Shown: piece after piece, positions 1 to 64,000 of the stretch
Numbering within the stretch: position 1 is the stretch's first letter
How the letters are laid out: each line of letters starts with the position of its first letter
From: a virus
Lineage: Duplodnaviria > Caudoviricetes
Length of the DNA stretch: 64,000 nucleotides
IMG/VR virus record: IMGVR_UViG_3300042383_000245
Location: 1,287-65,286 of that record
Strand: one strand, 5' to 3'
Program-made: the position numbers and the translations under genes
The notes under the pieces: model-generated
Told to the model about the DNA's origin: nothing
Seen by the model: the letters and a program-made list of their open reading frames with translations, nothing else
Database searches by the model: none

Positions 1-156
1 GATGGACGACGACTCACGGGTCGAGTGGCCGACCGCAAAGCTGTTCGCGACCAAAGAAATTCAGAGCATGCTCGGTGTGGCATTCACGTTCACCGGAAAG
101 CAAGCCGACGAGATGTACGAGTACCTTCACAGAGTAAGACTAGAGATAGACAAGTT

Positions 157-348
157 ATGACACCATACGAAAGAGCGTTACAACTAAAGGAGAGTTTCAA
201 TCACGCATTGACAACGAGAGATTGTGCGATGGTTTGCGTTAATGAGCTGATAGAAGTTGCTCTCTGGGCGGGTGACATTGACGGCGAGATTGAAGAGGGC
301 TCAAAGGAATACTACGTGATAGTGAAAGAAGAACTTAGAAAATTATGA
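157..348 (+). CDS. hypothetical phage protein
   Basis: ATG at 157 overlaps the stop (ATGA) of an upstream partial ORF ending at 160; same frame as track ORF 25..348. Confidence 0.6.
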   Translation: MTPYERALQLKESFNHALTTRDCAMVCVNELIEVALWAGDIDGEIEEGSKEYYVIVKEELRKL

Positions 349-542
349 GCGACATAACTAAATGCGATGGCGATGAATGCCCAATGAAAGAAAGCTGTTA
401 CCGATTTACAGCACCAGCAAGTGAGTACCAGTATTACTTTACCGAGTCTCCGATCAAGGACGGCAAGTGCCACATGTACTGGGGAGAGGTACAGCAGTCA
501 ATAATGGACGCACTTCAAGACATTGTCAATGGTAAGCCTTGA
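345..542 (+). CDS. small Cys-rich hypothetical protein
   Basis: 65 aa, DITKC-x4-CP-x4-CYR pattern common in phage small proteins; ATGA overlap with upstream gene. Confidence 0.65.
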   Translation: MSDITKCDGDECPMKESCYRFTAPASEYQYYFTESPIKDGKCHMYWGEVQQSIMDALQDIVNGKP

Positions 543-834
543 CCTTGGAGGGTGCACGGCTATGCAGTACGCGTCGCTAGTCCTCATCGAGGACATGGGC
601 TACTCCTACGGGAAGGCCGGCATTAAACTTGGCATATCACGCTATGCCGCATTTCAATTATACAAACGAGCAAAACTTAAATTAAATGAAAAACGTAACA
701 ATATTCAAAAGTATCAAGGATACTTCGGCTCCGTTCTACAGGTCAGTAGAGTACATAATCCACCGCATCAGGGAGGGGAAGTCGAAGGACATCGTAAAGA
801 GGATCAGAGAGGAGAAGGACAAGGACAAGCGTAA
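523..834 (+). CDS. putative HTH (sigma70 region 4-like) DNA-binding protein
   Basis: GYSYGKAGIKLGISRYAAFQLYKRA resembles an HTH; the 3' part overlaps the primase gene, so the true extent is uncertain. Confidence 0.4.
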   Translation: MSMVSLDLGGCTAMQYASLVLIEDMGYSYGKAGIKLGISRYAAFQLYKRAKLKLNEKRNNIQKYQGYFGSVLQVSRVHNPPHQGGEVEGHRKEDQRGEGQGQA

Positions 835-3082
835 CCTAATCAAGAAGGAGCTTCCGGCCATCTGCTTCTCCGGTGAGTTCACACGCAGGGAAGACTCTGC
901 ACTGGTCAACCACTCTGGCGTTATCTGCCTCGACTTTGATGGCTTTGCCAAGAAGTCAGACATGCTGGCCAAGAAGGACGAGTTCACCAAGGACAAGTAC
1001 ACCCTGTCTGTGTTCATCTCTCCATCTGGTGACGGGCTCAAGTTGCTGGTCAAGATACCGGCAGACGAGAACAAGCACAAGACATACTTCAAGGCACTCG
1101 AGAAGTACTACAACTGCGAGCAGTTCGACAAGACATCAAAGAACATCAGCCGTGTCTGCTACGAGTCTTACGACCCGTTGATCTACCACAACCCAGACTC
1201 CAAGGAGTGGGACAAGTTGGCAGAGGAGGAGTTCGAGCCGATCGAGAGGCCGGCCAACAGGAAGACCATCACCGTAACCGACCAGAACGAAATCATCAGA
1301 CGCCTTCGCATGTGGTGGGACCGCGAGTACGGCATCGTGGTTGGGGAGAGAAACCAGAACATCTACGTGCTGGCTGCCGCCTTCAACGACTTTGGTGTCA
1401 ACAAGGAGCTGGCCACCTACGTGCTTGGGGAGTTTGCCCACGACGGATTCCCGCTGTCTGAGATCAGAACGACGATCGACAGCGCCTACCGCAAGGAGAT
1501 GAACTTCGCCACCAAGTACTTCGAGGACAGAGATGCCATCGACAACGTTCGCCGTCAGATAAAGAAGGGCGTGCCAAAAAAGGATATCCGTCAACAGCTG
1601 AGAGAGTCCGGTCTGAATGACGAGATAACCGACGCCGTAATGGTGAAGATCGAAGAGGACTCATCAAGCAAAGAATTTTGGACCAAGTCCTCCAAGGGCG
1701 TGGTCTCTGTAGTGCACTACCTATTAAAAGAATTTTTAGAAGACCATGGCTATTTCAAGTATTCACCGGAAGGTACAAAGAATTATATTTTCGTTAAGGT
1801 TACGAACAACCTTATATCGAATACGACTGAAGATGAAATCAAAGACTTCGTTCTAGACTACCTGTTTAAGATGGACGACCTGTCGATCTACAACCACTTC
1901 GCCGACAAGACACGCTACTTCAAGGAGGACTTCCTGTCGCTTCTTTCTCCGGTCGACGTGTACTTTGTGGAGGACGACAAGGAAAATGCCTACCTGTACT
2001 ACCGCAACTGCGCCGTAAAGGTGACGTGCAACGACATTACCATGATTGACTACGTCGACCTCGGTGGCTACGTGTGGAAGGACCAAGTGATTGACAGAGA
2101 CTTCCAGATCTGCGACGCCTACGAGTGTGACTTCAAGACGTTCATCAGCAACGTGTCTGGCGGCGAGAAGGAACGCATCCGCTCTGTTGAGAGTACGATT
2201 GGTTTCTTGCTACACAGCTACAAGAACCTTGGCTACTGCCCAGCGGTCATCATAAACGACGAGGTGATCACGGATAACCCAGAGGGAGGAACAGGTAAGG
2301 GCCTGTTCATGAACGCCATCTCACGGATGAAGAAGTCAGCGGTGATCGACGGTAAGAGCTTCAACTTTGAGAGGAGCTTTGCATACCAGACCGTGTCGAC
2401 CGACACGCAGATCATTGTGTTCGATGACGTGAGACGCAACTTTGACTTCGAGCGCTTGTTCTCTATCGTAACCGAGGGGATCACGCTTGAGAAGAAGAAC
2501 AAGGACGCCATCAAGATTCCGTTCCACAAGTCGCCGAAGGTGGTCATCACCACCAACTACGCGATCAAGGGAAAGGGCAACTCATTCGAGCGACGCAAGT
2601 GGGAGCTGGAGTTCAAGCAGTACTACAGCAAGGACTTCACGCCACAGGTTGAGTTTGGCCGTCTGTTGTTTGAAGACTGGAACGAAGACGACTGGTGCAA
2701 GTTTGACAACTACATGGTCAACAACTTGAAGAACTACCTCTGCTTCGGCTTTATCAGATCAGACTTTAAGAACTTGAAGACGCGTAAGTTTATCGCCGAG
2801 ACGGACCACAACTTCTGGGAGTGGATGACAGACAAGGAGAACAAGTACGTGAAGGTCAACACCAAAATCTACAAGGAGGACGTCCACAAAGACTTCGTCA
2901 TGGACAATCCAGACTACGGTCAGCGCGGAAAGACATCGATCTCGTTGAACAAGTTCTACAAGTGGCTTGAGGCATTCGGCCTATTCTATACTGGAGAGAC
3001 TCCCGAGCAGGGACGCGACGGGTCTGGACGATGGATCAAGTTTGTACGCAGTGAACCAGAACAATCTGAATTTGAGTTTTAA
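686..3082 (+). CDS. primase-helicase (VirE-N/BT4734-like primase domain, PriCT-like domain, SF3 helicase)
   Basis: KKELPAICFSGEF...CLDFD...FISPSGDGLK N-terminal motifs; GERN primase C-terminal motif; Walker A EGGTGKG and Walker B IIVFDD. Confidence 0.85.
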   Translation: MKNVTIFKSIKDTSAPFYRSVEYIIHRIREGKSKDIVKRIREEKDKDKRNLIKKELPAICFSGEFTRREDSALVNHSGVICLDFDGFAKKSDMLAKKDEFTKDKYTLSVFISPSGDGLKLLVKIPADENKHKTYFKALEKYYNCEQFDKTSKNISRVCYESYDPLIYHNPDSKEWDKLAEEEFEPIERPANRKTITVTDQNEIIRRLRMWWDREYGIVVGERNQNIYVLAAAFNDFGVNKELATYVLGEFAHDGFPLSEIRTTIDSAYRKEMNFATKYFEDRDAIDNVRRQIKKGVPKKDIRQQLRESGLNDEITDAVMVKIEEDSSSKEFWTKSSKGVVSVVHYLLKEFLEDHGYFKYSPEGTKNYIFVKVTNNLISNTTEDEIKDFVLDYLFKMDDLSIYNHFADKTRYFKEDFLSLLSPVDVYFVEDDKENAYLYYRNCAVKVTCNDITMIDYVDLGGYVWKDQVIDRDFQICDAYECDFKTFISNVSGGEKERIRSVESTIGFLLHSYKNLGYCPAVIINDEVITDNPEGGTGKGLFMNAISRMKKSAVIDGKSFNFERSFAYQTVSTDTQIIVFDDVRRNFDFERLFSIVTEGITLEKKNKDAIKIPFHKSPKVVITTNYAIKGKGNSFERRKWELEFKQYYSKDFTPQVEFGRLLFEDWNEDDWCKFDNYMVNNLKNYLCFGFIRSDFKNLKTRKFIAETDHNFWEWMTDKENKYVKVNTKIYKEDVHKDFVMDNPDYGQRGKTSISLNKFYKWLEAFGLFYTGETPEQGRDGSGRWIKFVRSEPEQSEFEF

Positions 3083-4335
3083 TGGAAAATAAAATCACAT
3101 TAAGGCCATATCAGCAGGCTATCGTGGAAAAAACTTGCAAATTATTGAGGGATGCCCCTCGTTTTGCATATCTTTCCATGGAGGTTAGAACCGGTAAAAC
3201 ACTTACGGCACTGTCCACACTTGACTGTGCGGGCGGTGTTGCGAGTGTGCTCTTTGTAACGAAGAAGAAAGCGATCGAAGGAATCAAGAAAGACTACAAC
3301 GCTCTGGCTCCATCGTATAAGTGCGACTTCATAAACTACGAGAGCCTGCACAAGATAGTAGACATATGCTACGACGCGATAGTATTCGACGAGGCACATG
3401 GCATGGGAGCATTTCCCAAGCCATCGCTAAGAGCGATCGAGGCTAGGCGCTTAGTACATCACTGCGACCCGTATGTAATCTTCCTGTCTGGAACGCCATC
3501 GCCCGAGTCGTACTCGCAGATGTACCACCAGATGTGGATACTTGGATACCGGTCTCCGTTTGCCGAGCCGACGTTCTACAAGTGGGCACACAGCTACGTC
3601 AAGATATGGGAGCGGATGATCAACGGTTTTCGTGTACACGACTACTCCAATGGCATCCAAGAGAAGATCATGGCAGAGGTTAAGCCATACATGATCAGCT
3701 ACACGCAGAACGAGGCTGGCTTTACTTCCAAAGTAAACGAGCACGTGCTGAAGGTCAGGATGAGCAACACCACATATATGATCGCAGACAAGCTAAAGCG
3801 TGACCTGCTGTTCGAGGGCAAGGACGACTTGATACTCGCCGACACACCGGTCAAGCTCATGCAGAAACTGCACCAGATCTACAGCGGAACTGTCATCCTA
3901 GAGTCAGGAAAGTCTGTGGTTCTAGACAAGACCAAGGCTGAGTTCATCAAGGGGCGCTTTGCAGGAAAACGCATAGCGGTCTTCTACAAATTCCAAGAGG
4001 AGCTAAAATGCTTATTGTCTGTCTTTCAAGAAGATATGACCACCGATTTAGGAAAATTTCATGCAGGTGAGTGTAACAATTTTGCTATACAAATTGTCAC
4101 GGGGCGTGAGGGCATCTCTTTGAAGGAGGCAGACTTCTTGGTCTACTACAACATCGACTTCTCCGCAACGTCTTACTGGCAGAGCAGGGATCGCCTAACT
4201 ACGATGGACAGACTGGAGAATAACGTGTACTGGATCTTCGCGGAAGACGGCATTGAGGAGAAAATTTACAAGGTTGTTCAACAAAAAAAGCCTTACACCG
4301 TGTCGCATTTTAAGAAGGATTTATTATCTTTGTAG
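3082..4335 (+). CDS. SF2 (SNF2/DEAH-like) helicase
   Basis: LRPYQ Q-motif, RTGKT Walker A, DEAH, LSGTP, GREGISL, QSRDR motif VI. Confidence 0.85.
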   Translation: MENKITLRPYQQAIVEKTCKLLRDAPRFAYLSMEVRTGKTLTALSTLDCAGGVASVLFVTKKKAIEGIKKDYNALAPSYKCDFINYESLHKIVDICYDAIVFDEAHGMGAFPKPSLRAIEARRLVHHCDPYVIFLSGTPSPESYSQMYHQMWILGYRSPFAEPTFYKWAHSYVKIWERMINGFRVHDYSNGIQEKIMAEVKPYMISYTQNEAGFTSKVNEHVLKVRMSNTTYMIADKLKRDLLFEGKDDLILADTPVKLMQKLHQIYSGTVILESGKSVVLDKTKAEFIKGRFAGKRIAVFYKFQEELKCLLSVFQEDMTTDLGKFHAGECNNFAIQIVTGREGISLKEADFLVYYNIDFSATSYWQSRDRLTTMDRLENNVYWIFAEDGIEEKIYKVVQQKKPYTVSHFKKDLLSL

Positions 4336-4339
4336 TCCC

Positions 4340-4600
4340 ATGTTAGAATCTAAGCTGCAATCAAAGATGATCAAGCTTGCTGAGGATTCTGGGTGGTACG
4401 TCCTAAAACTTTTGAGCACAAACAAACCAGGGATCCCCGATCTGTACATGTATCGGGCGGGGAGAACTGTCTTTGTTGAGGTCAAGAGGGAGGGAGGGAA
4501 AGCCAGGCCACTGCAAGAGTATCGAATTAAGGAGCTGAACGCAATAGGGATCGAGGCACTAGTCTGCGATTCAATCGAAAAATTTAAAGAACTACTATGA
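4340..4600 (+). CDS. VRR-NUC domain nuclease
   Basis: MLESKLQ...GIPDL...FVEVK...RPLQEYR PD-(D/E)xK pattern; start moved to ATG 4340, 7 nt after TATCTTTG. Confidence 0.85.
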   Translation: MLESKLQSKMIKLAEDSGWYVLKLLSTNKPGIPDLYMYRAGRTVFVEVKREGGKARPLQEYRIKELNAIGIEALVCDSIEKFKELL

Positions 4601-4977
4601 AAAAGTTAATATCACAAGCACACCAAGTAGCCAAGGACAAAGGTTTTTGGGAAGGAGAAAGAAACAAGCCAGAGATGCTGATGCTCATCGTATCAGAAGT
4701 GGCAGAGGCCCTTGAAGCCTTGAGGAAAGATCACTACGCAGACAAGGCTGCCGTAGAATTATTATCAGACGACTTCTTCGCAAGGGGAGGCACAAAAGAA
4801 GAGTATGCAGAAATTTTTAGAAATAATGTTAAGTCTAGCTTCGAGGACGAACTGGCTGACGTGGCTATCCGTTTGTTTGATTTATGCGGTGGTCTTGACA
4901 TTGACCTTCACAATCACATTCAACTTAAAATGGCGTACAACAGTACGAGAGAGCATAAACACGGTAAGAAATTTTAA
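4597..4977 (+). CDS. MazG-like nucleotide pyrophosphohydrolase
   Basis: LIVSEVAEALEA...EDELADVAIRLFDLC...KMAYN acidic helix motifs. Confidence 0.8.
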   Translation: MKKLISQAHQVAKDKGFWEGERNKPEMLMLIVSEVAEALEALRKDHYADKAAVELLSDDFFARGGTKEEYAEIFRNNVKSSFEDELADVAIRLFDLCGGLDIDLHNHIQLKMAYNSTREHKHGKKF

Positions 4978-4980
4978 ACT

Positions 4981-6837
4981 ATGGAACTAGAAAAAGAAAT
5001 ACTATCGGACATCGTTGTATGGTCCAAGTACGCACGCTTCGTGCCAGAGCTGAACAGAAGAGAGACATGGAAAGAACTTGTTGACCGCAACAAGCAGATG
5101 CACTTGAAAAAGTTTCCTGACCTGTCGGTTACAATCGAGCGTGCCTACGAGTTGGTGTACGACAAGAAGATCCTTCCGTCCATGCGTTCGTTGCAGTTCG
5201 GTGGACGCCCCATCGAGGTAAACAATACCAGACTGTTCAACTGTTCGTACCTGTCGGTTAACGATTACCGTGCGTTCTCTGAGACAATGTTCTTGTTGTT
5301 GTGTGGAACTGGCGTTGGATACTCTGTACAGAGCTTCAACATAGACCAGTTGCCACCGATCACAAAGGCAACTAAGACACGCCGCTACCTAGTTGGCGAC
5401 TCTATAGAGGGATGGGCCGACGCAGTAAAGGTGTTAATAAAGGGATACTTGGGTCTTAGCTCTACCATCCCAGCGTTTGACTTCCGTGCTGTAAGACCAA
5501 AGGGCGAGCGATTGATCACCTCTGGTGGTGTAGCTCCGGGACCCGAGCCGTTGAAGATCTGCCTAATGCACATACAAGCTGTGCTTGACCGCAAGCAAGA
5601 CGGGGAGATGCTTACGTCATTGGAGTGTCATGACATCATGTGCTTTATCGCTGACGCGGTATTGAGTGGTGGTATCAGACGCAGTGCCATGATCGCTTTA
5701 TTTGACATCAGCGATGAAGATATGCTCACGTCTAAGTTCGGCAACTGGTGGGAACTTAACCCACAGCGTGCCCGTGCAAACAACTCGGCCATCCTAAACC
5801 GTGATAGTGTATCTAAAGAAGAGTTCATGTCGCTTTGGAAAAAAATTGAGCTGAGCAACTCTGGTGAGCCGGGCTTCTACTTCAGTGACAACGAGAACAT
5901 GGGCACCAACCCTTGCGCCGAGATCGCTTTGAACCCGTTCCAGTTCTGTAACTTGGTTGAGGTGAACGCCTCTGACATCAAGGACCAAGACGACCTTAAC
6001 GACCGCGTGTATTGGGCCGCTGTTATCGGAACCTTGCAGGCATCTTACACAGACTTTCACTACCTCCGCCCGATCTGGAAAGAGACCACAGAGAAAGAGG
6101 CATTGTTGGGCATCGGCATGACCGGTATCGCTAGCGGTGCGGTGATGAAGATGAACTTGCAAAATGCTGTGAACCAAGCCATTTACGCCAATGATACTAT
6201 CTCTGATGCTATCGGAATCAACAAGGCGGCTCGCATTACCTGTGTGAAGCCATCAGGTACCTCTTCCTTGGTGTTGGGTACTTCTTCTGGTATCCATGCA
6301 TGGCACGATGAGTACTACGTCCGCAGAATGCGTGTAGGAAAGAACGAGGCAATGTACACATACCTGTCACTGTACCATCCAGAGATGTTGGAGGACGACG
6401 TGTTCAAGCCAACACAGCAGGCGGTTATCTCTGTTCCTCAGTCAGCACCAGCTGGTGCCATCACTAGGAATGACGAGGGAGCGATCGAATTTTTGGAGCG
6501 TGTTAAGTACTTCCACCAGAACTGGATCACACCTGGTCACCGCAGTGGGGACAACACACACAACGTGAGTGCGACCGTTACGATGAAGAACGACGAGTGG
6601 CCATCAGTTGGGGAGTGGTTGTGGGAGAATAAGTCACACTTCAATGGTCTTTCGTTCTTGCCTGAGGACCTTGGAAGCTACGCACAGACACCATTCGAGA
6701 GCATCACAAAGCAGGAGTACGAGCAACTCGTTACAAATCTTAACGCCTTGAATGTCGCAAATATTGTAGAAATGAGCGACAACACAAAGTTGATGGATCA
6801 AGCCGCGTGCGCCGGTGGTAACTGCGAAATTGCATAA
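4981..6837 (+). CDS. nrdJ: class II (adenosylcobalamin-dependent) ribonucleotide reductase
   Basis: RRETW, PSMRSL, FNC, GGIRRSA, TNPCAEI catalytic motif, TCVKPSGT, C-terminal CAGGNC; no small subunit gene nearby. Confidence 0.88.
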   Translation: MELEKEILSDIVVWSKYARFVPELNRRETWKELVDRNKQMHLKKFPDLSVTIERAYELVYDKKILPSMRSLQFGGRPIEVNNTRLFNCSYLSVNDYRAFSETMFLLLCGTGVGYSVQSFNIDQLPPITKATKTRRYLVGDSIEGWADAVKVLIKGYLGLSSTIPAFDFRAVRPKGERLITSGGVAPGPEPLKICLMHIQAVLDRKQDGEMLTSLECHDIMCFIADAVLSGGIRRSAMIALFDISDEDMLTSKFGNWWELNPQRARANNSAILNRDSVSKEEFMSLWKKIELSNSGEPGFYFSDNENMGTNPCAEIALNPFQFCNLVEVNASDIKDQDDLNDRVYWAAVIGTLQASYTDFHYLRPIWKETTEKEALLGIGMTGIASGAVMKMNLQNAVNQAIYANDTISDAIGINKAARITCVKPSGTSSLVLGTSSGIHAWHDEYYVRRMRVGKNEAMYTYLSLYHPEMLEDDVFKPTQQAVISVPQSAPAGAITRNDEGAIEFLERVKYFHQNWITPGHRSGDNTHNVSATVTMKNDEWPSVGEWLWENKSHFNGLSFLPEDLGSYAQTPFESITKQEYEQLVTNLNALNVANIVEMSDNTKLMDQAACAGGNCEIA

Positions 6838-6892
6838 TAAAGCTGTCCAGTTTATTATGCAAAAAACTGGACAATAATTCGGTAATTCTCCG

Positions 6893-6930
6893 AAAAGTCC
6901 CACATTATTTGACAGTAGTGTGGGCTTTTT
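6893..6930 (+). terminator. intrinsic terminator after nrdJ (possibly bidirectional)
   Basis: AAAAGTCCCACATTAT / GTAGTGTGGGCTTTTT stem-loop with T-run. Confidence 0.7.
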
Positions 6931-7329
6931 CATTCATTAGTGCAGTAAAATGCATTAATGTATGAATAAGTGGTCATAAAGGGTACAAATTGCAGTAATT
7001 TGTGCTTTTTAAGACACATTATTTGTGATTTTATCACAAAAAACAACCATTAAAATGGTTAAAAATGCCCAAAACAGGGGTAAATAACCATTATAATGTG
7101 CATTTTGAGCAAATAAGAATTTTGCACAAGGTATTACTTTTCGATACTTTATGCATATCTTTGCACTTAGACCTAATGTCCCCACCTGCATACCGTTAGA
7201 TCTGCTCGTGGGGCTTTTTACACCTAACTATAATTCGGCAGAATTACTAACAATTGCCAGTAAATAGAAAAAGTGGCAAATGTTTGCACAAAAAATGCAC
7301 AAATTGCACAATTTATTTAATAAAAACAT

Positions 7330-7397
7330 TATATTTGCATTGTTCATATCTCGTTGGGGAACATTGGGGCTTGGCTCGTCCGGCCCCATTGTTTTTT
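7330..7397 (+). ncRNA. candidate small RNA or attenuating leader (promoter box followed by terminator)
   Basis: TATATTTG at 7330-7337, then about 55 nt ending in hairpin AACATTGGGGC/GCCCCATTGTT and a T-run. Confidence 0.4.
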
Positions 7398-7402
7398 AAA
7401 CC

Positions 7403-7588
7403 ATGAAATCCGAAAACAAAAACATCGCAAACTACGTCAACCACGTCATGAACGAGTTGAACTCACTGTCTACCGACCTTTATGAGGCCATGATGGACCA
7501 AGAAAATGACGAGGTCAAGAAGATCGTAGAGACAATGATACCCATCCTTAAGGATATCCAGTCGACCCACACAAATGAAATCGTATAA
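7403..7588 (+). CDS. hypothetical protein
   Basis: 61 aa helical ORF overlapping the next gene. Confidence 0.6.
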   Translation: MKSENKNIANYVNHVMNELNSLSTDLYEAMMDQENDEVKKIVETMIPILKDIQSTHTNEIV

Positions 7589-8687
7589 GCAAGAGGCTAT
7601 TGAGCTATTCAACGAGGGAAAGCTCAACAAGTCCCAGATCGCTAGGCAATTGAAGGCCAAGTACAATCTGCCGATGTCCGCAGAGACAGTGAGGAAAGAG
7701 GTTTGTAGGCAAGTAGGTAAACACAAGGCACTCGTTCAAGAGTGTGAAACGTTGGGAATACCATCAGAACAAGTAAAACATTACTGGCACAAAGGGAAAC
7801 ACTTCTCTATCAATGTCAAGGGATCTGACGCTCCGTCATACGAGGAGATCCGTGACGAGATGATCGAGCAGATGTCCAAGTACTCACCGCAGTACCAGTA
7901 CATCCACAGGAGTCAGAGCCGTGACGGACACCTATTGGTATTGGACCCAGCTGACATACACATCGGAAAGCTCGCTAGTTCTTTTGAGACCGGCGAGGAG
8001 TACAACAACCAGATCGCTGTACAGCGTGTAAAGGAAGGCGTTAAGGGCATCTTGGACAAGACCGCAGGGTTCAACATCAACAAGATCCTTTTCATCGCAG
8101 GAAACGACATCCTACACATTGACACGCCAAGAAGGACCACCACGTCTGGAACGTTCCAGGACACGGACGGCATGTGGTACGACAACTTCTTGATCGCAAA
8201 ACAGCTATACATTGAGTTATTGGAGATGTTGGTTACGGTTGCAGACGTTCACTTCTGCTTCAACCCGTCAAACCATGACTACACCAATGGTTTCTTTTTG
8301 GCCGACACGATTCAGTCTTGGTTCTCTAAGAGTGAAAACATTACCTTCGACTGCTCTATTGCACACAGAAAGTACTACACTTACGGGGACAACATGATTG
8401 GGTCAACACATGGAGATGGTGCCAAGGCACAGGACTTGCCGTTATTGATGGCACAAGAAAGTCCACAGTCATGGGCACAGACCAAGCATCGCTATGTGTA
8501 TACACACCACGTGCACCACAAGACGTCCAAGGACTACATCGGTGTTACTGTGGAGAGTCTACGTTCACCGTCTGGGACAGACAGCTGGCATGACCGAAAT
8601 GGTTACAAAGGTGCTCCCAAGGCGGTGGAGGGATTCCTCCACCACCCAGAGCACGGGCAGATCGCTAGGATCACCCACATATTCTAG
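7575..8687 (+). CDS. calcineurin-like metallophosphoesterase with N-terminal HTH
   Basis: DIHIG, GND, SNHD, HGD and HxHH metal-binding motifs; N-terminal NKSQIARQL helix-turn-helix-like segment. Confidence 0.8.
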   Translation: MKSYKQEAIELFNEGKLNKSQIARQLKAKYNLPMSAETVRKEVCRQVGKHKALVQECETLGIPSEQVKHYWHKGKHFSINVKGSDAPSYEEIRDEMIEQMSKYSPQYQYIHRSQSRDGHLLVLDPADIHIGKLASSFETGEEYNNQIAVQRVKEGVKGILDKTAGFNINKILFIAGNDILHIDTPRRTTTSGTFQDTDGMWYDNFLIAKQLYIELLEMLVTVADVHFCFNPSNHDYTNGFFLADTIQSWFSKSENITFDCSIAHRKYYTYGDNMIGSTHGDGAKAQDLPLLMAQESPQSWAQTKHRYVYTHHVHHKTSKDYIGVTVESLRSPSGTDSWHDRNGYKGAPKAVEGFLHHPEHGQIARITHIF

Positions 8688-11600
8688 TCTTCCTCTTCAA
8701 CAACCTCAGCGCGTTTCTTTATCTTCTTGTTGATCTGGCCAACAATGTAGGCCACGTCAGCAGGAAGCAAGCCGCCATAGTACCCGGTCATGATCGCAGC
8801 GTTGATACGTGCCATGTCGGCATCACCTTCAAGAATCTGCTTTTCACGCTTGGTGCCATAGCTCTCTTCTTTAAATGTGCCATCGATGGCCATGTCGTAG
8901 TAGTCGGCAAGCTCCAAGGCTTTCTCAAGCGCGATACCCTGTGTACCCAACATATCTAGGTAACCTTGGTTCTCCTTGTCGTACAGTCTGAACTTAACAC
9001 GATCGTCCTCTATGCCAAACCAGTCAGCTGGAATTTCGCTAGACAAATTTGTTTCATCAAGAATGTAGTTGATTCCCTTGCTAGCAAGTAGGTCAGCTCC
9101 AGGAATCGGCGGAACAAAGAAGTCCTTCATGAAGTTCTGCGCTGTGTATGCAGACCTGCGGAGAATCATCTTCTTCTTCTCTTCTTCCCTGTCGTCCTCG
9201 TCGTCCTCTCCAGACACGGCGGCAAGTATGTTCATTGCAACTTCCCAAAGCATTGAGTTTGCTGCGTAGCTGATTGCAGAGAACGCTCCAAGCTCTACAA
9301 GAGCACCGGCCAATGACAACGCAGCTTCCTGCCTGTCTTCAGTTGTGGTAACAGCTTTGTTTGACAAAGTGCGAACATCGGCCCAGATACGTGTCTTTTG
9401 GTTAAGCACAAACGTCATCAATGGGAAGATCGCTCTTCTCAAGAATGCCTTTGCAGGATCCTTGCTGGCCATGAACTCGCCCTGCATGTCAGAGTCACTG
9501 ATGTTCTGTTGAGAGTCAACCATCATCTGTGCATAGTCAGCAGCTTTCTTGTTTACTTCGTGGGTGTTCCAGTTGATGCCGGATGTCTTGATGCCCTCTT
9601 TCTTGAGGCCCTTCTTGTAGAAAGACAACCAAGATGAACGAGCAGTCATGATGTCTGGATACTTAAGAGTAAGCTCAAGCATCAAGTTACTGTATGCAGC
9701 AACGCCATCAACACCACGCAACAATAAGTTCTTTTCAGCCTCAACCAACTGGCGGTTGATAGACTTCAATTCACCCTGTGAGCTAATGCCACGGTTGGCG
9801 ATTGGATAACCGGTTCTGTCGATGAACGAGAAACCACCCACCATCAATGTGCCAAGGTCAAGTCTTCCAGTCTGAACGAGCGTGTTGAACAATGGAGGAA
9901 TAGACTGCTTGAACGGCTGTGACAAACTGAATAATGCCTTTGCGGTACCAAACGACGCAACTGCGTTGACCAATCTGTTAAGAGTCTTGAGTTCGCTTTG
10001 GTCTACATAACCTTGGCCCTTGGCCCTGTTTACATAAGACACCAAACGCTTCTTGTACACGTTCTTGTCTTCCTTGCTAGCGAACAGCTTGCTGAAGTCT
10101 TTAGACGTTACAAAGCCTTTCATCTGCATAACAGACCCGGCAGTCTCTACGTCAACCATGGCATTTGTCAATGCGTTCACGTTGTTAACGTCGAAGTCCA
10201 AGTTAACGATACGAGTCTTGACACCGTTCTTGTTCTGTGGCAAGTTCTTGATACGCTTGTTTTCTTTCAGCGATCCAGACTTTTCGGTGCTAACGTTCTC
10301 AAAGTTTCCAAAGAAACCAGAGTCGAAGTCTTCTTCGGCGGCTGGCGATACCTCTTTTAATTGGAATCTGTCAGGGGTAAAGTTGCTGTCTCTTGACAAC
10401 AGAGTGTTGTACACGTTTCTAGACACCTCGTCCATGCGGTCGTAGTGCTTGGACCACTCGTTCACCCACCAGTCAACAGCTTTCTTGTTAACTTCGCTAA
10501 CATTTGCACGTACCTCTTTGGCGTTATTAGCGTCTTTTAGGATCTTGTTGTAGACCTTCTCTACCACTTCGCCCTTCTTTATTTCGGCGTCTGTGCTGTT
10601 TTCTGGGTCTTTTAGCGCCTGTATTGTTTCCTCAATGAGTGATTTGCGCCTATTAAACTCGTCTTGCGCCTGGAATTCATCTCCAATAACTGTTCTTGAA
10701 ACAAATGCAAGCATTCCGCGTTCAACAACATTCTCGCTTGACAAGAAACCTTTAACCTTTGAGAACGTAGCAACATACTCTTTAACAGCCTTCTCGACGA
10801 TCTTGATGGCCTTTGCCTTACCGTTTGACACTCCGGTCACTCCAGATGCTTCGGATACTTCTAAGGCCCTGCTAGTGCTTCCCCACATCAACTTATTAAG
10901 CATTGGCAACGACGCGATCTGTTCTGCCCAAATTCTACCTGCTCCTTTAGAGAAGTACTTCTTAAACGGAATAGACTTGAACCCTTTCTTTGCAAGCTTC
11001 TCTGCGTTGAGAGATCCTTCGTACAGATCAACCATGCCAACAATACCAGAGGTAACGCCATTGGCAATGAAGTTGTTCGCATACTCAAGTGCCTTAACGG
11101 CCTCTGCAAGTGATAAGTTATCAAGGTCCATCTTGGCAAGCTTGACGATGGCCGACTTTTCGTCTTGTGTTAGATCGATCGGATCGCCAGTGAATGGGTC
11201 TTCGCCTGTTCTTGCGATCTGAAGTAGAATTGGAGATACCTCGTCCATCATTTGCTTGACAGCGGCCTTCGCCTCTTTTGCTTTGGCTTCTGACTCGTCT
11301 TCGTTCTCTTCGATGGCGGCAACTACTTTTTTGATTTCGTTGATGGTCATCTTACTGTCCAACACACCAGCATCCACCAAGTCTTGGTACTTGCTCAAAA
11401 TTTCATTCTTGATCTGCTCCCTCTGTGCTTGAATCTCCTTGTCGATGTAAGAAACCATGTCGGTCATGTTTACCAATGAACGCATCTTAACGTCACCTGT
11501 CTTACGAGACACAGACTTAAGGATTTGCTCAGCATTGTTGAGATAGTCGTCGATGTTTTCTACACGCGATGGATCGATCTCTGCAAAAGTCTTTGCAAGC

Positions 11601-14600
11601 TTTGAGCTTTCGGCTTGGTTGTCAGGATTCTTTGCAGCCTTTCTGATGGTCTTACGAAGCTTTGTAGCCTCTTTCACCTTGTCAGCATACTCAGCGCTCT
11701 GGAATACGTTGGCCATGTAGTCAACGAACCTGTCACGCATGTCTGGATTCAAGATGTTCATGCGGTCGTATCTAGCCAAAATGGTGCTTGCTTGCTTGGC
11801 AGAAATAACACCACGGCCAGCCATGCCACGAAGTGTATTTGAGATTTGCATTCTTAACTGCTTAACAAACGCAACGGCGTCTTTAGCAGCCTTGGCCTCT
11901 AGTTTGATTTGGTCCTTAAGGGCAGTCTTCTCATTTACGGTCACCTTCTTGGTGTCTTTGATCTGACCTAGGATCTTGTCTACAGACGGAGCTACTTTAA
12001 ATTTCTCTCCGCGAAGCTTTACAAAGTCACGGATGATCTGCTCACGCTGTGAGTCGTCGGCTCTTTCGTAAACAGCTGACTTCTGAATGTAGCCAACTGC
12101 ATTTGCTGTGGCCTGGTTGTATGAGCCAGTACGGTTCATGGTCTTTTCCAATATGCCTTCAACCTCACCCATCATACGCTCGTATCCAGGGATGGTGTTC
12201 ACCACAACCTTCTGAGACTTGGTAGTAACAGTAGGCTTTGCCTTCTCGATCAGCATGATCTTGTTGCTTGTATATGGCGACAACGTGAACTTACCACTAT
12301 CGAATCTTCCGAAGTCGTTTGGAGATTCATATGAAAGAGTATTGCCATCAACAGCTACAACAGTGGCGTATCTTCCATACAAGAATATCTCGTCACCTAC
12401 CTCGTATGTAGGTTCTGGGATCTGCTTGAAGCCAGTGTACTCTGCCTCAGGCTTTAAAGCCTTAGTAGTCTGTGCACGGTAACTCTTAGGTCCTCCCCAG
12501 TTGGTGACTAGCATGTCGTAACCGTTCTCTGCGGCGACTTTGGTCACCCAAGCAGCCGAGTTGTTTGCGTCAAACGCATACTTTGTTGGCCTGTCTTCGT
12601 TACCACGGTTTCTGTACGCTTGGAATCTTTGTCTTGCCTCTTCCTCGAAACCTTCTGGATCGTGAGATACGGTTCCTTTTTCTGTGCTTCCGTAGAAGTA
12701 TACCTTGTCTTTTGGAACTAAAACTGTGTGTGGAACATTCCCAACACCACTTTCTACTTGACCTTGCTTTGTATAGTACATCGCAACACCACCAACTGCA
12801 GAAATAGCGGATACCTCTTCGCGACTCGTGAAGTTCTTCTTAGAACCAGACATCGGCTTGATGGTGTCTCTAAGCTCGTCAGAGTAGTGAACGAACACGT
12901 AGTTGCCTTTACCATCGTCGGTCAATACCTCGTCAACAACTGTTGGTACGTTCTTCTGTGAGCGTGACTTAACTACTATCTCTTTGTCAGAAGCAATACG
13001 GCCCATTCCCATTCCCATTTGGGCTAATCCCAACTTGGCATTTGACGCCTTCTCTCCAGACATAGTTGTAATAGCCTCAACAGCTTTTGGCCTGTAGTTG
13101 AACACCTTTAATACTGGTGGCTTACCGCTCTTTGTTACAATAGAAAAAGGATAGCTTGGATGTTGGTCGTCTTTTTTTACTACAACGTCTTCATCCACCT
13201 CAACAATGGCGTATGCATTTCCAGAGTCCAATCCAATCAACAAGCGCTCGGTTAAAACTGTACCTATTTGCTGGCGAATTCCGCCCTTAGAGAACTGAAT
13301 ATTTTTAGTAGCCCCTAAAGCTTTTTGTATTTCTTTAATGTTTTTATTAGCAGATTCTAGCTTACCAATTTCATTTACTAGCGTGCTAAAAAAATCTCCA
13401 CGCTTAGCAAATGTAGAATCAGACACATTCATGAACTTGTCTTCAATGTCTTTTTGAATTTGCTTAGCAGAATTATTTCCAGAAAAGTCAATATTATAGG
13501 CTTTCCCTGCAGAAGTTAAAGCTTTTCTAAAGTCAGAAGTAGAAATAAGATTGTCAAATACAAGCTCCTCCAAAATACGCATAGCGGCTTTTACTCCTTG
13601 AACAGAGCTAATCATTTTGTCTTGGCTTCCACGAACCAAAACCATACGCCCAATACCGTCTGTAGATTCTTTGCGTGATTTATTTATGTAGTTGGCAAGA
13701 GTTTTAGCGCTGTTTTGTTTTCCAGATGCCCATACATTACCAAACTTAAGTACATAATAAATCCCTCCATTCCCCTCCATGATCTTCTTCCCTTTGTAAT
13801 TAACGTTTCCTACAAGCAAATTATCTGGTTGGTGAGTTGCCACTGGCTGACCAGCCGCTTCATCTATAGATGCATTTTGAACCACCAACTTGCGATCAAC
13901 CAAGTCTTGGAACGCGGCGTCGTCCTCAAAGTATTGAATATCAAAGTCGCCTATCTTCTGGCTTCTATTTGAAAATACTTTTTTGGTATCTTTAATTTCC
14001 TGAGTGTTTTTTTCCCTAAAGAAAGTAGACACATCCTCGCCTTTTGCCACCTTGTTAGAGATGGTAATCATGAAACCAAGGATATCGTCTGGAGTTGCTT
14101 CGTCCAAGAACTGCTTCTTGCCGGTGAACAACTGAGCGAACTTGTTGATCACGTCTCCGATCTTCTGTAGCAATGACTTCTGCTTGGCGTCTAGTGATCC
14201 TTTCTTAAATCCATCAGCAACCAACATGCCACCGAGCTCAGCCATGTACTCAGAGTACTTGACGTCTTCGTAGCCCCTTTGGTTAGAGAACTTAGTTAAA
14301 GCGTCTGCGATCTCTCCATAGCCATTCAATCGTAGCTGACGGTCTATCTCATCTCTGAACTCTTTAAACTTCGCCTGATCGTCTCCAAATGCGTCATTGA
14401 GCATGGTTTCCCAAATCTCGTGTCCAATGGTAATAGTGTCAGCCTGCGACTTGTCAAGAACGATGGCGAATGGCTTACCGTTGACGAATACCGTTTGACC
14501 GCGAGTCTCTGTTGTAAATCCTTCCGCCACGTCAGCAGCTCGATCTGGAGCGACACCAGACAATGCCTCGGCGATCTGAAGCTGGGCGTCTTCTGTGTTC

Positions 14601-17044
14601 TCGGCTACGATGATCTTAAGATCAGGAGCAACGACTTTTAAAGACTGGGCAGAGTTGGCTACGGCTTGGTCAAATTCAGATTGTTGCTGTACAGGGTATG
14701 CTTCTTGTACTTGTGGTATAAATTGATCCCTATAAGCCATAGCTTGATCGTAGTCGTCAAACTTTTGCTCTTGAATATCAAGTTTGTTTTCGGGGTCATA
14801 AACCATGGCCACAACATCTGGTGTACCATGCTTCTCCTTGTTCCACCCCTCTGGAGCGTACTCCTCGTTGAACGGAACTCTAGAAACCACTCTAAATCCG
14901 GCTTTCTCGTAGATGGGCGTAAGGTAGTTGTCGAAGTTATCCAACTTGATACCTCCAGCATCAATAGCTTTTTGAAGAAGTTTTTGTGCAACTCCTTTTG
15001 CTTTTGATCCGATCTTCTTGAATAGACCCTTGATGTCTCCTTCTTTTGAAACCACAACCCCCCCATCTTCGTCTGAAATAACAGTGCCTTCTTTTGCCGC
15101 TTCTTCGGTTACCGAATCAACAGACCAGTATTGCTCTGGATCAGACTGTTTGGTTTCTTGTAAGTCAGCAATGTACTGAGCTACTTCTTCTTGGGCTTGA
15201 CCTTCTTCGGTAACGACTTCAGGTTCTGCTTGGGGTTCTCCTTGCGCCACTTCTCCGCTAACTGCGGCTCCTGGCTGTACAGGTACTTCACTTGTTGTTT
15301 GCTCTTGAATGGCATATGTTTTTAGCTTGTTAAGTTTTTGTGCTAATACTTGACCGAGAATCTTTTTTTCTTCTGGACTCTCAGCTGCGTTGTACTCATC
15401 TTTAACTTGTCCTACCTCATCCAATGCGTCGTAGGCTTCTTGTTTTTTATCATCTGGCAACGAGTCGAACACAGGGAAGAACTTCTCGTATGCAGAGTAC
15501 TTCTTGTCTCTTTCTTCGGCAATTCTTTTGTCGTACTCGTCCTTGGCAGTTTGACTAACAGCCTCTTCCTTTAACTTTCTGTATTGATTGATTTTTTTAG
15601 AAGAGTCAGCAATTTCTGGATTTACAATTGTAGCAATATCGCTCTTCAACTTCAGGTTGGCATCAGTCTCAATACGCTTTATGTACTTCTTCTCTGCTGC
15701 TGTCTTTGCCTTTTCTCCAAGATAATTGATCGCCGCTGGTGGAATAGCGCTAACAGGCTCAGCAATCATTTCATATGCAATTTGACGAGCGTCTAATTTG
15801 CCATCAGCAATTAATTGAGCAGTAGTTTCTCCGGCACCTCCAAGAGCTGCCTGTACTGCTGTTTCTTTTGCGCCAGCCTTAATCACTTCTTTTGTGGTCG
15901 CCTTGGCCGCTGTCTTAAACAACTTACCTGCAAGACCACCAGACACTGCGTCAAAAACAGCAACTGGAACACCACGTTTAAGAGCGTAAGACTTGGCCTC
16001 GCTAATTTTTTCTGGATTTGAAAATGCTTCTTTTAATTGATCTTCACTTGTAATGTCAACTCCAGCATCTCTTAGAGCTCCCATTAATGAGCTTGAATAT
16101 TCCAACGCCAAAGAAGTTGCTCCTGCATATCCAGCGGCAGCCCCCGGTGCTGCACCAAGGCCCAGTATTACAGAGCCCGTAACGGCTCCAGTAGCAGCCC
16201 CGGCCGCACCAGCCTCGTATGCGGCAGACATAGATATAATAGAAGATGCTAGTACGTTTGGTAGGTTCTTTAAAAATCCAACAACCCCACCTTCGTCTTC
16301 TATAGCGTTATCTTGTATCAGCTTGTTTAAGCTAGCTATTCTTTCAAAATCTATTTCGTCAATATTGTCATTCCGTCCAAGCTTGGCAATTTCGTCAGCC
16401 AATGTTCCAGCGGCTACAGACCCGTTTACAATTCTTTCAATATAGCTTGGAGCTGTTGGGCCTTCTACGGCCGCTAATACTTCTTTCGCATACTTCTTTG
16501 TTTCTGGCTTTTCTGTAATAATCCCAGCGGTAAACGCGTCACCTCCTGGAGACTTCTTAGTGAGAATTTCGCCAGCACGCTTTACGTCTTGTGCGAATGG
16601 GTTTTCTTGCACAGCTGGCGCATCTCCAATCACGGTTGTCTCTTGGACGGCGCCTCTGAAAGGCATCATCATCTCAAGATCCTTTTCGGTCAATTGTGCA
16701 GCAGGTGCTGCAGGGGCTACAGGTTGAGCAGGTTTACCCTTGACGTCATACCTTTTTCTTGCAGAAGGCGCCGGCGCCCCATCTGGGCCCATCGCTCCAG
16801 TAGCCGATGAAGTAGCTTGCTGACCTTGTTGAGAAGGAGAAGCCGATTCTTTTTTTTTTACTTGTGTAAAGTACTTGCCCTTAAAGTCGTTAAAAGATTT
16901 TGTGTACAAACCTTGGTCATACACGACTTGATACAACTTAGACATATTTTGCTCGTCAGAATATTTACTAACGAATTCATCGTATGATTTTGTGTAAAGA
17001 CCATTGTCTTTAACTACTGAATAAAGGTTTTCTATTTCTGGCAT
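8684..17044 (-). CDS. giant (2786 aa) internal virion / ejection protein, large polyvalent protein-like
   Basis: last gene of the morphogenesis operon after two other internal-protein-like genes; Gly/Ala hydrophobic N-terminal region; GNAT-like, zincin-like and ART-like segments by motif. Confidence 0.7.
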   Translation of the reverse strand: MPEIENLYSVVKDNGLYTKSYDEFVSKYSDEQNMSKLYQVVYDQGLYTKSFNDFKGKYFTQVKKKESASPSQQGQQATSSATGAMGPDGAPAPSARKRYDVKGKPAQPVAPAAPAAQLTEKDLEMMMPFRGAVQETTVIGDAPAVQENPFAQDVKRAGEILTKKSPGGDAFTAGIITEKPETKKYAKEVLAAVEGPTAPSYIERIVNGSVAAGTLADEIAKLGRNDNIDEIDFERIASLNKLIQDNAIEDEGGVVGFLKNLPNVLASSIISMSAAYEAGAAGAATGAVTGSVILGLGAAPGAAAGYAGATSLALEYSSSLMGALRDAGVDITSEDQLKEAFSNPEKISEAKSYALKRGVPVAVFDAVSGGLAGKLFKTAAKATTKEVIKAGAKETAVQAALGGAGETTAQLIADGKLDARQIAYEMIAEPVSAIPPAAINYLGEKAKTAAEKKYIKRIETDANLKLKSDIATIVNPEIADSSKKINQYRKLKEEAVSQTAKDEYDKRIAEERDKKYSAYEKFFPVFDSLPDDKKQEAYDALDEVGQVKDEYNAAESPEEKKILGQVLAQKLNKLKTYAIQEQTTSEVPVQPGAAVSGEVAQGEPQAEPEVVTEEGQAQEEVAQYIADLQETKQSDPEQYWSVDSVTEEAAKEGTVISDEDGGVVVSKEGDIKGLFKKIGSKAKGVAQKLLQKAIDAGGIKLDNFDNYLTPIYEKAGFRVVSRVPFNEEYAPEGWNKEKHGTPDVVAMVYDPENKLDIQEQKFDDYDQAMAYRDQFIPQVQEAYPVQQQSEFDQAVANSAQSLKVVAPDLKIIVAENTEDAQLQIAEALSGVAPDRAADVAEGFTTETRGQTVFVNGKPFAIVLDKSQADTITIGHEIWETMLNDAFGDDQAKFKEFRDEIDRQLRLNGYGEIADALTKFSNQRGYEDVKYSEYMAELGGMLVADGFKKGSLDAKQKSLLQKIGDVINKFAQLFTGKKQFLDEATPDDILGFMITISNKVAKGEDVSTFFREKNTQEIKDTKKVFSNRSQKIGDFDIQYFEDDAAFQDLVDRKLVVQNASIDEAAGQPVATHQPDNLLVGNVNYKGKKIMEGNGGIYYVLKFGNVWASGKQNSAKTLANYINKSRKESTDGIGRMVLVRGSQDKMISSVQGVKAAMRILEELVFDNLISTSDFRKALTSAGKAYNIDFSGNNSAKQIQKDIEDKFMNVSDSTFAKRGDFFSTLVNEIGKLESANKNIKEIQKALGATKNIQFSKGGIRQQIGTVLTERLLIGLDSGNAYAIVEVDEDVVVKKDDQHPSYPFSIVTKSGKPPVLKVFNYRPKAVEAITTMSGEKASNAKLGLAQMGMGMGRIASDKEIVVKSRSQKNVPTVVDEVLTDDGKGNYVFVHYSDELRDTIKPMSGSKKNFTSREEVSAISAVGGVAMYYTKQGQVESGVGNVPHTVLVPKDKVYFYGSTEKGTVSHDPEGFEEEARQRFQAYRNRGNEDRPTKYAFDANNSAAWVTKVAAENGYDMLVTNWGGPKSYRAQTTKALKPEAEYTGFKQIPEPTYEVGDEIFLYGRYATVVAVDGNTLSYESPNDFGRFDSGKFTLSPYTSNKIMLIEKAKPTVTTKSQKVVVNTIPGYERMMGEVEGILEKTMNRTGSYNQATANAVGYIQKSAVYERADDSQREQIIRDFVKLRGEKFKVAPSVDKILGQIKDTKKVTVNEKTALKDQIKLEAKAAKDAVAFVKQLRMQISNTLRGMAGRGVISAKQASTILARYDRMNILNPDMRDRFVDYMANVFQSAEYADKVKEATKLRKTIRKAAKNPDNQAESSKLAKTFAEIDPSRVENIDDYLNNAEQILKSVSRKTGDVKMRSLVNMTDMVSYIDKEIQAQREQIKNEILSKYQDLVDAGVLDSKMTINEIKKVVAAIEENEDESEAKAKEAKAAVKQMMDEVSPILLQIARTGEDPFTGDPIDLTQDEKSAIVKLAKMDLDNLSLAEAVKALEYANNFIANGVTSGIVGMVDLYEGSLNAEKLAKKGFKSIPFKKYFSKGAGRIWAEQIASLPMLNKLMWGSTSRALEVSEASGVTGVSNGKAKAIKIVEKAVKEYVATFSKVKGFLSSENVVERGMLAFVSRTVIGDEFQAQDEFNRRKSLIEETIQALKDPENSTDAEIKKGEVVEKVYNKILKDANNAKEVRANVSEVNKKAVDWWVNEWSKHYDRMDEVSRNVYNTLLSRDSNFTPDRFQLKEVSPAAEEDFDSGFFGNFENVSTEKSGSLKENKRIKNLPQNKNGVKTRIVNLDFDVNNVNALTNAMVDVETAGSVMQMKGFVTSKDFSKLFASKEDKNVYKKRLVSYVNRAKGQGYVDQSELKTLNRLVNAVASFGTAKALFSLSQPFKQSIPPLFNTLVQTGRLDLGTLMVGGFSFIDRTGYPIANRGISSQGELKSINRQLVEAEKNLLLRGVDGVAAYSNLMLELTLKYPDIMTARSSWLSFYKKGLKKEGIKTSGINWNTHEVNKKAADYAQMMVDSQQNISDSDMQGEFMASKDPAKAFLRRAIFPLMTFVLNQKTRIWADVRTLSNKAVTTTEDRQEAALSLAGALVELGAFSAISYAANSMLWEVAMNILAAVSGEDDEDDREEEKKKMILRRSAYTAQNFMKDFFVPPIPGADLLASKGINYILDETNLSSEIPADWFGIEDDRVKFRLYDKENQGYLDMLGTQGIALEKALELADYYDMAIDGTFKEESYGTKREKQILEGDADMARINAAIMTGYYGGLLPADVAYIVGQINKKIKKRAEVVEEED
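15181..15315 (-). CDS. nested out-of-frame small basic protein (MPFKSKQQVKYLYSQEPQLAEKWRKENPKQNLKSLPKKVKPKKK)
   Basis: complete ATG..TAG ORF in an alternative frame of the giant gene; A-rich upstream sequence; resembles free-standing phage MPFKS..Q..Y....P..A..W proteins. Confidence 0.55.
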   Translation of the reverse strand: MPFKSKQQVKYLYSQEPQLAEKWRKENPKQNLKSLPKKVKPKKK

Positions 17045-17045
17045 A

Positions 17046-18428
17046 TTAGTCTAAGACCCCTCTTTTAGTGGTGTTTTGATTGTTAAAAAATGCTTGTTCA
17101 TAGCTTATTGATTGCCCGGGAGTGAGAGTCGCATTAAGCAAATCGTTAATTAACCTTTTTGCATCGTCTCCAGAACGCGTCAATGGTTCCCTAATAGTTT
17201 TCGTCTTTCCTGTTTTAGGGTCAACAAAATCATATTCTACATCAACTTCAATTCCCTTTAGTGGATTTCTATTTTTGTCCGTACCTTCTAAAGGCTTAAC
17301 AGATACAACTTGAACGTCTTTGTTGTTTATTTTTAATGGCTGGTTGAGTATATATTGTCTGTATGAGTCTGGATCATTGTATATTCTATTGACCAGCTCT
17401 CTTCTGTTGTTTACGTTGACATCTCCTCCGCCCCCACTTCCTGATCCAGAAGTGCTACTTGACGCTCTTTCGACCGGTCTTGGCTGTTCTTTTTCTACGT
17501 CAACTCTAGAGTCAACCAATCTATCCAACACGGCTCTTGCCTCGTCTTCTTGAGCCTTGGTTAGCCTTGGAGTTACGATACCATTTGGTCCTGCAACTAA
17601 CTGTATAGCCTTGCCTCCGGCTGCTTCGATTTCTTTCTTCTGCTGCGGTGTCTCGTAGAACTCGTATCCACCAACATAGTCAGCCAAAATACTAGCAGCT
17701 CCGCGTGGGCTCTGCATTAACGACTTGGTGAAGTTTGCCTTTGCTTTCTGATACTCGTTAGCATCTTTTAAAATAGGAGACGTAGTCCATATTCCGTTGA
17801 CATACTTAGACGTTTCTCCAAGTCCCTTAGTAAACCTTTCTACTTCAGAAATAACATCTAATCTTTCTGGCGTCTGGTTCTCTGGAATAAGCATTGACTT
17901 GAAGTCTACAACCATTCCGGTATCTGGATCTGTCATTACAACACCATTGGTGCTAGGATCTACAACCAATTGCTTGTTAGCAACGTCAGCAAGCTTTGAC
18001 TGTTTGTCTAAAAAGAACTCGCCAAGCTTTGACGCTTTTGGGTCGTTCAAGTACTCAATCTGCTTTGCGATGATGTCGTTGTAAGACTTTGAGAATTCAC
18101 CCAAGTACTTCCAGTCTTCAGACATTCTGCCTACACGAGCCTTGTACTCTGTTGGTGTGATCTGTCCGTTCATCAACTGCTTCTTCAAGTCCAACGTGGT
18201 GCTACGAACGCGATCGGCTCCGTTAAGGATCAATTCGTTGAAACTACCAGATTGACCGGGCTTGTATTCTTTAGACGCAGTTACTAGATCGTCTGCTGAT
18301 TTCTCGAGAGATTCTCTTTGTTTCTGTCTGTCTGTTTCAATGGCGTCAATATCCGTGATGGCACCCTGTGCGATCTTGAGCCAATTTACTGGTTCGGGCC
18401 TGCCTTGGTATCCTAAGTATTCTGCCAT
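17046..18428 (-). CDS. putative internal virion (ejection) protein
   Basis: 460 aa helical protein in the ejection-protein position. Confidence 0.55.
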   Translation of the reverse strand: MAEYLGYQGRPEPVNWLKIAQGAITDIDAIETDRQKQRESLEKSADDLVTASKEYKPGQSGSFNELILNGADRVRSTTLDLKKQLMNGQITPTEYKARVGRMSEDWKYLGEFSKSYNDIIAKQIEYLNDPKASKLGEFFLDKQSKLADVANKQLVVDPSTNGVVMTDPDTGMVVDFKSMLIPENQTPERLDVISEVERFTKGLGETSKYVNGIWTTSPILKDANEYQKAKANFTKSLMQSPRGAASILADYVGGYEFYETPQQKKEIEAAGGKAIQLVAGPNGIVTPRLTKAQEDEARAVLDRLVDSRVDVEKEQPRPVERASSSTSGSGSGGGGDVNVNNRRELVNRIYNDPDSYRQYILNQPLKINNKDVQVVSVKPLEGTDKNRNPLKGIEVDVEYDFVDPKTGKTKTIREPLTRSGDDAKRLINDLLNATLTPGQSISYEQAFFNNQNTTKRGVLD

Positions 18429-18431
18429 GTC

Positions 18432-19175
18432 TTAAAATATTGGGCTAAACGTGCCGTCTGGATTCATCTTCATGTTGAAGGCTGTCAATGGCTTTTGTCC
18501 GCCAGCAACACCAGAAGGTGTCATCAATCCTGCAGCAGGAGAAAACGTTGGCTTTGGTGCAGCAGGTACGGTAGTCTTTAGGCCCATTCTGTTAATTCCA
18601 CTCAAGTCTGGAGCTGACCGTTGTGCGTCATACAATGGCTTCCCCTCTAGGTATTGGCCATATCCAAGCTGAAGAGCGCCAAGTCCAGCTCCAATTGCTT
18701 GGTTAGCAATTTGCCTGTTCTCAGATGCTGCCAGCTGTGCTCCCTCTAGCTCTCCTGTTGCAATGCCAACTTCTCTACCAACTTTACGTCCCTCGATTTG
18801 TTGACGAGTTTGTGCACGCATCAAGTCTCTTTGGTATTCTTGGTTCTGAAGATCTGCGCCTAATTCCAAGTTTGCTTGGTTTGATTGTTGTGTAAGTGTA
18901 GGAAGACCGCCGATAACGCCAGCCGCACCTGCTCCCTGCAAGGCCTCTACACCGGTAGCTACTTGTTGTTGTACGCCTTCTTGTGCTAGGTCGTATCCCA
19001 TGGTTGGAACCTGTAGACCAGCCGAATAATCTGTTTCTGAAATGTTACGAAGCTTAGCCGCTGCGTCTTTTGCGGCGAAATCTGCTTCTTTTCGACGCTT
19101 ATTTGCGGCGATTGCCTGCCCAGCACTTGCTGCGGCGGAAGCTCCTGCAATTATCAATGATGTTGTTGCTGCCAT
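18432..19175 (-). CDS. putative internal virion protein (Ala/Gly/Gln-rich)
   Basis: hydrophobic Ala-rich N-terminus and Gln-rich helices typical of pilot/ejection proteins; follows an acetyltransferase-like gene. Confidence 0.6.
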   Translation of the reverse strand: MAATTSLIIAGASAAASAGQAIAANKRRKEADFAAKDAAAKLRNISETDYSAGLQVPTMGYDLAQEGVQQQVATGVEALQGAGAAGVIGGLPTLTQQSNQANLELGADLQNQEYQRDLMRAQTRQQIEGRKVGREVGIATGELEGAQLAASENRQIANQAIGAGLGALQLGYGQYLEGKPLYDAQRSAPDLSGINRMGLKTTVPAAPKPTFSPAAGLMTPSGVAGGQKPLTAFNMKMNPDGTFSPIF

Positions 19176-19176
19176 T

Positions 19177-19584
19177 TTATAATACTTTAACTAGCTCTGT
19201 ACACCCAACGCTACCCTTTTGAAAACCACACTCAACGTACTTATTGATGAGCGCTTCGTTCCTTAGTGACACGTAGGCATACTTTGCTCCGTTTTCTTTT
19301 CCGTATTCTGACAGAGTGTCTATCAGGAACTTAATCGCGTCTTTGCGATCAAGCTCCTTGTATTCAATGTTGGACACAATAAACTCTATCCAAACAGCTT
19401 TTGAGTTGGTAAAGTAAATGTACCCAGCACAGATGTCAACACCATCCTTTGAGACCATGATGCCACCTCGTCCGTCATTTGGCAAGAAGTCTCTACCCGG
19501 CGCTTCCCATCTCCACTGCTTCCACCACTTTGTCAAAGTGTTATCGTAGTCTTGATCGGTTAACGGTCTGGGGCTGAAACTCAT
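19177..19584 (-). CDS. GNAT-fold acetyltransferase-like virion assembly protein
   Basis: ICAGYIY...WIEFIVSN...LINKYVECGF pattern; sits between tail and ejection genes like T7 gp13. Confidence 0.6.
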   Translation of the reverse strand: MSFSPRPLTDQDYDNTLTKWWKQWRWEAPGRDFLPNDGRGGIMVSKDGVDICAGYIYFTNSKAVWIEFIVSNIEYKELDRKDAIKFLIDTLSEYGKENGAKYAYVSLRNEALINKYVECGFQKGSVGCTELVKVL

Positions 19585-19605
19585 TGCTACGCAAAGATAG
19601 CGAAG

Positions 19606-20355
19606 TTATGGGTAACTTTTGAATACCTGTGAAGAAATTGCAAATAATTCTACAGCAGTAGAGCTAGTATTCTCAAGCAGTACACTCATGAAGTATCCGC
19701 GTGCACCGTAAGACTCTGCAACTGCATTTTTGACAAACACAATAAAGTTTCCAGCAACCGGAACAGTACCACCAACTACCATGTTAATGGTAACGGATGT
19801 TGCGTTGTGTGCAGTCACGACACCAGAGATCGTCAGTCCTCCAACAGCTCCAATGTATATGATGTCGCCAATGCTGACGGTGGTTCCAATATCGAACGTG
19901 AAGTTTATTCTGTAGTTGCTAGCAGAGATGAGCGTTACTGAAGATGCAGATCCAATGCCCTGAGTAGACATGGCTTTTAAGTCTACGGTATCTGGGTTTC
20001 TACGAATGTATGTAAAGTAGTCTCCTTCCTTCAACTCAAAGTACGACGCTTCCATTACTCCAGAGTTTAGGTCTGTGGTAATCGTAGCCTTCCATGGAGA
20101 GTCAGTCTCGCAGGCAAGCGTCTTGAACATCTTAGACTCGCTTGGCGCATCGTTGAAAACCACAGTTACGGTAGATGGCGCAGACGCGGCACCGTACCAG
20201 CTATTGCGTGTTGCATTGGTGTTGTGCTTCCACAACTCACCAGACTTGAACGTGTACAAAAAGTTGTTCATGTTTGTCATCCACTCAGGATAGTAGGAGT
20301 GGAAAGATGTCCACCCCTCGAGCATTGGTGAGTATGTAAGAGTATAGTTAGCCAT
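19606..20355 (-). CDS. tail structural protein
   Basis: GWTSFHSYYPE...KMFKTL...YGARG motifs resembling the C-terminal part of podoviral tail stabilization proteins. Confidence 0.6.
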   Translation of the reverse strand: MANYTLTYSPMLEGWTSFHSYYPEWMTNMNNFLYTFKSGELWKHNTNATRNSWYGAASAPSTVTVVFNDAPSESKMFKTLACETDSPWKATITTDLNSGVMEASYFELKEGDYFTYIRRNPDTVDLKAMSTQGIGSASSVTLISASNYRINFTFDIGTTVSIGDIIYIGAVGGLTISGVVTAHNATSVTINMVVGGTVPVAGNFIVFVKNAVAESYGARGYFMSVLLENTSSTAVELFAISSQVFKSYP

Positions 20356-20372
20356 TACACAAAGTTACGACA

Positions 20373-23300
20373 TTAGCAGGCTTGAGTTAGTATCCATGCC
20401 GTCCCGCTCCACTGGTGTGCGTTAAGCGGTGCCGCTTGGTTTTTGTAGAAACCAGCCGGTGCAGGTGTAGTTCCAGACGAGTTCAAGTACAATGTACCAC
20501 TAACTCCGACAGTTCCGTTGGTCCAGTAAGAGTAGTATGCTGTAGATGCACAAACGGCAGACTTGGTTCCTGCGTCAGTTAAGAACACCTCAGTCAGAGG
20601 AGCGGCTTCACCTGTGCATATCGCACAGCTTCCTGATGTTACCAGAGTAGTTGGCACGTTGAACGTTGCAGTCTGTGGAAGTAAGTCAGCAGTCTTGGTC
20701 CAGCAGTTACCATCTGTGGTCTTGAAGATAGTACCATTTGCAATCACGCGAACTACCGCGTCGTAAAGAACTGCACTGTACGTGCTGTTACACAATGTGG
20801 CTTGGTAGTACCCGCCAGCAGGCGGTGTTGGTGGCGTTGGAGGGGTAGATCCGCAGTTAAATACCGCCGAAACTACTCCATCATCAGAGATTTGGCAACT
20901 TTGGTTATTGTTAATCTTGTACCACAAGTTGTTCCCGTCAAAAGTATTTCCGCCTCTAGCCTGCAAGTAAACGGTGTCTCCAACAATTGGATACGTGTAG
21001 TATCCGTTGTGGTACAGATAGTCCCATCCAAGAACCAGCAATGCACACGCTGATGCAGACGTAGCCTGTCCGTTGATGAACACTTCAAACGACGTAGCAG
21101 GCGTGTCATTCAACACAGAAGAAATTACAATCTGCGTAGATGGCCCAGTGCCGAAGCAGTTGGTAGCAGTAAATGAGGCTTGATATTCTCCGATTCCCTC
21201 AACAGTTCCGCTTATTGCGCCAGTAGCAGACTCAAACGAAAGACCAGCGGGTAGTGAGAAACCAGAACATGCTCCAGCTCCAGCTAGCGTAGCGTCTGCA
21301 GATCCAGATATTTTGCTTACAGTTCCAGAGGCAAAGCATCTAGACGCTGTCTCGCCACCAGACACAACGATGGTTTCGTAGTATCCGGTCTCGCAGTTAG
21401 CTCCGTAGAACACGGCACCCTCAGATCCTCCGAACAAGTTGAAGTTGGTGCAAGCAGAAACCAAGGTGTAGCTAGTTGGGCTGTTTGTTGCTGGAACCTT
21501 AAAGTTCACTTCCTGTCCAAGTGTAAACTCCATGTCAGAAGCTGTAACAATTGGAGGGGCAGTCTCTACGCAAACACAACTAGCAAGCTCTGTAACTACT
21601 CCGTTTGAGGTAATGAACACTAGGTTGGTTCCTGTCTTGTGGTATGCGTTTCCGCCATTGTACACGGTAGCGCCGGCGGCATCATTGTACACGGTACATC
21701 CGATTGACACGGCTCCGCCGTCAGCGTTGTGATACTTAGTGGTTGATGGTGTCTGTGCACAAACGTTTGCAAGCGTGCCATTGGTGGTGTCAAGAGTAAA
21801 CGAACTCAAGGCGGCACACGCGGTAGTTGCTGTCCAGCTATTTGATGATAGTGGAGAGTAAACGGTAAGCACGGTTTCTTCCGTAGACGTTTTAACAAAG
21901 CTCAGAGTTCCTGTGCTGTTGTTAACTAGGCCATTGTAAGGGAAGGACAATGCGATGTCACCTGCCAAAACTCCAGCAGCGATCAAAGCGTTGTAGTTAG
22001 CCAAACTGTTAAGACCAACATATCCGCTGTCTGCAACGATGTTGCCACCGATGGTAACTACGAAACGATCAGGAGTAGACTGTGCGTCATATGTAAATGA
22101 AGCACGTCCGTTCCCGGCGCCCATGTTCACAATGGTAGGAGTAGTTGAGGCCTCTCCGCTGTACGACACGGACGATCCACACGCCACAGTATTTCTGTAG
22201 TCCCAAACCAAGTACAGGTACGCCTCGTTAGAGGGGGCTGTATAAACAAATGTTCCGCTGTACTCTGAGCCAACAAGCGACATAGTCACCGGAGTTCCAA
22301 GAGATACAACAGTAGCGTAATCTTCCTCCGTGTATTCCGTGTTAGATACCAAGTAGTACACCTTGTTCCCAGTTGACGGGATGAATGGATTCAACTCAGC
22401 GTCTAAAGCAGATGCGTTGTTCTTGTATGCGTAAACAGTTACGGTGTCTCCAGGAGCAGGAATACCATTTGTTCCAGCCACGTCTGAAGTGGTGTCGAAC
22501 AACGCTACATCTACCGGCTTGAAGATGGTATCGTTAAACTCGTATCCTAGCGTTCCTGAGCTAGAATAATTGTATCGCTGGCTTCCTACCTTTCCGCTTT
22601 CTTTTGGATCGCCTACAACGAATGTAGAGCGACGCTTGATAACGGTAGCAGTCTGTGTGATTGTAAAGGTTCTCACAACTCCACAAGATGCAGTGATGGT
22701 AAGAGTCGCTGTACGAGAAACGCCAGTGTTGTTAGCTGCGATATCAGCCTCTACGTCTTGGTTTCCTGTTCCGCTAGACGGAGCAACAGTCATCCAGTTC
22801 GGGATGTTTGTAATAACCCATCCAGAGTTTGACTGAATATCGAAAATGTTCTTGGTTTGTGCTGACTTGTCGACGGTCAAAGAAGAAGGCGTAACAGTCA
22901 ATTCGCAAGGAGACGCAGTGTCGTCGTTAGACGTGAGCACGTACATCTGGTTGTATGGATCAAACGTTCCGATCTTCTGCCTGTTGATTCCAGCGATGAA
23001 CAGGTCCTTGAACCAGTCTCGCATGCCCTGCATAGATATTTCTTGGATGACATTGCCGGTCATTGACAATGCAACACCACGGCGAGCATCTGTAAAGAAC
23101 AAGTTGCCGCCCCACACAGCAAAGCTCTCTGGGTTTAAACTGATTCCGTATTCTCCGGGGAACGCGATCTGCGTTCCAAGTACTTCTGGGATGCTAACGA
23201 TAGATCCGCCACCCACTGAGTCGCTGATCAAGTTTTTCCCGTAAAGAGAAACAGACACCTTGTTCTCTTGGAATACCACCAAGTCTGTGTCTCTAGCATA

Positions 23301-26249
23301 AAGCTTTTGGATGCTTCCAAAGAAACGATCCAAGTACTTAAAGTTTGCGGTAGACAGGTTGAACTCGTTGAGCCTATTGGTGCCGGTATCCTCGCGGAAT
23401 ACACCACTGTATGTCAATCCGTTTGTTACCTGCTCTTGCTCGTAGTTCTCGATAGTAGACAACACACGTGGGCTGTACTGCATCAACGAGCCATTGAAGT
23501 CATCTCTGATACGATCGCTCTCTACGCCGTTTCTAAAGCAAAATGCATTATATACATTATCCAATTGAACCACGGCAGACTTCTTGGTAGATCCTGCACC
23601 TGCGCGTGTCTGTGTTGTTATGTTTCCTTCGTGAAGCCCGTTACTAACGCCAAACGTTGCTACCTCGTGGTAGATGTCTGCGTCGCTAGAGTTTGGAACA
23701 GTTTCAAGTACAACCGGATTTTCAACCTGTGTGATTGTAAAGTCAACTGTCAATAACGCCCTGTCGCAGTCTCCAGATCCTGATCCGCCTGGCGTATTTG
23801 CGTAGCCAAGGATGTACATCCTAACAGCGCCAAGCGTTGATTGGTTGGTGATGTTAATGTTGTCTACAATGGTAAAGTCTACAGACCTTCTGAAGTAGAT
23901 GCTTCTGTAGCCCTTGTTGACGCCATCGGCCAACATCGCAAACTTCTTATAAGCTCCATCTTCAATAAACCACTCTTCAATATTCGCGTAGTTGTTGGAT
24001 GACACGAATGTTTGAAGTGGCTGATCTGATCCACCCACAACCTTTGTTTCGTCTATTTTAAATGTGATTACAGCACCGGCTTTGATTTCCAAGTCTGTTT
24101 CACCACCAGCCACTGACCCATTAGAGTCAAGCTCTCCGGGGATAATAGCACAGTTTCCAATTGGGTCTTTAGGAGCACTACTAGAAGTTCTGTCTCCAAA
24201 GTAGTTTAGACCATTGTTTGATCTGCAATTGATTCTCCAGCTGTCACCAATTACGTGCCCATTTACGGTTGCGAATTTTATGTTTGCAATGTCTCTTCCG
24301 TTCTCGTCCTTTAATACCTGATTGGCTCCAGTAATCGCAACACCAGACTCGATAACCTTTGAAGATCCGAACATCGTGTACTTGTACGTGTTCTTTCCGT
24401 CTATGGTCAATGTATATCGGATGTCCTTTGAGTTGTTCATCGAGATCCAGTTAGGATCTACTGACAGGTTGTTTAGCCCATTTCCATAAAAAATCGGAGC
24501 CTCGATAGTAGCAAATCTAGTTCCGTTCAGTGGGTCGAACGTGCTTCTACCCGTACAGAACGCTTTTGTTGGCACGCCAGTGCGTCCCTTACCTACCGAT
24601 TGGTATGTAAATAAGTTGTCATCGTTAAATGCAACATTGTTCTCTATCTTGATCTTTAAGTAAACGCCCGGGACATTAGGCCTAGCGGTGTTGTTCAAGA
24701 AGTCTTTAGCCTTTACCTCGACCTCTAGAACCTTGTACTGCTCAGCGCTGTACGTGATGCCAATAGGGTTTGCTTTGATTACAACGTAGTCGTTGGCCTT
24801 TACCTTGTCTACGTCTGACTCGTTGATCAACATGTAAACAAAAGGTCCGTCTGTATAAAACAGTGTCGGGAAAATATTGTAGTAAGACCCCTTGTTCTGC
24901 TTGATCATTACGCGATACTTCGTAGCAAATGCAGGAGCTTCATTGTTGATTGTAAGTAACAACTTGTTTCCGGTGTCAGAGTTCTCTGGACCAATGTAAA
25001 CAGAGTTGTCTACAGACGTAAGCACCGTGCTCATGCGTCCGTATGCGTCAACATAAGAGATACCAATCTCGTAGTCTCTGTCGCTACGCATGGTCTTAAC
25101 CGGGTCACCGATAACGTATGTTGTAGACAGCTTGCTTTCTGGAACCACATCAACACCATAGTTCATGGTAATGCCACCGCCAGCGATGTCTACAATGTTG
25201 TAGAACTGCGTGTAGTTACCGTATACCAAACGACTACCGATAAGCTCTTGAGCTTTTGCCTTCAACGGGACGTTGTCGAACAAACGGGTCAGTTGGCTAG
25301 TGGGAAGAACGCTGTAGATTTTGTTGTTAGAGAATGACTGAAAGGTAGCCGTAGTTCCTGTTAAGCTTACAGAGCTAACATTTCCTGACACGATCTGAGC
25401 CCTAGAGAAGCTGTCAATAACGCTCACATTTAAGCCAGACGAATCTCTGAATACAAGTTGTATCTCTTTTACAATATCAGACCCAATATCAAAAGATACG
25501 TCAGCTGAGTTGTAGAAGTTAACCATAGACTTGTTTATGCCAGTCCCGTAGTCGTATTGAAAGTCTTTTGGAAAGAATGCAACCTCAGAGAATGGAGCCA
25601 ACGAGCTATACTCGTTGTTCTGATACTTGTACCTGTAAGAGAAGTACAAGAACTTGTCGGTCATGTTGTTCGTGTCAGTCCCGTCAGTCTTCAACGCGAT
25701 TGTAGGCGCTGTCAACGGTGGTTTTACGATAACATTGATCTCTTCTTCTGTAAAATTATTGTATGGGTAGTATGTCTTGGTGTCGATTCTGCGAGGAGGA
25801 TTCAATCCATCCGTCCAGAACAACAGGTCACTAATGTAGTTTACACCGGTGATCAAGTACTGAGTGTTGAAGTTGAGAACATTCGCGGCACCGGCCCTTG
25901 TGTCCATAGCCAACACGGTGGTCAAGCCAGTCAATTCATTGTATGATGCAATGATATTTCCTCCTGCAGCCTTTACAAACCAGAATATCAAAAACTCAGA
26001 AGGAACCGCAATGGATCCGATAGCCTTTGCTCCGGTTAATGAAAATGCCGACCCAGAAAACGCAGTAGCAGCAGCAGCTAGTCCGCTTACTTTGGTATTT
26101 CCAAGCTCGTTCGACAGAGCGCCAACGTCTGACCCCTCGGACGTGCCGATGGTAACGTTCATTGCATCTCTGTACTGTCCATCTGGGACCAGGCGCTCGT
26201 CCAGGTCCTTGTTCATTATACCAGCTACTAGGCTTCTCTTTAACTCCAT
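20373..26249 (-). CDS. tail stabilization / nozzle protein with BACON- and Ig-like C-terminal domains
   Basis: MNKDLDERLVPDGQYRDAMNV N-terminus, FWTDGLNPPR, RLVYGNY, FGSIQKL, GEYGISLNPES beta-propeller motifs; WMTVAPSSGTGN BACON-like and LPAGLSF Ig-like segments. Confidence 0.75.
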   Translation of the reverse strand: MELKRSLVAGIMNKDLDERLVPDGQYRDAMNVTIGTSEGSDVGALSNELGNTKVSGLAAAATAFSGSAFSLTGAKAIGSIAVPSEFLIFWFVKAAGGNIIASYNELTGLTTVLAMDTRAGAANVLNFNTQYLITGVNYISDLLFWTDGLNPPRRIDTKTYYPYNNFTEEEINVIVKPPLTAPTIALKTDGTDTNNMTDKFLYFSYRYKYQNNEYSSLAPFSEVAFFPKDFQYDYGTGINKSMVNFYNSADVSFDIGSDIVKEIQLVFRDSSGLNVSVIDSFSRAQIVSGNVSSVSLTGTTATFQSFSNNKIYSVLPTSQLTRLFDNVPLKAKAQELIGSRLVYGNYTQFYNIVDIAGGGITMNYGVDVVPESKLSTTYVIGDPVKTMRSDRDYEIGISYVDAYGRMSTVLTSVDNSVYIGPENSDTGNKLLLTINNEAPAFATKYRVMIKQNKGSYYNIFPTLFYTDGPFVYMLINESDVDKVKANDYVVIKANPIGITYSAEQYKVLEVEVKAKDFLNNTARPNVPGVYLKIKIENNVAFNDDNLFTYQSVGKGRTGVPTKAFCTGRSTFDPLNGTRFATIEAPIFYGNGLNNLSVDPNWISMNNSKDIRYTLTIDGKNTYKYTMFGSSKVIESGVAITGANQVLKDENGRDIANIKFATVNGHVIGDSWRINCRSNNGLNYFGDRTSSSAPKDPIGNCAIIPGELDSNGSVAGGETDLEIKAGAVITFKIDETKVVGGSDQPLQTFVSSNNYANIEEWFIEDGAYKKFAMLADGVNKGYRSIYFRRSVDFTIVDNINITNQSTLGAVRMYILGYANTPGGSGSGDCDRALLTVDFTITQVENPVVLETVPNSSDADIYHEVATFGVSNGLHEGNITTQTRAGAGSTKKSAVVQLDNVYNAFCFRNGVESDRIRDDFNGSLMQYSPRVLSTIENYEQEQVTNGLTYSGVFREDTGTNRLNEFNLSTANFKYLDRFFGSIQKLYARDTDLVVFQENKVSVSLYGKNLISDSVGGGSIVSIPEVLGTQIAFPGEYGISLNPESFAVWGGNLFFTDARRGVALSMTGNVIQEISMQGMRDWFKDLFIAGINRQKIGTFDPYNQMYVLTSNDDTASPCELTVTPSSLTVDKSAQTKNIFDIQSNSGWVITNIPNWMTVAPSSGTGNQDVEADIAANNTGVSRTATLTITASCGVVRTFTITQTATVIKRRSTFVVGDPKESGKVGSQRYNYSSSGTLGYEFNDTIFKPVDVALFDTTSDVAGTNGIPAPGDTVTVYAYKNNASALDAELNPFIPSTGNKVYYLVSNTEYTEEDYATVVSLGTPVTMSLVGSEYSGTFVYTAPSNEAYLYLVWDYRNTVACGSSVSYSGEASTTPTIVNMGAGNGRASFTYDAQSTPDRFVVTIGGNIVADSGYVGLNSLANYNALIAAGVLAGDIALSFPYNGLVNNSTGTLSFVKTSTEETVLTVYSPLSSNSWTATTACAALSSFTLDTTNGTLANVCAQTPSTTKYHNADGGAVSIGCTVYNDAAGATVYNGGNAYHKTGTNLVFITSNGVVTELASCVCVETAPPIVTASDMEFTLGQEVNFKVPATNSPTSYTLVSACTNFNLFGGSEGAVFYGANCETGYYETIVVSGGETASRCFASGTVSKISGSADATLAGAGACSGFSLPAGLSFESATGAISGTVEGIGEYQASFTATNCFGTGPSTQIVISSVLNDTPATSFEVFINGQATSASACALLVLGWDYLYHNGYYTYPIVGDTVYLQARGGNTFDGNNLWYKINNNQSCQISDDGVVSAVFNCGSTPPTPPTPPAGGYYQATLCNSTYSAVLYDAVVRVIANGTIFKTTDGNCWTKTADLLPQTATFNVPTTLVTSGSCAICTGEAAPLTEVFLTDAGTKSAVCASTAYYSYWTNGTVGVSGTLYLNSSGTTPAPAGFYKNQAAPLNAHQWSGTAWILTQAC

Positions 26250-27148
26250 TACTTGATCCAGTTATCTTGGTTTCTCAATACCATTAAAATGCGTCCTGCA
26301 CTGATATTGGACAATCTAATCTTTGCGTTTCTAAGCATCGCCGACTTCTCTTCTCTCGCACGTCTTACAACGTACTCTTGAACGCCAACCTTGTTGTTCA
26401 ACACGGCCCACTTAATGTAAGCGTAGATGAACTCTTCTGCAAGCTTGTTTACCTTCACAGCATCGTCGTCGCCATTTTCTAGACCATCAGAGATGTACTC
26501 AATAACGACCAATTTATTGCTCATGCCAGAACTGAAGTGCATAACTCCAGCCGCTTTGTCAATTCTGAATGTGGGGTTTATGTTCGCAGCTTCTGCGTTC
26601 AATCCAAAGAAACCACCAAGGTTGTAGTTGAAGTACCAGTACCCATCTACGTTCCATCCCCAACGGCCATTGGCCCAGCCCTCTCCGTAGAAGATGTCGT
26701 ATGGGTATCCTTGTATGCGCTTGATGTCAAGCTCAGAAGTTCCTGTAATTACGTTTCCGTCTTGGTCGTACAACACGCTGTCACTAGAGTCCTTCAAGTA
26801 TGCCTGTGCATAGTTGACACTCCTGTTCTCGTGTAGCGTGTACAATACACCCTCAACCTCCATAGAGATCCTAGCGTAGTTCACGTAGTCTGGAGGCAAC
26901 ACCAAGTTTAAGTCTGATCCTACGTTAAGTTCTAGGACCTTAATGTTCCTAGCCGCGTCATAGTTCAACTCTTGGATTGCACGCTTCGCATGGAAAAGTG
27001 CATTGTATCTGTTCAGCGTTCCGATCAACTTGTCGTCGCCAACATACATCAACATGAAGTTGTTAACGATGTCGGCCAAAGACACGTACTGATAGTCTCC
27101 GCTGTTATTTGGGTCAGAATAGTATGCTTGGTTAGTTATGTATGCCAT
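26249..27148 (-). CDS. head-tail adaptor / tail ring protein
   Basis: FHAKRAIQELNYD, LPPDYVNY, EYISDG motifs; position upstream of the nozzle gene. Confidence 0.65.
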   Translation of the reverse strand: MAYITNQAYYSDPNNSGDYQYVSLADIVNNFMLMYVGDDKLIGTLNRYNALFHAKRAIQELNYDAARNIKVLELNVGSDLNLVLPPDYVNYARISMEVEGVLYTLHENRSVNYAQAYLKDSSDSVLYDQDGNVITGTSELDIKRIQGYPYDIFYGEGWANGRWGWNVDGYWYFNYNLGGFFGLNAEAANINPTFRIDKAAGVMHFSSGMSNKLVVIEYISDGLENGDDDAVKVNKLAEEFIYAYIKWAVLNNKVGVQEYVVRRAREEKSAMLRNAKIRLSNISAGRILMVLRNQDNWIK

Positions 27149-27840
27149 TAGCTTTGCTTAGTTTGTTCTGCGTTATCTGATCCTGTGGCGAACTGCACTA
27201 CTTCAGCTTCGCGAATATTCACGCCGGCGTATGACAATATCTTGAAAACTAAGTCGTTTTGTGAGCTTTGCGGAAGCTCAAAGTCTTGATAGTCAACAGC
27301 TGACTGGTTGAATATAGGCGAGCCTGCCACGACAGTATATGTCCACTTAGGATCAAGAGGGTAGCGAACATACATCGCACTGACGCTACTCGTGATCGAT
27401 GTTGGGTAAACCTTAATATCATCTCCTTTTTGGTAATATGCTGGATAGGCTGTGGTTGGTGCAGTAATGTTTGAACTCAATAAGTTCATCACCTTGTTCT
27501 GGGCCACATATTCAATTTCTTTAGTGCCGTATAGTACAACATTAACGTAGTACCAATCAGCAGGAAGGGCAAACGATTGAGAAGGAGAATCGTATACCAG
27601 AGTAGATGACGTAGAGAATTCATCAATTGTTTCTGCAATATTTTTTTGAATGTTAGCGTATCCATCATTTGCCAGTCTGGCGTTTCTTTTATTTACCCAG
27701 TTGGTATAGTCGTAAAAGTACTGCTCAAAGATTTCAAGCTGTGCTTGCTTGGCAAATAAGTTGAACTCCTCCGGCGTAATATAACCGTTGTTATCCTTAT
27801 TAAGGATAGCCATAACAGTATTTCTTACCGTGTTTATCAT
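27148..27840 (-). CDS. tail ring / adaptor protein
   Basis: ILNKDNNGYITPEEFNLFAKQAQ, LPADW, YVRYP..PKW, DFEL motifs; start moved to ATG 27840. Confidence 0.65.
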   Translation of the reverse strand: MINTVRNTVMAILNKDNNGYITPEEFNLFAKQAQLEIFEQYFYDYTNWVNKRNARLANDGYANIQKNIAETIDEFSTSSTLVYDSPSQSFALPADWYYVNVVLYGTKEIEYVAQNKVMNLLSSNITAPTTAYPAYYQKGDDIKVYPTSITSSVSAMYVRYPLDPKWTYTVVAGSPIFNQSAVDYQDFELPQSSQNDLVFKILSYAGVNIREAEVVQFATGSDNAEQTKQS

Positions 27841-27857
27841 GTCATCACAAAGATAAC

Positions 27858-27890
27858 AAAAAAAGGCCACCCCTTGCGAGATGGCCTTCT
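27858..27890 (-). terminator. intrinsic terminator
   Basis: AAGGCCA/TGGCCTT stem followed by a T-run on the minus strand. Confidence 0.65.
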
Positions 27891-27908
27891 TTCAAATAGT
27901 TTTAATGG

Positions 27909-28190
27909 TTACGCTACAGCAATTCCACTAACTGCGTATGGAAGGTTTGATACAGTGTACGCAACATTAGTCCAAGAAGTCTGCAAAGCAGCAACTACGG
28001 CGTTTTGAATTGCGTCACGCTCTGTTTCGTCTCCAGCGCCAGCAGTGGCATGTGTAAGTGTAACCACTTTGCCGCCACCATAAGTGACAGTAACGGTGGT
28101 TGTAGAGGCTTGTTCAATCAAAATGATTCCTGTAGCCTGAACTAGCTGATTTTGTTCGCTAGTAACTGGGATGCTTAAAAATTTCTCCAT
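27909..28190 (-). CDS. small virion structural protein
   Basis: 93 aa, Thr/Ala/Val-rich, with its own promoter box and terminator. Confidence 0.55.
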   Translation of the reverse strand: MEKFLSIPVTSEQNQLVQATGIILIEQASTTTVTVTYGGGKVVTLTHATAGAGDETERDAIQNAVVAALQTSWTNVAYTVSNLPYAVSGIAVA

Positions 28191-28209
28191 ACAACAAATA
28201 TACGAATAA

Positions 28210-28950
28210 TTACGATAATTTATTCTTCACAACTTCAGCAACTGGCAATCCCTCTTCGCTTTCAAAGTATACGGTCAACGCAGACACTGCGTCATCTCCT
28301 GGCTGTAAGTTCATTAACTTTCGCTTATTTCCAGGAATGTTAAACCAGATCTCTCTGTTGTTGTTACGCAATGTAAACATTCCCGCGTCCAAAGCTCTTG
28401 ACGCCATGGCTGTGTCTTGCAAGTCTGGATCTGCTACCATCTCTAAGAACTCTTTTGGATACTGTCTAGCGTACAACAAGATGTCTCTCTTGATTTCTGG
28501 TGTGGTCATCGTTTCAATAACGCCACCATACAATAATTGAGCGATAGACAACATGGTTTCTAACTCCAAGTTTCTCGCGGCAATCTGTGCGTCCAACTCA
28601 ATATTGAGTTCTTCGATGTCCTTAGCAGCCTCTTTCTCTGTGTTAAGCTCTCTAAATACGTCTCCATTCAATGGGTGTAAGTCCATGAATTTACTAAGCA
28701 TTGGATTGTTTGAAGACACAATTAATACACCATCTTCAAAGATGATTGGTTCCAAAATCGCCTTGTCGTCCTGTTCATCCTCGAACACTGACTTTTGATT
28801 TCTAGAATAACGAAGTGCTCGGTTTGCAGTTCCGTCAAAGTGCAACAAAGAAAAACGCTTGGTGTTTCTCGAAGGCAACGTGTAGCTCAATGGAGCTTTG
28901 TCTTTTGTAAGGATGAATACTCGATCCTTTAGCTGATTTGATTGTTTCAT
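28210..28950 (-). CDS. hypothetical protein downstream of the major capsid gene
   Basis: NRALRYSRNQKSVFEDEQ...IIFEDG motif; start moved to ATG 28950 behind TATATTTG at 28979-28972. Confidence 0.65.
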   Translation of the reverse strand: MKQSNQLKDRVFILTKDKAPLSYTLPSRNTKRFSLLHFDGTANRALRYSRNQKSVFEDEQDDKAILEPIIFEDGVLIVSSNNPMLSKFMDLHPLNGDVFRELNTEKEAAKDIEELNIELDAQIAARNLELETMLSIAQLLYGGVIETMTTPEIKRDILLYARQYPKEFLEMVADPDLQDTAMASRALDAGMFTLRNNNREIWFNIPGNKRKLMNLQPGDDAVSALTVYFESEEGLPVAEVVKNKLS

Positions 28951-28982
28951 AATTTGATTTGATTTACGGTACAAATATAAAC

Positions 28983-29012
28983 AAAAAGGGTGAGTACATT
29001 GTACCCACCCTT
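28983..29012 (-). terminator. intrinsic terminator after the major capsid gene
   Basis: AAGGGTGAGTAC/GTACCCACCCTT stem with a T-run on the minus strand. Confidence 0.7.
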
Positions 29013-29033
29013 CTGTGATAATCTTGGTTAAGA

Positions 29034-30434
29034 TTAAGCGGTCTTGAACAAGAAGAAGTTGTTCGCGCCCAATGTGCACAATGCACGCTCAGACAAGAAG
29101 TTAACTCTCATTGCATCCAAATCGCTAGTAGAAGCACCACCGGCAGAACCAGTAATCCAAGTCTTGTAGCGACGGTTTTCAGTTTCGCTAGCGCGGTAAC
29201 GAACGTGCAAGAAAGGACGCTTAGCGTTCTTGCCCAACACCATGTCGTAAACGCTAGTAGAACCAGCAGGAACCAACACACCATTAACTTCACCACCAAC
29301 GATACCACCACGCAAAGTTGCGTCGTTCAAGTATTTCCAGTCGGTCTTGTAGAAGTCATAACCACGCTTGAAGCCTTTGAAGCCCAAGTTCAATGCCATG
29401 TTCTCGTCGTTGTTGAACACACCGTAGCTAGTTCCGTTAACGCCGTAGCTGTTTTGGGTAGACAACATATCATCGATGTCGAAACCGAAGTTACGGTTAA
29501 CGAACAACATGTTTTCTTGGATAGAACCTTGCTTGTCCAAACGCTGAATGATTGCGTCGAAGTCGGCCAAAGTGCTTGGGTTACCACCACCCCAAACGTT
29601 TCCACGCTGTTCGATAGTGTAGAACAAACCGTCGGTACCCTTGTTTCCTACGTCACCGGTAGCTGCGATAGCGCCAGAGGCGGTCTCAGCAGGAACACCT
29701 TCGATCATAGCCATTTCCAAGTAGTCCTCGAAACGCAAACGAGTTTCGTGCTCAGACTTGATGTACCACAAGTAGCCAGTTGCACCATTCTCAGTAGTAA
29801 CTTCTACCCATCCGATCTGAGCCATGTCAGAACCAGATACTTCGTAGTTGTCCTTGATAATGATAGGGCTGTTGTCAAAGATTGAATCTTCAGCCTCCAA
29901 AGAGCCAGCCATTCCATTGCTGCCCTTTTTAAACTCAGAACCGTAAACAAATGCAGTAGAAGTAGTTGATACAGGAATAGTTTGACCACCAGCAGCGTAG
30001 TAAGCTACAGTGAAAGTCAATCCAGATACTGCGGTGATGATAGCTTTATCGCTTTGGGTACCACCAGCATTGCGAGACAAGAACACAGTCTGACCTACGC
30101 GGAAGTTACAGGCAGTAATGCCTGAGTCAGCAACTGTCCAAGTAGCGGTGTCAGAAGCAGCAGCAGCAGCAGAAGTACAGCTTACATACTTGGTATGCAA
30201 ACGACCTTGCTCTGCCCACTTAATCAAGTCAGAGTTAGAAGGCATCTCAGCACCTACTTGGCGCAAGAAAGATGCGATAGAGCGATTACCGTAACGCTCG
30301 AATTCCTTCTCGTAAGTATCAGGAAGATACTGATTCAAGAAATCGAAGTTGGTAATGTAATTTGAAGGCAAAGTTGCCTTAACGGATGAGGGGGTTATAG
30401 CAAACCCGGGACTCACTTGAACTGATCCAGCCAT
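29034..30434 (-). CDS. major capsid protein
   Basis: 466 aa after the scaffold gene; QYLPDTYEKEFERYG, WAEQGRLH, HETRLRFEDYLE, LSERALCTLGANNF; strong codon bias; followed by a terminator. Confidence 0.8.
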   Translation of the reverse strand: MAGSVQVSPGFAITPSSVKATLPSNYITNFDFLNQYLPDTYEKEFERYGNRSIASFLRQVGAEMPSNSDLIKWAEQGRLHTKYVSCTSAAAAASDTATWTVADSGITACNFRVGQTVFLSRNAGGTQSDKAIITAVSGLTFTVAYYAAGGQTIPVSTTSTAFVYGSEFKKGSNGMAGSLEAEDSIFDNSPIIIKDNYEVSGSDMAQIGWVEVTTENGATGYLWYIKSEHETRLRFEDYLEMAMIEGVPAETASGAIAATGDVGNKGTDGLFYTIEQRGNVWGGGNPSTLADFDAIIQRLDKQGSIQENMLFVNRNFGFDIDDMLSTQNSYGVNGTSYGVFNNDENMALNLGFKGFKRGYDFYKTDWKYLNDATLRGGIVGGEVNGVLVPAGSTSVYDMVLGKNAKRPFLHVRYRASETENRRYKTWITGSAGGASTSDLDAMRVNFLSERALCTLGANNFFLFKTA

Positions 30435-30457
30435 AGTTTTGTTTTTTTAGTTTTTTG

Positions 30458-31579
30458 TTATCTGTTACTCATTTTTATCTTGAGCCCACTTCCGTGGTCA
30501 GAGTCCAAAGCAACAACTTTGAAACCAGTTGTAGGCGTGAGCTGTGGTGCCGACCGAACGTCCATCTGGATATTCTTTGACTCCTTCGCTACACTGTCTA
30601 CTGCTGCAGCTCTGCCTTGCTCATAAAAGTGCTTGGCAAAACTGTCTGGGTTCATCGCTACTGCGATAGCTCTGTGGTATGCAGCTGGGTCTTTAATGAA
30701 TCCTTTCTCGTCTAAGAAAGAACCAATAAACTTGCTTACGTCAGATTGAGCCTTCTTCAGTTGTTCTGTGTTGCCGGGTTTAAACGAGAGAGACTTGTCG
30801 TCGATCTTAAATTCAAAACCTTTGAACTGATCGCTGAAAAGCTCGTCTGTCTTCTTAGCAAAGAACTCTGAGCGCTCTAACTGAGCCTTCTGCACTTCCT
30901 CGGATTCTTGAGCATATCTTTTGAAGTCCTCGTACATACTTTTCTCTTCGTCAGAAACTAAGCCACCCCTTGACTCAACGGGCACCTTGTACTGTTCCTT
31001 CAGCTTGTTGAAGTAGTCCTTGGCCTTTGCAAGATCTTTTTTCATTGCTAGCTTCTTTTTCTTAACGTCTTTTGGATCATCAAGGTCTTCATCAAATTCG
31101 TACCGAGTCTCGATTTCGTACTTTACGTCTTCGTCGTCATACTCTGGGTTATCCTGTTTGATGAATTCAGCTAGCAGTTGATTTGCAGGAACGTCATCGT
31201 AGTTCTTATTCAACTGAATAAAATCTTCGATTCCTCGTCCGGTCTCTTTCTTGTATTTCAAGAACGCAGACACGTCTTCTGGCAGTTCCTCCGCCTCTTT
31301 TCTCGCCTCGAACAAATCGTCAACTGAGTTGATTTCTTTGTTGTACCGATTTTTTAAATATGTAAGAACGTCTGTATCTTCTAGCTCCTTGGCTTGCGCC
31401 TCAGTGCTTTCGATCTTTTCTGTTGTCCCGTCAGCTGCCACTACTGTGGTTTCTGCCGGGACTTCTTCTGACGACAAGCCGTGCTTTTCGTCATGCTCTT
31501 TTAGAAGTTGCTCTTCGATTTCTTGAACAGACTTCTGTTCCTCGAAGGCTACTTCCTTTACTTTGAATTCATTTTCCAT
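30458..31579 (-). CDS. capsid scaffolding protein
   Basis: highly acidic helical protein between portal and capsid genes. Confidence 0.7.
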   Translation of the reverse strand: MENEFKVKEVAFEEQKSVQEIEEQLLKEHDEKHGLSSEEVPAETTVVAADGTTEKIESTEAQAKELEDTDVLTYLKNRYNKEINSVDDLFEARKEAEELPEDVSAFLKYKKETGRGIEDFIQLNKNYDDVPANQLLAEFIKQDNPEYDDEDVKYEIETRYEFDEDLDDPKDVKKKKLAMKKDLAKAKDYFNKLKEQYKVPVESRGGLVSDEEKSMYEDFKRYAQESEEVQKAQLERSEFFAKKTDELFSDQFKGFEFKIDDKSLSFKPGNTEQLKKAQSDVSKFIGSFLDEKGFIKDPAAYHRAIAVAMNPDSFAKHFYEQGRAAAVDSVAKESKNIQMDVRSAPQLTPTTGFKVVALDSDHGSGLKIKMSNR

Positions 31580-31625
31580 ATAAGATTTGATTTTATATCA
31601 CAAATTTACGAATAAATGTGACACA

Positions 31626-34055
31626 CTATTTTGGCTCAAACGACGCTAGGTCAAAGCCATCAAGGGTGTCTTCATTCGACTCGAAATCAACCGGTGGCAA
31701 GTTGTTTTTTCTTTGCTCGATCAATTTTGATTGCTGTGTATTTTGAAGAGAAACTCGCTTATCTTTAGCTTCTTCCTTCATTTTTTCTTTGTCGTTAATC
31801 ATGCTAGCGTCAACGCCCTTCAACTGCATGTTCATCTGGAACTCTTGCTGCATTAATTGCAACTTAATCTGAGCTTCCTGCTGCATTGTCTGAACTGAGA
31901 ACATAGACTCTGCCTCCTTGATGCGGATCTTAGACTGTGTCTCTGCTTCGATCTGTGCCATCTTGGCCTCGGCTGCTGCCTGTGTTGCGGCGATGTTAGA
32001 CTGAGACTGGAACTGAGACATCATCTGCTGTTTCTCCATGTCCTTCTTCTCCTTGTCCTTGCGCTTAACCTTCAACAACTGATTGGCAACCTTCAAGTTC
32101 TTTATCTCGCGGATGTCGATTGCGTCCTCGAGGGCGATCTGGTCACGGCTCAATGCCATCTGGATGTTAGCCTCGAGCTGTTGCTTCTCCTCTTCGTCAG
32201 GCGAAACCTCGATGAAGATACCAAAGTCGTGCAAGTAAAGGTCCTTGATGCTGTCTAGGATCTGGATGTTGTACTTACCGATCTGGTTAGCGAACTCCTC
32301 GCGGAACTCAGCGTACTCCAAGATGTCAGACACACGGCAAGACAACGCCTCAGACAACCTGCGTGTAATGAAGATACCACCGTCAAGAATGTGACGAGTT
32401 GCAGTGTTCGAGTTGGCGGCTGCCAGCTTCTGTACGCCCACCAAAGCATCGGCGCTAGGCATAGACCCGTCGCGTGCTTCGTTAAGACCTGTAACGTCGC
32501 GTAGCATTCCCATGTACTGATTGTACGCTGCGATCAGGCTAGAGATTTTGCCCTGTGCTGAACTGTGGTTCAGCTCCTGGATTGGAACACGTGCGTTGTT
32601 AAACTCTCCGTCCTGTGTATAGCTACGTCCGATTACACTACCGGTTTGGAAGTACATGCGTAACGCATCCTCTGGATTGTAAGCGGCACCGTTGCCAAGG
32701 TCAACCTCGTTCAGTCCATCAGCGTCAATAAACACACCATCTGGTACCATCTTGGTCAACACCTGTTGCAACTTAAGGTGAGTCATCTGGATCAAGTCAG
32801 CGAATGCTGTCATCCTGCGGCCCAAAGACTCAATGGCTCCCTTGTACATACGAGGGGCAACCATCACGTAGTTTGAGTACGCATACTGTGACGCAGACTT
32901 GGGGCGTGCCATGTTCTTGGACAGCTCCCACTTGATCAACTTATTTGAGCCAAGGATCAAGATACCCTCGTACCAAACGTCAATACGCTTCTCGATACGC
33001 TCGAATCTTTCCTCTTGGTCTACTGGAGGGTTGAAGCTCTCGTCCTTACGGATTATACGCTCTCCACCGCTCTCCAAGAACTTCTTCTTGTATACGAAGG
33101 TCTTGTCAGTTTTGTAGTTAAAGTACAACAGGGTTACAACGTCCTTGTCGAACAAGTCGTTCCTGTATGTACGCATGATGCCATAGTAGTCCCACCAAGC
33201 AGATCCGAGCTGTGACGCTTCTTCTAGTTCTGGCTTTGTGATGTCTGGTTTGATCTTGATCAACTCGGTGATCGGAACCTGTTTTACTTCTCCCCAATAG
33301 AATACGTCGTCGAAATAGGGTGACTCGGTGTAGCTGTATACCAAGTTGGCGGGGTCGACATATTCAACCTTAACCCCGGCTCCTGGTAGAAATGAGTGCT
33401 TCGCACCACCGATACCCAGAGTGGCAAGGTCGTAATCGATACGTTTTTTAGTGTCTGCATAGTTGTTCTGTTCAAGTAGAGTATTGATTGCTTGCTCTTC
33501 TGCAATCTCGATGCTTGGCTTATACTTCAACTGCATGTAAAGCTGCAACTCCTCATCGTTTGATGGAAGCTCCTCTACATTGGTGTTGAACGCGTCTACG
33601 CCAAACTGTTCCTTTGTCTGTAGCAAGAAATCCTTAGCGACCATGTCGCCTTCGATCATGTCTTGGAACTGGTTACGCTGATCTGCCGCTAGTGCATCTT
33701 GCGCTACGGCCTTTACTGAAAAGTTTCTATCAGCCATTCCATTAACAACAATGTCAATGAACTTAGGCATGATAGGTACCGGTGTCCAAGAAAGGTTTAA
33801 ATACGATAGGTCTCCATCGAATGACATCTCCTTTTTGTACTTCTCAACGGACTGCTCTCCGCGTGCATACAGGCGCAAACGGTGGAACTCCACCCACTGG
33901 TTATAGAACCTGCACGAGCCTGCGTCTTTTCGGAACCACTCCGACTGCACCGCTAACCCAACCTGTAGACCGAACTCTTTAGACGCCTTCTCAGCGTCCG
34001 TGGCCAGCTGGCTTGGGAAGGTAGTTGCATTGATTATTATTTTTGGATCTGTCAT
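31626..34055 (-). CDS. portal protein
   Basis: 809 aa directly after terminase; LRLYARGEQ, WTPVPIMPKF, RDVTGLNEARDG motifs and Gln-rich coiled-coil C-terminus. Confidence 0.82.
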   Translation of the reverse strand: MTDPKIIINATTFPSQLATDAEKASKEFGLQVGLAVQSEWFRKDAGSCRFYNQWVEFHRLRLYARGEQSVEKYKKEMSFDGDLSYLNLSWTPVPIMPKFIDIVVNGMADRNFSVKAVAQDALAADQRNQFQDMIEGDMVAKDFLLQTKEQFGVDAFNTNVEELPSNDEELQLYMQLKYKPSIEIAEEQAINTLLEQNNYADTKKRIDYDLATLGIGGAKHSFLPGAGVKVEYVDPANLVYSYTESPYFDDVFYWGEVKQVPITELIKIKPDITKPELEEASQLGSAWWDYYGIMRTYRNDLFDKDVVTLLYFNYKTDKTFVYKKKFLESGGERIIRKDESFNPPVDQEERFERIEKRIDVWYEGILILGSNKLIKWELSKNMARPKSASQYAYSNYVMVAPRMYKGAIESLGRRMTAFADLIQMTHLKLQQVLTKMVPDGVFIDADGLNEVDLGNGAAYNPEDALRMYFQTGSVIGRSYTQDGEFNNARVPIQELNHSSAQGKISSLIAAYNQYMGMLRDVTGLNEARDGSMPSADALVGVQKLAAANSNTATRHILDGGIFITRRLSEALSCRVSDILEYAEFREEFANQIGKYNIQILDSIKDLYLHDFGIFIEVSPDEEEKQQLEANIQMALSRDQIALEDAIDIREIKNLKVANQLLKVKRKDKEKKDMEKQQMMSQFQSQSNIAATQAAAEAKMAQIEAETQSKIRIKEAESMFSVQTMQQEAQIKLQLMQQEFQMNMQLKGVDASMINDKEKMKEEAKDKRVSLQNTQQSKLIEQRKNNLPPVDFESNEDTLDGFDLASFEPK

Positions 34056-36265
34056 TATTTTCTTAACTCGCTGTGAAAGCCTTTGTTATCGTATTGTGCA
34101 AATTTAAGGCTTATTTTTGACTTCTTTACCTCGGGTACATATAAATGTCGTTGCGTTGCCATAATGGCAAGGCCAGAGCTGATAGATGCGTCATGCTTTG
34201 TACGATTGTTGATGTCAAACCGTGCCCAGTCCTCTAAAGTTCTAGTGAACGGCATGGTACCCATCTCGTCTACTGGCCTGTAAGTTCCCTCCATGTCTAT
34301 GCCAACATGCTTCTCGATATACGTCTCAATCGCAGCTGCGTGTGCCTGCTTTACGTCCTCTGATGAGTTGGGTATTCCACCAATCTCTAGTTCGGTTTTT
34401 GACAACTTGGCAATGGCTTTGTCTGGTCTGTTCATCGCAAATGCACGATACCCCCTATTCTTGAAGTGATATAGCAGTCGTGGCTTGTTGTTCTCCACAA
34501 GGATCGGCATGCCATAGAAGAAGCAGGCCATCAGTACGTCCTCAAAGAATATTTCAGCCGTCTGTGGACGTGCAATGTACTCAAGAAAAAACTCGTTAAC
34601 CGGCCCCTCGTCCATGTGGAACTTGGTCAGCCCGTGTAGCGATCCGTTAGATCCGCCACCGCCAACGGCACCAGAGATGTCGTATGGGTCACACCCAAAG
34701 CAGCCCATGTGCTCATTGCCCGGCTTGAACCTGCCGTTTATCTTTAATACCTTGTTACGCTTGTTATGCTCAGGCATCCATGACACCAAGAAGCGCCCCT
34801 TTCGGTCTGGAGTCCACACCACCTCTGAATCCTTTACACCATCTTTCCAGTGGAACGAGCCGCGTGTGATGGACTGGATCTGCACCATCGTGTCGTTGTA
34901 GTCGATCTGCTGGTAGATCTTGGTCAAGTTGAACAGAGAAGACTTACTCTCGTCACGGAACGCGTGCGACTCCGTGCGTGGAAACTGACGATAGAATTCG
35001 TTTAGTGCGTCCGCGTCGCTCTTCAGTGCTGCAACTTCGTTCTCCCAGTACTCAACAACGCTCTGTATAATCCAGCTCCCGTCGATACTTTTGATTGGAT
35101 TCTCTGGCTTTTCAAGCACAGGCCAGCCATGCTCGTCGATAAAACCTTCAAAGTTCCACTCCATGGGAATAAACAGTGAGTACAGGCCGCTCTTGGTCTG
35201 TCCGTTACTGCTTCGCTTCCTTGGGTCTGAGTCGTAGTAGATATCCTTGAACCCAGATCCACCCTTGTCGAGTGCGTTCGAGGTAGAGCCCATCATACAC
35301 TTTCCAATGATCCGCGAACCAAGACGCAAACATGTTTTAGTTACACGCCAGTTATTCTCAATGTTATTTGGTGCAAGCCACTTCCCTGATTCGTCATGAA
35401 CCAGCAGTTTCAACTTCTCACCGTCATAGCTGTTGTCAGCCGTATTCTTCCAGTCAATAGACGTGTCAAGTCCCTCGATCTCCTCCTCGTTCTTATCCAT
35501 GTTCTTCCGCGTAATCTTAGACGCTGGAACACGGTAGCCAAGCTCAGTCTTTGGCTTGTCCATACCATCCTGCACCGGCTTGAAGAAGAACGGGTAATTG
35601 TTCGATATTGGCACGACCTTGTCCGTGAACATGATCTTGGCATCGTTACCGGTCTTTGACAGGATACCTAAACGAGCGTTCTTATTGATAGTCGCCGTAT
35701 TAACCAGCTCAGATGAGCTCATAAACGAAAATCCAGAACGACGGTTCTTGAGGTAACACATTCCAAAGCACCTTGTGTCTGCCTTGCACGCCTCCCAGAA
35801 AATAAAGAATATGCGGTTAGATTCACGAAACTCTGGAAGACCAACATCAATCTTGGTCCACTGCAAATACATGTAGTGAGTTCCCGTAATGTAGGTCTTC
35901 TGCTTGTTGTTCATGAACCAGAACCCGTTGTCCCTCCTGTCGAACTCGGTCTCGATGTAGTCAATCCACTTGGTCTTGAACTCGTTGTCGTACTTGTTCC
36001 AGTCGAATATGGTCTTGATCTTTGCTAGGTCTTTGGGATACTCCTGTGTCTGCCACTTGGCGCCACGGTTCTGTATGTCCTTCGGCATCGGCAGTGCGAT
36101 ACGAAGTCCGTTGATCTCGTAGATTGGCCCGATGGTTCCGTCCTTTGATATGACCACAAAGTCATGCGTCGGATCCCACCCGTACTCCCAAGACTTGTCT
36201 TTGTTCTTCTTGTTTAAGACCTCTGGTCTTACAACATCTTTGAGTACTTGGTACAGCTTGGTCAT
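34055..36265 (-). CDS. terminase large subunit
   Basis: LKNRRSGFS Walker A variant, LVHDESGK Walker B, GSTSN, GCDPYD nuclease Asp, LVENN, HDASIS. Confidence 0.88.
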   Translation of the reverse strand: MTKLYQVLKDVVRPEVLNKKNKDKSWEYGWDPTHDFVVISKDGTIGPIYEINGLRIALPMPKDIQNRGAKWQTQEYPKDLAKIKTIFDWNKYDNEFKTKWIDYIETEFDRRDNGFWFMNNKQKTYITGTHYMYLQWTKIDVGLPEFRESNRIFFIFWEACKADTRCFGMCYLKNRRSGFSFMSSSELVNTATINKNARLGILSKTGNDAKIMFTDKVVPISNNYPFFFKPVQDGMDKPKTELGYRVPASKITRKNMDKNEEEIEGLDTSIDWKNTADNSYDGEKLKLLVHDESGKWLAPNNIENNWRVTKTCLRLGSRIIGKCMMGSTSNALDKGGSGFKDIYYDSDPRKRSSNGQTKSGLYSLFIPMEWNFEGFIDEHGWPVLEKPENPIKSIDGSWIIQSVVEYWENEVAALKSDADALNEFYRQFPRTESHAFRDESKSSLFNLTKIYQQIDYNDTMVQIQSITRGSFHWKDGVKDSEVVWTPDRKGRFLVSWMPEHNKRNKVLKINGRFKPGNEHMGCFGCDPYDISGAVGGGGSNGSLHGLTKFHMDEGPVNEFFLEYIARPQTAEIFFEDVLMACFFYGMPILVENNKPRLLYHFKNRGYRAFAMNRPDKAIAKLSKTELEIGGIPNSSEDVKQAHAAAIETYIEKHVGIDMEGTYRPVDEMGTMPFTRTLEDWARFDINNRTKHDASISSGLAIMATQRHLYVPEVKKSKISLKFAQYDNKGFHSELRK

Positions 36266-36552
36266 TTAGAGAACCTTTCCGCAAAGCCCTTCTTAGTCTC
36301 GACAGCGTCGGGAGTCTTTTTGGCCTCCGGTGCGTCGAGCATGTTCTTCTCCTCTTGGATCCGCTTGAGGATGTCAAACGCGTCCATGATGGCAAGCTTC
36401 TTTGTCGCCGCAGCGTTCTTCAACTTGTCGGCAGACAGGTCAGTATCTGAGCCACCATTAAGGATTGGTTCTTTAGCCACCAGTATTAGCTCCACAATGG
36501 CTTTCTCTGCGGCAGCGATGATCTTCTCTTTAAACTCTCTCTCGGTTGTCAT
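36262..36552 (-). CDS. putative terminase small subunit
   Basis: small helical protein overlapping the terL start. Confidence 0.45.
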   Translation of the reverse strand: MTTEREFKEKIIAAAEKAIVELILVAKEPILNGGSDTDLSADKLKNAAATKKLAIMDAFDILKRIQEEKNMLDAPEAKKTPDAVETKKGFAERFSK

Positions 36553-37106
36553 AGCGCTACACAGATATTTTTGCTCATCATGCGGTACAGTTTCTCTCCG
36601 TCGACCTTAAACTCGTACTCGCTCTCTGGCTGAAAGCTGATCAAGTCGCCGTCTTTTAGGCCCTTTGAGTAAAGATACTCATTCCCGTATCTAAGAACAC
36701 CTAACAATGGCTTCTCTAGGTCCGTAGACATAATTACACCCTCGTCGTAGTTCTCTACAGGCTTGACCATGCAGTACGGGTGTGGAGCTTTCCACTGTCC
36801 GTCGTGCTTGTACAAAAAGTACTGGTCGTCTTCTATTAGAAATGTTTTGTCTCTGAAGTGCGATGGCCCGTAGACCTCCTTGCCACGGATGTCGAAGTAC
36901 TTTCTAAACACGTTGTGGTGCACCATCAAGATGTCACCAGGGGTGATCTCCCCGGTGTATAAAATTGGAGTGGCGATGACCGTAGCGAATCTGTTCGTTA
37001 CTGTGTGGTCCTCCTTCGATGCGCTCAGTATGAGCCCAATTTCATTTGTGTTGTCGTAAAGCTTGTCGCCAACAGGCTCTACTACAAAGCAGAGCGGTGA
37101 TTTCAT
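36549..37106 (-). CDS. GroES-like protein (two tandem GroES-like halves)
   Basis: FVVEP...GLIL...ATVIATP...ITPGDILMV and YCMVKP...GVL...GLKDGDLI...FKVDGEKLYRM both follow the cpn10 pattern. Confidence 0.55.
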   Translation of the reverse strand: MKSPLCFVVEPVGDKLYDNTNEIGLILSASKEDHTVTNRFATVIATPILYTGEITPGDILMVHHNVFRKYFDIRGKEVYGPSHFRDKTFLIEDDQYFLYKHDGQWKAPHPYCMVKPVENYDEGVIMSTDLEKPLLGVLRYGNEYLYSKGLKDGDLISFQPESEYEFKVDGEKLYRMMSKNICVAL

Positions 37107-37111
37107 TTTAT

Positions 37112-37330
37112 TTAAAAGTCTATATCGTATTCGATCGATATCGGCATGTTGTTATTGAACGATTTCCACAGCAACACGCCAGATTCGTTCTTGATCCAAA
37201 TCTCAATGAATCCATTGTCACGCATAATAATCAAGTCGATGAAATATTCACCACGCAAAACGTCTTGCCCATGAAGGTAGTTCATGGCGTTCTTGTAGTC
37301 TGCACCAACTGATATCTTGCGTATAATCAT
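37112..37330 (-). CDS. hypothetical protein
   Basis: MIIRKISVGADYKNAMNY...WKSFNNNMPISIEY; start moved to 37330. Confidence 0.6.
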   Translation of the reverse strand: MIIRKISVGADYKNAMNYLHGQDVLRGEYFIDLIIMRDNGFIEIWIKNESGVLLWKSFNNNMPISIEYDIDF

Positions 37331-37587
37331 AAAGCTGACCAGCCAGATGACTTGTATTGATACAAGCCCTCTGTAGCGTCTGTTTGGTATACTACCTGAC
37401 CCAATGTAGCGGTCAATGCCAATCGTTGAGCCTGAGTCACCTGTGGGGCTCCTGAGGTCCAAGCGTAGTCGGCAACTGCGTCTACTGTGGTATTTTTTGT
37501 TGCACCACCGGCAGGGGTGTCAGACATCAACAGCTTCTCGGTTCCTACCAAGGCTGTGTCGGTTGTGTAGTTGTTAATGTTACCCAT
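37327..37587 (-). CDS. hypothetical virion-associated protein
   Basis: TQAQRLAL...GQVVYQTD..EGLYQY...W motif seen in fibre/decoration proteins. Confidence 0.5.
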   Translation of the reverse strand: MGNINNYTTDTALVGTEKLLMSDTPAGGATKNTTVDAVADYAWTSGAPQVTQAQRLALTATLGQVVYQTDATEGLYQYKSSGWSAL

Positions 37588-37822
37588 TTTTTATTTCTCC
37601 TGTACTTAGGTCGATCGTCACGTTACCGTACTTCTCGAACAGCTCTGCTTGGAACTTTGAAAGCTCCTCAGCAGCTACCTCGATCTCGAACAGTGCGCTC
37701 TGTTTCTTGGTCTTAAGTCTTGACAAAGATACTTCAATGTCAGCAATTTCTTCCTTTAGGGTCTTAACTTTAAAGTTTAAGTCCTTTAAGCTTTCCAATT
37801 CGGTTGATTCAAGTGTATTCAT
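37580..37822 (-). CDS. coiled-coil protein
   Basis: heptad pattern ending EKYGNVTIDLSTGEI. Confidence 0.6.
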   Translation of the reverse strand: MNTLESTELESLKDLNFKVKTLKEEIADIEVSLSRLKTKKQSALFEIEVAAEELSKFQAELFEKYGNVTIDLSTGEIKNG

Positions 37823-38229
37823 TTACTTACAAATCTAATGATAATAATTAATAAAAGCAATATCAGTGCTGCCCAAATTGCGGTCTGCACGTCTGTCATT
37901 CCAGCCTTTACTACTTTTGGTGGTAACTGGAATGGAATCTTCGTGGTGATGCGAACGGTGTCTGACTTGCACTTGGTGTATACCTTGATCACGTTGTCCT
38001 TGCGGATGACCTGTGTGTACACGAAGCTGTCCTCAATAGTAACGGTGTCGTACTCGGTTGTAACAAAGCTGTCGTATAGGACTCTCTCTTTTGTGGTGAT
38101 TACCGTGTCATGAACCAATACGGTATCGCCACCCTTCAGCAGTGAGGGGTCTTTTTTAATTGCACGATTTAAGTGCCAGTTAGCACTGCAAGATGTGAAA
38201 AGAAGGATGGCGACAGCGTACTTTAACAT
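37819..38229 (-). CDS. lipoprotein with C-terminal TM helix (unimolecular spanin-like)
   Basis: N-terminal signal with lipobox FTSC, beta-rich DT repeats, C-terminal hydrophobic helix AIWAALILLLLIIII. Confidence 0.55.
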   Translation of the reverse strand: MLKYAVAILLFTSCSANWHLNRAIKKDPSLLKGGDTVLVHDTVITTKERVLYDSFVTTEYDTVTIEDSFVYTQVIRKDNVIKVYTKCKSDTVRITTKIPFQLPPKVVKAGMTDVQTAIWAALILLLLIIIIRFVSK

Positions 38230-38513
38230 TTCCAGCGTTTACGTGCCTGTCTCAGGCGTGAATTTGGATCAGCAGCTGCCTTTGGGAAGTCTGCCATCTG
38301 TCCTGCACTGCGAGCACAGAAAGACTTACGACGCTTTGCGTCAGCACTTCCAGCCTTTACTTTGCCAGTAACTGCAGTCTTTAGCTTTGATCCTGGGTTT
38401 GCCTTGCGGTATGCGGCCACTCCCTTAGCGGTCATGCCAGCCCCCTTGCTTGTAGGCAAGTAGTTGGCACCCTTTCCGGTTGTAGTCTTTGGTATTGGCT
38501 TATCCTTCGGCAT
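38223..38513 (-). CDS. basic hypothetical protein
   Basis: GAGMTAKGVAAYRKANPGSKLK...RRKSFCARS...ARKRWKC, a widespread phage family; start moved to 38513. Confidence 0.65.
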   Translation of the reverse strand: MPKDKPIPKTTTGKGANYLPTSKGAGMTAKGVAAYRKANPGSKLKTAVTGKVKAGSADAKRRKSFCARSAGQMADFPKAAADPNSRLRQARKRWKC

Positions 38514-38730
38514 TGTCTTTATTGGCAAATTTATCGATGCTTGTAAACCCAAGGCATGCGATCACCACAAACTCGACAGCGGCTACTAGGTCTTTGCTAG
38601 GAGCAATGTCCTGCGGGCTCAAGCTGTTGTGTGCCATAGTTGCAAACAATACAAGTGCACCCACAATACCCACTACACGCTTAGACGAAATCTCGCCCTT
38701 GTCACCCTTAAACATCTGTAATAATTTCAT
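38500..38730 (-). CDS. putative holin
   Basis: 76 aa, SSKR followed by two TM helices; near the spanin-like gene. Confidence 0.5.
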   Translation of the reverse strand: MKLLQMFKGDKGEISSKRVVGIVGALVLFATMAHNSLSPQDIAPSKDLVAAVEFVVIACLGFTSIDKFANKDNAEG

Positions 38731-38748
38731 TCCTCAAATATACAAAAT

Positions 38749-38774
38749 AAAAAGGCAACCACTTGGGCTGCCTT
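38749..38774 (-). terminator. intrinsic terminator
   Basis: AAGGCAACC/GGCTGCCTT stem with a T-run on the minus strand. Confidence 0.55.
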
Positions 38775-38797
38775 CTTAATGTGTTGAATGATAGAGT

Positions 38798-39070
38798 TTA
38801 CTTTACCACTTCCATGGTTGGCTCTTCGGCTGGGATAAACTCGAAACTCTCCAAGTTCAACTGACCCTTTCCGTAGCTAGACTCCAAGCCCTTGAAGAAC
38901 TCACCCTGTTCTGAAGCAAGTTTTACCTTGGCCTCTAAAACCTGTGACTTCAAGCTTTCCAAGTCTGACATCTGGAAGCTAATTCTGCCCAAATCGCTAA
39001 TGATAGCATTTGCTTGCTGTTGAAAACCTTTCAAGGATTCAACTTCTTCTTCTGTTAATTTGATTGACAT
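38798..39070 (-). CDS. coiled-coil protein (paralog-like to 37580..37822)
   Basis: KLTEEEVESLK...ESSYGKGQLNLES resembles 37580..37822. Confidence 0.6.
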   Translation of the reverse strand: MSIKLTEEEVESLKGFQQQANAIISDLGRISFQMSDLESLKSQVLEAKVKLASEQGEFFKGLESSYGKGQLNLESFEFIPAEEPTMEVVK

Positions 39071-39107
39071 ATGTATAAAATTAGTAGTGCAAATATATGA
39101 TAAAGTA

Positions 39108-39590
39108 TTAACAATCCTCTACTTTGGTAGCACCATACAAAGAAATTAATTTTTCTTTGAGTTTACCATAAGCGTAAGCGAAGATGTCAACACCCTGCAA
39201 TGGAGACAAGTCAATAACATTACTCTTGCGAGTTCCTGTCATTTCTTTTTCTACTGGAACCATTTCCTTAACGGTCTCAGATACTTCTTCTCCTGCATCG
39301 TTGGTGTAGGTCTTTACAACCTCTTTTTCTTCTTGTACAGTTTGAGTGTAGGTGTAGGTCTCTTCTACTTCTTTCATCAAGGAAACGTTCAAAGATTCTC
39401 CGATTTCAATGTTTTGAGCCTGAGCTCCCATCATCATACTGTTCTCTTTTGCTGCTGCCTCGTTCATGTAAAGTTGAACACGGAAGTTTGCGCTACCAGA
39501 CTTACTGATCTGATAATCAGCGATGCGAATGTATGCTTCATTTGTGATGCCACGATTCGTGCCGATGGATTTTGTTACTTTTAATGCCAT
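39108..39590 (-). CDS. hypothetical protein (tail fibre associated)
   Basis: start moved to ATG 39590 behind TATATTTG; follows the tail fibre block. Confidence 0.55.
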   Translation of the reverse strand: MALKVTKSIGTNRGITNEAYIRIADYQISKSGSANFRVQLYMNEAAAKENSMMMGAQAQNIEIGESLNVSLMKEVEETYTYTQTVQEEKEVVKTYTNDAGEEVSETVKEMVPVEKEMTGTRKSNVIDLSPLQGVDIFAYAYGKLKEKLISLYGATKVEDC

Positions 39591-39620
39591 AATGCAAATA
39601 TACTCAATATTTAACAAAAA

Positions 39621-40190
39621 TCAATACACCCTAACATAGATGTTCTGACCGTTTCCTGTGTGGTCAATTATTCCAGATGATGCACTTGCACCGGGCGCTA
39701 CTTGATACGGAGAGCCACCGAAGTCTGTCCACGTACTTCCGTTGTATGAGTACTCTACGGTTACTGTAGGGAACGGAGGAGGACCGGGCGTTGCGATAAA
39801 GTTAACCTGTAGGGTTATCTGGTCCCAGTGTGGAACACCGCCACCACCCTGTGTTGTGTTTGGTGGTACTCCGTTGACCGTAAAAGGAGATACAGCAGGA
39901 TTTAGTCCTGGAGTACCTATACCCATCGATCTAATAACTTGAAAGTTGCAACTTATAAGGCTTGCTGGTACTGATGACTGAACTTGGAAAGAGTATCCCA
40001 CCTTCGCCTCTAGGTTGTAGAATCCGCTCATTTTGATGGTTGTTTGGTTCACGTAGTCATATGCATCAGCGTATCCATCAAACAGCCTGTAGTCGTTGAA
40101 CTGCGAGAACAGGGCAGGACTTGGAGTTGTGATGTCCAAGTCCGTTATCAAGTCCCCGATGAGTATTACCCCAGATGTTGGCGTGCTCAT
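39621..40190 (-). CDS. putative tail fibre-associated structural protein
   Basis: overlaps the stop of the tail fibre gene; Pro/Gly/Ser-rich beta protein. Confidence 0.5.
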   Translation of the reverse strand: MSTPTSGVILIGDLITDLDITTPSPALFSQFNDYRLFDGYADAYDYVNQTTIKMSGFYNLEAKVGYSFQVQSSVPASLISCNFQVIRSMGIGTPGLNPAVSPFTVNGVPPNTTQGGGGVPHWDQITLQVNFIATPGPPPFPTVTVEYSYNGSTWTDFGGSPYQVAPGASASSGIIDHTGNGQNIYVRVY

Positions 40191-43100
40191 TTCTCAAGCA
40201 TTTTAATTCTATTCTCCAATCTTTCGATTGTAGCCTGTTGTTCTTTCATTCCCTCAATTAATAAAGCTACCATGTTAGAGTACGCTACGTTCAGAGTACC
40301 GTCTGGGTTTGCAGAGACAACCTCTGGCAGTACCTTCTGTACTTCCTGTGCGATAACCCCGGCTCTTCTAGTACCTGTCTCATCGTCTGTACGCACGTAT
40401 GTGTAACCGTTCATCTCTTTTACCTTCTCGATGGCATTCTCAATCCTCTTAACTTCTTTCTTAACTGTGATGTCCGAGAAGGCTGCAATGTCATGAGACG
40501 CATAGATTGATATCCCCGATGTATTCCCCTCAACGTGTAGATTATAGGATGGGCCGGTAGTACCAATACCAACGTTGCCAGTTTTAGTGATTCGCATACG
40601 CTCAGTAAGCGCACCGCCATTTGGATGGGTTGAAAAAGAAAGATTAGACCCAGTATTCGTCCCAACGATACCAGCCCCTAAATCTGTTAATTCATCTTGA
40701 ACACTTGCTACAAAAGAATTTTGATACCCAGTGGAGTTTTGCCCTAGGAATACAATATATCTCACTCCACCATTATTGCCCGGACTCTTTACGTGAAGTA
40801 TTTCGCTTGGACTAGTAGTACCGATACCTACGTTGCCTGCACTATTTATTATTACCTTGTCGTTATTATTTACTCGGAATCTTATGTTATAACCAGTCTT
40901 TGAATTAATAAACGTTTCTCCATCATTTGCAGATAGAAAAGAATATTCACCAGCTACAGCTCTTGATGTATGGGAAAATTGTGCATTTGCTGATGTATAT
41001 GATGGAACTTCACCAATAAATGCGTTGTTTATTATTCCATCACCTCCACTAACTTGAAACTTAGCCCCAGGACTAGTAGTACCTATACCTACGTTTACAT
41101 TTGTAGAGGTATAAATGCGTTGATTTCCACCGTCTAAAAATAATTGCGTGTACGCACCGCTACCATTGCTATTTTGTATTCTAAGAATTCTTTCACCAGA
41201 TGAATTACCAACTTGTTCAATGTATTGACCGCTACCATCAGTTCCAGTCACTATATATCTTCCTGCTCCACCTTGAAATATTGCAATATTTCCAGTAGTG
41301 CCAGTTACTACGTGAAACTTAGATGACGGAGTCGTAGTTCCTACACCCAAGTTGTCGTAAACAATCAAACTATCCTCAATAGTTGTTAGCTGATTTACAA
41401 ATAATGTTTCGTTTATATATGCATTTCCAGATACGTGAAGTTTATAGTTAGGACTAGTAGTACCAATACCTACGTTACCAGATGATAAAATGCTTAAAAA
41501 CGTATTAGCTCCAGAATTCCAACTACCAGGTGAGGTGTTGTATTTAATATCAAACCTACCACCGTAAAAATCTAACCAGGGAGTGCCACTACCTACAGAT
41601 AAAGCAAGACCATTGTTGTTACTACCGGAGCTATTTAAAATTCTAATAGCATTATCATTACCTGTAGCAACATCTAGCTTATAAGCAGGACTAGTAGTAC
41701 CAATACCCACGTTGCCTGCATCTGTAATTGTAAAATGTTGTACCCAACCAGTTCCAGAAACCCATGTAAAAAATCTATGCCCATTTTGGTCAGCGTGATA
41801 ATCTATACCTCCTCCATAGCTATTGTCGATTCGCAACGTTCCACTGTTGCCTCCATCGTAGAAGTATAAACCTCTAGTATTTATATTTCCAACTACTTCT
41901 AATTTAGCATTAGGACTAGTAGTGCCAATACCTACGTTGCCAGTAGAGGTGATGTAAAGCCTATTGGTAAGATTTACCTCATCATAAATCTGGAATGCGC
42001 CACCATTAGATGCAACGCTATATCGGTCAACACCGCCAGTCCTAAACATAATTCCAGCATTAGTGTCTTCAACTAATATGCGAGAACCAACAACATGAAA
42101 TTTAGTTGCAGGACTAGTAGTGCCAATACCTACGTTGCCAGCAGAGGTGATGCGCATACGTTCGGTGTAAGAAGAAGCACCATTTGTACTGAACGAAAAT
42201 ACTATTGCTCTTGCACTATCTGTTGCTATGTTTCTAAGATTAGTATCTCCACTTACCGCATCTATAATAGCAGATTGATATTGATAACCTCCACTTGTAC
42301 CACGATAAATTCTCAAAGTATCGGCTGCATCATTTGTAGTATTATTTAATACCATATTCGTTGCCGTAACCGATGAACTAAACGTAGCTGCACCTGTTGA
42401 GGCTGCAATCTTCAATACATAAGTGTTTAAACTTCCTGCCATATATAGCCAAAAGTCATTGCTTACGTTATCTAATTGCCAACTTCTTGTTCCACTTAAA
42501 TAGCTTACTAAAGATGTATAGCTTGTTGTATTATCTGTTCTATATGCAGGGTTACTTCCGTTAACTCTCACCGTTCCACTCACATCAAGTTTATAAGTAT
42601 CATTAGTATTACCAATGGATACGTTACCTGAAGCGTTTAACGTCATTAAAGGAGTAAATGAAATAGAGTTTCCTGCTGTCCCACTTGGTGCAGAATACCA
42701 AATATGATTACCCGTTGATTGTTGATAGAATGATGCTTCGCCTGTGTTCTTATATATCCAAGTTCCACCGGCATCAATATAAGCGTTTCTTAATAATCTA
42801 AAAGGACCTGTTCCATTACCTGCAACATTACTATCTGCACCACCTATTTCTATTGCTCTCCAAGTAGAGAACCACGCACTTGGTGTTACTCCTAAACCTA
42901 AATTGCCTGAAGCGTTTAAAGTTGCTCTTAAATTTCCACCTGTATAAAAAGCCATTGTGTTAGCAACAGCACCACCACCAATTTGCCAATGAGTAGTTCC
43001 ACCATTTGTTTGTGATGAAATTCTATTATATATAGCACCTGCATCAGTTGCACCTACTAAATTTATTGCGGAAGCATAACCACCTCTTCTTTGTTCAACT

Positions 43101-46100
43101 CTAAAATATGTGTCATCAAAACCAACAGAAGAAACAGTTAATAAAGCCGAAGGAGCATCAGTACCAACTCCAACATTAGAACCATTATCAAACAACTGAC
43201 TATTACCTATTGTACTTGTACCTGTGAATTTAGGTAGGTAGTTGGTAGTACCTGAACCTGTGATTGCACCACTACCAATTGCTTGGGTAGACAATAATCC
43301 ATTTGCATCAGCAACAACCATTCTTGTTCCTGTACCTGCAAGGTTACTAAATGTAGCTGCGCCTGTTGAATTTGATAGCCTAAATACAGGACTTGTACCA
43401 TTATTGTTGTGGCTAATTGAGAAGTCTTGAATTGTATCACCCGATATACCAGATGTTAAAAACCATTTAGCTGCAGTTGAATATCCTTGTAAGCCTACAG
43501 ATGCATATCCATTTGTTGCATGGTATATATCTAACATAGCCCCCGGACTAGTAGTACCAATACCTACGTTGCCATTATTCAGTATTCGCATCACCTCTCT
43601 TTGAGTAACAATGTTGTCGGTTACTACAGATGATGTCGATACGTTAAAATACATTTCACCAGCACTACTCAATCCTACATTTCCAGAATACCCTGTTGTT
43701 CCTGCTTTCCAGCCACTGTTATAATACTGATTGAATCCGATAATTGGATCATCGTTTATTATATAAACTGGCCTTGCTGTACCAAATCGTGCTGTTGTAT
43801 TACTATACGGGGATGTTCTAACGTCCAATCCAGTTACTGGACTAGTAGTCCCTATACCTACGTTGCCGCCATTTGTCATTGTTAACCTACTAGTTAAGTT
43901 AGAGGCACTTCCTGCGGTTATTCCTGTCCCTGTACTAATATCTAATGCGCCATCATTAAAATTTAATACCGCTGATTTATAGGCACTGTATTTATTAACC
44001 CATCCTGATGCTCCGTAAACGGTATTAAATGTTATATAGGCATCATAATCGTTTCTAAACAATACTCCAAACCCACCAGAATTAAATGAATTGTATGAAG
44101 AGTTAGTTGTAGTATAAGAACCACTACCTAGCTGTAATATACTAGAAGGACTACTAGTACCTATACCTACGTTTCCTGCAGAGGTAATAACCATCCTTGA
44201 GTTTGCCAATGTAGCACTTGAATTGTCAGCATCGTTATTATTAAGAAAATGGATGCTTCCTTCTGCCGCACTACCAGTTCTTTGAAAAACAATGGCTGAT
44301 TTTCTGTAAAGTGAATTTGACTCTCGATACCCAAAATGAATACCAGTCCATTCCCCAATAGCTAAAGCATTAACACCGACAGATGCAAAATTGCTAGCCG
44401 ATGTAATTACCTCTAATGGCTTTTGTGGGTCAGTAGTACCAATCCCTACGTTACCAGCTGAGGTAATACGCATACGTTCTGTTGGAGACCCACTAGTGCT
44501 AAACGTTAAGAAACTATCTGAACGTACATCTGCACCATTTGAATATCTAAAGTAAAGAAATTTAGCTGCGGCAACATTTTCCGTGTTGATTACTATTCCA
44601 TCTCCCTCAACTTGTAATTTGGCAGATGGACTACTAGTACCTATACCTACGTTACCTGATCCTGTAATTGTAAGCCTGGTTATGTCATTAGTACGAAGGT
44701 TTAATAACCTATTACTAAATACAGTGATATTTTTATCTTCATCACCACTAAATGAAAACTCAGACCCAGATAATGTAATCCTACCTGCGACTGCAAGTTT
44801 TTCAGTAGGACTAGTAGTACCTATACCTACGTTACTAGATGCGTCAATACGGATTGCTTCATTACCTGCCGATATAATTCTAACATAGTTATTTGCTCCA
44901 ATCCCACCTATGTTTGTACGATTGATTCCTCCACCATCATAAGCAAAAAGTCCATAAACAGACGTGGCATCTGAATCTCTAAGGTATATAGCAGCACCAG
45001 TTGATGATTGAATATCTAAAGCCTTTCCGTATGACAATGTATCTGCTGGACTAGTAGTACCTATACCTACGTTGCCATTCCCTTTTAATACTAATTGATT
45101 TTCATTACCTAATCCAGCTCCCAACTTAAAAAGTATATCTGCGCTGCTATAGGTAGGAGAAGTATATATCGAACCTAAAGTGGATCCTGCTTGTGTGTAT
45201 TTCAATTCTATACCAAATGCAGTGCTTGATCCTCCAAACCTTGCTTCTCCTGTATAATTTCCTCCACCCCCAACTTGGTGCAGTGGACTTAGTGGACTAG
45301 TAGTACCAATACCTACGTTCCCGCCTGTTGGGTTAATAACAAATGCTTTTGTAGAAGGTGTAAAGTTAAATATTGAATATCCGCTTGTTTCATTGTATAC
45401 TTGGAAGATGTTGTTATAAGTACTCATTGATACTTTAACTGCTCCTGTACCTGTATAATCTGCAACAAAACCTGCCTGTGAAGCATTGGTATTTACAAAA
45501 CCTAAATTGGTTAATGAAGTTATATTACTACTTGCTGTTACGCTATATGAAAATGTAGCTGCTCCTGCAGAGGCTATTCGGAATGTCTCTGTTCCAAGTC
45601 CAGCGAACCCCCCACCAGTTATTACAAAATCAGCCCCATCGTTTATTCCGAATTGCCAAGAATATGTATTGTTTGCTGCTGAGTATATTGCACTTGCATT
45701 TACCGATGGGCGATATAGCAATACATTTTGCCCACGTACATCAAGTTTTGCATATGCACTAGTATCATTTATTACAACATTTCCAGAGTAGTCAATTAAG
45801 AAACGATATAGTTGATCAGTTCTGTCATAAACAAACCAATTACTAGAAGTGTTGGCTTGTATTTCCCAACGTTTTCCAGCGCCAGGCGTCATCTCTATAC
45901 CTGCAGAACTTGAACTAGAGCGTACTCTAAGCTGTGTATAAGAACTGTTCAGAATATCTAATCCTATACCTGCTGATTCTAAACTAGGAGATCCGGTTCC
46001 AATACCTACCGCCCCATCCCCACGAACATACATACGTGTAGATCCGTTAGAAACTAAACTCATTAAATAGGTCGCTGAAGTAGCATTGGTTCCAGCATCT

Positions 46101-47554
46101 ATGTATGCGCCATACCCCCCACCATGAGCAAAATATGCCGAGGCGCTAGCATTGGATGAAAATCTTCCAGCCCAGTCACCAGCTACTCCGCTTACATCTA
46201 ACTTAAATCCAGGACTAGTAGTACCAATACCTACGTTACCTGAGGCGTGTTTTATTGTAAATTCCTGTTGCCCAGCACCAGGATCCCCACTAACAGAGGG
46301 TAGTGTTCTTATATAAAAATCACCAGCAGTATAATTATTTGCACTCCCAACAAGCCACCCCTTAGAATTGAATGAATCCCACATTCTAATAGCAGGGGCA
46401 GTTGGCCAAGTTTGACCGCTTCCATTCAGCTCTAATCTACCATATGGGCTAGTAGTTCCAATGCCTACGTTCCCACTAGATGTAATTACAAGTCTTGGAG
46501 ATCCATTTGGAACAGAAATGCCAAAATCTGCTGTATTGTTAGCATTAACATCGGTTAAAATTGCTGCTATATTGGACCCCGTATAGTCGTGGAAACCTAT
46601 TGAATTCCTTTTATTACCAGTTAATGGAGTTTGAATATATTGAGACCAAGTACTAGCTCCATCTACAAGTATACTTAACTTACCAACAGGACTAGTAGTA
46701 CCAATACCTACGTTGCCGCTAGAGGTGATACGCATACGCTCGGTGGCAAGATTACTACCAGCATAGAACACCATTGATGCAGCAGTAGAACTCTCTTGTA
46801 ATGCAAACAATCCCGCAGCTGCGTTATACGAAGAGTTTGTATAAAGGCCAATACCAGCAAGGTCTCCATTTGCATTATTACTGTTTACAATTATATGACC
46901 AGCATATCCATCACTATCTAATGGATTAGATATAAATGCACGAGAATATAACTGTCTAAATTGTCCATTAACCTGAAGTTTTGAAATTGGAGCAGTAGTA
47001 CCGATACCTACGTTACCACTGCCATTAAAATAAAGTCTTGCTGTACCTGCATTAATTGGATCACCACCACCAGAATTACTTTGATAAATACCAAAATCAT
47101 TTGCTGCTAAGTTTGTTGTTGCAAATCCCCAACTGGTAGTACCGCTTGTTGACCTCATTTTAAATGTTGCTACATCTGGCGTTGTAATTGTTATGCCATT
47201 ATATGTAGATGCTACAACTTGAAGTTTGTCAGTTGGACTTGTAGTACCGATACCTATATTGCCATTGTCTTGCATTACCATGTGCCAAGATGTACCAGCA
47301 TTATTGCCTAAATACATCTGACCATTGTAGTAATCCATTTGAAATCCATCTCCACCACCTTCAGCAGAAAATAGAAAATCTCCTGAGTTTATTGTTATGC
47401 CTCCGCTAGTATATGTAGGAGAATATATAGTTCCTTCTACATGAAGTTTGTAACTTGGACTAGCCGTTCCAATCCCTACTGTACCCAATACATAGGCATT
47501 CTGTTCCACGCCAAGGTTTGTCTTGGCGAGTATGTCTGTTATGAATTTTCTCAT
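40187..47554 (-). CDS. long repeat tail fibre with C-terminal peptidase S74 intramolecular chaperone
   Basis: more than 20 GNVGIGTTSP-type repeats; C-terminal AFSDITVKKEV...GVIAQEVQKVLPEVV...VAYSNMVALLIEGMKE. Confidence 0.85.
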   Translation of the reverse strand: MRKFITDILAKTNLGVEQNAYVLGTVGIGTASPSYKLHVEGTIYSPTYTSGGITINSGDFLFSAEGGGDGFQMDYYNGQMYLGNNAGTSWHMVMQDNGNIGIGTTSPTDKLQVVASTYNGITITTPDVATFKMRSTSGTTSWGFATTNLAANDFGIYQSNSGGGDPINAGTARLYFNGSGNVGIGTTAPISKLQVNGQFRQLYSRAFISNPLDSDGYAGHIIVNSNNANGDLAGIGLYTNSSYNAAAGLFALQESSTAASMVFYAGSNLATERMRITSSGNVGIGTTSPVGKLSILVDGASTWSQYIQTPLTGNKRNSIGFHDYTGSNIAAILTDVNANNTADFGISVPNGSPRLVITSSGNVGIGTTSPYGRLELNGSGQTWPTAPAIRMWDSFNSKGWLVGSANNYTAGDFYIRTLPSVSGDPGAGQQEFTIKHASGNVGIGTTSPGFKLDVSGVAGDWAGRFSSNASASAYFAHGGGYGAYIDAGTNATSATYLMSLVSNGSTRMYVRGDGAVGIGTGSPSLESAGIGLDILNSSYTQLRVRSSSSSAGIEMTPGAGKRWEIQANTSSNWFVYDRTDQLYRFLIDYSGNVVINDTSAYAKLDVRGQNVLLYRPSVNASAIYSAANNTYSWQFGINDGADFVITGGGFAGLGTETFRIASAGAATFSYSVTASSNITSLTNLGFVNTNASQAGFVADYTGTGAVKVSMSTYNNIFQVYNETSGYSIFNFTPSTKAFVINPTGGNVGIGTTSPLSPLHQVGGGGNYTGEARFGGSSTAFGIELKYTQAGSTLGSIYTSPTYSSADILFKLGAGLGNENQLVLKGNGNVGIGTTSPADTLSYGKALDIQSSTGAAIYLRDSDATSVYGLFAYDGGGINRTNIGGIGANNYVRIISAGNEAIRIDASSNVGIGTTSPTEKLAVAGRITLSGSEFSFSGDEDKNITVFSNRLLNLRTNDITRLTITGSGNVGIGTSSPSAKLQVEGDGIVINTENVAAAKFLYFRYSNGADVRSDSFLTFSTSGSPTERMRITSAGNVGIGTTDPQKPLEVITSASNFASVGVNALAIGEWTGIHFGYRESNSLYRKSAIVFQRTGSAAEGSIHFLNNNDADNSSATLANSRMVITSAGNVGIGTSSPSSILQLGSGSYTTTNSSYNSFNSGGFGVLFRNDYDAYITFNTVYGASGWVNKYSAYKSAVLNFNDGALDISTGTGITAGSASNLTSRLTMTNGGNVGIGTTSPVTGLDVRTSPYSNTTARFGTARPVYIINDDPIIGFNQYYNSGWKAGTTGYSGNVGLSSAGEMYFNVSTSSVVTDNIVTQREVMRILNNGNVGIGTTSPGAMLDIYHATNGYASVGLQGYSTAAKWFLTSGISGDTIQDFSISHNNNGTSPVFRLSNSTGAATFSNLAGTGTRMVVADANGLLSTQAIGSGAITGSGTTNYLPKFTGTSTIGNSQLFDNGSNVGVGTDAPSALLTVSSVGFDDTYFRVEQRRGGYASAINLVGATDAGAIYNRISSQTNGGTTHWQIGGGAVANTMAFYTGGNLRATLNASGNLGLGVTPSAWFSTWRAIEIGGADSNVAGNGTGPFRLLRNAYIDAGGTWIYKNTGEASFYQQSTGNHIWYSAPSGTAGNSISFTPLMTLNASGNVSIGNTNDTYKLDVSGTVRVNGSNPAYRTDNTTSYTSLVSYLSGTRSWQLDNVSNDFWLYMAGSLNTYVLKIAASTGAATFSSSVTATNMVLNNTTNDAADTLRIYRGTSGGYQYQSAIIDAVSGDTNLRNIATDSARAIVFSFSTNGASSYTERMRITSAGNVGIGTTSPATKFHVVGSRILVEDTNAGIMFRTGGVDRYSVASNGGAFQIYDEVNLTNRLYITSTGNVGIGTTSPNAKLEVVGNINTRGLYFYDGGNSGTLRIDNSYGGGIDYHADQNGHRFFTWVSGTGWVQHFTITDAGNVGIGTTSPAYKLDVATGNDNAIRILNSSGSNNNGLALSVGSGTPWLDFYGGRFDIKYNTSPGSWNSGANTFLSILSSGNVGIGTTSPNYKLHVSGNAYINETLFVNQLTTIEDSLIVYDNLGVGTTTPSSKFHVVTGTTGNIAIFQGGAGRYIVTGTDGSGQYIEQVGNSSGERILRIQNSNGSGAYTQLFLDGGNQRIYTSTNVNVGIGTTSPGAKFQVSGGDGIINNAFIGEVPSYTSANAQFSHTSRAVAGEYSFLSANDGETFINSKTGYNIRFRVNNNDKVIINSAGNVGIGTTSPSEILHVKSPGNNGGVRYIVFLGQNSTGYQNSFVASVQDELTDLGAGIVGTNTGSNLSFSTHPNGGALTERMRITKTGNVGIGTTGPSYNLHVEGNTSGISIYASHDIAAFSDITVKKEVKRIENAIEKVKEMNGYTYVRTDDETGTRRAGVIAQEVQKVLPEVVSANPDGTLNVAYSNMVALLIEGMKEQQATIERLENRIKMLEK

Positions 47555-47563
47555 TGAATTATA

Positions 47564-48997
47564 TTATGCGATTTTGATTACAAGTACTCTTAGTGTGTTA
47601 ATTGGTTGTGGAAGTGAGAACCCTAGTGTTACTACGTTTGTAGTAGTGCGAATCATGTCGCACTCGATGTTGTCTCCAGTCGATATCTCGTATACCTGCA
47701 CCATCACGTCTAGCGTGCCAAGGTTGTGAGTAACGATCATGCTATTAGCTAAAGATGCAGGACCTGTTGTTGCGTAACGAAGTCCAGCAAGGCCAGATGG
47801 AGTAACAACTACCGTAGAGCTAGAAAGGGCGTTCACCTCGGCTGTTGTAGCCAACTCAACTACTCCGACTGCACTTGTAGTGGCATTTGTGCCTGCGATT
47901 CCAATACTGGTTGTTCCAGAGCCCGTAACAGCGACACCGTTAGAGCCAGTGATTGTGATTCCGGTGATGATGTCGGCGGCTAGGTCAGCAGATGTTAAGT
48001 ATTTAACAATTCCACTATCACCAACCAAGTACTTGTTGCCAGAGTACCCCGCTCCAGCATCGGCGATTGATCCGATGTGGAAAGGCTGATCCACAGTTGA
48101 CCAGTAGTCTCCGCTCTCGATCCACAAGAAAGAAACGTTAGGACTAGTTCCACGCTCGATCTCAATACCTGCGTTCAGCGATGGAGCTCCAGTCTCGTTC
48201 TTGTTTAATATAATGATGTTGTCACCAATCTCTAGCGTGGTAGAGTTGATGTATGTAACAGTTCCATTTACAGTCAAGTTACCACCGATGGTTACGGTTG
48301 TTCCGTCGTCCGTAATTGTGCTATTTACAAGCTGAGACCCGTTCCATTTGGTCAAAGTGTTTGCAGACAAAGAGCCTGCTCCAGCAAGTGCTACGTCGTC
48401 AGCGTTAACCGTGATACCTGTACCCGCTCCAACAGTAAACGTGCGAGACGCTGTGATGTCTCCTCCGCCTGTCAAACCTGCCCCTGCTGTAAGTACTACC
48501 GCAGAGTGGTCTGTGTTACGAGTAGACGTGGTGTCCAAGGCTACATCGTCAGCGTTGACTGTAATACCTGTACCAGCTCCGATGTTAAGCGTTGCAGACG
48601 ATCCAAGCGAAATTGACCCGCCTCCGGTAAGACCCGACCCAGCAGTAACTGTCAGTGCTGAGTTGACCAACATCGCGTTGGTAACACCACTAGCCTTGAT
48701 ATATAGTTGGTTAAATCCGTTCACACCAATAGACGAGTCATCATATACCGTGTTGATGGTCAAGTCCCTGGTTCCAGTGATCGAGATACCGGATCCAGCC
48801 GTAACCGACCTAAGGTCACCACCAACGTCGATCCATGCAGTTCCGTCCCAGAAGTAGATAGACTTATCGCCAACACTGCTGTCGTAGTAAATTTGGCCCT
48901 CTACTGGAGAAGAAGGTGCCGTCGCTAAGTTCTGTATCCTAGCGTTTAAAAGTTCGTTCTGGTTTAAGTCTAAGGAGACTAAAAATTTTCTTGCCAT
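47564..48997 (-). CDS. tail fibre / spike protein
   Basis: AGSGLTGGG and GAGTGITVNADD repeats, GVVELAT motif, THNLGTLDVMVQVY C-terminus. Confidence 0.7.
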   Translation of the reverse strand: MARKFLVSLDLNQNELLNARIQNLATAPSSPVEGQIYYDSSVGDKSIYFWDGTAWIDVGGDLRSVTAGSGISITGTRDLTINTVYDDSSIGVNGFNQLYIKASGVTNAMLVNSALTVTAGSGLTGGGSISLGSSATLNIGAGTGITVNADDVALDTTSTRNTDHSAVVLTAGAGLTGGGDITASRTFTVGAGTGITVNADDVALAGAGSLSANTLTKWNGSQLVNSTITDDGTTVTIGGNLTVNGTVTYINSTTLEIGDNIIILNKNETGAPSLNAGIEIERGTSPNVSFLWIESGDYWSTVDQPFHIGSIADAGAGYSGNKYLVGDSGIVKYLTSADLAADIITGITITGSNGVAVTGSGTTSIGIAGTNATTSAVGVVELATTAEVNALSSSTVVVTPSGLAGLRYATTGPASLANSMIVTHNLGTLDVMVQVYEISTGDNIECDMIRTTTNVVTLGFSLPQPINTLRVLVIKIA

Positions 48998-48998
48998 G

Positions 48999-49871
48999 TT
49001 AGTTTAGATAAGCTTTTCCTGAAAAAGATGATGAAAATGTTATAGTTATGTTGTTTTGGTCGACGAAATGAACGTCTCCCTCTACTTCGTTGTTTGCTGA
49101 GTCTACTACGCTTACAGACGGGAATTTGTTAAGCGTGTGTGTTATGTTCCATGTATTAGACGGAGATCCTTGCGTGAATATAAAGGTCTCTGGAGTCTGT
49201 GCTTGGTTGACCCACAGCCCTGTTCCAGAGTCATACGCTAGGACCTGGTTGTCCTGCGGAGAGTTGATGCTTACATCATGCAGCTCGTAAAGCTCATACC
49301 CGTTCTGTATGTTCACCTCGATCACGCCCTGAGTTGGATGCGACCTTACCACAACCCCAACGTACACCAAGTGATTTGGTGCAAGCTGCTTTGCTGTGGT
49401 GTATGTACCGGCAACTGTAGCGCTCAAGTACAGCTGCGTGCCCTCCGGTATAGACTGTGTGTCAAGACCTGACAGCTTCCCAATTACAACGACAAATCCG
49501 TTGCTATTGTTTGAGATACTGTCTCTAACAAACCCAAACGTCTGTGCAGAAGTTGCATCTCCAGTAGCAATGGCCTTTGTGACTCTAGGAAGGTTTCCAT
49601 GTGCCCCGTTGATATAAACGATTGTCCCACGCGTAAGCGTGGCGCCGGTCTGATTGTAAACTTCGGTAATAAGGGTCGTAGAACTAGACGCAGGAACCGG
49701 TCCGATCAGTGATATTGTAACGTCACCCTCTCCAGATGCTGGACTGATGGTAATGTTTTCGCCCGCAATGATCTTAGACACGTACTTTGCGTTGACACGC
49801 TTCAGTATGTAGTCTATTGATTTCCTTACATCAACTAAGTATTCGGAGTATTTGGTTGGCGGCCTAAACAT
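48999..49871 (-). CDS. virion structural protein (fibre/decoration)
   Basis: VYNQTGATLTRGTIVYI, LYLS...G..T, WNITHTLNKFPSVSVVD motifs. Confidence 0.6.
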   Translation of the reverse strand: MFRPPTKYSEYLVDVRKSIDYILKRVNAKYVSKIIAGENITISPASGEGDVTISLIGPVPASSSTTLITEVYNQTGATLTRGTIVYINGAHGNLPRVTKAIATGDATSAQTFGFVRDSISNNSNGFVVVIGKLSGLDTQSIPEGTQLYLSATVAGTYTTAKQLAPNHLVYVGVVVRSHPTQGVIEVNIQNGYELYELHDVSINSPQDNQVLAYDSGTGLWVNQAQTPETFIFTQGSPSNTWNITHTLNKFPSVSVVDSANNEVEGDVHFVDQNNITITFSSSFSGKAYLN

Positions 49872-49902
49872 TTATACAAAGATAACCAACTATTGCGTTA
49901 GT

Positions 49903-50166
49903 TTACTTCTTTGTTGACTTTCCGTTGCTACCCTGTCTCGCTCTGTTCTTCGACTTGTGCTCTAGAACCATCTTGCCGTCCTTGGTGTGGCTGAGGTCCA
50001 TAGACTTACGCTTTCCGTAGATGCCTCGCTCACGAGCTTCGGCGTTCAGCTCAGCGCGATACTTGTTGCGTGATGGGGTAGACTGATACGACTTCTCCTT
50101 GGAGTAGTCTCTTCCGGTAGCCTTGTTGCTACCCGGTCTAGTGTTTTTTCCTGTAATCTTTGCCAT
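49903..50166 (-). CDS. small basic protein with degenerate HNH-like motif
   Basis: DLSHTKDG...KNRAR. Confidence 0.5.
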   Translation of the reverse strand: MAKITGKNTRPGSNKATGRDYSKEKSYQSTPSRNKYRAELNAEARERGIYGKRKSMDLSHTKDGKMVLEHKSKNRARQGSNGKSTKK

Positions 50167-50245
50167 CTAAGTACTCTCCTATAATATACGAAATGCCTAT
50201 TGTAAAGGTAACGAACAACGTCCCAAACAAGAAGCCCTCCATCAT
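50138..50245 (-). CDS. small membrane peptide (35 aa, not in track)
   Basis: MMEGFLFGTLFVTFTIGISYIIGEYLDGKDYRKKH; fills the gap and overlaps both neighbours. Confidence 0.4.
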   Translation of the reverse strand: MMEGFLFGTLFVTFTIGISYIIGEYLDGKDYRKKH

Positions 50246-50388
50246 TTCTTTTTGGCTGTCTTTGCTGACTGCTTGAATGCTTTCGCTGTCGGTGCACCCT
50301 TGGTCCCCGGCTTACGCATCTTCTCACCGCTTCCGGCTTCGATACGCTTCTTCTTTGCGTTGATGTTTGCGTACAGTCCGTTTTTCAT
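50242..50388 (-). CDS. small basic protein (48 aa, not in track)
   Basis: MKNGLYANINAKKKRIEAGSGEKMRKPGTKGAPTAKAFKQSAKTAKKK; ATGA overlaps at both ends. Confidence 0.7.
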   Translation of the reverse strand: MKNGLYANINAKKKRIEAGSGEKMRKPGTKGAPTAKAFKQSAKTAKKK

Positions 50389-50528
50389 CGTCCCTGTCCC
50401 TTATATTTCTTGACGTAGTTCTTCGATGTCTTCATTGAAGAGCTCTTCTTCTTAGACACAACGCCGGGGCGCTTAATCGATGCCTTTGGCTTCCACTTGG
50501 CAGCCTCTGATTTTACTTTTGCTGCCAT
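50385..50528 (-). CDS. small basic protein (47 aa, not in track)
   Basis: MAAKVKSE...KNYVKKYKGQGR; the C-terminal KKYxGQG motif is common in phage basic proteins. Confidence 0.65.
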   Translation of the reverse strand: MAAKVKSEAAKWKPKASIKRPGVVSKKKSSSMKTSKNYVKKYKGQGR

Positions 50529-50959
50529 ATGTATAATCTGAAATATTCAAAATCTTCTTTTCCGCCCTCTTCAACGTAGTTCAAGTAAGCCTCGTATATC
50601 GGGCCTCCGAAACTAACTTCTTGATAAGAGGTGTCAACGCCACTGCCAATCATTTTAACAGCGTAAAATTCAACCTTGTGCTCCATTTCTTCCACTACGT
50701 GCTTGACTTCTTCAACCTTTGCCTCAGCAACAACAACAGCTTCTTTCAGTTCGGCTTTCTCTTCTTGCTTTTGTGCAACAAGTGCTGCACTTTTGGTTTG
50801 AGCAACTTTGGTTACCTGTGAGGCCAAACTCAAATTTCTTTGAATCTTTGCCATCATCATCTCAATCTCGTCTATTGGAGGAGTGGTAACTGCCCCTACG
50901 GGAAATGCAAGTTCTACAGCCAATAAGAAAAAACAAAAGGCAATGATGAAAGTCCTCAT
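50513..50959 (-). CDS. secreted or membrane-anchored coiled-coil protein
   Basis: N-terminal hydrophobic signal followed by a coiled coil. Confidence 0.55.
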   Translation of the reverse strand: MRTFIIAFCFFLLAVELAFPVGAVTTPPIDEIEMMMAKIQRNLSLASQVTKVAQTKSAALVAQKQEEKAELKEAVVVAEAKVEEVKHVVEEMEHKVEFYAVKMIGSGVDTSYQEVSFGGPIYEAYLNYVEEGGKEDFEYFRLYIWQQK

Positions 50960-51213
50960 AGCTTTTTAACGGTATTTATAATCCTAAGCTCAGTTATTGC
51001 AGCAGAGAGGGCAGAATCGCTTCTCTTGAGGGCATATGCCATCTTATCGATTTTGATCTCCATGGCGTCGATCTTTTTGTTGGCCTTCTCGATCTGCTCG
51101 GTGTATCCTGAGCGAAGGTCCACGTACAAGTAACCAACAACAAGCAGCATGCAGAACGCAACGGCTGCTACTGGGTTCTTTTGAAATTCAGAAAAGCTAA
51201 CGGGTAGTTTCAT
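50956..51213 (-). CDS. membrane protein with coiled coil
   Basis: one TM helix plus heptad repeat. Confidence 0.55.
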   Translation of the reverse strand: MKLPVSFSEFQKNPVAAVAFCMLLVVGYLYVDLRSGYTEQIEKANKKIDAMEIKIDKMAYALKRSDSALSAAITELRIINTVKKL

Positions 51214-51386
51214 TTTTTAATAATTCCTTTTACGTAGTAAATGCATGCAAGAATTCCAGAGATGCAACCAATAACACCAACAATCATAGAAATAATAGGT
51301 TGCCACGCTGTAGCGAATGACGCAACTGCGGCTACTCCCGTTATTGTTGTGAGGGTATTAGCCGCTGAGTCTGTTTGGTGGATCAT
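51210..51386 (-). CDS. small two-TM membrane protein (holin-like)
   Basis: start moved to 51386; two hydrophobic segments and a basic C-terminus. Confidence 0.45.
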   Translation of the reverse strand: MIHQTDSAANTLTTITGVAAVASFATAWQPIISMIVGVIGCISGILACIYYVKGIIKK

Positions 51387-51643
51387 TACCAGAGAGCTAC
51401 GATGTTTGTTGCAGAAGTTCCAGTGGCCCAAACCTTAACGACTTGGATGCTCATAAATGTTCCAACAGGGACAGCGGAAAAGGTAACTTCGTCGCCACCA
51501 ACAGTGGTAACTTTCACGTTTCCAGCGCCTCCGATGTACAACAAACAACCATTGTTGCTTGTGCCTCCAGTAATTGGCGGAATATTTGCAGAATCAGACG
51601 GTGTAACCGCTGCTGCACGACCTGCTTGTAGTATCTGATACAT
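51386..51643 (-). CDS. head spike base protein (RcGTA rcc01079-like)
   Basis: AAAVTPSD...LYIGGAGNVKVT...VTF..VPVGT....QV.KVWATGTSATNIVAL pattern. Confidence 0.65.
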   Translation of the reverse strand: MYQILQAGRAAAVTPSDSANIPPITGGTSNNGCLLYIGGAGNVKVTTVGGDEVTFSAVPVGTFMSIQVVKVWATGTSATNIVALW

Positions 51644-51661
51644 AATACTACAAATATAATA

Positions 51662-51820
51662 CTAATCTTTTTTCTTCTTGTAAGGCACCAGCTTGTTCAA
51701 AGCCTCCTGTCTGGCATCGCATCCGCAGTTTTCTCCGAACAAACTTTTCACCAATGCCTCTATTCCAGTCGCCTTTGTGATAACGGCTACGGTGTCTCCC
51801 AAGCCCTTTTGCTTCTCCAT
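51662..51820 (-). CDS. small hypothetical protein (52 aa, not in track)
   Basis: MEKQKGLGDTVAVITKATGI...CGCDARQEALNKL; TAATTTTG 4 nt upstream. Confidence 0.65.
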   Translation of the reverse strand: MEKQKGLGDTVAVITKATGIEALVKSLFGENCGCDARQEALNKLVPYKKKKD

Positions 51821-51892
51821 TTAACAAAATTAGTTTAAATTTGTTACAGTTATTATACCAGAGGTATAACTACAGCAATAAAATCAAACTAA

Positions 51893-52360
51893 ATGGACAA
51901 CAAAGAACTAGCACAGAAGCTAGCGTACATGCCGATCATATCGAAGTATGTACAACGTAAGTACGAAATTACAGCGGCACAGATGAGCGTGCTGCTTTTC
52001 ATCTACCACAAGCGGCTATTCCCGCTACGCCAGTACTTTAACTACAAGTGCATGTTCAAGTGGGAGGCCAAGGCGTTCCACGAGATGCAGCGGCGTGGTT
52101 TTATGAAGATCGCAAAGGAGTCGTCCAAGAAACTGGGCGTTATCTACGCCTCGACCCGCAAGACTGACAAGATCGTTGAGGAGTTCTTTGAGATGCTACG
52201 AGACGATGTCTACATCTCCACTGACCCGGAAGTGAACCCGCTGTTTAAGCGGGAAGACTTCCAAGACAAAGTGTTTTCTAATTTTATGAAGGCAATCAAT
52301 CGAGAACGAGAACGACGTCCCGCTCCTGGATTATATGATACGGACGATTCTGAATTCTAA
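51893..52360 (+). CDS. putative winged-helix (MarR-like) regulator
   Basis: only + strand gene inside the late block; KYEITAAQMSVLLFIY...RRGFM...IYAST pattern; own TAAATTTG box at 51836-51843. Confidence 0.5.
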   Translation: MDNKELAQKLAYMPIISKYVQRKYEITAAQMSVLLFIYHKRLFPLRQYFNYKCMFKWEAKAFHEMQRRGFMKIAKESSKKLGVIYASTRKTDKIVEEFFEMLRDDVYISTDPEVNPLFKREDFQDKVFSNFMKAINRERERRPAPGLYDTDDSEF

Positions 52361-52559
52361 CGCCATGACCGGCTCTACGATCGTAGTATACGATTGTACC
52401 ACCGTTTATGTCAGGTATAACGTCTTGGCCCACGTGGATACACTCCGCCTTCCCGTACCGCAGGTCGTTCTCGTCTGTTGATGTCATGATGAGCCCAGAG
52501 GAGGCTTTCGTCTCCTCTTTGATTGGCTCGATTACTATGTATTTTCCTATGGCTCTCAT
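52296..52559 (-). CDS. groES: co-chaperonin GroES
   Basis: IGKYIVIEP...ASSGLIM...VGQDV...IIQERDVVLV; directly downstream of groEL. Confidence 0.8.
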   Translation of the reverse strand: MRAIGKYIVIEPIKEETKASSGLIMTSTDENDLRYGKAECIHVGQDVIPDINGGTIVYYDRRAGHGVRIQNRPYHIIQERDVVLVLD

Positions 52560-54130
52560 TTGGCTCTTGCGTTAGTGATGATACAGTTGGTGCTCATGAT
52601 CGTCGTGGCGACGCTTACGGCGTTCTCTAAGGCACTCTTGGTGACTTTTAGAGGGTCTATGATGCCCATCTCGATCATATTGCCTACACGGGCCTCTTTC
52701 ACGTCGTATCCGTAGCCGAACTGTCCTTGATATCCCAAGGCGATGTCGCCCTTGATCTCGTTCGCGTCGTATCCTCCGTTTGCCAAGATGGTATTGAACG
52801 GCTGCTGCATGGCATGCTTGAGGATGTTCTTTGCTGTCGAGCAGCCACACATCTCACCTGCGATGTTCAGAAGCGCCACACCACCACCGGGCAGGATGCC
52901 TCCCTCCATGGCGGCCTTGGTCGCGTACACCGCGTCCTCGACCCTGTCCTTCTTCTCTTTCATCTCCACGTCGCTCTGTGCGCCGACGTAGATAACACCA
53001 ACACCACCTGCAAGGTTCGCCAAACGCTCCTCTAGGTGCTTTTTCACGTACTCGTTGGTCGCTTCCTCCAGTTTTGTGCGGATGGAATCGACGCGTGTCG
53101 CAACTCCAGCCTGAGACTCGTCGTCCGTCATGATAACAGTGCTGTCCTTAGCAACCACCACCTTGTTGGCGTGGCCTAGGTCAGCGAACGAAATGGTGAA
53201 CAGGTTGTCGCCCGTCTCGTCAGAGATGTACTTGGCGCCGGTTGCGGCCGCGATGTCCTCCATGATCTCGGAGCGGTTGGCACCGAAGCTTGGTGGAACG
53301 ATGGCGCAGACCTTGATCACTCCCTTCATCTTGTTCAAGTTTAGGCTGTTCAATGCGTTCTCCGCCAGCTCCGCGATGATCAGTATGCTTTTTCCTTGCT
53401 GCACGATCGGAGCCAATAGGTGCTCGATGTTGTTCAAAGACGATATCTCCTGGTCAGAGACCAGTATGTAGCAGTCCTCGAGGATCGCTTCGTTCTTTTT
53501 CTGGTCCGTGATGAAGTACTTCGACATGTAGCCCCTGTTTAGCTTCATTCCAGACACCACCTCTGAGTAAGTCGTAGCGTTGTTCGACGCCTCAACCGTT
53601 ACAACGCCGTCTTTTGACACCATGGTATACGCGTCAGCGATGATCTGCCCCAGCTCTGGGTCATTATTGGCCGAAATGGTAGCCACAGACGCCAATGATT
53701 CGTCGGTTACCGGTATCGCCATCGCGTCCAGAGCCTGTCCAACAGCAATTGCGAGGTCTTTCACCTCTCTGAGAACCTTTGTTGGGTTGTCCTCTGGCTT
53801 GATGAACTGCTGGTAGCCATGGATCAGGGCCTGCGTAAGCACCACAGACGTAGTTGTCCCGTCACCGGCAGCTGTTGCAGTCCTCTCAGAAGCCTCACGG
53901 ACCATCTGCACGGCCAAATTCTGCGTTGGATCGTCCAATACGATGGACCTTGCGACGCTAACACCGTCTTTTGTTACGTGAATTCCGTGTGTGAACTGGT
54001 CAGACTCGATCAATACGGTCTGGCCACGGGCTCCGAGGGTGGATTTTACGGCATCGGCGATGATGTCAATGCCAGACACCAGCTTTGCACGGGCGTCAGC
54101 CCCAAATTCTACATTTTTTACAATATTCAT
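52556..54130 (-). CDS. groEL: chaperonin GroEL (phage-encoded)
   Basis: ADAVKSTLG, VTKDGVSVA, AGDGTTTS, ATISAN, ERLANLAGG, EKKDRVEDA, PGGGVAL, GIIDP; start moved to 54130. Confidence 0.93.
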   Translation of the reverse strand: MNIVKNVEFGADARAKLVSGIDIIADAVKSTLGARGQTVLIESDQFTHGIHVTKDGVSVARSIVLDDPTQNLAVQMVREASERTATAAGDGTTTSVVLTQALIHGYQQFIKPEDNPTKVLREVKDLAIAVGQALDAMAIPVTDESLASVATISANNDPELGQIIADAYTMVSKDGVVTVEASNNATTYSEVVSGMKLNRGYMSKYFITDQKKNEAILEDCYILVSDQEISSLNNIEHLLAPIVQQGKSILIIAELAENALNSLNLNKMKGVIKVCAIVPPSFGANRSEIMEDIAAATGAKYISDETGDNLFTISFADLGHANKVVVAKDSTVIMTDDESQAGVATRVDSIRTKLEEATNEYVKKHLEERLANLAGGVGVIYVGAQSDVEMKEKKDRVEDAVYATKAAMEGGILPGGGVALLNIAGEMCGCSTAKNILKHAMQQPFNTILANGGYDANEIKGDIALGYQGQFGYGYDVKEARVGNMIEMGIIDPLKVTKSALENAVSVATTIMSTNCIITNARAK

Positions 54131-54158
54131 ATTTGATTTTATTAGTGCAAATATAAAC

Positions 54159-54183
54159 AAAAAAAGGGCCGTTAAGCCCTTTT
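54159..54183 (-). terminator. intrinsic terminator (bidirectional form)
   Basis: AAAAGGGC-CGTTAA-GCCCTTTT. Confidence 0.65.
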
Positions 54184-54203
54184 CTGTCACATTGTCGTGA
54201 AAA

Positions 54204-54413
54204 TTATTTTCTCTTGGTCATCTTGCCACTGCCGTACTGGCTTCTGGTAGTGTATGTCTGGTACTCCTTCACTGGAGTCGCCATGTCTGACTTTTTGAGC
54301 TTCGATGGCTGTGCCTTTGTTGCCTTTTTGCCGATTACGCCCTTGGCCATCAACACGTCCTTCTTGGTAACCTTTCCGTCACCGCTCATGTCTGGGAATT
54401 TTTTATTTTTCAT
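54204..54413 (-). CDS. small basic protein with EF-hand-like loop
   Basis: PDMSGDGKVTKKD. Confidence 0.6.
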   Translation of the reverse strand: MKNKKFPDMSGDGKVTKKDVLMAKGVIGKKATKAQPSKLKKSDMATPVKEYQTYTTRSQYGSGKMTKRK

Positions 54414-54418
54414 TTCTT

Positions 54419-54733
54419 TTAGAATTTACTTTTTGACTTACAAAAGTTATTGCCAACGCCGCAGTTACCAGAACCACGAGACACTGTAGAAGAACGTACT
54501 TTCATCTTTGTCTTCTGTACGTTTGCACGCATCTTGTCTCTCATCAAGTCGATGCCCTTTCCGCTAGACACGTTTGACTTCTTCTTCTTTACTGTACCTG
54601 TATTAATAGCAGGCATAGCAGGACCTCTAGTGTCATCTTTCTTTGGTGGGTTAAAACCAGGAGCCATAAATGGCTTAGTTGCCGCCTTGACTGTCGGCTT
54701 TACCGTTGGTGTAGGGTTCTTTTTAGTTGCCAT
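54419..54733 (-). CDS. Lys/Pro-rich basic protein
   Basis: low-complexity basic ORF tightly packed with its neighbours. Confidence 0.55.
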   Translation of the reverse strand: MATKKNPTPTVKPTVKAATKPFMAPGFNPPKKDDTRGPAMPAINTGTVKKKKSNVSSGKGIDLMRDKMRANVQKTKMKVRSSTVSRGSGNCGVGNNFCKSKSKF

Positions 54734-55044
54734 TATTTTGTTTTCTTTTTACCACGACCCATTTGACGCAGTTCTTTGTTTGTTGGTCCTTGTCCAGTTC
54801 CTAATCTTGGATCATTTGAATTCATATATCTATCCGATCCCCTTTGTTTTTGTCTTGCTCTAACCTCAGAAATGACAACGCCAGTAGCAGCACCAATAGC
54901 GCCTCCAACTTTTGCCATAGTATCTTTGCGCTTTGCCTTTTTCATCTCAGCGGTCTTCGCTGGTGTCATGGGAACCTTTGGGGCTGCCTTCTTGGCCTCC
55001 TTCTTGGTAGCTGGTCCCATCATGGGCTTCTTTGGTTTCATCAT
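54733..55044 (-). CDS. Lys/Met-rich basic protein
   Basis: low-complexity basic ORF; TATCTTTG 7 nt upstream. Confidence 0.55.
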   Translation of the reverse strand: MMKPKKPMMGPATKKEAKKAAPKVPMTPAKTAEMKKAKRKDTMAKVGGAIGAATGVVISEVRARQKQRGSDRYMNSNDPRLGTGQGPTNKELRQMGRGKKKTK

Positions 55045-55060
55045 AATGCTACAAAGATAA

Positions 55061-55639
55061 TTATAAATCCCTACTCTCGATCAGCGTGTAGGTCCACTTA
55101 GTACCCTTGTCGAGCTGCACTACCTTCATAAACTCATCGAAGTCCTTGATCCGCTTAAATACCTGACAGCCCTCAGACCAGTTCTCTACCACCGCCGAGT
55201 CGGCGCCCGCGTGGTGGATGTTGATGCCAAAGATTCCGGTGTCAACCTTGGTCTCATCGAAGACCATGTCCTTGTTCGCATCCCTGTATACCTTCACCGG
55301 CCCGCATTGCTTCAATGCCTTGTACTTTCCCTGATGTAAACCAACAAAGTGTGACCCTGGGTACTGCCCCGGTACAACGCGTGCAACGCCACCCGCATTG
55401 TGGAACTGCTTCACAGCCTTCGTCCCCGGATCAGTGGTACACGCCCACTTGTGGAAACACCACACGCCCTTGTCATTCTTGTACGACAATGTCATCCAGT
55501 CGTCAAAGACGTTCGTTACCTTCTTGCCGGGACTGGAGTTCCGAACACCAATCACATTCATGTTGTACTCTCCATTCTCAAAGTACTTGTAACCAAGCTT
55601 GGCACAAGCAGCCATTACTGTCTCTCTTGTAATTTCCAT
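55061..55639 (-). CDS. putative endolysin with L,D-transpeptidase (YkuD)-like catalytic motif
   Basis: NVIGVR...FDD...TTDPG...GINIHHAG...WSEGCQVF (His...Ser-x-Gly-Cys); start moved to 55639. Confidence 0.6.
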   Translation of the reverse strand: MEITRETVMAACAKLGYKYFENGEYNMNVIGVRNSSPGKKVTNVFDDWMTLSYKNDKGVWCFHKWACTTDPGTKAVKQFHNAGGVARVVPGQYPGSHFVGLHQGKYKALKQCGPVKVYRDANKDMVFDETKVDTGIFGINIHHAGADSAVVENWSEGCQVFKRIKDFDEFMKVVQLDKGTKWTYTLIESRDL

Positions 55640-55699
55640 AGTACAAAGATAAGCCATGGACACGAAAGCATACAAGACCTCACGAGTGAGCTCTTATAC

Positions 55700-55915
55700 C
55701 GTTGTGTCGAAAATTGGGTTCCCTACTACTACTATATATAAATACTATATTTATATTTTTTTTTAAATCCTTAATCAAGGAGAAAAAAACGACACAAATA
55801 GAATAATATATTAGAAATCAATGAGTTAGACCATGTCGCCTCCAGTGTCACTTTAAGTAGAATCGACACCTGTCCACGCAAAACCGACACTTATCCACAA
55901 AAACCGACACATAAT
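55700..55915. repeat. iteron-like CGACAC repeats, AT-rich tract and DnaA box (candidate origin)
   Basis: CGACAC at 55790, 55864, 55885, 55905; inverted GTGTCG at 55704; TTATCCACA at 55891-55899. Confidence 0.45.
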
Positions 55916-55980
55916 CAAGCCACTTTTTGGATTGGTTATATAGCAGGTGTGTAAGAGCTCCGCTGACATTTGGTACATAA

Positions 55981-56014
55981 AACAGAAAAGGCCCCGATGT
56001 CGGAGCCTTCTGTT
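55981..56014 (-). terminator. intrinsic terminator
   Basis: AACAGAAAAGGC...GCCTTCTGTT inverted repeat downstream of 56029..56208. Confidence 0.55.
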
Positions 56015-56028
56015 GGGACCAGGTGGTG

Positions 56029-56208
56029 TTACTTACAGCTACCTTTCACCTTCATGGTGAGGGGCATGTCTGTCATTTTCTTTGCCATTGACATGGCTTC
56101 CGCCATCATCATGGTCTTCTTTGCCTGCTTCATCATAGACTTTTGCTCCGCCATTTTGGCGATGCCAGTTGTCTGTGGAGGCATCGGATTGTTAAGTGGT
56201 TTCTTCAT
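56029..56208 (-). CDS. Met/Lys-rich small protein (59 aa, not in track)
   Basis: MKKPLNNPMPPQTTGIAKMAEQKSMMKQAKKTMMMAEAMSMAKK...; TATCTTCG 4 nt upstream and terminator downstream. Confidence 0.65.
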   Translation of the reverse strand: MKKPLNNPMPPQTTGIAKMAEQKSMMKQAKKTMMMAEAMSMAKKMTDMPLTMKVKGSCK

Positions 56209-56250
56209 GTTGCGAAGATACTACAAGTTTGTCATTCACAGAGTGAACGA

Positions 56251-56385
56251 CTACCAAATGAATGTTACACGGAACAAACCTAAGTTGATGTCCAGTTCCT
56301 GGTGCTCGCCAGGATAGTTAGACTGAAAGTACTCGACGCCGAATAGAAAGGCGGAGGGAAATAATAAGGAGATCTCGATACCCAT
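56251..56385 (-). CDS. small hydrophobic protein (44 aa, not in track)
   Basis: MGIEISLLFPSAFLFGVEYF...LGLFRVTFIW; TACTTTTG 4 nt upstream. Confidence 0.55.
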   Translation of the reverse strand: MGIEISLLFPSAFLFGVEYFQSNYPGEHQELDINLGLFRVTFIW

Positions 56386-56821
56386 GTAGCAAAAGTAAGT
56401 ATAAGTCGCCAGACTTATAAGTGCCAATTATAAACCTATAGGCTTATAATCGACCATGTGATTTATACCTGTAGGTATAATACCGGGGAGTACTAGATGT
56501 TTAGAGATTCTGGGTAACCCCCCCATATTGCGCGTCCGGCCCCCGATCGGAAAGTGATCTTTTTTGCCCCACCCCCCTCGGGTTCTGTCGGCCCGTCCCG
56601 AATTTTTGGGCTTTTCGGCCTCGCGTCGACGTCGTCGATGTGACCGCCCCGATACGCGCCCAACAGCCCGTCAACCCGCGGAAACGTTGGGAACGCGCAG
56701 AGTTTCCGTTGGCTCTCGCATGCACATCGCATTTGAAACGCAACTTCCCTATCTCTCGCCATTTCACGCAGTTATGCGAATTGTCATGGAAATGTCATAA
56801 GATTAAAATATACGAAAATAA

Positions 56822-56864
56822 ATGTTGACATGCATAGAATTGTCAACATAAAGAGTTACTTTTG
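56822..56864 (+). promoter_or_regulatory. early promoter with overlapping inverted repeat
   Basis: ATGTTGACA-N10-TGTCAACAT (56822-56849) followed by a TACTTTTG-type -7 box upstream of the first early gene. Confidence 0.55.
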
Positions 56865-56888
56865 AATTGTCTTAAAACAAACACAGAT

Positions 56889-57161
56889 ATGAACACAATC
56901 TCAATCAACGCAGACAGCCAATTCTTCCAAGACTTAATGGACGAGAGCAAGGCAATCAACATCAACGGCAACATGGTTGCCAAGGGTTATTGGAACTTGG
57001 TTCTATCAATCCGTGACTGCTCCATGTACGCCAAGGTAGGCATGAAACCACATCGCCATTGGAAGATAACCGACGTAAAGAAATACTTCGGCATCAAGGG
57101 TACAGCACAGCAGATACACGAGCAACTTGTACAAATCAAAGAGGCAATCACCGAAGGTTAA
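56889..57161 (+). CDS. early hypothetical protein
   Basis: start moved to ATG 56889; its TAA lies inside hammerhead stem I. Confidence 0.7.
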   Translation: MNTISINADSQFFQDLMDESKAININGNMVAKGYWNLVLSIRDCSMYAKVGMKPHRHWKITDVKKYFGIKGTAQQIHEQLVQIKEAITEG

Positions 57162-57209
57162 CTGACGAGTCTTAACTAGACGAAACGGGGCTCACGCCCC
57201 GTCTTAACC
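57156..57209 (+). ncRNA. type I hammerhead ribozyme 1
   Basis: GGTTAA-CTGACGA-GTCT(taact)AGAC-GAAA-CGGGGC(tcac)GCCCCG-TC-TTAACC; complete core; GUC cleavage predicted after 57203. Confidence 0.93.
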
Positions 57210-57222
57210 AAAACAAAAGAAC

Positions 57223-57531
57223 ATGAAAATCTACTCAGTAAACAAAAGCGAAGACGGGTTAATGACCCAAGCATTCACCAACATCAAAGCCTTGTACAAC
57301 GGCATCGTTGAGCACGGGTACAACGCAGAGACCATCACGATGGTAAGCAGACCCGACGATAGGTCAAACATGCAAGGCTACAAGTTCACGGACGTGAAAT
57401 TCACATATGCGAACCTAGTCAAGGCATTGCGAGATTCATCGGACGGAGGTCGGTTATACGAACGGGTGACCATCAACTGCGAGAGGGACAACTTCATGTA
57501 CGTATCGGAGCACCAAATCGTATCAAAGTAA
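57223..57531 (+). CDS. early hypothetical protein
   Basis: 102 aa ORF between ribozymes 1 and 2. Confidence 0.7.
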   Translation: MKIYSVNKSEDGLMTQAFTNIKALYNGIVEHGYNAETITMVSRPDDRSNMQGYKFTDVKFTYANLVKALRDSSDGGRLYERVTINCERDNFMYVSEHQIVSK

Positions 57532-57589
57532 GGTTAACTGACGAGTCTTCAGTAGACGAAATGGGCTGGCCATCCAGCCCATCTTAACC
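57532..57589 (+). ncRNA. type I hammerhead ribozyme 2
   Basis: GGTTAA-CTGACGA-GTCT(tcagt)AGAC-GAAA-TGGGCTGG(ccat)CCAGCCCA-TC-TTAACC; AUC cleavage predicted after 57583. Confidence 0.93.
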
Positions 57590-57604
57590 AACACACACAT
57601 AGAC

Positions 57605-58003
57605 ATGAAGCACCTTATCAAATTACCCCAAGTGAATCCCGTTTACATCGTATCAAGCGAAGACGACAGCATGTACGCTGTGGTAGAACACAACGAGACC
57701 CTCGCCCACATCGTCGAGACCATCGACGGCACAAGGCAGACCTTGTACTTCCCCAACGGCGGAGAGATGTACTTCCAAGATACTGACCTACACCAAGTGA
57801 TGAGCCATGTGCCAAGCAGAACCAACTACGACATGGCATGGATGTGGTTTCAAGAGAACGAGTTTTCGTTCTTGCATGACCGAGGAAACGGAACAATCCA
57901 AGTGTACGTTGAGAACCCGAACAAAACTCAGCAATGCTACATGGACATATCACCCGAGGAGATTGACTATCGTGCTCAACTTTGGAGAGAGTCAAGAGGT
58001 TAA
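57605..58003 (+). CDS. early hypothetical protein
   Basis: 132 aa ORF between ribozymes 2 and 3; its TAA lies inside stem I. Confidence 0.7.
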   Translation: MKHLIKLPQVNPVYIVSSEDDSMYAVVEHNETLAHIVETIDGTRQTLYFPNGGEMYFQDTDLHQVMSHVPSRTNYDMAWMWFQENEFSFLHDRGNGTIQVYVENPNKTQQCYMDISPEEIDYRAQLWRESRG

Positions 58004-58053
58004 CTGATGAGTCCTAGGTGGACGAAAGGGCTGGCCATCCAGCCCTCTTAACC
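57998..58053 (+). ncRNA. type I hammerhead ribozyme 3
   Basis: GGTTAA-CTGATGA-GTCC(taggt)GGAC-GAAA-GGGCTGG(ccat)CCAGCCC-TC-TTAACC; CUC cleavage predicted after 58047. Confidence 0.93.
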
Positions 58054-58067
58054 AAAACAACAACGAC

Positions 58068-58298
58068 ATGCAAAACGAAATGACCAAACTACTCACCGAG
58101 TATTCCGACGCAAAAAATTACATCCTCAAAATTACTGACGAGTATTACGACGCAATGTCATACGACATCGAGGGATGGTGGAACTTAATCGAGGATGACG
58201 AGGCTGACGAGAAAGACCTACACGAACTTCGCCTTCAAGTACATGCAGTAAAGTCTTTGCACATGGCTTTGTCTTGCCTTAAGTATAAGTTCTCCTAA
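58068..58298 (+). CDS. early acidic hypothetical protein
   Basis: 76 aa ORF after ribozyme 3. Confidence 0.65.
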   Translation: MQNEMTKLLTEYSDAKNYILKITDEYYDAMSYDIEGWWNLIEDDEADEKDLHELRLQVHAVKSLHMALSCLKYKFS

Positions 58299-58359
58299 AA
58301 TAAATTTGGTAGATACAAAACTAAACTTTAATATTGTGAACACTTTAATAACAACGAAC

Positions 58360-59298
58360 ATGAATACACCACAAACATTGTTGGCACACTTGCGGAACGC
58401 AGAGACCAACCACATCGGATTCTCTTACAACATCAACAATGGCGACTCAAACCCCGAGACAGGGTACATGGTATCACGTGTTGGCCACGAGGAGATTGTA
58501 CCACAAGGCGCTGACCTTGTAGCCTATGGCAAGCACTACTTCCTCCGCCATGCTGAGCAACTAGCGGAAGACAACGCCTACATGGGCTGTTGGTACAACG
58601 GCAGTCAGTTTGTATTTGACGTATCAGAGAACGTACAAACCAAGGAGGTCGCTATCGTATTGGGCGAATACAACAAGCAAGACGCAATATGGGACTGCGC
58701 GAGCGGATCCGAGTATAGGCTGATGAGAGAGGGCGACAACCCCTCTCATTTGGTGACCATCTACTACAACGACGTGTTCGTCAGCGAAGAGCCAAACGAA
58801 ATCTATGCGAACTGCCCGTACGTGAACATGCCAATTGCCGAGGCAACAAGGTATGCAGACCGAATGATTGAGAACGGAGATTGGGACGCATACTGCATCC
58901 CCGAGTTGTGCAACCACGAAGTAAAATTCACCGAGGTTTCATTTCAAAGAGATGGCGATGCAGAAAAAATCTACACTAAAGATGAACTTTATGCAATCAT
59001 GCGTTCATTTGTCGAAGACACTCGAGGCGACAAGCCATGGGTCGACGCAGATGACGAGTGGTTTGAGCAATTCACCAAAACAAATACCGAGGTTTTGTTC
59101 CAAAGGGATGGCGACGAGGCCAGCCTAGGTGAGTATAAGGATGCGGACTACCAAGCCATGCTCGATACATTGGACGTGGCAATGGATGAGTTCTCTCAAA
59201 TCTATAACCACTCAGCATCGAACGAATTTCGTGAGTACTACGAAATGCACATGACCCAATTGGACAATATCATCAACCTAATTAACAAACTGAAATGA
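58360..59298 (+). CDS. early multi-domain hypothetical protein
   Basis: start moved to 58360; N-terminal GYMVS...YMGCW...FDVS...QDAIWD domain and acidic C-terminal part. Confidence 0.65.
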   Translation: MNTPQTLLAHLRNAETNHIGFSYNINNGDSNPETGYMVSRVGHEEIVPQGADLVAYGKHYFLRHAEQLAEDNAYMGCWYNGSQFVFDVSENVQTKEVAIVLGEYNKQDAIWDCASGSEYRLMREGDNPSHLVTIYYNDVFVSEEPNEIYANCPYVNMPIAEATRYADRMIENGDWDAYCIPELCNHEVKFTEVSFQRDGDAEKIYTKDELYAIMRSFVEDTRGDKPWVDADDEWFEQFTKTNTEVLFQRDGDEASLGEYKDADYQAMLDTLDVAMDEFSQIYNHSASNEFREYYEMHMTQLDNIINLINKLK

Positions 59299-59558
59299 GC
59301 ACCGAACAAAAATTCACCATCGACGAGTTCTTAAAATTATCGGAAAGGTACTTCTATGAGGAGTACCATAGGGTAACCGAGAGCGTGTTCAAGGACATCA
59401 ACCCGTCGATGTTCATCGAGCAAGAGTTGTACTTGTACGGAGGTAACCAAATCAAGACGAACTACAAGTGGAACAACGGCACATGGATATTAGTAGACAA
59501 GGTCTACATGAGAACAAACAGCGAATTCAAACAATACATAAAGGAGAACTTAAAATGA
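59295..59558 (+). CDS. hypothetical protein
   Basis: ATGA overlaps at both ends. Confidence 0.6.
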   Translation: MSTEQKFTIDEFLKLSERYFYEEYHRVTESVFKDINPSMFIEQELYLYGGNQIKTNYKWNNGTWILVDKVYMRTNSEFKQYIKENLK

Positions 59559-60079
59559 AATACAAATTGACAACCACACGCACCTACGTCACGGAGATGA
59601 TAGTGGTAGCAGAGAGCGAGTCCGACGCATGGGACTGGGTTAACGAGAACAGCGACCTAGTTGCTGAGGCAGAACTTGAGCAGATGAACGTCGTCGATGA
59701 AGAGTCAACGCTAGAGCCATGCATCCCCAGTCCGAACGAGTACGACGAGTTGCAGTCACTTGCCTACAACATTCAAAGCCAACTGCAAGCATATAGACAC
59801 GTTAGTGACTTCATCCCAAGCGAGATGCACAAGGCATTGGCAAAGATGACTGAGCCAATAGTGGAGACGCACAAGGTAAGCACAAACTACATGGGGTTTA
59901 CTACGGGAGCATACAAATATGTTGACGAGTTGAACAAACTGATAGGACGCAACGCTTTCTCATGTCGTGCTACGGATGTAGACCCATACCCTTACAAAAA
60001 TTGGATAGTCTTTGGAAACAATATCACCGACGAAGAAATCAACCGACTCAACTTGAGGCAAGATTTTATCATCGATTAA
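59555..60079 (+). CDS. hypothetical protein
   Basis: start moved to ATG 59555 (ATGA overlap). Confidence 0.6.
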   Translation: MKYKLTTTRTYVTEMIVVAESESDAWDWVNENSDLVAEAELEQMNVVDEESTLEPCIPSPNEYDELQSLAYNIQSQLQAYRHVSDFIPSEMHKALAKMTEPIVETHKVSTNYMGFTTGAYKYVDELNKLIGRNAFSCRATDVDPYPYKNWIVFGNNITDEEINRLNLRQDFIID

Positions 60080-60123
60080 CCACGAAAGGAAACGAGAGGG
60101 GTTCAATTCCCCTCCGTGGTTCA
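60078..60123 (+). ncRNA. anticodon-less tRNA-like element 1
   Basis: AACCACG/CGTGGTT acceptor-like stem stacked on a GAGGGG-TTCAATT-CCCCTC T-arm; 11-nt connector containing GG. Confidence 0.55.
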
Positions 60124-60184
60124 AATAGGGACTCGATGAAATTGAGTTCCACAACTTAACAAGCAATCTAATAAAACTCAATAC

Positions 60185-60454
60185 ATGAACATTCAAACAA
60201 TTTACAAGAGACAAAAGTCAGCAGGTGTTGACTACATGCAACGATTAATCAACAACGGCTCAGTATGGGCAATGGAAGGGTCAATGGGACGTGAGGCAAT
60301 GCGCTTACTTGAGATGGGCATTTGCATGCTACCCAAGAAATCATTCACGGACTACTACGGCAATCGCATCCCGTCACGCGACGAACTGAAAGGATGTACC
60401 AAAGGAACATACGCCAACGCTGTACGCTACTGGTCTAACGGATGGGAGGACTAA
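60185..60454 (+). CDS. hypothetical protein
   Basis: QRLINNGSVWAMEGSMGREAMRLLEMG...DYYGNRIPSR motif seen in phage early proteins. Confidence 0.7.
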   Translation: MNIQTIYKRQKSAGVDYMQRLINNGSVWAMEGSMGREAMRLLEMGICMLPKKSFTDYYGNRIPSRDELKGCTKGTYANAVRYWSNGWED

Positions 60455-60457
60455 ACA

Positions 60458-60675
60458 TGAAATACATTTTAACTGGCCTAAGAGCCATCCATTACCATGC
60501 CGAGGGCAACTACGAAGAGGTAATAAACTTAATCAAGCAGAACGAGGCAGACATCTTTGAGATAGACTCATTGGACGGGATATACGAACTGCTCGAACAA
60601 CTTAGGGGATGGGATGACTACTGCGTAATCACCAGCCTTGAGAGAAATAAAATATTACATTTCTATGACAAATAA
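60458..60675 (+). CDS. hypothetical protein
   Basis: MKYILTG... start within track ORF 60442..60675; exact start approximate. Confidence 0.5.
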
Positions 60676-60729
60676 ATTAGGTTATCAACAAGATAGTAAC
60701 TAATATTGCACCAACCAACCAACAAACAT

Positions 60730-61134
60730 ATGAACAAAACAATCACAACCCCCGACAATTTCACATGGCACATCATCGAGCCACGTGTAGCACAAATCAT
60801 CCACCAAGCGGACTACCCAGTCTATCGCATCTACGACGACATGAGCGAGTCATTGCTTGAGGAAGACCACAGGTTCAACGCTGACTACTGCTACGGCATT
60901 GAAGAGCCAGCAAATGACATGGTGTACACACTATGTGGCAAGACTGCTGTATCGTCTTTCATGGATAGAGAGTACGACAAATGCCACGACTCAATCTTCG
61001 CCTACCGCACGTCGGACATCCACTTCTTCAGCCCAAAGGCCAGCCCCAAGGAGGTCATCAGAGTGCTGAGATACTGCGACGCGACATGCTACGTAGACAA
61101 ATCTGACTTTTTAAACATCATCCAACATGGCTAA
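60730..61134 (+). CDS. hypothetical protein
   Basis: start moved to ATG 60730; TAATATTG promoter-like box upstream. Confidence 0.6.
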   Translation: MNKTITTPDNFTWHIIEPRVAQIIHQADYPVYRIYDDMSESLLEEDHRFNADYCYGIEEPANDMVYTLCGKTAVSSFMDREYDKCHDSIFAYRTSDIHFFSPKASPKEVIRVLRYCDATCYVDKSDFLNIIQHG

Positions 61135-61696
61135 TCATTGCTACAACTCCGCATCAATCGAAGGAAGCAAGCAGATGCTTGACCTATTCGAGCAACGACT
61201 CAACGAGGCAACAAAGATATCTCGCACGCTTTACAACAACACTTTCTACCAAGTCTTAGGTAAAGAACCAGTTGATGGTGACGTGTACAACACCTTCGGA
61301 TCACGATGGTTTGACCCAATGTGGGAAAGACATTCAGCAACTAGTGGTGTATTGTCTGGAGACTCAGCATGGAGTCCAGTAAGTGAGTTCTTTAGATTAT
61401 TGTCTGACGTGTACCAACTAGAGATAACCTCTACATACGAGGAGTGTGGAGACAACTTCGGTGGATGGTTTGACTGCGAGAACGGAGAGATGACAAGAGA
61501 CATTACCACATCGTTCTATGCGTTCAGATATATGGACGACAGAGAACACACGATGGAGACCATGCTAGAGGATGCGACTGACGGGTACTGGGAGAGCGTT
61601 GACGACTTCGACTCAGAACTGCTAGAGATAATGAGAGAGAAAGACAGGGCGGAGTTGATTGAGGCGGTAAACAAATACATAGCAGAGCAGGGTTAG
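61127..61696 (+). CDS. DUF1281/YubB ferredoxin-like domain protein
   Basis: MANHCYN...FGSRW...DSAWSP...YEECG..FGG pattern. Confidence 0.65.
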   Translation: MANHCYNSASIEGSKQMLDLFEQRLNEATKISRTLYNNTFYQVLGKEPVDGDVYNTFGSRWFDPMWERHSATSGVLSGDSAWSPVSEFFRLLSDVYQLEITSTYEECGDNFGGWFDCENGEMTRDITTSFYAFRYMDDREHTMETMLEDATDGYWESVDDFDSELLEIMREKDRAELIEAVNKYIAEQG

Positions 61697-61742
61697 TCCC
61701 CTCTCTGCTAGCGACAGCACCATTTCACAATGGTACTGCCAC

Positions 61743-61758
61743 GTTCTTTGACATATTG
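61743..61758 (+). promoter_or_regulatory. boxA-like antitermination element
   Basis: GTTCTTTGACATATTG resembles rrn boxA; preceded by a hairpin at 61715-61738. Confidence 0.5.
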
Positions 61759-61864
61759 GACGATTGTTTGGCGGTCGAATGACCGACCAACTATGTACGC
61801 ACACTGGACTGAGTCCCAGTCCTTTGAATCGTGGGTGGAACACCACGGGGTGATGCGGTGAACA

Positions 61865-61914
61865 GCATGGGATATGAACGGGTATACGGGGTTCAAATCC
61901 CCACCCATGCACAA
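61865..61914 (+). ncRNA. anticodon-less tRNA-like element 2
   Basis: 7-bp GCATGGG/CCCATGC acceptor stem, ATAT-GAACGG-GTAT D-like arm, GGGG-TTCAAAT-CCCC T-arm, 3' A-CAA; no anticodon arm. Confidence 0.6.
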
Positions 61915-61974
61915 AGGCTAGCCATCACTAGCCCTCAACGATAGGTTGTAAATGATATTTGTTTTAAGGTTTTA

Positions 61975-62250
61975 ATGTGGGAGACTGATGGGTCTCCCTT
62001 TTTAAACAAGACTATGAAATTTAAAGACATACTAACTGAACGCTTTCCCACCATCGTGATAGTGGAAGAGCCATGCATGATGGCCTACGCGGACTGTTTC
62101 TGCGTGAGGTCGAACGGCAAAGACTCCAAGGGATTCCCACTGATATCCATCAGTGTTGGAAACTCGGACGAACTGGAACACTTTTTATTTGAGCACGGAT
62201 ACTTCTCGGAGTTCGTGAGCGAGACTGAACTAGCAATTTGTAAAGAATGA
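61975..62250 (+). CDS. hypothetical protein
   Basis: track ORF; the true start is probably the internal MKFKD. Confidence 0.55.
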   Translation: MWETDGSPFLNKTMKFKDILTERFPTIVIVEEPCMMAYADCFCVRSNGKDSKGFPLISISVGNSDELEHFLFEHGYFSEFVSETELAICKE

Positions 62251-62681
62251 GATACTACGCAAAAAATTCTCAAGAGGCACGGAGTATGCTTCTTGACATG
62301 CACAATGGACAGCAGTCCTACGCACTAACCCTTGAGTCATGTGGATGCGGTGACGGATACGCCATATCCGATCCGATAGACGACAGCAAAAAGGTTGTAA
62401 TATGCCACACATGTGAGGCTGAGGTTGACAGGCTGATACCTCTTGACAACTATGCGGTTGATGGCTTTGGATACGACCCACGGACTGACAAGCCATTGCC
62501 GATGCCTTCGGAGTACAAGTTGCTGGAAGACACGATGGAGGAGAGCGACAAAGACCACATGTTGGAGGACGTTTTCTACTACATGAAGAGACACAAAAAC
62601 ATGCTCACAAAGGATGGGCGTTACTTACTAATTCAATACCTCGGAGACGACAACATAACGATTGGAATTTATGAACACTAA
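62247..62681 (+). CDS. hypothetical protein with CxC/CxxC
   Basis: SCGC...ICHTC possible Zn site; ATGA overlap. Confidence 0.6.
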   Translation: MRYYAKNSQEARSMLLDMHNGQQSYALTLESCGCGDGYAISDPIDDSKKVVICHTCEAEVDRLIPLDNYAVDGFGYDPRTDKPLPMPSEYKLLEDTMEESDKDHMLEDVFYYMKRHKNMLTKDGRYLLIQYLGDDNITIGIYEH

Positions 62682-62862
62682 ACTATTCAAGAAGATTAAA
62701 AGACGCTACGTTTACTTCTGGCACAAGGGTCAGTTACGCGCTTGGGACAAACGCAAACAGGAGGAGGTGCACCAGTATGTATGCACCCAGTACTGGATGA
62801 TACGCATCGCTTGTGGGTTCTTTGTTGCAGAGAAATACTTAAGTAGGAGGATATACAAATGA
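62662..62862 (+). CDS. hypothetical basic protein
   Basis: overlapping small ORF in the operon. Confidence 0.5.
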   Translation: MEFMNTKLFKKIKRRYVYFWHKGQLRAWDKRKQEEVHQYVCTQYWMIRIACGFFVAEKYLSRRIYK

Positions 62863-63031
62863 GACGCGTACTTGAAATACTAGTTATCGCACTAATGCTG
62901 TTGCTAGCCCTTGGCATGGTTGCATTCTGCATCTACAGCCCAGTAACATTCATGGTCATCACGCTGACCGCCAGCGGATGCCTCTTCACATACTCAGCAG
63001 TACAAGTAATTAAATATAAAATAAACAAACT

Positions 63032-63283
63032 ATGAAACTATACACAGAAGAACAAGTATTGGAAATAATTGCCAATATAAACAGAGATGTAAACGTGAGT
63101 TCTCAAGAGTTATTGAAAGGTATAGAAGTTGACCATATCGAACTACCAAGTGATGATGAGATTAAAAAAATGATGGAGTTGGATGGTATGGAGTTTGATG
63201 AATTTGACCCTTACGATGTATCTTATTTAGGTGGCGCAAAATGGATGCGTGATAAAATACAAGAAGACAATGACAAACAATAA
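63032..63283 (+). CDS. hypothetical protein
   Basis: MKLYTEEQV...IELPSDDEI...GAKWMRDKI motif family of Bacteroidota phage small genes. Confidence 0.65.
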   Translation: MKLYTEEQVLEIIANINRDVNVSSQELLKGIEVDHIELPSDDEIKKMMELDGMEFDEFDPYDVSYLGGAKWMRDKIQEDNDKQ

Positions 63284-63345
63284 AAAAATAATATGAACAA
63301 GAAATTTTCAGAATGGTACGGACAATTAAAAACAAAATCTAAGCA

Positions 63346-63612
63346 ATGACAAACAATAAACAACAAACGGCAGTTGAAAAACTATTATTAGCAACATTAC
63401 TTATCGGAATGATAAGTGGTTGCACAAAACCAACAGTATCATCAAAAACTACCAACTACACAATACCCAGTGAAGGTAATTTAGCATCAGACCCGCTTAA
63501 AGTATGTGTAATTGAAGGATGTGAATACTTCATTTGTAAGAATTACAAGGGTAATATTCTATGTCACAAAGGAAACTGCAAAAACCCAATACACAAGGGA
63601 GGTAACAAATGA
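63346..63612 (+). CDS. putative lipoprotein
   Basis: hydrophobic LLLATLLIGMISGC lipobox; IEGCEY...HKGNCKNPIH motif. Confidence 0.6.
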   Translation: MTNNKQQTAVEKLLLATLLIGMISGCTKPTVSSKTTNYTIPSEGNLASDPLKVCVIEGCEYFICKNYKGNILCHKGNCKNPIHKGGNK

Positions 63613-63857
63613 CAAACAATAAACAACAAACGGCAGTTGAACAATTTCTAAATGCTATTAAAGACCAAATTCTACTGAGTAAAGAACATCTTGAAATGAT
63701 AGAATCTTATGCAGACCAATGCAAAGAAATGGAGAAGGAAAGAATTGAAACTGCATACAACAAAGGAACAGTTCATGGAATTGATTATCCTGAAAGTACA
63801 CTACCAATAACTGGTGAACAATACTACGAACAAACCTACGGAGGAGGCGAGCAATGA
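63609..63857 (+). CDS. hypothetical protein (KQQTAVE family)
   Basis: MTNNKQQTAVE...KEMEKERI...EQYYEQTY. Confidence 0.65.
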   Translation: MTNNKQQTAVEQFLNAIKDQILLSKEHLEMIESYADQCKEMEKERIETAYNKGTVHGIDYPESTLPITGEQYYEQTYGGGEQ

Positions 63858-64000
63858 GTAACAATAAACAACAGACGGCAGTGGAGTTATTGGCAAAACT
63901 ACTGTTAGAAAAATTAGAAATAAAAGGAGATGGTTATGGAATTAATCAAATAATTAATTTATCCAAAGCAATGGAAAAGCAAATGACAATAAAACTTTAT
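63854..64000 (+). CDS. hypothetical protein (KQQTAVE family), truncated by window edge
   Basis: MSNNKQQTAVELLAKLL..., open to the end of the window. Confidence 0.55.
   Translation, partial: MSNNKQQTAVELLAKLLLEKLEIKGDGYGINQIINLSKAMEKQMTIKLY

What the first reader, a model, noticed from the sequence alone, without database searches (positions are those of the whole stretch)
15181..15315. Complete small gene nested out of frame inside the giant virion gene
Seen: the acidic linker AIQEQTTSEVPVQPGAAVSGEVAQGEPQAEPEVVTEEGQAQEE of the 2786-aa protein reads, in another frame on the same strand, as ATG...TAG encoding MPFKSKQQVKYLYSQEPQLAEKWRKENPKQNLKSLPKKVKPKKK. It is preceded by an A-rich start context (AAGCTAAAAACAT) like other starts in this genome. 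From recall, not a search: this resembles free-standing small basic phage proteins beginning MPFKS..Q..Y....P..A..W. Inference: true dual coding, where a DNA-binding peptide gene is overprinted by or inserted into a disordered linker.
Basis: partly seen in the sequence, partly recalled or inferred. Interest (0 to 1): 0.72.

Follow-up and report, generated by a model that had tools for sequence, protein, structure and literature searches.

The report
Small conserved gene nested in giant phage gene
A 44-residue basic protein gene sits, in a different reading frame, inside a 2786-residue phage virion gene; comparison with relatives shows that natural selection preserves the small hidden gene more strongly than the giant gene's own reading of the same DNA.

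Summary
Window 15181..15315 (-) is an ATG..TAG ORF of 44 aa in the +1 frame of the 2786-aa ORF 8684..17044 (-).

The ORF alone is not unusual. What it encodes is.
- It scores 60.6 bits against an HMM built only from free-standing small phage genes. None of 2000 synonymous-codon shuffles of the host frame exceeds 32 bits.
- All 83 copies examined are intact. So are 12 of 12 relatives found through a different part of the giant gene.
- Substitutions follow the small ORF's codon phase.
- Host-frame synonymous change is suppressed: 1/29 in the module against 105/202 in the flanks, window versus its nearest relative.
- It is the genome's only copy of the family.

The family is very large (4460 cluster representatives) and uncharacterised. 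It occurs free beside portal or terminase genes, as an in-frame N-terminal domain, or nested in two unrelated host genes.

The small frame is the older one. The giant gene reads through it as an acidic spacer, and mosaic breakpoints of the giant gene fall at the small ORF's borders.

Translation and function were not shown directly. I judge this a real embedded gene, a new variant of a known kind, and unannotated in the two GenBank records inspected.

The parts
15181..15315 (-). Nested small gene: 44 codons plus TAG, encoding a basic MPFKS-family protein. Start ATG at 15315-15313, stop TAG at 15183-15181.
   Evidence: ORF and peptide; 60.6 bits against an HMM of free-standing homologues; 0 of 2000 host-synonymous shuffles above 31.9 bits; substitutions follow this frame's codon phase; only copy in the 65,286-base genome. 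AlphaFold2 pLDDT 88, helices 6-15 and 17-26, extended basic tail.
15316..15345 (-). Start context of the nested gene: A-rich, weakly folded, no Shine-Dalgarno motif. An alt-frame TAA lies two codons upstream of the ATG.
   Evidence: A fraction 0.55 in -20..-1; only 1 of the 21 other long-ORF starts in the window has an SD-like motif; 3.8% of 20-nt windows and 2.9% of the 68 out-of-frame ATGs in the giant gene are as A-rich upstream. MFE of -30..+20 is -3.1 kcal/mol against a mean of -7.7 (sd 3.4); 11.8% of out-of-frame ATGs fold as weakly; alt frame open for only 2 codons upstream of the ATG.
15179..15316 (-). Host-frame read-through of the same DNA: the acidic, Pro/Gln/Glu/Ala/Val-rich spacer (about residues 577-622) of the giant protein.
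   Evidence: sequence; host-frame aa identity 52% against 80% for the nested frame; nested copies have 0 stops in this frame, against a mean of 5.6 in free-standing copies, with T depleted and G enriched at the small gene's third codon positions.
8684..17044 (-). Host gene: 2786-aa giant protein, presumed virion-internal or structural.
   Evidence: 29% identity over about 900 aa (E 2e-75) to the Elemovirus protein that GenBank annotates as 'structural protein', which carries the same nested ORF upstream. It lies in the late module after the terminase, portal, capsid and muzzle-like genes.
30458..31579 (-). Context only: 373-aa gene between the portal and major capsid genes (scaffold position). 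Its orthologues in related phages are the other host of the nested gene; here it lacks the module.
   Evidence: 36.6% identity over 284 aa (E 1e-53) to the L032 host gene, aligned only from residue 89 or 103 onward; no second family match in the genome.

Best explanation
Window 15181..15315 (-) is a genuine protein-coding gene embedded out of frame (+1) in the giant virion gene. It encodes a 44-aa, strongly basic protein with a predicted two-helix hairpin and a Lys-rich tail. The protein belongs to a very large, uncharacterised phage family defined by an N-terminal MPFKS..Q motif; the nearest library model is phrog_1375, of unknown function. Shown by comparison: the small frame is the one under the stronger purifying selection. 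The giant gene reads the same DNA as an acidic spacer that is kept open, and non-basic, by the choice of the small gene's third codon positions. Inferred history: the small gene is the older frame. In other phages it is a free gene in the head/packaging module (typically just after the portal gene) or an in-frame N-terminal domain. In this lineage it has been engulfed by neighbouring genes: in some relatives by the N-terminal part of the scaffold-position gene, and here by the giant gene. The two halves of the giant gene still recombine as separate cassettes exactly at the small gene's borders. Inferred mechanism of expression: independent initiation at the internal ATG on the late mRNA, in an A-rich, weakly folded, SD-less context like the genome's other starts. 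Frameshifting from the host frame is unlikely, because the small frame is closed by a stop a few codons upstream. Inferred function (about 40%): a head-assembly or packaging-associated basic peptide that binds nucleic acid or an inner-capsid/portal-vertex partner, made together with head-interior proteins. The confidence given applies to the dual-coding claim, not to the function.
For: Homology: an HMM built from 16 free-standing copies scores the window ORF at 60.6 bits, and all 59 nested copies at 41.6-76.0 bits. The library search gave 4460 cluster representatives at E<=1e-3 and 836 at E<=1e-10; the motif starts at residue 1 in 127 of the top 150.

Not a by-product of the host frame: for each of 7 loci, 0 of 2000 host-synonymous shuffles reach the observed score. 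Shuffle maxima were 20-37 bits; observed scores were 41.6-71.7 bits.

Intactness: 83 of 83 copies run M..stop at 41-69 aa. So do 12 of 12 relatives retrieved through the giant protein's C-terminal domain; a 13th locus has no upstream DNA.

Codon phase: across 22 unique sequences and 36 codons, entropy is 0.843 at small-frame position 3, 0.444 at position 1 and 0.239 at position 2. Amino-acid identity is 80% in the small frame against 52% in the host frame. In 11 pairs, each locus used once, flanks differ at host positions 1/2/3 by 0.269/0.184/0.448 per site, but the module by 0.211/0.145/0.134.

Synonymous suppression: window against L020, 105/202 in flanks against 1/29 in the module, Fisher p 1.3e-7. 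Pooled over 69 non-independent pairs, 35.7% against 11.4%.

Conservation island: flanks of the giant proteins are unalignable while the module aligns. Median identity is 0.20 upstream, 0.43 in the module and 0.20 downstream over 630 pairs. Metagenome contigs of other phages pile up only on 15171-15304 and diverge at 15315/15322 and at 15187-15200.

Sole copy: there is one match in this 100%-complete genome. Each of 10 further records has one strong match, 6 of them at least 90% complete.

Dual constraint: T at small-frame position 3 is 3-4% in nested copies against 24% in free copies. Host-frame stops number 0 against a mean of 5.6.

Start: A-rich, weakly folded context. Relatives L022, L025 and L072 carry AGGAGG-type motifs 5-7 nt upstream of the nested ATG, inside the giant gene. 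The small frame is closed a median of 4 codons upstream in the 59 nested copies.

Head-module link: free copies lie next to the portal (L052, L061, L063, L064), between portal and scaffold (L064), next to the large terminase (L034, L062, L066), or two genes upstream of the major head protein (L067). The second host gene lies between the portal and the capsid gene.

Mosaic borders: nucleotide identity jumps at the ATG (window-L020: 0.31 to 0.89) or drops after the ORF's 3' end (L004-L018, L010-L031, L003-L028, L006-L007).
Against: There is no direct evidence of translation or of the peptide; no ribosome profiling or proteomics was available, and contigs cannot show RNA ends. No sigma-70-type promoter or terminator lies nearby, which is uninformative for a Bacteroidota-type host. 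The window ORF's own match to phrog_1375 is weak (E 0.034), and the L001/L002 copies hit no PHROG. There is no Pfam or NCBIfam family, and no structural relative in the PDB, so the function is inferred from context only. Most comparison loci were found with the small protein itself, so broken or lost copies would be under-sampled. Only one independent retrieval was done, and it reached close relatives only (78-100% identity). The family tree rests on 51 columns and is poorly resolved. One library protein (P0175) has the small ORF in frame at the C-terminus of a giant N-terminal part. Other ways of expression therefore exist in some phages, or that contig carries an indel error.
Confidence: 0.85

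Rival explanations
1. Silent relic. The small gene was engulfed when neighbouring genes fused and is no longer translated; its conservation reflects recent common descent or the needs of the host spacer.
For: No expression data exist. The host frame is clearly under selection to stay open and non-basic. A short truncated MPFKSK.. start, stopping after 10 codons, lies 396 nt upstream of the intact copy in L002, so such fragments do occur.
Against: 83 of 83 and 12 of 12 copies are intact across lineages whose giant proteins share only about 29% identity in their best-conserved part. Substitutions follow the small frame's phase, and the host frame's third positions are the least variable sites. 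It is the only copy in 7 of 7 genomes that are at least 90% complete. The ATG is kept in all 59 nested copies.
Confidence: 0.05
2. A conserved nucleic-acid element (recombination linker, RNA structure or binding site) rather than a second protein. The open frame would be incidental.
For: Mosaic breakpoints of the giant gene coincide with the module's borders. Many co-occurring phages share just this 120-130 nt. Suppressed synonymous change alone does not distinguish RNA or DNA constraint from protein constraint.
Against: Variation has three-base periodicity in the small frame's phase, with position 3 > 1 > 2. Of the 18 variable places that one search lists within the ORF, 11/6/1 fall at positions 3/1/2 by my arithmetic; 87 further differences were not shown. 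Free-standing and in-frame N-terminal homologues conserve the amino-acid sequence with different codons. AlphaFold2 gives a confident fold (pLDDT 88). The recombination role can be a consequence of protein-level conservation.
Confidence: 0.04
3. The small frame is reached by ribosomal frameshifting from the giant frame. This would give a truncated N-terminal product with a basic tail, not a separate 44-aa protein.
For: The window has the run CTA AAA ACA just upstream. One library protein, P0175 (1075 aa), ends with the small domain in frame.
Against: The small frame is closed a median of 4 codons upstream (35 of 59 copies within 5 codons, several at 0-1 codon), with no shared slippery site. 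Met1 and the MPFKS N-terminus are conserved as in free-standing proteins, where they start the protein. Some relatives have SD motifs placed for the nested ATG.
Confidence: 0.03
4. Chance ORF or by-product: a Lys-rich alternative frame is the automatic shadow of a Glu-rich linker.
For: The basic composition of the +1 frame of GAA/GAG-rich sequence is automatic. 8% of synonymous shuffles still give an ATG-started open frame. Many other alternative-frame ORFs lie nearby.
Against: 0 of 2000 shuffles approach the family score. There is homology to free genes whose corresponding frame holds 2-10 stops. See also all the conservation tests above.
Confidence: 0.01

Closest known systems
Lambda Rz/Rz1-type embedded spanin genes
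   Same: A small gene lies wholly embedded in the +1 frame of a larger phage gene. Across phages the same pair of functions is found embedded or separate. Basis: established knowledge, recalled. Papers PMC6139136 and PMC5295617 were seen only as a search listing and the start of the abstract.
   Different: No sequence or functional relation. Here the embedded gene is not a lysis lipoprotein but a basic head-module protein. It is embedded in two unrelated host genes. The embedded frame appears to be the older one.
Overprinted genes of small phages (phiX174 E within D, B within A)
   Same: One DNA stretch carries two reading frames, one of them inside a morphogenesis gene. Suppressed synonymous change is the diagnostic signature. 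Basis: recalled. Reviews PMC8227390 and PMC3494269 were seen only as a listing and the start of the abstract.
   Different: Classical overprinting creates a new gene inside an old one in a size-limited genome. Here a widespread, older small gene is read through by a derived host frame, in a 65-kb dsDNA phage that is not obviously short of space.
phrog_1375 (PHROGs family of unknown function) and the wider MPFKS..Q family
   Same: The N-terminal 30-45 residues match. The window ORF scores E 0.034. 8 of 10 longer relatives score E 7e-6 to 4.5e-3 over their residues 3-28 to 3-42. My own HMM of free copies gives 60.6 bits.
   Different: The PHROG profile is 70 positions long and matches only from its position 17. 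The window copy is nested rather than free. No function is recorded.
In-frame N-terminal-domain members of the same family (for example P0148 980 aa, P0101 498 aa, P0043 258 aa)
   Same: The same domain at residue 1. 70 of the top 150 representatives are longer than 90 aa.
   Different: There the domain is fused in frame to varied C-terminal parts: Gly-rich segments, a P-loop-like region, DUF5661. Here it is a separate frame inside the host.
Conserved boundary or linker sequences at mosaic junctions of phage genomes
   Same: A short conserved stretch is flanked by exchangeable, unrelated segments. Similarity between relatives switches on or off at its edges. Basis for the concept: recalled.
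   Different: Here the junction lies inside one continuous 2786-codon ORF, and the conserved stretch is itself a protein-coding gene in another frame.

Membership tests
MPFKS..Q small basic phage protein family (nearest model phrog_1375) | Significant profile match to free-standing members over the whole length | tested here: met
   60.6 bits, E 7e-21 (Z=1), against an HMM of 16 free-standing copies. 84.3 bits against the A1 profile in the genome search.
MPFKS..Q small basic phage protein family (nearest model phrog_1375) | Conserved positions: M1 P2 F3 K4 S5, Q8, P17, A20, L35-P36, and a basic C-terminal tail | tested here: met
   All are present in the window peptide. The invariant and near-invariant columns are listed.
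MPFKS..Q small basic phage protein family (nearest model phrog_1375) | Match to the curated PHROG profile itself | tested here: inconclusive
   phrog_1375 E 0.034, 15.6 bits. The L001/L002 copies gave no hit. 8 of 10 longer relatives hit it.
Embedded (out-of-frame overlapping) protein-coding gene | Complete start-to-stop ORF in another frame inside a bona fide gene | tested here: met
   The host ORF is homologous to an annotated structural protein.
Embedded (out-of-frame overlapping) protein-coding gene | The ORF is kept intact in relatives, including relatives found independently of it | tested here: met
   83 of 83 copies. 12 of 12 evaluable loci found through the giant protein's C-terminal domain.
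Embedded (out-of-frame overlapping) protein-coding gene | Purifying selection in the embedded frame, with suppressed synonymous change in the host frame | tested here: met
Embedded (out-of-frame overlapping) protein-coding gene | Direct evidence of translation | not testable with these tools
   Only contigs of DNA runs were laid. No ribosome profiling or proteomics was available.
Programmed-frameshift product | Alternative frame open upstream to a conserved slippery site | tested here: not met
   A stop lies a median of 4 codons upstream of the ATG in the 59 nested copies, and there is no shared slippery motif.
Any Pfam or NCBIfam family (I recalled small basic DUF-type families as a lead) | Profile match | tested here: not met
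   No Pfam hit at E<=10 for the window ORF or for L001/L002. No Pfam hit covers the N-terminal domain in 10 longer relatives. There is no NCBIfam hit on the domain.

The most novel reading that the evidence does not exclude
'Reverse overprinting' with a double role. An ancient small head-module gene has repeatedly been swallowed by its neighbours; the family tree needs at least 4 changes of state on well-supported branches. The giant virion ORF would then be a translational fusion of exchangeable cassettes, stitched together by reading the small gene in another frame as an acidic spacer. Because the small gene stays under protein-level selection, it is also the only conserved patch of DNA in the giant gene. 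It would thereby serve as the homology site at which phages swap the N- and C-terminal halves of their giant genes. A further, untested possibility is that the basic peptide and the acidic spacer encoded by the same DNA bind each other.
Probability: 0.45. Interest if true: 0.85.

Novelty: new variant of a known kind. Interest (0 to 1): 0.76.

Why it matters
Embedded genes are routinely discarded by gene callers. The two GenBank records I inspected (a Flavobacterium Elemovirus phage and MW202828) annotate only the giant CDS at this place. The features that tblastn reported under the listed hits in the other records were likewise the large structural CDS.

This case has unusually clean comparative evidence, and it reverses the usual direction of overprinting: the nested frame is the old, widely distributed one, and the host's reading is the derived one. 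It also shows that a 2786-codon ORF still evolves as separate cassettes joined at a hidden gene. That bears on how the giant, fast-evolving internal virion proteins of crAss-like and related Bacteroidota podophages are built and shuffled.

The family itself is one of the larger uncharacterised small-protein families of tailed phages (4460 representatives at 50% identity, tied to portal, terminase and scaffold genes). Cultured Flavobacterium phages that carry the nested form make it directly testable.

Tried and rejected
- DNA similarity: blastn of 14000-17100 against GenBank phages found nothing.
- Curated families: Pfam and NCBIfam have no family for the domain.
- Structure searches: Foldseek against the PDB gave 0 matches. 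Against BFVD, no match reached E<=0.001; the top-ranked were uncharacterised small phage proteins at 36-51% identity. The profile search of PDB sequences gave only summed weak repeats on designed propeller proteins (Cake, Scone, Bagel), with no single stretch significant. I treat these as artefacts.
- Complex prediction: small protein with the window's portal (alignments A2, A3) returned 'no answer' with a score of 0.00. This is no evidence either way.
- Promoters and terminators: the sigma-70 promoter/terminator scan of 14900-15900 found none.
- tblastn with a T7-like free copy found only 7 Streptomyces phage records at E about 4e-3. I did not follow these up.
- Overlapping starts: for L061 and L066 I considered that a downstream gene might start inside the small gene, giving an 'overlapped' architecture. 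The translations before the likely true starts look non-coding, so I make no claim.
- Regex false positive: window 1464-1664 (-) (MSPLRS...) is unrelated, Arg/Ser-rich sequence.
- L042, L078 and L081 were counted as 'nested' by the script but are doubtful. They are GC-rich loci or have a neighbouring radical-SAM-like gene that probably starts downstream. I kept them out of the giant and scaffold-position groups.
- Literature: 'MPFKSK' (match anywhere) gave 0 papers. Two searches on overlapping or embedded phage genes and one on the Elemovirus phages listed nothing describing this gene. I read only listings and the starts of abstracts, and supplements are closed. This is therefore a limited basis for 'not in print'.

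Full report
**1. The observation**

The window holds an ATG..TAG ORF of 44 codons at 15181..15315 on the minus strand. It lies inside the 2786-codon ORF 8684..17044 on the same strand. The offset is +1, since 17044-15315 = 1729 = 3x576+1.

An ORF of this size is not remarkable here. One search lists 24 other alternative-frame ORFs of 30-135 aa within 2.5 kb. When I kept the host protein and redrew its codons from the gene's own usage, 162 of 2000 shuffles still had an ATG and an open frame of 44 codons or more. A Lys-rich +1 frame is also the automatic shadow of a Glu-rich stretch. The case therefore rests on what the ORF encodes and how it evolves.

**2. The same nested ORF in distant phages**

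A tblastn of the peptide against GenBank phages gave only weak hits (E 0.9-2). They fell inside giant genes of 68 Flavobacterium Elemovirus records and of MW202828. In the two records I opened, the match is again a complete ATG..stop ORF, of 43 and 42 aa. It again lies in the +1 frame of a giant CDS of more than 2900 codons, and that CDS is the only feature annotated there. There is no DNA-level similarity to the window.

The window's giant protein is homologous to the Elemovirus 'structural protein' downstream of the module: 29% identity over about 900 aa, E 2e-75. The nested ORF therefore sits at a corresponding place in orthologous genes. At 63% identity it is better conserved than its host.

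**3. A large family with free-standing members**

- The word-indexed protein search found 23 small proteins of 41-54 aa, 19 of them at E<=1e-3.
- A scan of IMG/VR found 294 confirmed stretches, of which the best 80 were fetched.
- All 83 copies (80 loci, L001, L002 and the window) are intact M..stop ORFs of 41-69 aa. Four of them carry small N-terminal variants.
- By a simple rule (another frame open for at least 150 codons across the small ORF), 59 copies are nested and always +1 to the host. Of these, 36 lie in giant ORFs, 20 lie in a 385-440-aa gene, and 3 are doubtful. The other 24 are free-standing, with stops in every other frame or only short ORFs around them.
- An HMM built only from 16 clean free-standing copies scores the window ORF at 60.6 bits (E 7e-21 for one sequence) and all 59 nested copies at 41.6-76.0 bits.
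- The exhaustive profile search of 1.84 billion representatives found 4460 proteins at E<=1e-3 and 836 at E<=1e-10. Among the best 150, 80 are 90 aa or shorter and 70 are longer. The motif starts at residue 1 in 127. The module is therefore also an in-frame N-terminal domain of larger proteins.
- The only library family that touches it is phrog_1375, of unknown function. It scores E 0.034 for the window ORF and hits 8 of 10 longer relatives. Pfam and NCBIfam have nothing.

**4. Which frame is selected**

Four tests agree that selection acts mainly on the small frame.

(a) Codon shuffling. Redrawing host-frame codons destroys the match. For each of 7 loci, 0 of 2000 shuffles reached the observed score. 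For the window the maximum was 31.9 bits against the observed 60.6.

(b) Codon phase. In 22 unique sequences of the giant-gene group, over 36 ungapped codons, the positional entropies are:

| Position | Entropy |
|---|---|
| Host position 1 (small-frame position 3) | 0.843 |
| Host position 2 (small-frame position 1) | 0.444 |
| Host position 3 (small-frame position 2) | 0.239 |

Amino-acid identity is 80% in the small frame and 52% in the host frame. The host's wobble position is the least variable site.

(c) Phase switch against the flanks. In 11 pairs of relatives with alignable flanks, each locus used once, differences per site at host positions 1/2/3 are:

| Region | Codons | Pos 1 | Pos 2 | Pos 3 |
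|---|---|---|---|---|
| Flanks | 3121 | 0.269 | 0.184 | 0.448 |
| Module | 530 | 0.211 | 0.145 | 0.134 |

The flanks show the ordinary pattern; the module does not.

(d) Synonymous suppression. Among codons whose host amino acid is identical, synonymous differences are 105/202 in the flanks and 1/29 in the module for the window against its nearest relative L020 (Fisher p 1.3e-7). For L036-L046 they are 109/280 against 1/48, and for L006-L007 65/164 against 0/38. Pooled over 69 non-independent pairs they are 35.7% against 11.4%.

**5. The host frame is not wholly passive**

Nested copies have no stop in the host frame, whereas free copies carry 2-10 (mean 5.6) in the corresponding frame. At the small gene's third positions, T falls from 24% in free copies to 3-4% in nested ones, A falls from 37% to 21-22%, and G rises from 29% to 54-56%, at similar overall G+C. 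The host reading thereby becomes acidic (D+E 21-34%, K+R 5-7%) rather than basic. Both frames are constrained: the small one for its sequence, the host one for openness and charge.

**6. A test not biased by the small ORF**

Most loci were found with the small protein itself, so I also searched with a conserved 181-aa stretch from far downstream in the giant protein. Of the 13 loci found, 12 include the upstream region. All 12 carry an intact 42-45-aa nested ORF in the +1 frame of the same giant ORF of 1740-3394 open codons, at distances of 1.7-3.6 kb from the probe. The 13th begins at the probe itself. These are close relatives (78-100% identity in the probe), so the test is narrow.

**7. Only copy in the genome**

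The window is nearly the whole of a 65,286-base virus record rated 100% complete, and the nested ORF is its only family match at E<=10. Ten further records that carry nested copies each have one strong match. Six of them are at least 90% complete. One 59%-complete record has an extra weak match at E 0.0024.

**8. Conservation island and mosaic junction**

When 150 host-frame residues on each side are aligned across 24 giant genes, the flanks are essentially unalignable and the module is the only conserved block. Over 630 pairs, median identity is 0.20 upstream, 0.43 in the module and 0.20 downstream.

Seven pairs are related on one side only, for example the window and L020 (0.20 upstream, 0.73 downstream) and L010-L031 (0.89 upstream, 0.16 downstream). 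Four pairs are related on both sides. One of those four is an identical pair, and the other three are the pairs of a single trio (L036, L046, L048).

Nucleotide profiles put the switch at the ORF's edges. For the window against L020, identity jumps from 0.31 to 0.89 at the ATG. For L004-L018, L010-L031, L003-L028 and L006-L007 it drops just after the 3' end.

Public metagenome contigs give an independent view. At 80% or greater likeness, contigs pile up only on 15171-15304 (depth 210-238 in run X7 against about 19-40 in the bins 14300-15170). Their unlike ends begin at 15315/15322 on one side and at 15187-15200 on the other. Of the 18 variable places that one search lists inside the ORF, 11, 6 and 1 fall at small-frame positions 3, 1 and 2 by my arithmetic; 87 further differences were not shown.

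**9. Genomic context and history**

The phage has a late module of large terminase, portal, a 373-aa gene, a capsid-type virion protein, a protein with a crAss muzzle C-terminal domain, and three giant ORFs. SD-like motifs occur at only 1 of 21 long-ORF starts, which fits a Bacteroidota-type host.

The second host gene (385-440 aa) lies between the portal and the capsid gene in related phages (portal 52%, capsid protein 50% identical to the window's). It is the orthologue of the window's 373-aa gene, which lacks the module. Its only similarity to the giant genes is the module.

Free copies lie in head/packaging modules:

| Locus | Arrangement |
|---|---|
| L064 | portal, small gene, scaffold |
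| L061, L063 | T7-type portal, small gene |
| L052 | portal upstream |
| L066 | large terminase, small gene |
| L062 | small gene, large terminase |
| L034 | large terminase upstream |
| L067 | 635-aa gene, small gene, 267-aa gene, major head protein |

L068/L080 and L082 show the same ORF layouts as L063 and L062, but their neighbours were not annotated.

A maximum-likelihood tree of the small proteins (51 columns, weakly resolved) needs 6 changes of the 'giant-nested' label, at least 4 of them forced by well-supported branches. It places one scaffold-position copy (L011) with the giant-nested clade.

My reading, as inference: the small gene is the ancestral frame, and it has been engulfed more than once or has moved between hosts as a two-frame cassette. 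The giant ORF behaves in evolution as cassette A, small gene and cassette B.

**10. Expression and function (inferred)**

- The small frame is closed by a stop a median of 4 codons upstream of the ATG (35 of 59 copies within 5 codons), with no shared slippery site. Entry by frameshifting is therefore unlikely.
- The window's nested ATG has 55% A in the 20 nt upstream. Only 3.8% of windows in the gene, and 2.9% of its 68 out-of-frame ATGs, reach that level.
- The local fold is weak: -3.1 kcal/mol against a mean of -7.7 (sd 3.4) for the gene's out-of-frame ATGs, and 11.8% of those ATGs fold as weakly.
- In L022, L025 and L072 an AGGAGG-type motif lies 5-7 nt upstream of the nested ATG, inside the giant gene.
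- AlphaFold2 with 82 sequences predicts two helices (6-15 and 17-26) and an extended basic tail, with mean pLDDT 88. No solved structure resembles it.

I commit to independent internal initiation, and to a head-assembly or packaging-associated role for a basic peptide that binds nucleic acid or an inner-capsid or portal-vertex partner. I hold the functional part at about 40%, because it rests on gene neighbourhood, composition and fold only.

**11. Comparison with what is known, and verdict**

Embedded genes are known in phages, for example lambda Rz1 in Rz and phiX174 E in D. I recalled these; the related papers were seen only as listings and the starts of abstracts. This case works the same way at the level of coding, and it passes the comparative membership tests for an embedded gene. 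Only direct evidence of translation is missing.

It differs in three respects:
- the nested frame is the old, widely distributed one;
- the same module sits in two unrelated host genes and also occurs free or fused in frame;
- it marks the recombination junction inside a giant ORF.

I rate it a real feature and a new variant of a known kind, with high confidence in the dual coding and moderate-to-low confidence in the function.

Noticed in passing
L002 3187-3219 (Flavobacterium phage elemoE_10-3D): A second MPFKSK.. start lies 396 nt upstream of the intact nested ORF and stops after 10 codons. The host frame there repeats DAVQKQ. It may be a decayed duplicate of the module or just a short repeat.
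   Followed up: partly
Protein P0175 (1075 aa): A giant-gene N-terminal part (24.7% identical to L008's over 579 aligned residues) ends with the small protein in frame at its C-terminus. It is either a natural in-frame variant or an indel error in that contig. The contig could not be fetched.
   Followed up: partly
window 19606-20355 (-), 20373-26249 (-), 40187-47554 (-): A 249-aa protein carries the crAss muzzle C-terminal domain (PF25729, E 8e-15). The genome has two further giant ORFs, of 1958 and 2455 aa. Overall it is a crAss-like virion module in a freshwater phage.
   Followed up: partly
L022, L025, L072 (30 nt upstream of the nested ATG at 3001, 3001 and 1428): Canonical AGGAGG/AAGGAG motifs lie 5-7 nt upstream of the nested start codon, inside the giant ORF. 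The window and most relatives have A-rich SD-less contexts instead.
   Followed up: partly
L001 6001-6132 and L002 3583-3711: These two nested copies have two Cys (..KACY...WDC..) where the other copies have aromatic or aliphatic residues, and they score lowest against the family HMM (41.6 and 42.6 bits). This is a possible disulfide or metal-site variant.
   Followed up: no
Proteins P0030 and P0136: In some in-frame fusions the MPFKS domain is followed by DUF5661 (PF18905). Others carry Gly-rich, membrane-like segments or a P-loop-like region. The N-terminal module is joined to very varied partners.
   Followed up: no
G001:C1:419-526 (record of L008): A weak second match to the family profile (E 0.0024, 15 bits) lies inside a 149-aa open frame.
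   Followed up: no
window 14300-16300 in runs X3-X7: The phage or close strains occur in lake and freshwater metagenomes from several studies. In run X7 about ten times more contig depth maps to the 130-nt module than to its flanks, so many co-occurring phages share just this piece.
   Followed up: partly
window: starts of 21 long ORFs: Only 1 of 21 has an SD-like motif, and the upstream regions are A/T-rich. This suggests a Bacteroidota-type host, in line with the Flavobacterium hosts of the cultured relatives.
   Followed up: no

What the first reader, a model, noticed from the sequence alone, without database searches (positions are those of the whole stretch)
57156..58053. Three tandem hammerhead ribozymes punctuate the first early cistrons
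Seen in sequence: each of the first three gene junctions of the early operon holds a complete type I hammerhead (CTGAnGA, stem II, GAAA, stem III, NTC). Pairing is supported by covariation: stem II is GTCT/AGAC or GTCC/GGAC, and the first stem III pair is C-G, T-A or G-C. Stem I (GGTTAA/TTAACC) is invariant. Predicted cuts after 57203, 57583 and 58047 leave 19-, 21- and 20-nt A-rich leaders starting UUAACCAA before the next AUG. The upstream stop codon TAA is part of stem I in copies 1 and 3 and abuts it in copy 2. Established: hammerheads leave 5'-OH and 2',3'-cyclic phosphate ends, and isolated hammerheads are already known in bacteria and phages. Inference: this phage self-processes its early polycistronic RNA into monocistronic messages without a host nuclease, analogous to RNase III processing of T7 early RNA, and a terminating ribosome on stem I may gate the cleavage.
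Basis: partly seen in the sequence, partly recalled or inferred. Interest (0 to 1): 0.92.

Follow-up and report, generated by a model that had tools for sequence, protein, structure and literature searches.

The report
Three hammerhead ribozymes between phage genes
Three genuine self-cutting hammerhead RNA motifs sit at consecutive gene junctions at the start of a lake-water phage's rightward gene block and most likely chop one message into single-gene pieces; this layout has been known in phages since 2011, so it is a well-documented new example, not a new kind of system.

Summary
There are three canonical type I hammerheads on the + strand at 57156-57209, 57532-57589 and 57998-58053, and none elsewhere in the 65-kb phage record. 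Shuffled sequence gives essentially none.

They belong to a large family in uncultured phages. It has a nearly invariant 6-bp stem I (GGUUAA/UUAACC), covarying stems II and III, and stop codons built into the 5' arm. Cleavage falls 18-26 nt before the next AUG, just ahead of a Shine-Dalgarno-free, A-rich start region typical of Bacteroidota.

Relatives of this phage keep a ribozyme after the third gene in 17 of 21 loci, while neighbouring genes are swapped.

The best reading is self-processing of a four-gene transcript into single-gene messages. Cleavage itself was not shown: only assembled RNA contigs were available, and two of them span a site uncut.

Perreault et al. 2011 (PMC3088659) described and tested clustered hammerheads flanking single phage genes. 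This scan has also noted about 40 such cases on other DNA. This is a new member of a known kind. Rfam's curated thresholds miss all three copies.

The parts
56857..56864 (+). Candidate Bacteroidota-type -7 promoter box (TACTTTTG). It would start the transcript near 56869-56870, about 19-20 nt before gene 1.
   Evidence: Motif scan. Consensus TAHHTTTG with 4-5 nt to the start site is from Baez et al. 2019, PMC6847099, section 14. The start site itself is inferred.
56889..57161 (+). Gene 1, 90 aa, unknown function. Its stop TAA is the last three bases of the stem I 5' arm of ribozyme 1.
   Evidence: ORF list. No PHROG or Pfam family. Homologues in two unrelated viral loci.
57156..57209 (+). Hammerhead 1 (type I). 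Predicted cut after C at 57203.
   Evidence: RF00163 27.7 bits, below the cut-off of 34. Own model R1 69.2 bits (the model was built partly from this copy).
57204..57222 (+). 19-nt unstructured A-rich leader left on gene 2 after cleavage. It has A at -13, -12, -11, -6 and -3.
   Evidence: Predicted fold energy 0.0. Matches the family pattern.
57223..57531 (+). Gene 2, 102 aa, unknown function. Its stop TAA abuts stem I of ribozyme 2.
   Evidence: Homologues in L077 and L098.
57532..57589 (+). Hammerhead 2 (type I). Predicted cut after 57583. A 21-nt leader runs to the ATG at 57605.
   Evidence: The hammerhead fold is 0.7 kcal/mol above the minimum-energy fold. R1 66.1 bits.
57605..58003 (+). 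Gene 3, 132 aa, unknown function. Its stop TAA lies inside stem I of ribozyme 3.
   Evidence: 80 homologous clusters, all unnamed or 'hypothetical'. Weak DUF4988 hit below the cut-off.
57998..58053 (+). Hammerhead 3 (type I). Predicted cut after 58047. A 20-nt leader runs to the ATG at 58068.
   Evidence: RF03152 36.5 bits, below the cut-off of 56.3. R1 63.6 bits. A ribozyme at this junction is kept in 17 of 21 relatives.
58068..58298 (+). Gene 4, 76 aa, unknown function, last cistron of the ribozyme-punctuated unit. It is replaced by other sequence in relatives L149 and L154, and absent in L077 and L158.
58301..58308 (+). Second exact -7 box (TAAATTTG), directly after gene 4. It is a likely separate promoter for gene 5 (ATG 58360), which would explain why this junction has no ribozyme.
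   Evidence: Motif scan. Inference.

Best explanation
The three elements are functional type I hammerhead self-cleaving ribozymes. They sit in a four-gene transcript (genes 1-4, about 56870-58300) at the start of the + strand block of a tailed phage that infects a Bacteroidota-type host.

As each ribozyme is transcribed it folds and cuts after C17. Because stem I is the open stem, nearly the whole ribozyme stays on the upstream message. That message keeps its stop codon, two hairpins and a 2',3'-cyclic phosphate end.

The downstream message starts with a 5'-hydroxyl UUAACC and an unstructured, G-poor, A-rich leader of 19-21 nt. That leader carries the Shine-Dalgarno-free start signals of Bacteroidia. 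The result is four single-gene messages whose ends, stability and translation do not depend on their neighbours.

The ribozyme is an optional, portable junction module: stop codons in two frames, then the cut, then the start region. Genes are exchanged around it between related phages.

Shown here: motif, strand, position, conservation, covariation. Inferred: cleavage in the cell, the effects on stability and translation, and early timing.
For: Motif and chance:
- The core matches the consensus at every invariant position and the pairs next to the core are intact. These are the acceptance rules quoted in Perreault 2011 Methods.
- Chance expectation is about 0.

Family size:
- 118 of those 119 loci hold 227 descriptor hits.
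- 64 loci have 2-7 copies.
- No locus has copies on both strands.

Pairing without circularity:
- In copies found by sequence boxes only, and not matched by the seed pattern, stem II has 4 of 4 pairs in 58 of 61. The expectation is 11.7 when the 3' halves are dealt out among sequences.
- Stem III has at least 5 nested pairs in 157 of 164, against about 5 expected.
- Tool count on 31 sequences: 99.0% of cells paired against 76.2%; covariation score 0.559 against 0.117; 0 of 500 shuffles reach either value.

Position in 202 de-duplicated copies:
- The leader from cut to ATG is 18-26 nt in 151, against 480 of 10,100 random same-strand positions.
- The upstream stop is the stem I TAA in 68, the TGA of CUGA in 24, and abuts stem I in 52.
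- A stands at -13, -12 and -11 in 122, 134 and 120 of 151 leaders. At -3 there is A 97, G 28, T 2.
- A Shine-Dalgarno-like word occurs in 2 of 137 leaders.
- This matches the F. johnsoniae start region (PMC6847099, section 15).

Relatives:
- 91 model hits in 31 loci holding the gene 3 homologue, all on the gene strand.
- A ribozyme overlaps the gene 3 stop in 17 of 21 non-duplicate loci, with compensatory stem II changes.
- Similarity breakpoints fall at ribozyme, leader and stop boundaries.

Precedent: three tandem clusters from other bacteria cleaved in vitro, and one of them in E. coli (PMC3088659, passages). Three prophage-associated hammerheads were shown to cleave in vivo by end-specific RNA-seq (PMC8782182, abstract and passages).
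Against: - No RNA ends were seen. The RNA runs are kept as contigs only.
- In run X22 one contig (record 11, about 94% alike) spans copy 3, and another (record 8) spans copy 1, both uncut. That means incomplete cleavage, DNA carry-over, or a relative.
- All three copies fall below Rfam's curated cut-offs.
- Copy 2 has a slightly more stable competing fold. With 40-nt flanks the minimum-energy folds lose stem I for all three copies.
- The ribozyme is dispensable at the orthologous junction upstream of gene 3: 10 of 22 relatives have only TAA plus a 14-17 nt A-rich spacer there. Any benefit is therefore quantitative.
- On the model-fitted alignment A3, two of the five measures were not above shuffles: pairs with double changes 8 against 7.7, and further pair types 16 against 18.2.
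- Stem I has no internal loop. Fast cleavage at cellular Mg2+ depends on an untested tertiary contact.
Confidence: 0.85

Rival explanations
1. The ribozymes are chiefly DNA-level cassette boundaries. They would be short conserved blocks at which phages recombine to swap small accessory genes, or semi-selfish insertions that spread between a stop codon and the next leader. RNA cleavage would be secondary.
For: - Relatives differ by whole genes with breakpoints at ribozyme, leader and stop boundaries. Gene 4 is replaced in L149 and L154. L150 has an extra ribozyme-plus-gene unit. L158 and L077 lack gene 4.
- The ribozyme is present or absent at the same junction (12 against 10 upstream of gene 3). 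The ribozyme-less junctions look like the same junction with only the ribozyme removed.
- The same stem III is combined with a different stem II in L150 compared with the window's copy 2.
- The 5' arm plus C3 and the 3' arm share the direct repeat TTAAC.
Against: - No decayed copies were seen. All 91 hits in relatives score 37-70 bits, and the next best hit in the window is 10.5 bits.
- The catalytic boxes are invariant and the stems covary. This shows selection on the folded RNA, not only on DNA homology.
- Stem I variants such as GGTTTA/TAAACC are not palindromic, so the direct repeat is not a family feature.
- This reading is compatible with the best explanation and is not a replacement for it.
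Confidence: 0.15
2. Each gene flanked by two ribozymes is released as a circularisable RNA. The 5' UUAACC of a fragment pairs with the GGUUAA at its own 3' end, rebuilds a hammerhead, and is ligated by the ribozyme itself or by a host RtcB-type ligase.
For: - Stem I is identical in all three copies, and in all 58 distinct copies from 31 relatives, while stems II and III covary. Any excised fragment therefore has self-complementary ends.
- Hammerhead products carry the ends (5'-OH and 2',3'-cyclic phosphate) that such ligation needs (established chemistry).
Against: - Perreault et al. looked for circular or spliced products in their clusters and found none (PMC3088659, passage).
- The phage record encodes no RtcB.
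- One phage (L043) carries seven ribozymes with six different stem I sequences, so matching ends are not a general requirement.
- Stem I invariance has other candidate causes: the stop codon, the fixed 6-bp geometry with an A-A cap, and the 5' leader sequence.
- No read evidence either way.
Confidence: 0.07
3. Cleavage is regulated and not constitutive. A ribosome terminating on the stop codon inside stem I, or conditions such as Mg2+, would decide whether a junction is cut. That would set the ratio of the four proteins or the timing of message decay.
For: - The stop codon lies in or against the stem I 5' arm in 144 of 202 family members. A terminating ribosome must therefore melt stem I.
- Copy 2 has a competing fold within 0.7 kcal/mol.
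- RNA-library contigs that span two sites uncut would fit partial cleavage.
Against: - Nothing was tested.
- The stop-in-stem layout is equally explained by compaction, since the arm supplies TAA and TGA in two frames.
- The bridging contigs may be DNA or relatives.
Confidence: 0.1
4. The motifs are not active ribozymes in the cell. They are stable hairpins that merely resemble hammerheads and act as RNase sites, pause sites or 3' stabilisers.
For: - Scores are below Rfam cut-offs.
- No direct cleavage data.
Against: All 13 invariant core positions are kept in more than 200 copies, while every helix changes by compensatory substitutions. A plain hairpin has no need of CUGANGA, GAAA and UH.
Confidence: 0.04

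Closest known systems
Clustered hammerhead ribozymes flanking single genes or short gene blocks in prophages (Perreault et al. 2011, PLoS Comput Biol, PMC3088659; passages read)
   Same: - Several hammerheads within 1-2 kb, in gene orientation, flanking individual small genes of varying identity in phage DNA.
- The authors already proposed processing of long phage transcripts into single-gene messages.
- They showed cleavage of three triple arrangements in vitro, and of one in E. coli.
   Different: - This sub-family has a nearly invariant 6-bp stem I with built-in stop codons, an A-A cap, and a U-N-A-N-U loop II.
- The cut lies 18-26 nt before a Shine-Dalgarno-free start region.
- It is tied to Bacteroidota-type hosts.
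- I could not see their supplementary alignments, so I cannot say whether members of this sub-family were already in their data set.
Rfam RF00163 Hammerhead_1 (type I) and RF03152 RAGATH-1 hammerhead
   Same: Same core, same open stem I topology. Partial matches at 27.7 and 36.5 bits.
   Different: - All copies are below the curated cut-offs (34 and 56.3 bits).
- The extra 5' hairpin of RF03152 is not present: that stretch is coding sequence and the aligned pairs are marked non-standard.
RNase III processing of phage T7 early RNA (recalled, no paper read)
   Same: One early polycistronic transcript is cut at gene junctions into single-gene messages with hairpin 3' ends.
   Different: In T7 a host protein enzyme cuts. 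Here the RNA would cut itself and leave 5'-OH and cyclic phosphate ends.
Self-cleaving ribozymes that enable translation in RNA viruses (Lopez-Galiano et al. 2026, PMC13725137; abstract read)
   Same: Type I hammerheads just upstream of an open reading frame. Their cleavage creates the 5' end from which translation starts.
   Different: Those are eukaryotic RNA viruses and cap-independent translation. Nothing comparable has been tested for bacterial ribosomes.
Ribozyme insulators of synthetic biology (RiboJ type; recalled, no paper read)
   Same: A hammerhead placed before a start region standardises the 5' end and insulates expression from upstream context.
   Different: Those are engineered parts. 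Here it is a natural module that also carries the upstream stop codon.

Membership tests
Hammerhead ribozyme (class) | Invariant core: C3 U4 G5 A6 N7 G8 A9, G12 A13 A14, A15.1-U16.1, H17 not G | tested here: met
   All three copies read CTGA(C/T)GA ... GAAA ... T-C. Criteria as quoted from Perreault 2011 Methods.
Hammerhead ribozyme (class) | Three helices around the core, with intact pairs next to the core (10.1-11.1, 1.1-2.1, 15.1-16.1) | tested here: met
   Stem I has 6 bp, stem II 4 bp, stem III 7-9 bp. The closing pairs G-C, A-U and A-U are intact.
Hammerhead ribozyme (class) | Helices supported by covariation in relatives | tested here: met
   for stems II and III. Stem I almost never varies in close relatives. 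In the wider family it shows three pairs with double changes.
Hammerhead ribozyme (class) | Site-specific self-cleavage giving 5'-OH and 2',3'-cyclic phosphate | not testable with these tools
   Only contigs of RNA runs were available. They cannot show ends.
Type I topology | Stem I open, stems II and III closed by loops | tested here: met
Rfam RF00163 Hammerhead_1 | Bit score at or above the curated gathering score (34) | tested here: not met
   Copy 1 scores 27.7 bits. Copies 2 and 3 are not reported for this model.
Rfam RF03152 RAGATH-1 hammerhead | Gathering score 56.3 and the extra 5' hairpin | tested here: not met
   36.5, 24.8 and 19.7 bits. The hairpin columns align to coding sequence with non-standard pairs.
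Clustered phage hammerheads (Perreault 2011) | Two or more hammerheads close together, in gene orientation, flanking single genes or short blocks in phage DNA | tested here: met
   Three copies in 0.9 kb flank genes 2 and 3. The phage nature of the record is shown by portal, large terminase and virion proteins.
Natural fast-cleaving hammerheads | Tertiary contact between stem I and loop II | tested here: inconclusive
   The family keeps stem I at exactly 6 bp (193 of 202) and stem II at 4 bp with a 5-nt loop (186 of 202). Loop II is U-N-A-N-U. An A stands on each side beyond stem I (174 and 168 of 178). That conservation fits a docking site, but no structure or kinetics were obtained.

The most novel reading that the evidence does not exclude
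In phages of hosts whose ribosomes ignore Shine-Dalgarno sequences (Bacteroidota), this hammerhead family is a portable 'stop-cut-start' adaptor, and its cleavage is needed for efficient translation of internal cistrons.

The cut would place a free 5'-OH end 18-26 nt before the AUG, just 5' of the A-tract at -13 to -11. It would also strip away all upstream structure. Each internal gene would then look to the ribosome like a short-leader primary transcript. Gene 1 would have such a leader of about 19-20 nt from its own promoter.

The invariant stem I would then be constrained as the 5' end of a message and as a stop signal, not only as a helix. If true, it would give a concrete function to bacterial and phage hammerheads, which reviews still call functional orphans (PMC6765202). 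It would also be a prokaryotic counterpart of ribozyme-dependent translation in RNA viruses (PMC13725137).
Probability: 0.2. Interest if true: 0.6.

Novelty: new member of a known kind. Interest (0 to 1): 0.36.

Why it matters
The general idea, that phages cut long messages into single-gene pieces with their own ribozymes, is already in print. It is therefore not a discovery here.

What this case adds is a clean, abundant and strongly patterned sub-family:
- It occurs in at least 119 viral stretches.
- It occurs in Bacteroidota chromosomes, including one complete isolate genome.
- It occurs in 31 close relatives of this phage.
- Standard Rfam thresholds miss it.

Its fixed geometry makes sharp, cheap predictions about what bacterial hammerheads are for. 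The geometry is: stop codon in the arm, almost the whole ribozyme left as a 3' cap, and a 5'-OH end just ahead of a Shine-Dalgarno-free start region. The biological function of bacterial hammerheads is still open. Flavobacterium johnsoniae has the reporter tools to test it.

The case also shows that these ribozymes mark the seams at which related phages swap small genes of unknown function.

Tried and rejected
Rfam: at curated thresholds there was nothing in the window. E-value mode over the whole window gave only the two sub-threshold hammerhead hits, and no twister, pistol, hatchet or other ribozyme. ARAGORN found no tRNA.

GenBank phages: blastn of 56800-59300 gave no match. blastn of ribozyme 1 plus its leader gave only chance-level hits at E of 2 or more. 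I cannot say whether any cultured phage carries the family.

Gene function:
- Genes 1-4 have no PHROG family.
- In Pfam they have none either, apart from one hit below the cut-off.
- The protein atlas gave nothing usable.
- Gene 3 has 80 homologous clusters, all unnamed or 'hypothetical'.

RNA evidence: the sequencing-run search found 21 DNA holders labelled lake or fresh water, and three RNA or possibly-RNA runs with small shares. Laying X22, X23, X24 and X2 gave contigs only, with no starts or ends. Parts without cover are not evidence. The habitat label of the small-share RNA runs is not used.

Ligases: the record has no RtcB. The T4 Rnl1 family search rang in no control genome, so it is uninformative.

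Ideas dropped:
- Membership of RAGATH-1: the extra hairpin is absent and the score is too low.
- All messages of this phage sharing a roughly 20-nt leader: many - strand genes have the -7 box only 4-7 nt before the ATG, and gene 5 would have about 46 nt.
- The ribozyme as a transposon-like insert with a TTAAC target duplication: other stem I variants are not palindromic.
- A sigma-70 style promoter or intrinsic terminator inside the unit: the scan was at chance level.

Print searches for this sub-family found no paper describing a Bacteroidota-phage type I hammerhead with a stop codon in stem I. These are word searches of open-access text only.
Full report
WHAT IS THERE

The window is bases 1287-65286 of a 65,286-bp virus record that CheckV rates complete.

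The record is a tailed phage:
- Portal, large terminase and several virion proteins lie on the - strand.
- A primase-helicase, a second helicase, a ribonucleotide reductase and an exonuclease lie on the + strand.
- A GroEL-type chaperonin lies at 52556-54190.

The - strand block ends at 55675. After a complex 1.2-kb non-coding stretch, the + strand block begins with small genes of unknown function at 56889.

The first four genes are 56889-57161, 57223-57531, 57605-58003 and 58068-58298. They are separated by three elements at 57156-57209, 57532-57589 and 57998-58053.

IS THE OBSERVATION RIGHT?

Yes, in every detail.

Motif. Each element reads: 5' arm GGTTAA, CTGA(C/T)GA, a 4-bp stem II with a 5-nt loop, GAAA, a 7-9 bp stem III hairpin, T-C, and 3' arm TTAACC.

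Counts:
- My descriptor, which fixes only the core boxes and asks for at least three nested pairs per helix, finds these three and nothing else on either strand.
- The whole record has 3 forward matches and 0 reverse.
- Forty dinucleotide shuffles gave 0.025 loose hits per shuffle and none with stems this long.
- A covariance model of the family, run with filters off, scores the three copies at 64-69 bits. The next best place in the window scores 10.5 bits. The model was built partly from these copies, so only the absence of other hits is informative.

Cut sites and stops.

Folding. Thermodynamic folding gives the hammerhead shape as the best fold for copies 1 and 3. For copy 2 the hammerhead shape is within 0.7 kcal/mol of the best fold. 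With 40-nt flanks the predicted best folds lose stem I. This is a caveat, but a common one for co-transcriptionally folding ribozymes.

Rfam. Its curated thresholds report nothing. In E-value mode:
- Copy 1 reaches 27.7 bits on the type I model (cut-off 34).
- Copies 3, 2 and 1 reach 36.5, 24.8 and 19.7 bits on the RAGATH-1 hammerhead model (cut-off 56.3).
- The extra 5' hairpin of the RAGATH-1 model is not present here.

A LARGE FAMILY

- My descriptor, which does not fix stem I, found 227 hammerheads in 118 of those 119 loci.
- 64 loci hold two to seven copies.
- No locus has copies on both strands.
- Consecutive copies lie a median of 417 nt apart, interquartile range 308-684, from 93 spacings.

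After I dropped hits longer than 90 nt and identical contexts, 202 copies remained. Among them:
- Stem I is exactly 6 bp in 193.
- Of the 85 copies that the seed pattern could not have selected, 63 have GGTTAA, 8 GATTAA and 5 GGTTTA.
- Stem II is 4 bp with a 5-nt loop reading U-N-A-N-U in 186.
- H17 is C in 177 and A in 25.
- The base just outside each arm of stem I is A in 174 and 168 of 178.

Pairing was tested without circularity. Copies were detected from sequence boxes alone, and only those not matched by the seed pattern were counted.
- Stem II has all four pairs in 58 of 61. The expectation is 11.7 when the 3' halves are dealt out among sequences.
- Stem III has at least five nested pairs in 157 of 164, against about 5 when its interior is shuffled.
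- The pair-counting tool on a 31-sequence alignment gave 99.0% paired cells (76.2% in shuffles), 11 of 16 pairs with double changes, and a covariation score of 0.559 against 0.117. No shuffle of 500 reached these values.

POSITION RELATIVE TO GENES

The family is locked to gene junctions.
- The distance from the cut to the next ATG that opens at least 40 codons is 18-26 nt in 151 of 202 copies. At random same-strand positions it is 480 of 10,100.
- The upstream reading frame ends at the TAA inside stem I in 68 copies.
- It ends at the TGA of CUGA in 24.
- It ends on the three or four bases just before stem I in 52, reusing the conserved A.
- 26 copies have no upstream frame of 40 codons.
- The 5' arm thus supplies stop codons in two of three frames.

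The leaders contain 3% G. A Shine-Dalgarno-like word occurs in 2 of 137. A stands at -13, -12 and -11 in 122, 134 and 120 of 151, and a purine at -3 in 125 of 151, with T in only 2. This is the start-region signature that Baez et al. 2019 measured in Flavobacterium johnsoniae: A enrichment from -14 to -11, A at -3 and -6, U disfavoured at -3, and no Shine-Dalgarno (PMC6847099, sections 14 and 15 read).

THE HOST

Three lines point to Bacteroidota.
- The leaders have the Bacteroidia start-region signature, as above.
- The window carries many exact copies of the Bacteroidota -7 promoter box TAHHTTTG directly before genes. They include one 24 nt before gene 1 and one right after gene 4.
- A scan of one genome per prokaryote species for the family pattern found 20 stretches. 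Nine are titled as Bacteroidota lineages and one as Balneolaceae. One of the nine is the complete chromosome of Paraflavitalea speifideaquila, a member of Chitinophagaceae.

The remaining ten stretches are mostly short contigs of metagenome bins from other phyla, which may be mis-binned phage DNA. DNA runs that hold the stretch are labelled lake or fresh water.

RELATIVES OF THIS PHAGE

Gene 3 has 80 homologous clusters. With an alignment of 23 of them I fetched 4 viral loci and 28 metagenome loci. One weak gut-metagenome match, L174, was left out.

The family model found 91 hammerheads in the 31 loci (92,780 bases), all on the gene strand. Of these, 59 are distinct.
- In the distinct copies stem I never varies, while stems II and III change by double substitutions.
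- 100% of cells are paired, and the covariation score is 0.488 against 0.126, with 0 of 500 shuffles reaching it.
- Two count-type measures were not above shuffles.
- This alignment is fitted to the model, which favours pairing.

Junction by junction:
- A ribozyme overlaps the stop codon of the gene 3 homologue in 17 of 21 non-duplicate loci that extend far enough.
- One lies within 40 nt upstream of its ATG in 12 of 22.
- Where the upstream ribozyme is missing, the previous gene's TAA sits 14-17 nt before the ATG, followed by the same kind of A-rich spacer.

Similarity breakpoints between the window and its relatives fall at these seams:
- Gene 4 is replaced by other sequence between its start and stop in L149 and L154.
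- Gene 4 is absent in L158 and L077, where gene 5 follows a ribozyme directly.
- L150 has an extra ribozyme-plus-gene unit between gene 2 and ribozyme 2.
- Homology with L143 and L154 starts within a few bases of the cut site of ribozyme 2.

The ribozymes stay at junctions while the genes vary, and the ribozyme itself is an optional module.

HOW IT MOST LIKELY WORKS

Transcription probably starts about 5 nt after the -7 box at 56857-56864 (inferred). Each ribozyme folds once its 3' arm is made and cuts after C17.

Type I topology has a clear consequence that follows directly from the sequence.
- The upstream message keeps its stop codon.
- It ends in two hairpins with a cyclic phosphate.
- The downstream message keeps only six ribozyme bases, followed by an unstructured leader with predicted fold energy 0.0.

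From established RNA biology, and not tested here:
- A 5'-OH end is a poor entry point for 5'-end-dependent decay.
- A structured 3' end slows exonucleases.
- Bacteroidia ribosomes depend on an unstructured start region.

The likely benefit is insulation of each small gene's stability and translation from its neighbours, in a region where genes are often exchanged. Because many relatives do without the ribozyme at one junction, the benefit must be quantitative.

The junction after gene 4 has its own -7 box and no ribozyme. The ribozyme-punctuated unit is therefore genes 1-4.

WHAT WAS NOT SHOWN

Cleavage in the cell was not shown. The RNA runs are stored as contigs, which cannot show ends. Two contigs from an RNA library span copy 1 and copy 3 uncut, at about 90-94% likeness. 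That could be partial cleavage, DNA carry-over or a relative.

Early timing is inferred from position. The ribosome-gating idea and the circle idea remain untested. For circles:
- The published search for such products in other clusters was negative.
- The phage has no RtcB.
- One phage has seven ribozymes with six different stem I sequences.

COMPARISON WITH WHAT IS KNOWN

Perreault et al. [quoted passage not shown] They showed cleavage for three triple arrangements in vitro, and for one in E. coli (PMC3088659, passages).

A 2019 review repeats the idea and notes that function is still undefined (PMC6765202, passages). End-specific RNA-seq has shown prophage-associated hammerheads cutting in vivo in Desulfovibrio (PMC8782182, abstract and passages).

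This scan has already recorded about 40 similar findings in at least 38 other genomes, and the follow-ups reached the same verdict.

The present case is therefore a new member of a known kind. The sub-family traits described above were not found in print by three word searches.

VERDICT

- Observation: confirmed.
- Interpretation: partly supported.
- Novelty: new member of a known kind.
- Interest: 0.36.

The boldest reading still open is that cleavage is needed to give internal cistrons a free, short, Shine-Dalgarno-free 5' leader for Bacteroidota ribosomes. I give it a probability of about 0.2, and it would deserve about 0.6 if true.

Noticed in passing
window, - strand genes between 19584 and 56397, and + strand 4325: Exact Bacteroidota -7 boxes (TAHHTTTG) end only 4-7 nt before the ATG of at least 14 real-looking genes (for example ATGs near 55639, 55044, 49871, 39590, 28190, 27840, 20355, 19584). 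These would give leaderless or nearly leaderless late messages.
   Followed up: partly
window 60076-60127: A tRNA-like minihelix starts at the stop codon of the 59468-60079 gene: a 7-bp acceptor-like stem plus a T arm with a GGTTCAATTCC loop. The 52 bases are 98% identical in relative L077 while the flanking genes are only 50-80% alike. ARAGORN and Rfam report nothing. It could be a second, RNase P-type way of punctuating the same gene block.
   Followed up: partly
window 61700-62000: A long structured non-coding stretch after the 61127-61696 gene. It has a second tRNA-like element (about 61865-61914), a hairpin resembling stem III of ribozymes 2 and 3 (61913-61936), and a terminator-like hairpin at 61979-61998.
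   Followed up: no
window 55700-56880: The divergent control region between the two gene blocks contains: an AT-rich run; three direct repeats of AAAACCGACAC-like words (55860-55915); paired palindromes at 56400-56490; an unusually GC-rich 200 nt (56500-56700); repeated (A)ATTGTCA words; and a GTTGACA-N9-TGTCAAC palindrome at 56824-56847 beside the gene 1 promoter box. It looks like an origin or operator region.
   Followed up: no
window 63723-63872 and 63599-63641: Two short stretches are 95% identical to relative L077 (150 nt and 43 nt) amid much more diverged flanks. They may be further conserved RNA or DNA elements.
   Followed up: no
loci L143, L144, L148, L153, L154, L156, L160, L161, L163, L171 (junction upstream of the gene 3 homologue): The ribozyme-less versions of the same junction keep TAA followed by a 14-17 nt A-rich spacer. 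It looks as if only the ribozyme had been removed or never inserted.
   Followed up: partly
locus L043 (viral contig), - strand: One phage carries seven type I hammerheads in 8 kb with six different stem I sequences. All end in TAA next to the core. This is a contrast to the invariant stem I of the main family.
   Followed up: no
window 52556-54190, - strand: Phage-encoded GroEL/Cpn60-type chaperonin (Pfam PF00118, E 1.4e-57).
   Followed up: no
window 57156-58053: Rfam 15 curated thresholds miss all three copies. Routine annotation would therefore leave this abundant phage hammerhead sub-family unmarked.
   Followed up: yes

Follow-up and report, generated by a model that had tools for sequence, protein, structure and literature searches.

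Type I hammerhead motifs arranged in tandem between small genes at the start of a marine phage's apparent early operon, and their probable role in releasing linear single-gene messages

In a 65-kb tailed marine phage we found three type I hammerhead motifs, placed one after another between four small genes at the head of what looks like an early operon. We consider it probable that cutting by these ribozymes turns the early transcript into linear messages of one gene each, all with standard ends. What was observed directly comprises the motifs and their covariation, where they are placed, the rules that hold throughout their family and the mosaic arrangement of the relatives. The phage is represented by a virus record of 65,286 bases (IMG/VR record IMGVR_UViG_3300042383_000245), rated complete by CheckV. 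The window, which is the whole stretch of 64,000 nucleotides that was analysed (positions 1,287 to 65,286 of the record), covers nearly all of it. The features of the array, in window coordinates, are as follows.

56781-56809, + strand: promoter-like site, TTGTCA-17 nt-TAAAAT (consensus scan, 10/12)
56889-57161, + strand: g1, ORF of 90 aa, the TAA stop of which makes up the last three bases of the 5' strand of HH1 stem I
57156-57209, + strand: HH1, type I hammerhead (scanner, core pattern and family covariance model), predicted cut after C57203
57223-57531, + strand: g2, ORF of 102 aa, the sole ORF in the 380-nt fragment 57204-57583
57532-57589, + strand: HH2, type I hammerhead (scanner, core pattern and covariance model), predicted cut after C57583
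57605-58003, + strand: g3, ORF of 132 aa in the 464-nt fragment 57584-58047, with its TAA stop within HH3 stem I
57998-58053, + strand: HH3, type I hammerhead (scanner, core pattern and covariance model), predicted cut after C58047
58068-58298, + strand: g4, ORF of 76 aa, located 3' of the last ribozyme

All three hammerheads lie on the coding strand between ORFs, in the order g1, HH1, g2, HH2, g3, HH3, g4. Read from 5' to 3', each consists of GGUUAA, CUGANGA, a stem II of 4 bp with a loop of 5 nt, GAAA, a G+C-rich stem III of 7-9 bp, UC and UUAACC. Stem I, which has 6 bp (GGUUAA/UUAACC) and is the open one, is common to HH1, HH2 and HH3. The type I core is complete in all three copies (G10.1-C11.1, A15.1-U16.1 and C at H17). 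Between the copies, stem II shows a compensated pair change from U-A to C-G; stem III is 95% identical in HH2 and HH3 and differs in HH1. The minimum-energy fold was the hammerhead shape for isolated HH1 and HH3 and, once 30-nt flanks were included, for HH1 and HH2; competing structures were obtained for isolated HH2 and for HH3 with its flanks. Inspection by eye of loop II and the flanks of the three copies revealed no complementarity that would allow tertiary pairing. Inside g4, at 58134-58147, there is a fourth ACTGACGAG-like core copy, which reaches only 8.9 bits with the family model and is either a chance occurrence or the relic of a ribozyme.

The core pattern CTGANGAGN{8,30}CGAAA was matched 3 times against 0.26 expected, and three or more matches occurred in none of 100 shuffles. 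Over the whole 65,286-base genome, there were 3 matches on the forward strand and 0 on the reverse strand, and the reversed control pattern gave 0. When the sites were compared with Rfam at gathering scores, HH1-HH3 gave no match; the scores were 27.7 bits for HH1 with RF00163 (cut-off 34), 36.5 bits for HH3 with RF03152 (cut-off 56.3) and a sub-threshold 24.8 bits for HH2 with RF03152. A permissive Rfam scan of 54000-64000 nevertheless returned the three sites as its top matches. The two Rfam families concerned, RF00163 (Hammerhead type I) and RF03152 (RAGATH-1), are the best matches and share the core and the stem order with the motifs, but the RAGATH-1 consensus line shows a further hairpin on the 5' side and a stem II that is minimal, neither of which was found in HH1-HH3. 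With a covariance model built from 57 family members, HH1-HH3 included, and a search of the window with filters off, the three sites scored 66.5-69.6 bits and the next best site 10.4 bits. Covariation is seen in stems II and III, among the three copies as well as over the 57 aligned members, with changes on both sides in 14 of the 16 pairs. The covariation score was 0.556 against 0.134 in shuffles, a figure to be read with the fact that the 57 members had been chosen by a scanner that requires pairing. Judged from these sequence features, the three motifs are genuine-looking type I hammerheads with predicted cleavage.

In these respects the results bear out the sequence-only reading, which had described hammerheads with an identical stem I in all copies: the scanner places all three on the + strand. 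The two fragments that it gave, of 380 nt (57204-57583) and 464 nt (57584-58047), are exact, each starting with UUAACC and ending with GGUUAA, core, stem II, stem III and UC. Its geometry is also right, since all three copies have one and the same stem I, so that joining the two ends of one fragment would rebuild a complete hammerhead around one ORF. One credible ORF per fragment is likewise what we find, g2 in the 380-nt and g3 in the 464-nt fragment; the latter also holds an overlapping alternative-frame ORF of 66 aa, which is taken as spurious.

Comparison of g1-g4 with Pfam and PHROGs assigned none of them to a family, g3 having only a sub-threshold match to DUF4988 (17.8 bits against a cut-off of 30), and an Atlas search yielded nothing beyond leads below 0.9 in the case of g2 and no usable match in that of g3. 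A blastn search of 56800-58400 against GenBank phages gave no match. By tblastn, however, relatives were found in related viral contigs: for g1 in L032 and L026 (56% and 49% identity), for g2 in L059 and L075 (49% and 43%), for g3 in L101, L059 and L046 (88%, 64% and 60%) and for g4 in L101 (96%). Because they have such protein-level relatives in other viral contigs (39-96% identity), we regard g1-g4 as real genes. That they serve host takeover is a guess from their position.

The + strand block of small ORFs begins past a divergent gap at 55.7-56.85 kb, behind the promoter-like site at 56781-56809, and continues into primase/helicase, reductase and exonuclease genes. PHROG matches on the + strand at 0.7-8.7 kb comprise primase/helicase, helicase, ribonucleotide reductase and exonuclease, and those on the - strand comprise portal, large terminase and virion proteins. 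Because the + strand block starts behind the divergent gap and the promoter-like site, the array looks like the head of an early, rightward operon, and the promoter-like site, whose function we infer, is the likely start region of the array transcript. A second promoter-like site lies at 58274-58301, over the end of g4. A direct repeat of 31 nt (56793-56823 and 58275-58305, 71% identity) covers the -10-like hexamers of both sites.

Several other features of the genome were recorded. Three giant ORFs lie on the - strand (8684-17044, 2786 aa; 20373-26249, 1958 aa; 40187-47554, 2455 aa), and a tRNA scan found no tRNA. In the divergent gap upstream of the array, 56400-56480 holds three hairpins in a row, the arms of which carry TATAA(G)/(C)TTATA-like words and which are possibly regulatory or origin-related. 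It is followed at 56500-56760 by a non-coding stretch that differs from the rest of the region in being G+C-rich and carrying runs of C and G, and that is about 87% kept in L101. Just 3' of the promoter-like site, at 56824-56847, there is an inverted repeat (GTTGACA/TGTCAAC with a 10-nt spacer), which is either operator-like or a 5' hairpin of the transcript; in L101 its arms are the same and its spacer is different. L101 itself carries, between the promoter region and the first gene (its positions 9880-10140), some 260 additional non-coding bases containing G+C-rich words that resemble hairpins; these bases are absent from the window.

In the mechanism that we think probable, cis-acting type I hammerheads occupy the spaces that separate the first small genes of the early operon, and each would fold as the polycistronic RNA is made and cut after C17. 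The upstream message would then end in the G+C-rich hairpin of stem III with a 2',3'-cyclic phosphate, and the downstream message would carry a 5'-OH and open with a leader that is short, A-rich and unstructured (UUAACC and a further 13-15 nt), followed by the AUG. The short stem I of 6 bp would let the downstream product dissociate, so that linear single-gene messages would result. Since translation and decay of each message would no longer depend on upstream sequence, the ribozymes would act as natural insulators, and units of ribozyme, leader and ORF would become easy to swap between phages. In the predicted folds, the isolated stem I is weak (-4.1 kcal/mol) and the first 26 nt of the cut 380-nt fragment, comprising the leader and the AUG, are unpaired. 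We infer cleavage in vivo, together with its effect on stability, translation and insulation. Several points weigh against the mechanism: the Rfam scores lie below the gathering cut-offs, competing folds were obtained for HH2 alone and for HH3 with its flanks, and two of the four genes (g1 upstream, g4 downstream) are bordered by a ribozyme at one end only, g4 being impossible to excise as a unit because no hammerhead follows it. RNA-library contigs of relatives (records 1, 4 and 6) span the cut sites, which could represent uncleaved RNA, carry-over of DNA or assembly across the sites. These data came from three runs (0.15, 0.05 and 0.05 of sampled words), with contigs compared over 56500-58700; the contigs are those of relatives (88-95% likeness, most of them 90-95%) and are blind to transcript ends and rare forms, so that they are neutral with regard to cleavage.

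To place the array among its relatives, two samples of viral stretches were used. For the lineage sample, IMG/VR was searched with a pattern in which four pairs of stem I, the inner ones, were held constant (TTAA), which gave 106 stretches; together with the window, they hold 212 hammerheads on 107 locus-strands according to the scanner, with arrays of 2-5 on 63 of these. Placement was counted on the 189 distinct hammerheads of the 106 stretches plus the window. Counted from stem I, the stop codon of the upstream gene falls between -3 and +7 in 134 of the 189. It is a TAA within stem I in 67 of them and the TGA of the CUGA sequence in 21; in 28 it is a TAG whose final base is the first G, and in 18 a stop stands directly before stem I. 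No upstream ORF was called for 22 of the 189. Downstream, the next ATG-initiated ORF starts 19-24 nt past the cut in 124 of the 189, and none was called in 31. The 94 distinct neighbouring pairs in this sample have a median spacing of 406 nt and, by a crude call of ORFs of at least 30 aa, one ORF lies between the partners in 48 pairs, none in 8 and two or more in 38.

For the second sample, stem I was left free, and at least 120 viral stretches with at least 127 distinct hammerheads were obtained. Among the matches listed, 125 of 127 have a stem I of exactly 6 bp, and an A lies 5' of this stem in 139 of 144 and 3' of it in 138 of 144; its sequence is diverse, with GGUUAA in only 14 of 127. The same design, namely a 6-bp A-flanked stem I, a 4-bp stem II and a UNANU loop, was seen in contigs such as L110, L140 and L151, and arrays of up to seven per contig, with very different stem I sequences and with GGAG in the leaders, occur among the matches listed. 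GGAG-like runs are found in the leaders of other sub-lineages, none in those of the window copies. The hammerhead design thus spans several phage lineages. Conserved are a stem I of constant length with A-flanks, a stop codon overlapping the ribozyme and a constant spacing to the next AUG, whereas the sequence of stem I varies. These conserved features point to precise separation of cistrons.

The layout itself, tandem hammerheads between phage genes, has been known since 2011, and the window array is ordinary in kind. In Perreault et al. 2011 (PMC3088659), multiple hammerheads are said often to flank single genes or short blocks in prophages, processing into single-gene mRNAs is proposed, and three other tandem arrays were cleaved in vitro and one in E. 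coli. Those arrays and ours have in common several direct-order hammerheads per transcript between genes of varying identity. The arrays tested there (PMC3088659) came from Clostridium, Azorhizobium and Agrobacterium prophages, whereas the present one belongs to a free marine phage genome and has a uniform type I design with a 6-bp A-flanked stem I, a 4-bp stem II and a UNANU loop. Reviews describe the role of hammerheads in phages and bacteria as still open (PMC6155905, PMC6765202). The release of single-gene RNAs was also part of the sequence-only reading, and this part of it stands as a likely outcome; the circularization that it added to the release is without support, as described below.

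Synthetic insulators exist that work in the proposed manner. When a self-cleaving ribozyme such as RiboJ is put before a gene, the message receives a fixed 5' leader whatever lies upstream. Insulators of this type are engineered, whereas the window array would be a natural counterpart of them.

Another reading, compatible with linear messages and in our view possible though tentative, is that the hammerheads matter mainly as crossover points in DNA, where near-repeats of about 50 bp with a shared leader let phages gain, lose and swap cassettes of ORFans, with RNA cleavage secondary. The relatives give it substance. In L101, the flanks of which are 87-91% identical, the stretch 56849-57579 (g1-HH1-g2-HH2) is replaced by other genes plus two hammerheads, and homology resumes at 57580, on the 3' strand of stem I, where L101 is without a ribozyme. 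HH1 and its leader are matched at 86% identity in L101, where they stand as an island with unrelated genes on either side, and further block edges lie at 57210, 57523, 57585 and 58076. A marine RNA-library contig of a relative lacks exactly HH3 and g4 (joint of 57996 to 58297), and other RNA-library contigs turn unlike at 57531, 57997 and 57217, that is, at ribozyme edges or up to 8 nt from them. Four relatives show four different orders of genes and ribozymes. The suggestion that cassettes are gained and lost at the ribozymes is therefore borne out as a correlation, the relatives differing by whole gene/ribozyme units with breakpoints at hammerhead edges.

A precedent exists in the PeSL cassettes of T4-type phages, which, according to Arbiol et al. 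2010 (PMC2839356), are short conserved intergenic elements flanking single ORFans, like those of the window. They lie in variable early regions, where indels and replacements between close relatives map to the elements, and the repeats flanking the ORFans recombine and even yield DNA mini-circles (PMC2839356). PeSL, however, are DNA motifs made of promoter plus terminator and the circles are DNA, whereas the window elements are ribozymes. What holds this reading back is that the ribozymes occupy the whole intergenic space; because they fill the spacers, any mosaicism at gene boundaries would map to them. Furthermore, the deletion of HH3 and g4 has a hammerhead at one side only, and the strong covariation and intact core indicate selection on RNA, beyond a mere DNA repeat.

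The overlap of stop codons with the ribozymes allows a further reading, which we regard as unlikely, that ribosomes on the upstream gene unfold the ribozyme through the stop in stem I, so that cutting reports on translation or is tuned by it. The stop lies inside or touches stem I or the core in the 134 of 189 family members mentioned above and in two of the three copies here. Such overlap may, however, reflect mere compaction; in 18 of those 134 the stop stands just before stem I, and HH2 in the window lies behind the stop.

Linear release has finally to be set against circles. Here the two ends of a double-cut fragment would pair, UUAACC with its own GGUUAA, and the nick would be sealed by the reverse hammerhead reaction or by host RtcB, giving circular, exonuclease-resistant, translatable mRNAs of g2 and g3. 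We judge this very improbable for the window. The chance is similarly slim that, in the GGUUAA lineage of marine phages, in which nearly all members of an array have one stem I in common, a fraction of cut fragments is re-joined by the reverse hammerhead or host RtcB, the products being circular translatable mRNAs or re-assorted RNA joints. Were it true, a DNA phage would gain a pool of exonuclease-proof early messages.

The chemistry and the geometry suit a circle. As described in the review PMC6765202, 5'-OH and 2',3'-cyclic phosphate ends fit both RtcB and hammerhead ligation, and with an identical stem I in HH1-HH3 the chimera is a complete hammerhead, so that the ends from tandem cuts can pair. 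In the GGUUAA lineage, 83 of the 94 neighbouring pairs could rebuild all 6 pairs, a value that comes from a nearly uniform lineage ascertained on TTAA. In the sample with stem I left free, 21 of 42 neighbours among the matches listed are compatible against 5.6% of random pairs. Closer comparison of these 42 neighbours (again among the matches listed) argues the other way, as 21 are perfect, 9 keep five pairs and 12 keep four or fewer. When only neighbours that differ in stem I were considered, the sole perfect chimera was the one that a circle requires in 6 and 5 cases and the unneeded one in 6 and 2 (11 versus 8), and the mean numbers of pairs in the needed and unneeded chimeras were 4.73 versus 4.63 and 5.19 versus 5.24. 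Each ribozyme's own stem I is kept by compensatory changes, and nothing keeps the cross-ribozyme stem. Neighbours are also alike in stems II and III (0.72 and 0.66 versus 0.58) and in their leaders (0.76 and 0.72 versus 0.58), and HH2 and HH3 share stem III. Since the excess likeness extends to stems II and III and the leader, the compatibility of neighbours above random is ascribed to shared ancestry.

The structures also speak against circles. Stem III, with 7-9 bp, is of a monomer-active design, and because it is long and stable, a ribozyme rebuilt in a circle should cut again. In the predicted folds, the chimeric stem I is closed with P of about 0.77 in the 464-nt fragment but of only about 0.001 in the 380-nt fragment, and a ribosome that terminates at the stop codon within stem I would unwind the stem once it had been rebuilt. 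Both fragments fold better than shuffles (z = -4.3 and -2.3; margins of -20 and -14 kcal/mol). No rod-like fold is evident in them, since the margin over shuffles is about the energy of the ribozyme hairpins alone. A search of the phage genome for RtcB (PF01139) found none, the control having found RtcB in 10 of 14 reference genomes; this result covers the phage only. In the RNA contigs of relatives from the three runs there were three skip joints and no backward one, an observation that counts neither for nor against circles, since contigs of this kind (88-95% likeness) cannot show rare forms. Circular products had been raised in 2011: in Perreault et al. (PMC3088659), spliced or circular products are considered possible and went undetected in the other arrays, by their unpublished data. 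In the literature on phage and bacterial hammerheads and circular RNA, we found no report of circular mRNAs made by a phage.

Systems that do make circles can be compared with the array. Retrozymes of plants and animals (Cervera and de la Pena 2020, PMC7229834; PMC13725137; PMC6155905) resemble it in having DNA-encoded tandem hammerheads; when these cut twice, the released piece has 5'-OH and cyclic phosphate termini and can be closed by a ligase of the host, as would be the case here. Their units are, however, non-coding retroelements, whereas the window units code for proteins. The type I hammerheads of circle-forming retroelements usually have, according to PMC13725137, a short helix III that limits cleavage of monomers; the animal type I retrozyme copies have such a short helix III, are cut as dimers and were observed as circles, whereas helix III in the window has 7-9 bp. 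The window ribozymes should thus be neither weakened as monomers nor masked by a rod-like fold. In the Avsunviroidae and hammerhead satellite RNAs, as PMC6765202 describes them, multimers are cut to unit length and the unit is closed by host tRNA ligase or by the ribozyme, but these are RNA genomes that replicate, fold into rods or branched structures and mostly carry type III ribozymes. The window array, in contrast, belongs to an operon of a DNA phage; it has no repeated unit and shows no evident rod-like fold. The circular, nuclease-resistant mRNAs suggested in the sequence-only reading thus find no support: the stem I match is not kept between neighbours (21 of 42, among the matches listed), there is no bias towards the needed chimera, stem III is long, the chimeric stem I forms in the predicted fold of one piece (P of about 0.77 in the 464-nt piece) and hardly in the other (about 0.001 in the 380-nt piece), and the phage is without RtcB.

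The array belongs to a large family with strict rules: a stem I of 6 bp flanked by A, a stop codon in or beside stem I, 19-24 nt from the cut to the AUG, and mosaic cassettes. These rules provide a comparative argument against the repeatedly proposed idea of circular mRNAs, and they give clear and cheap tests of the idea that the hammerheads of such phages are natural insulators and makers of message ends.
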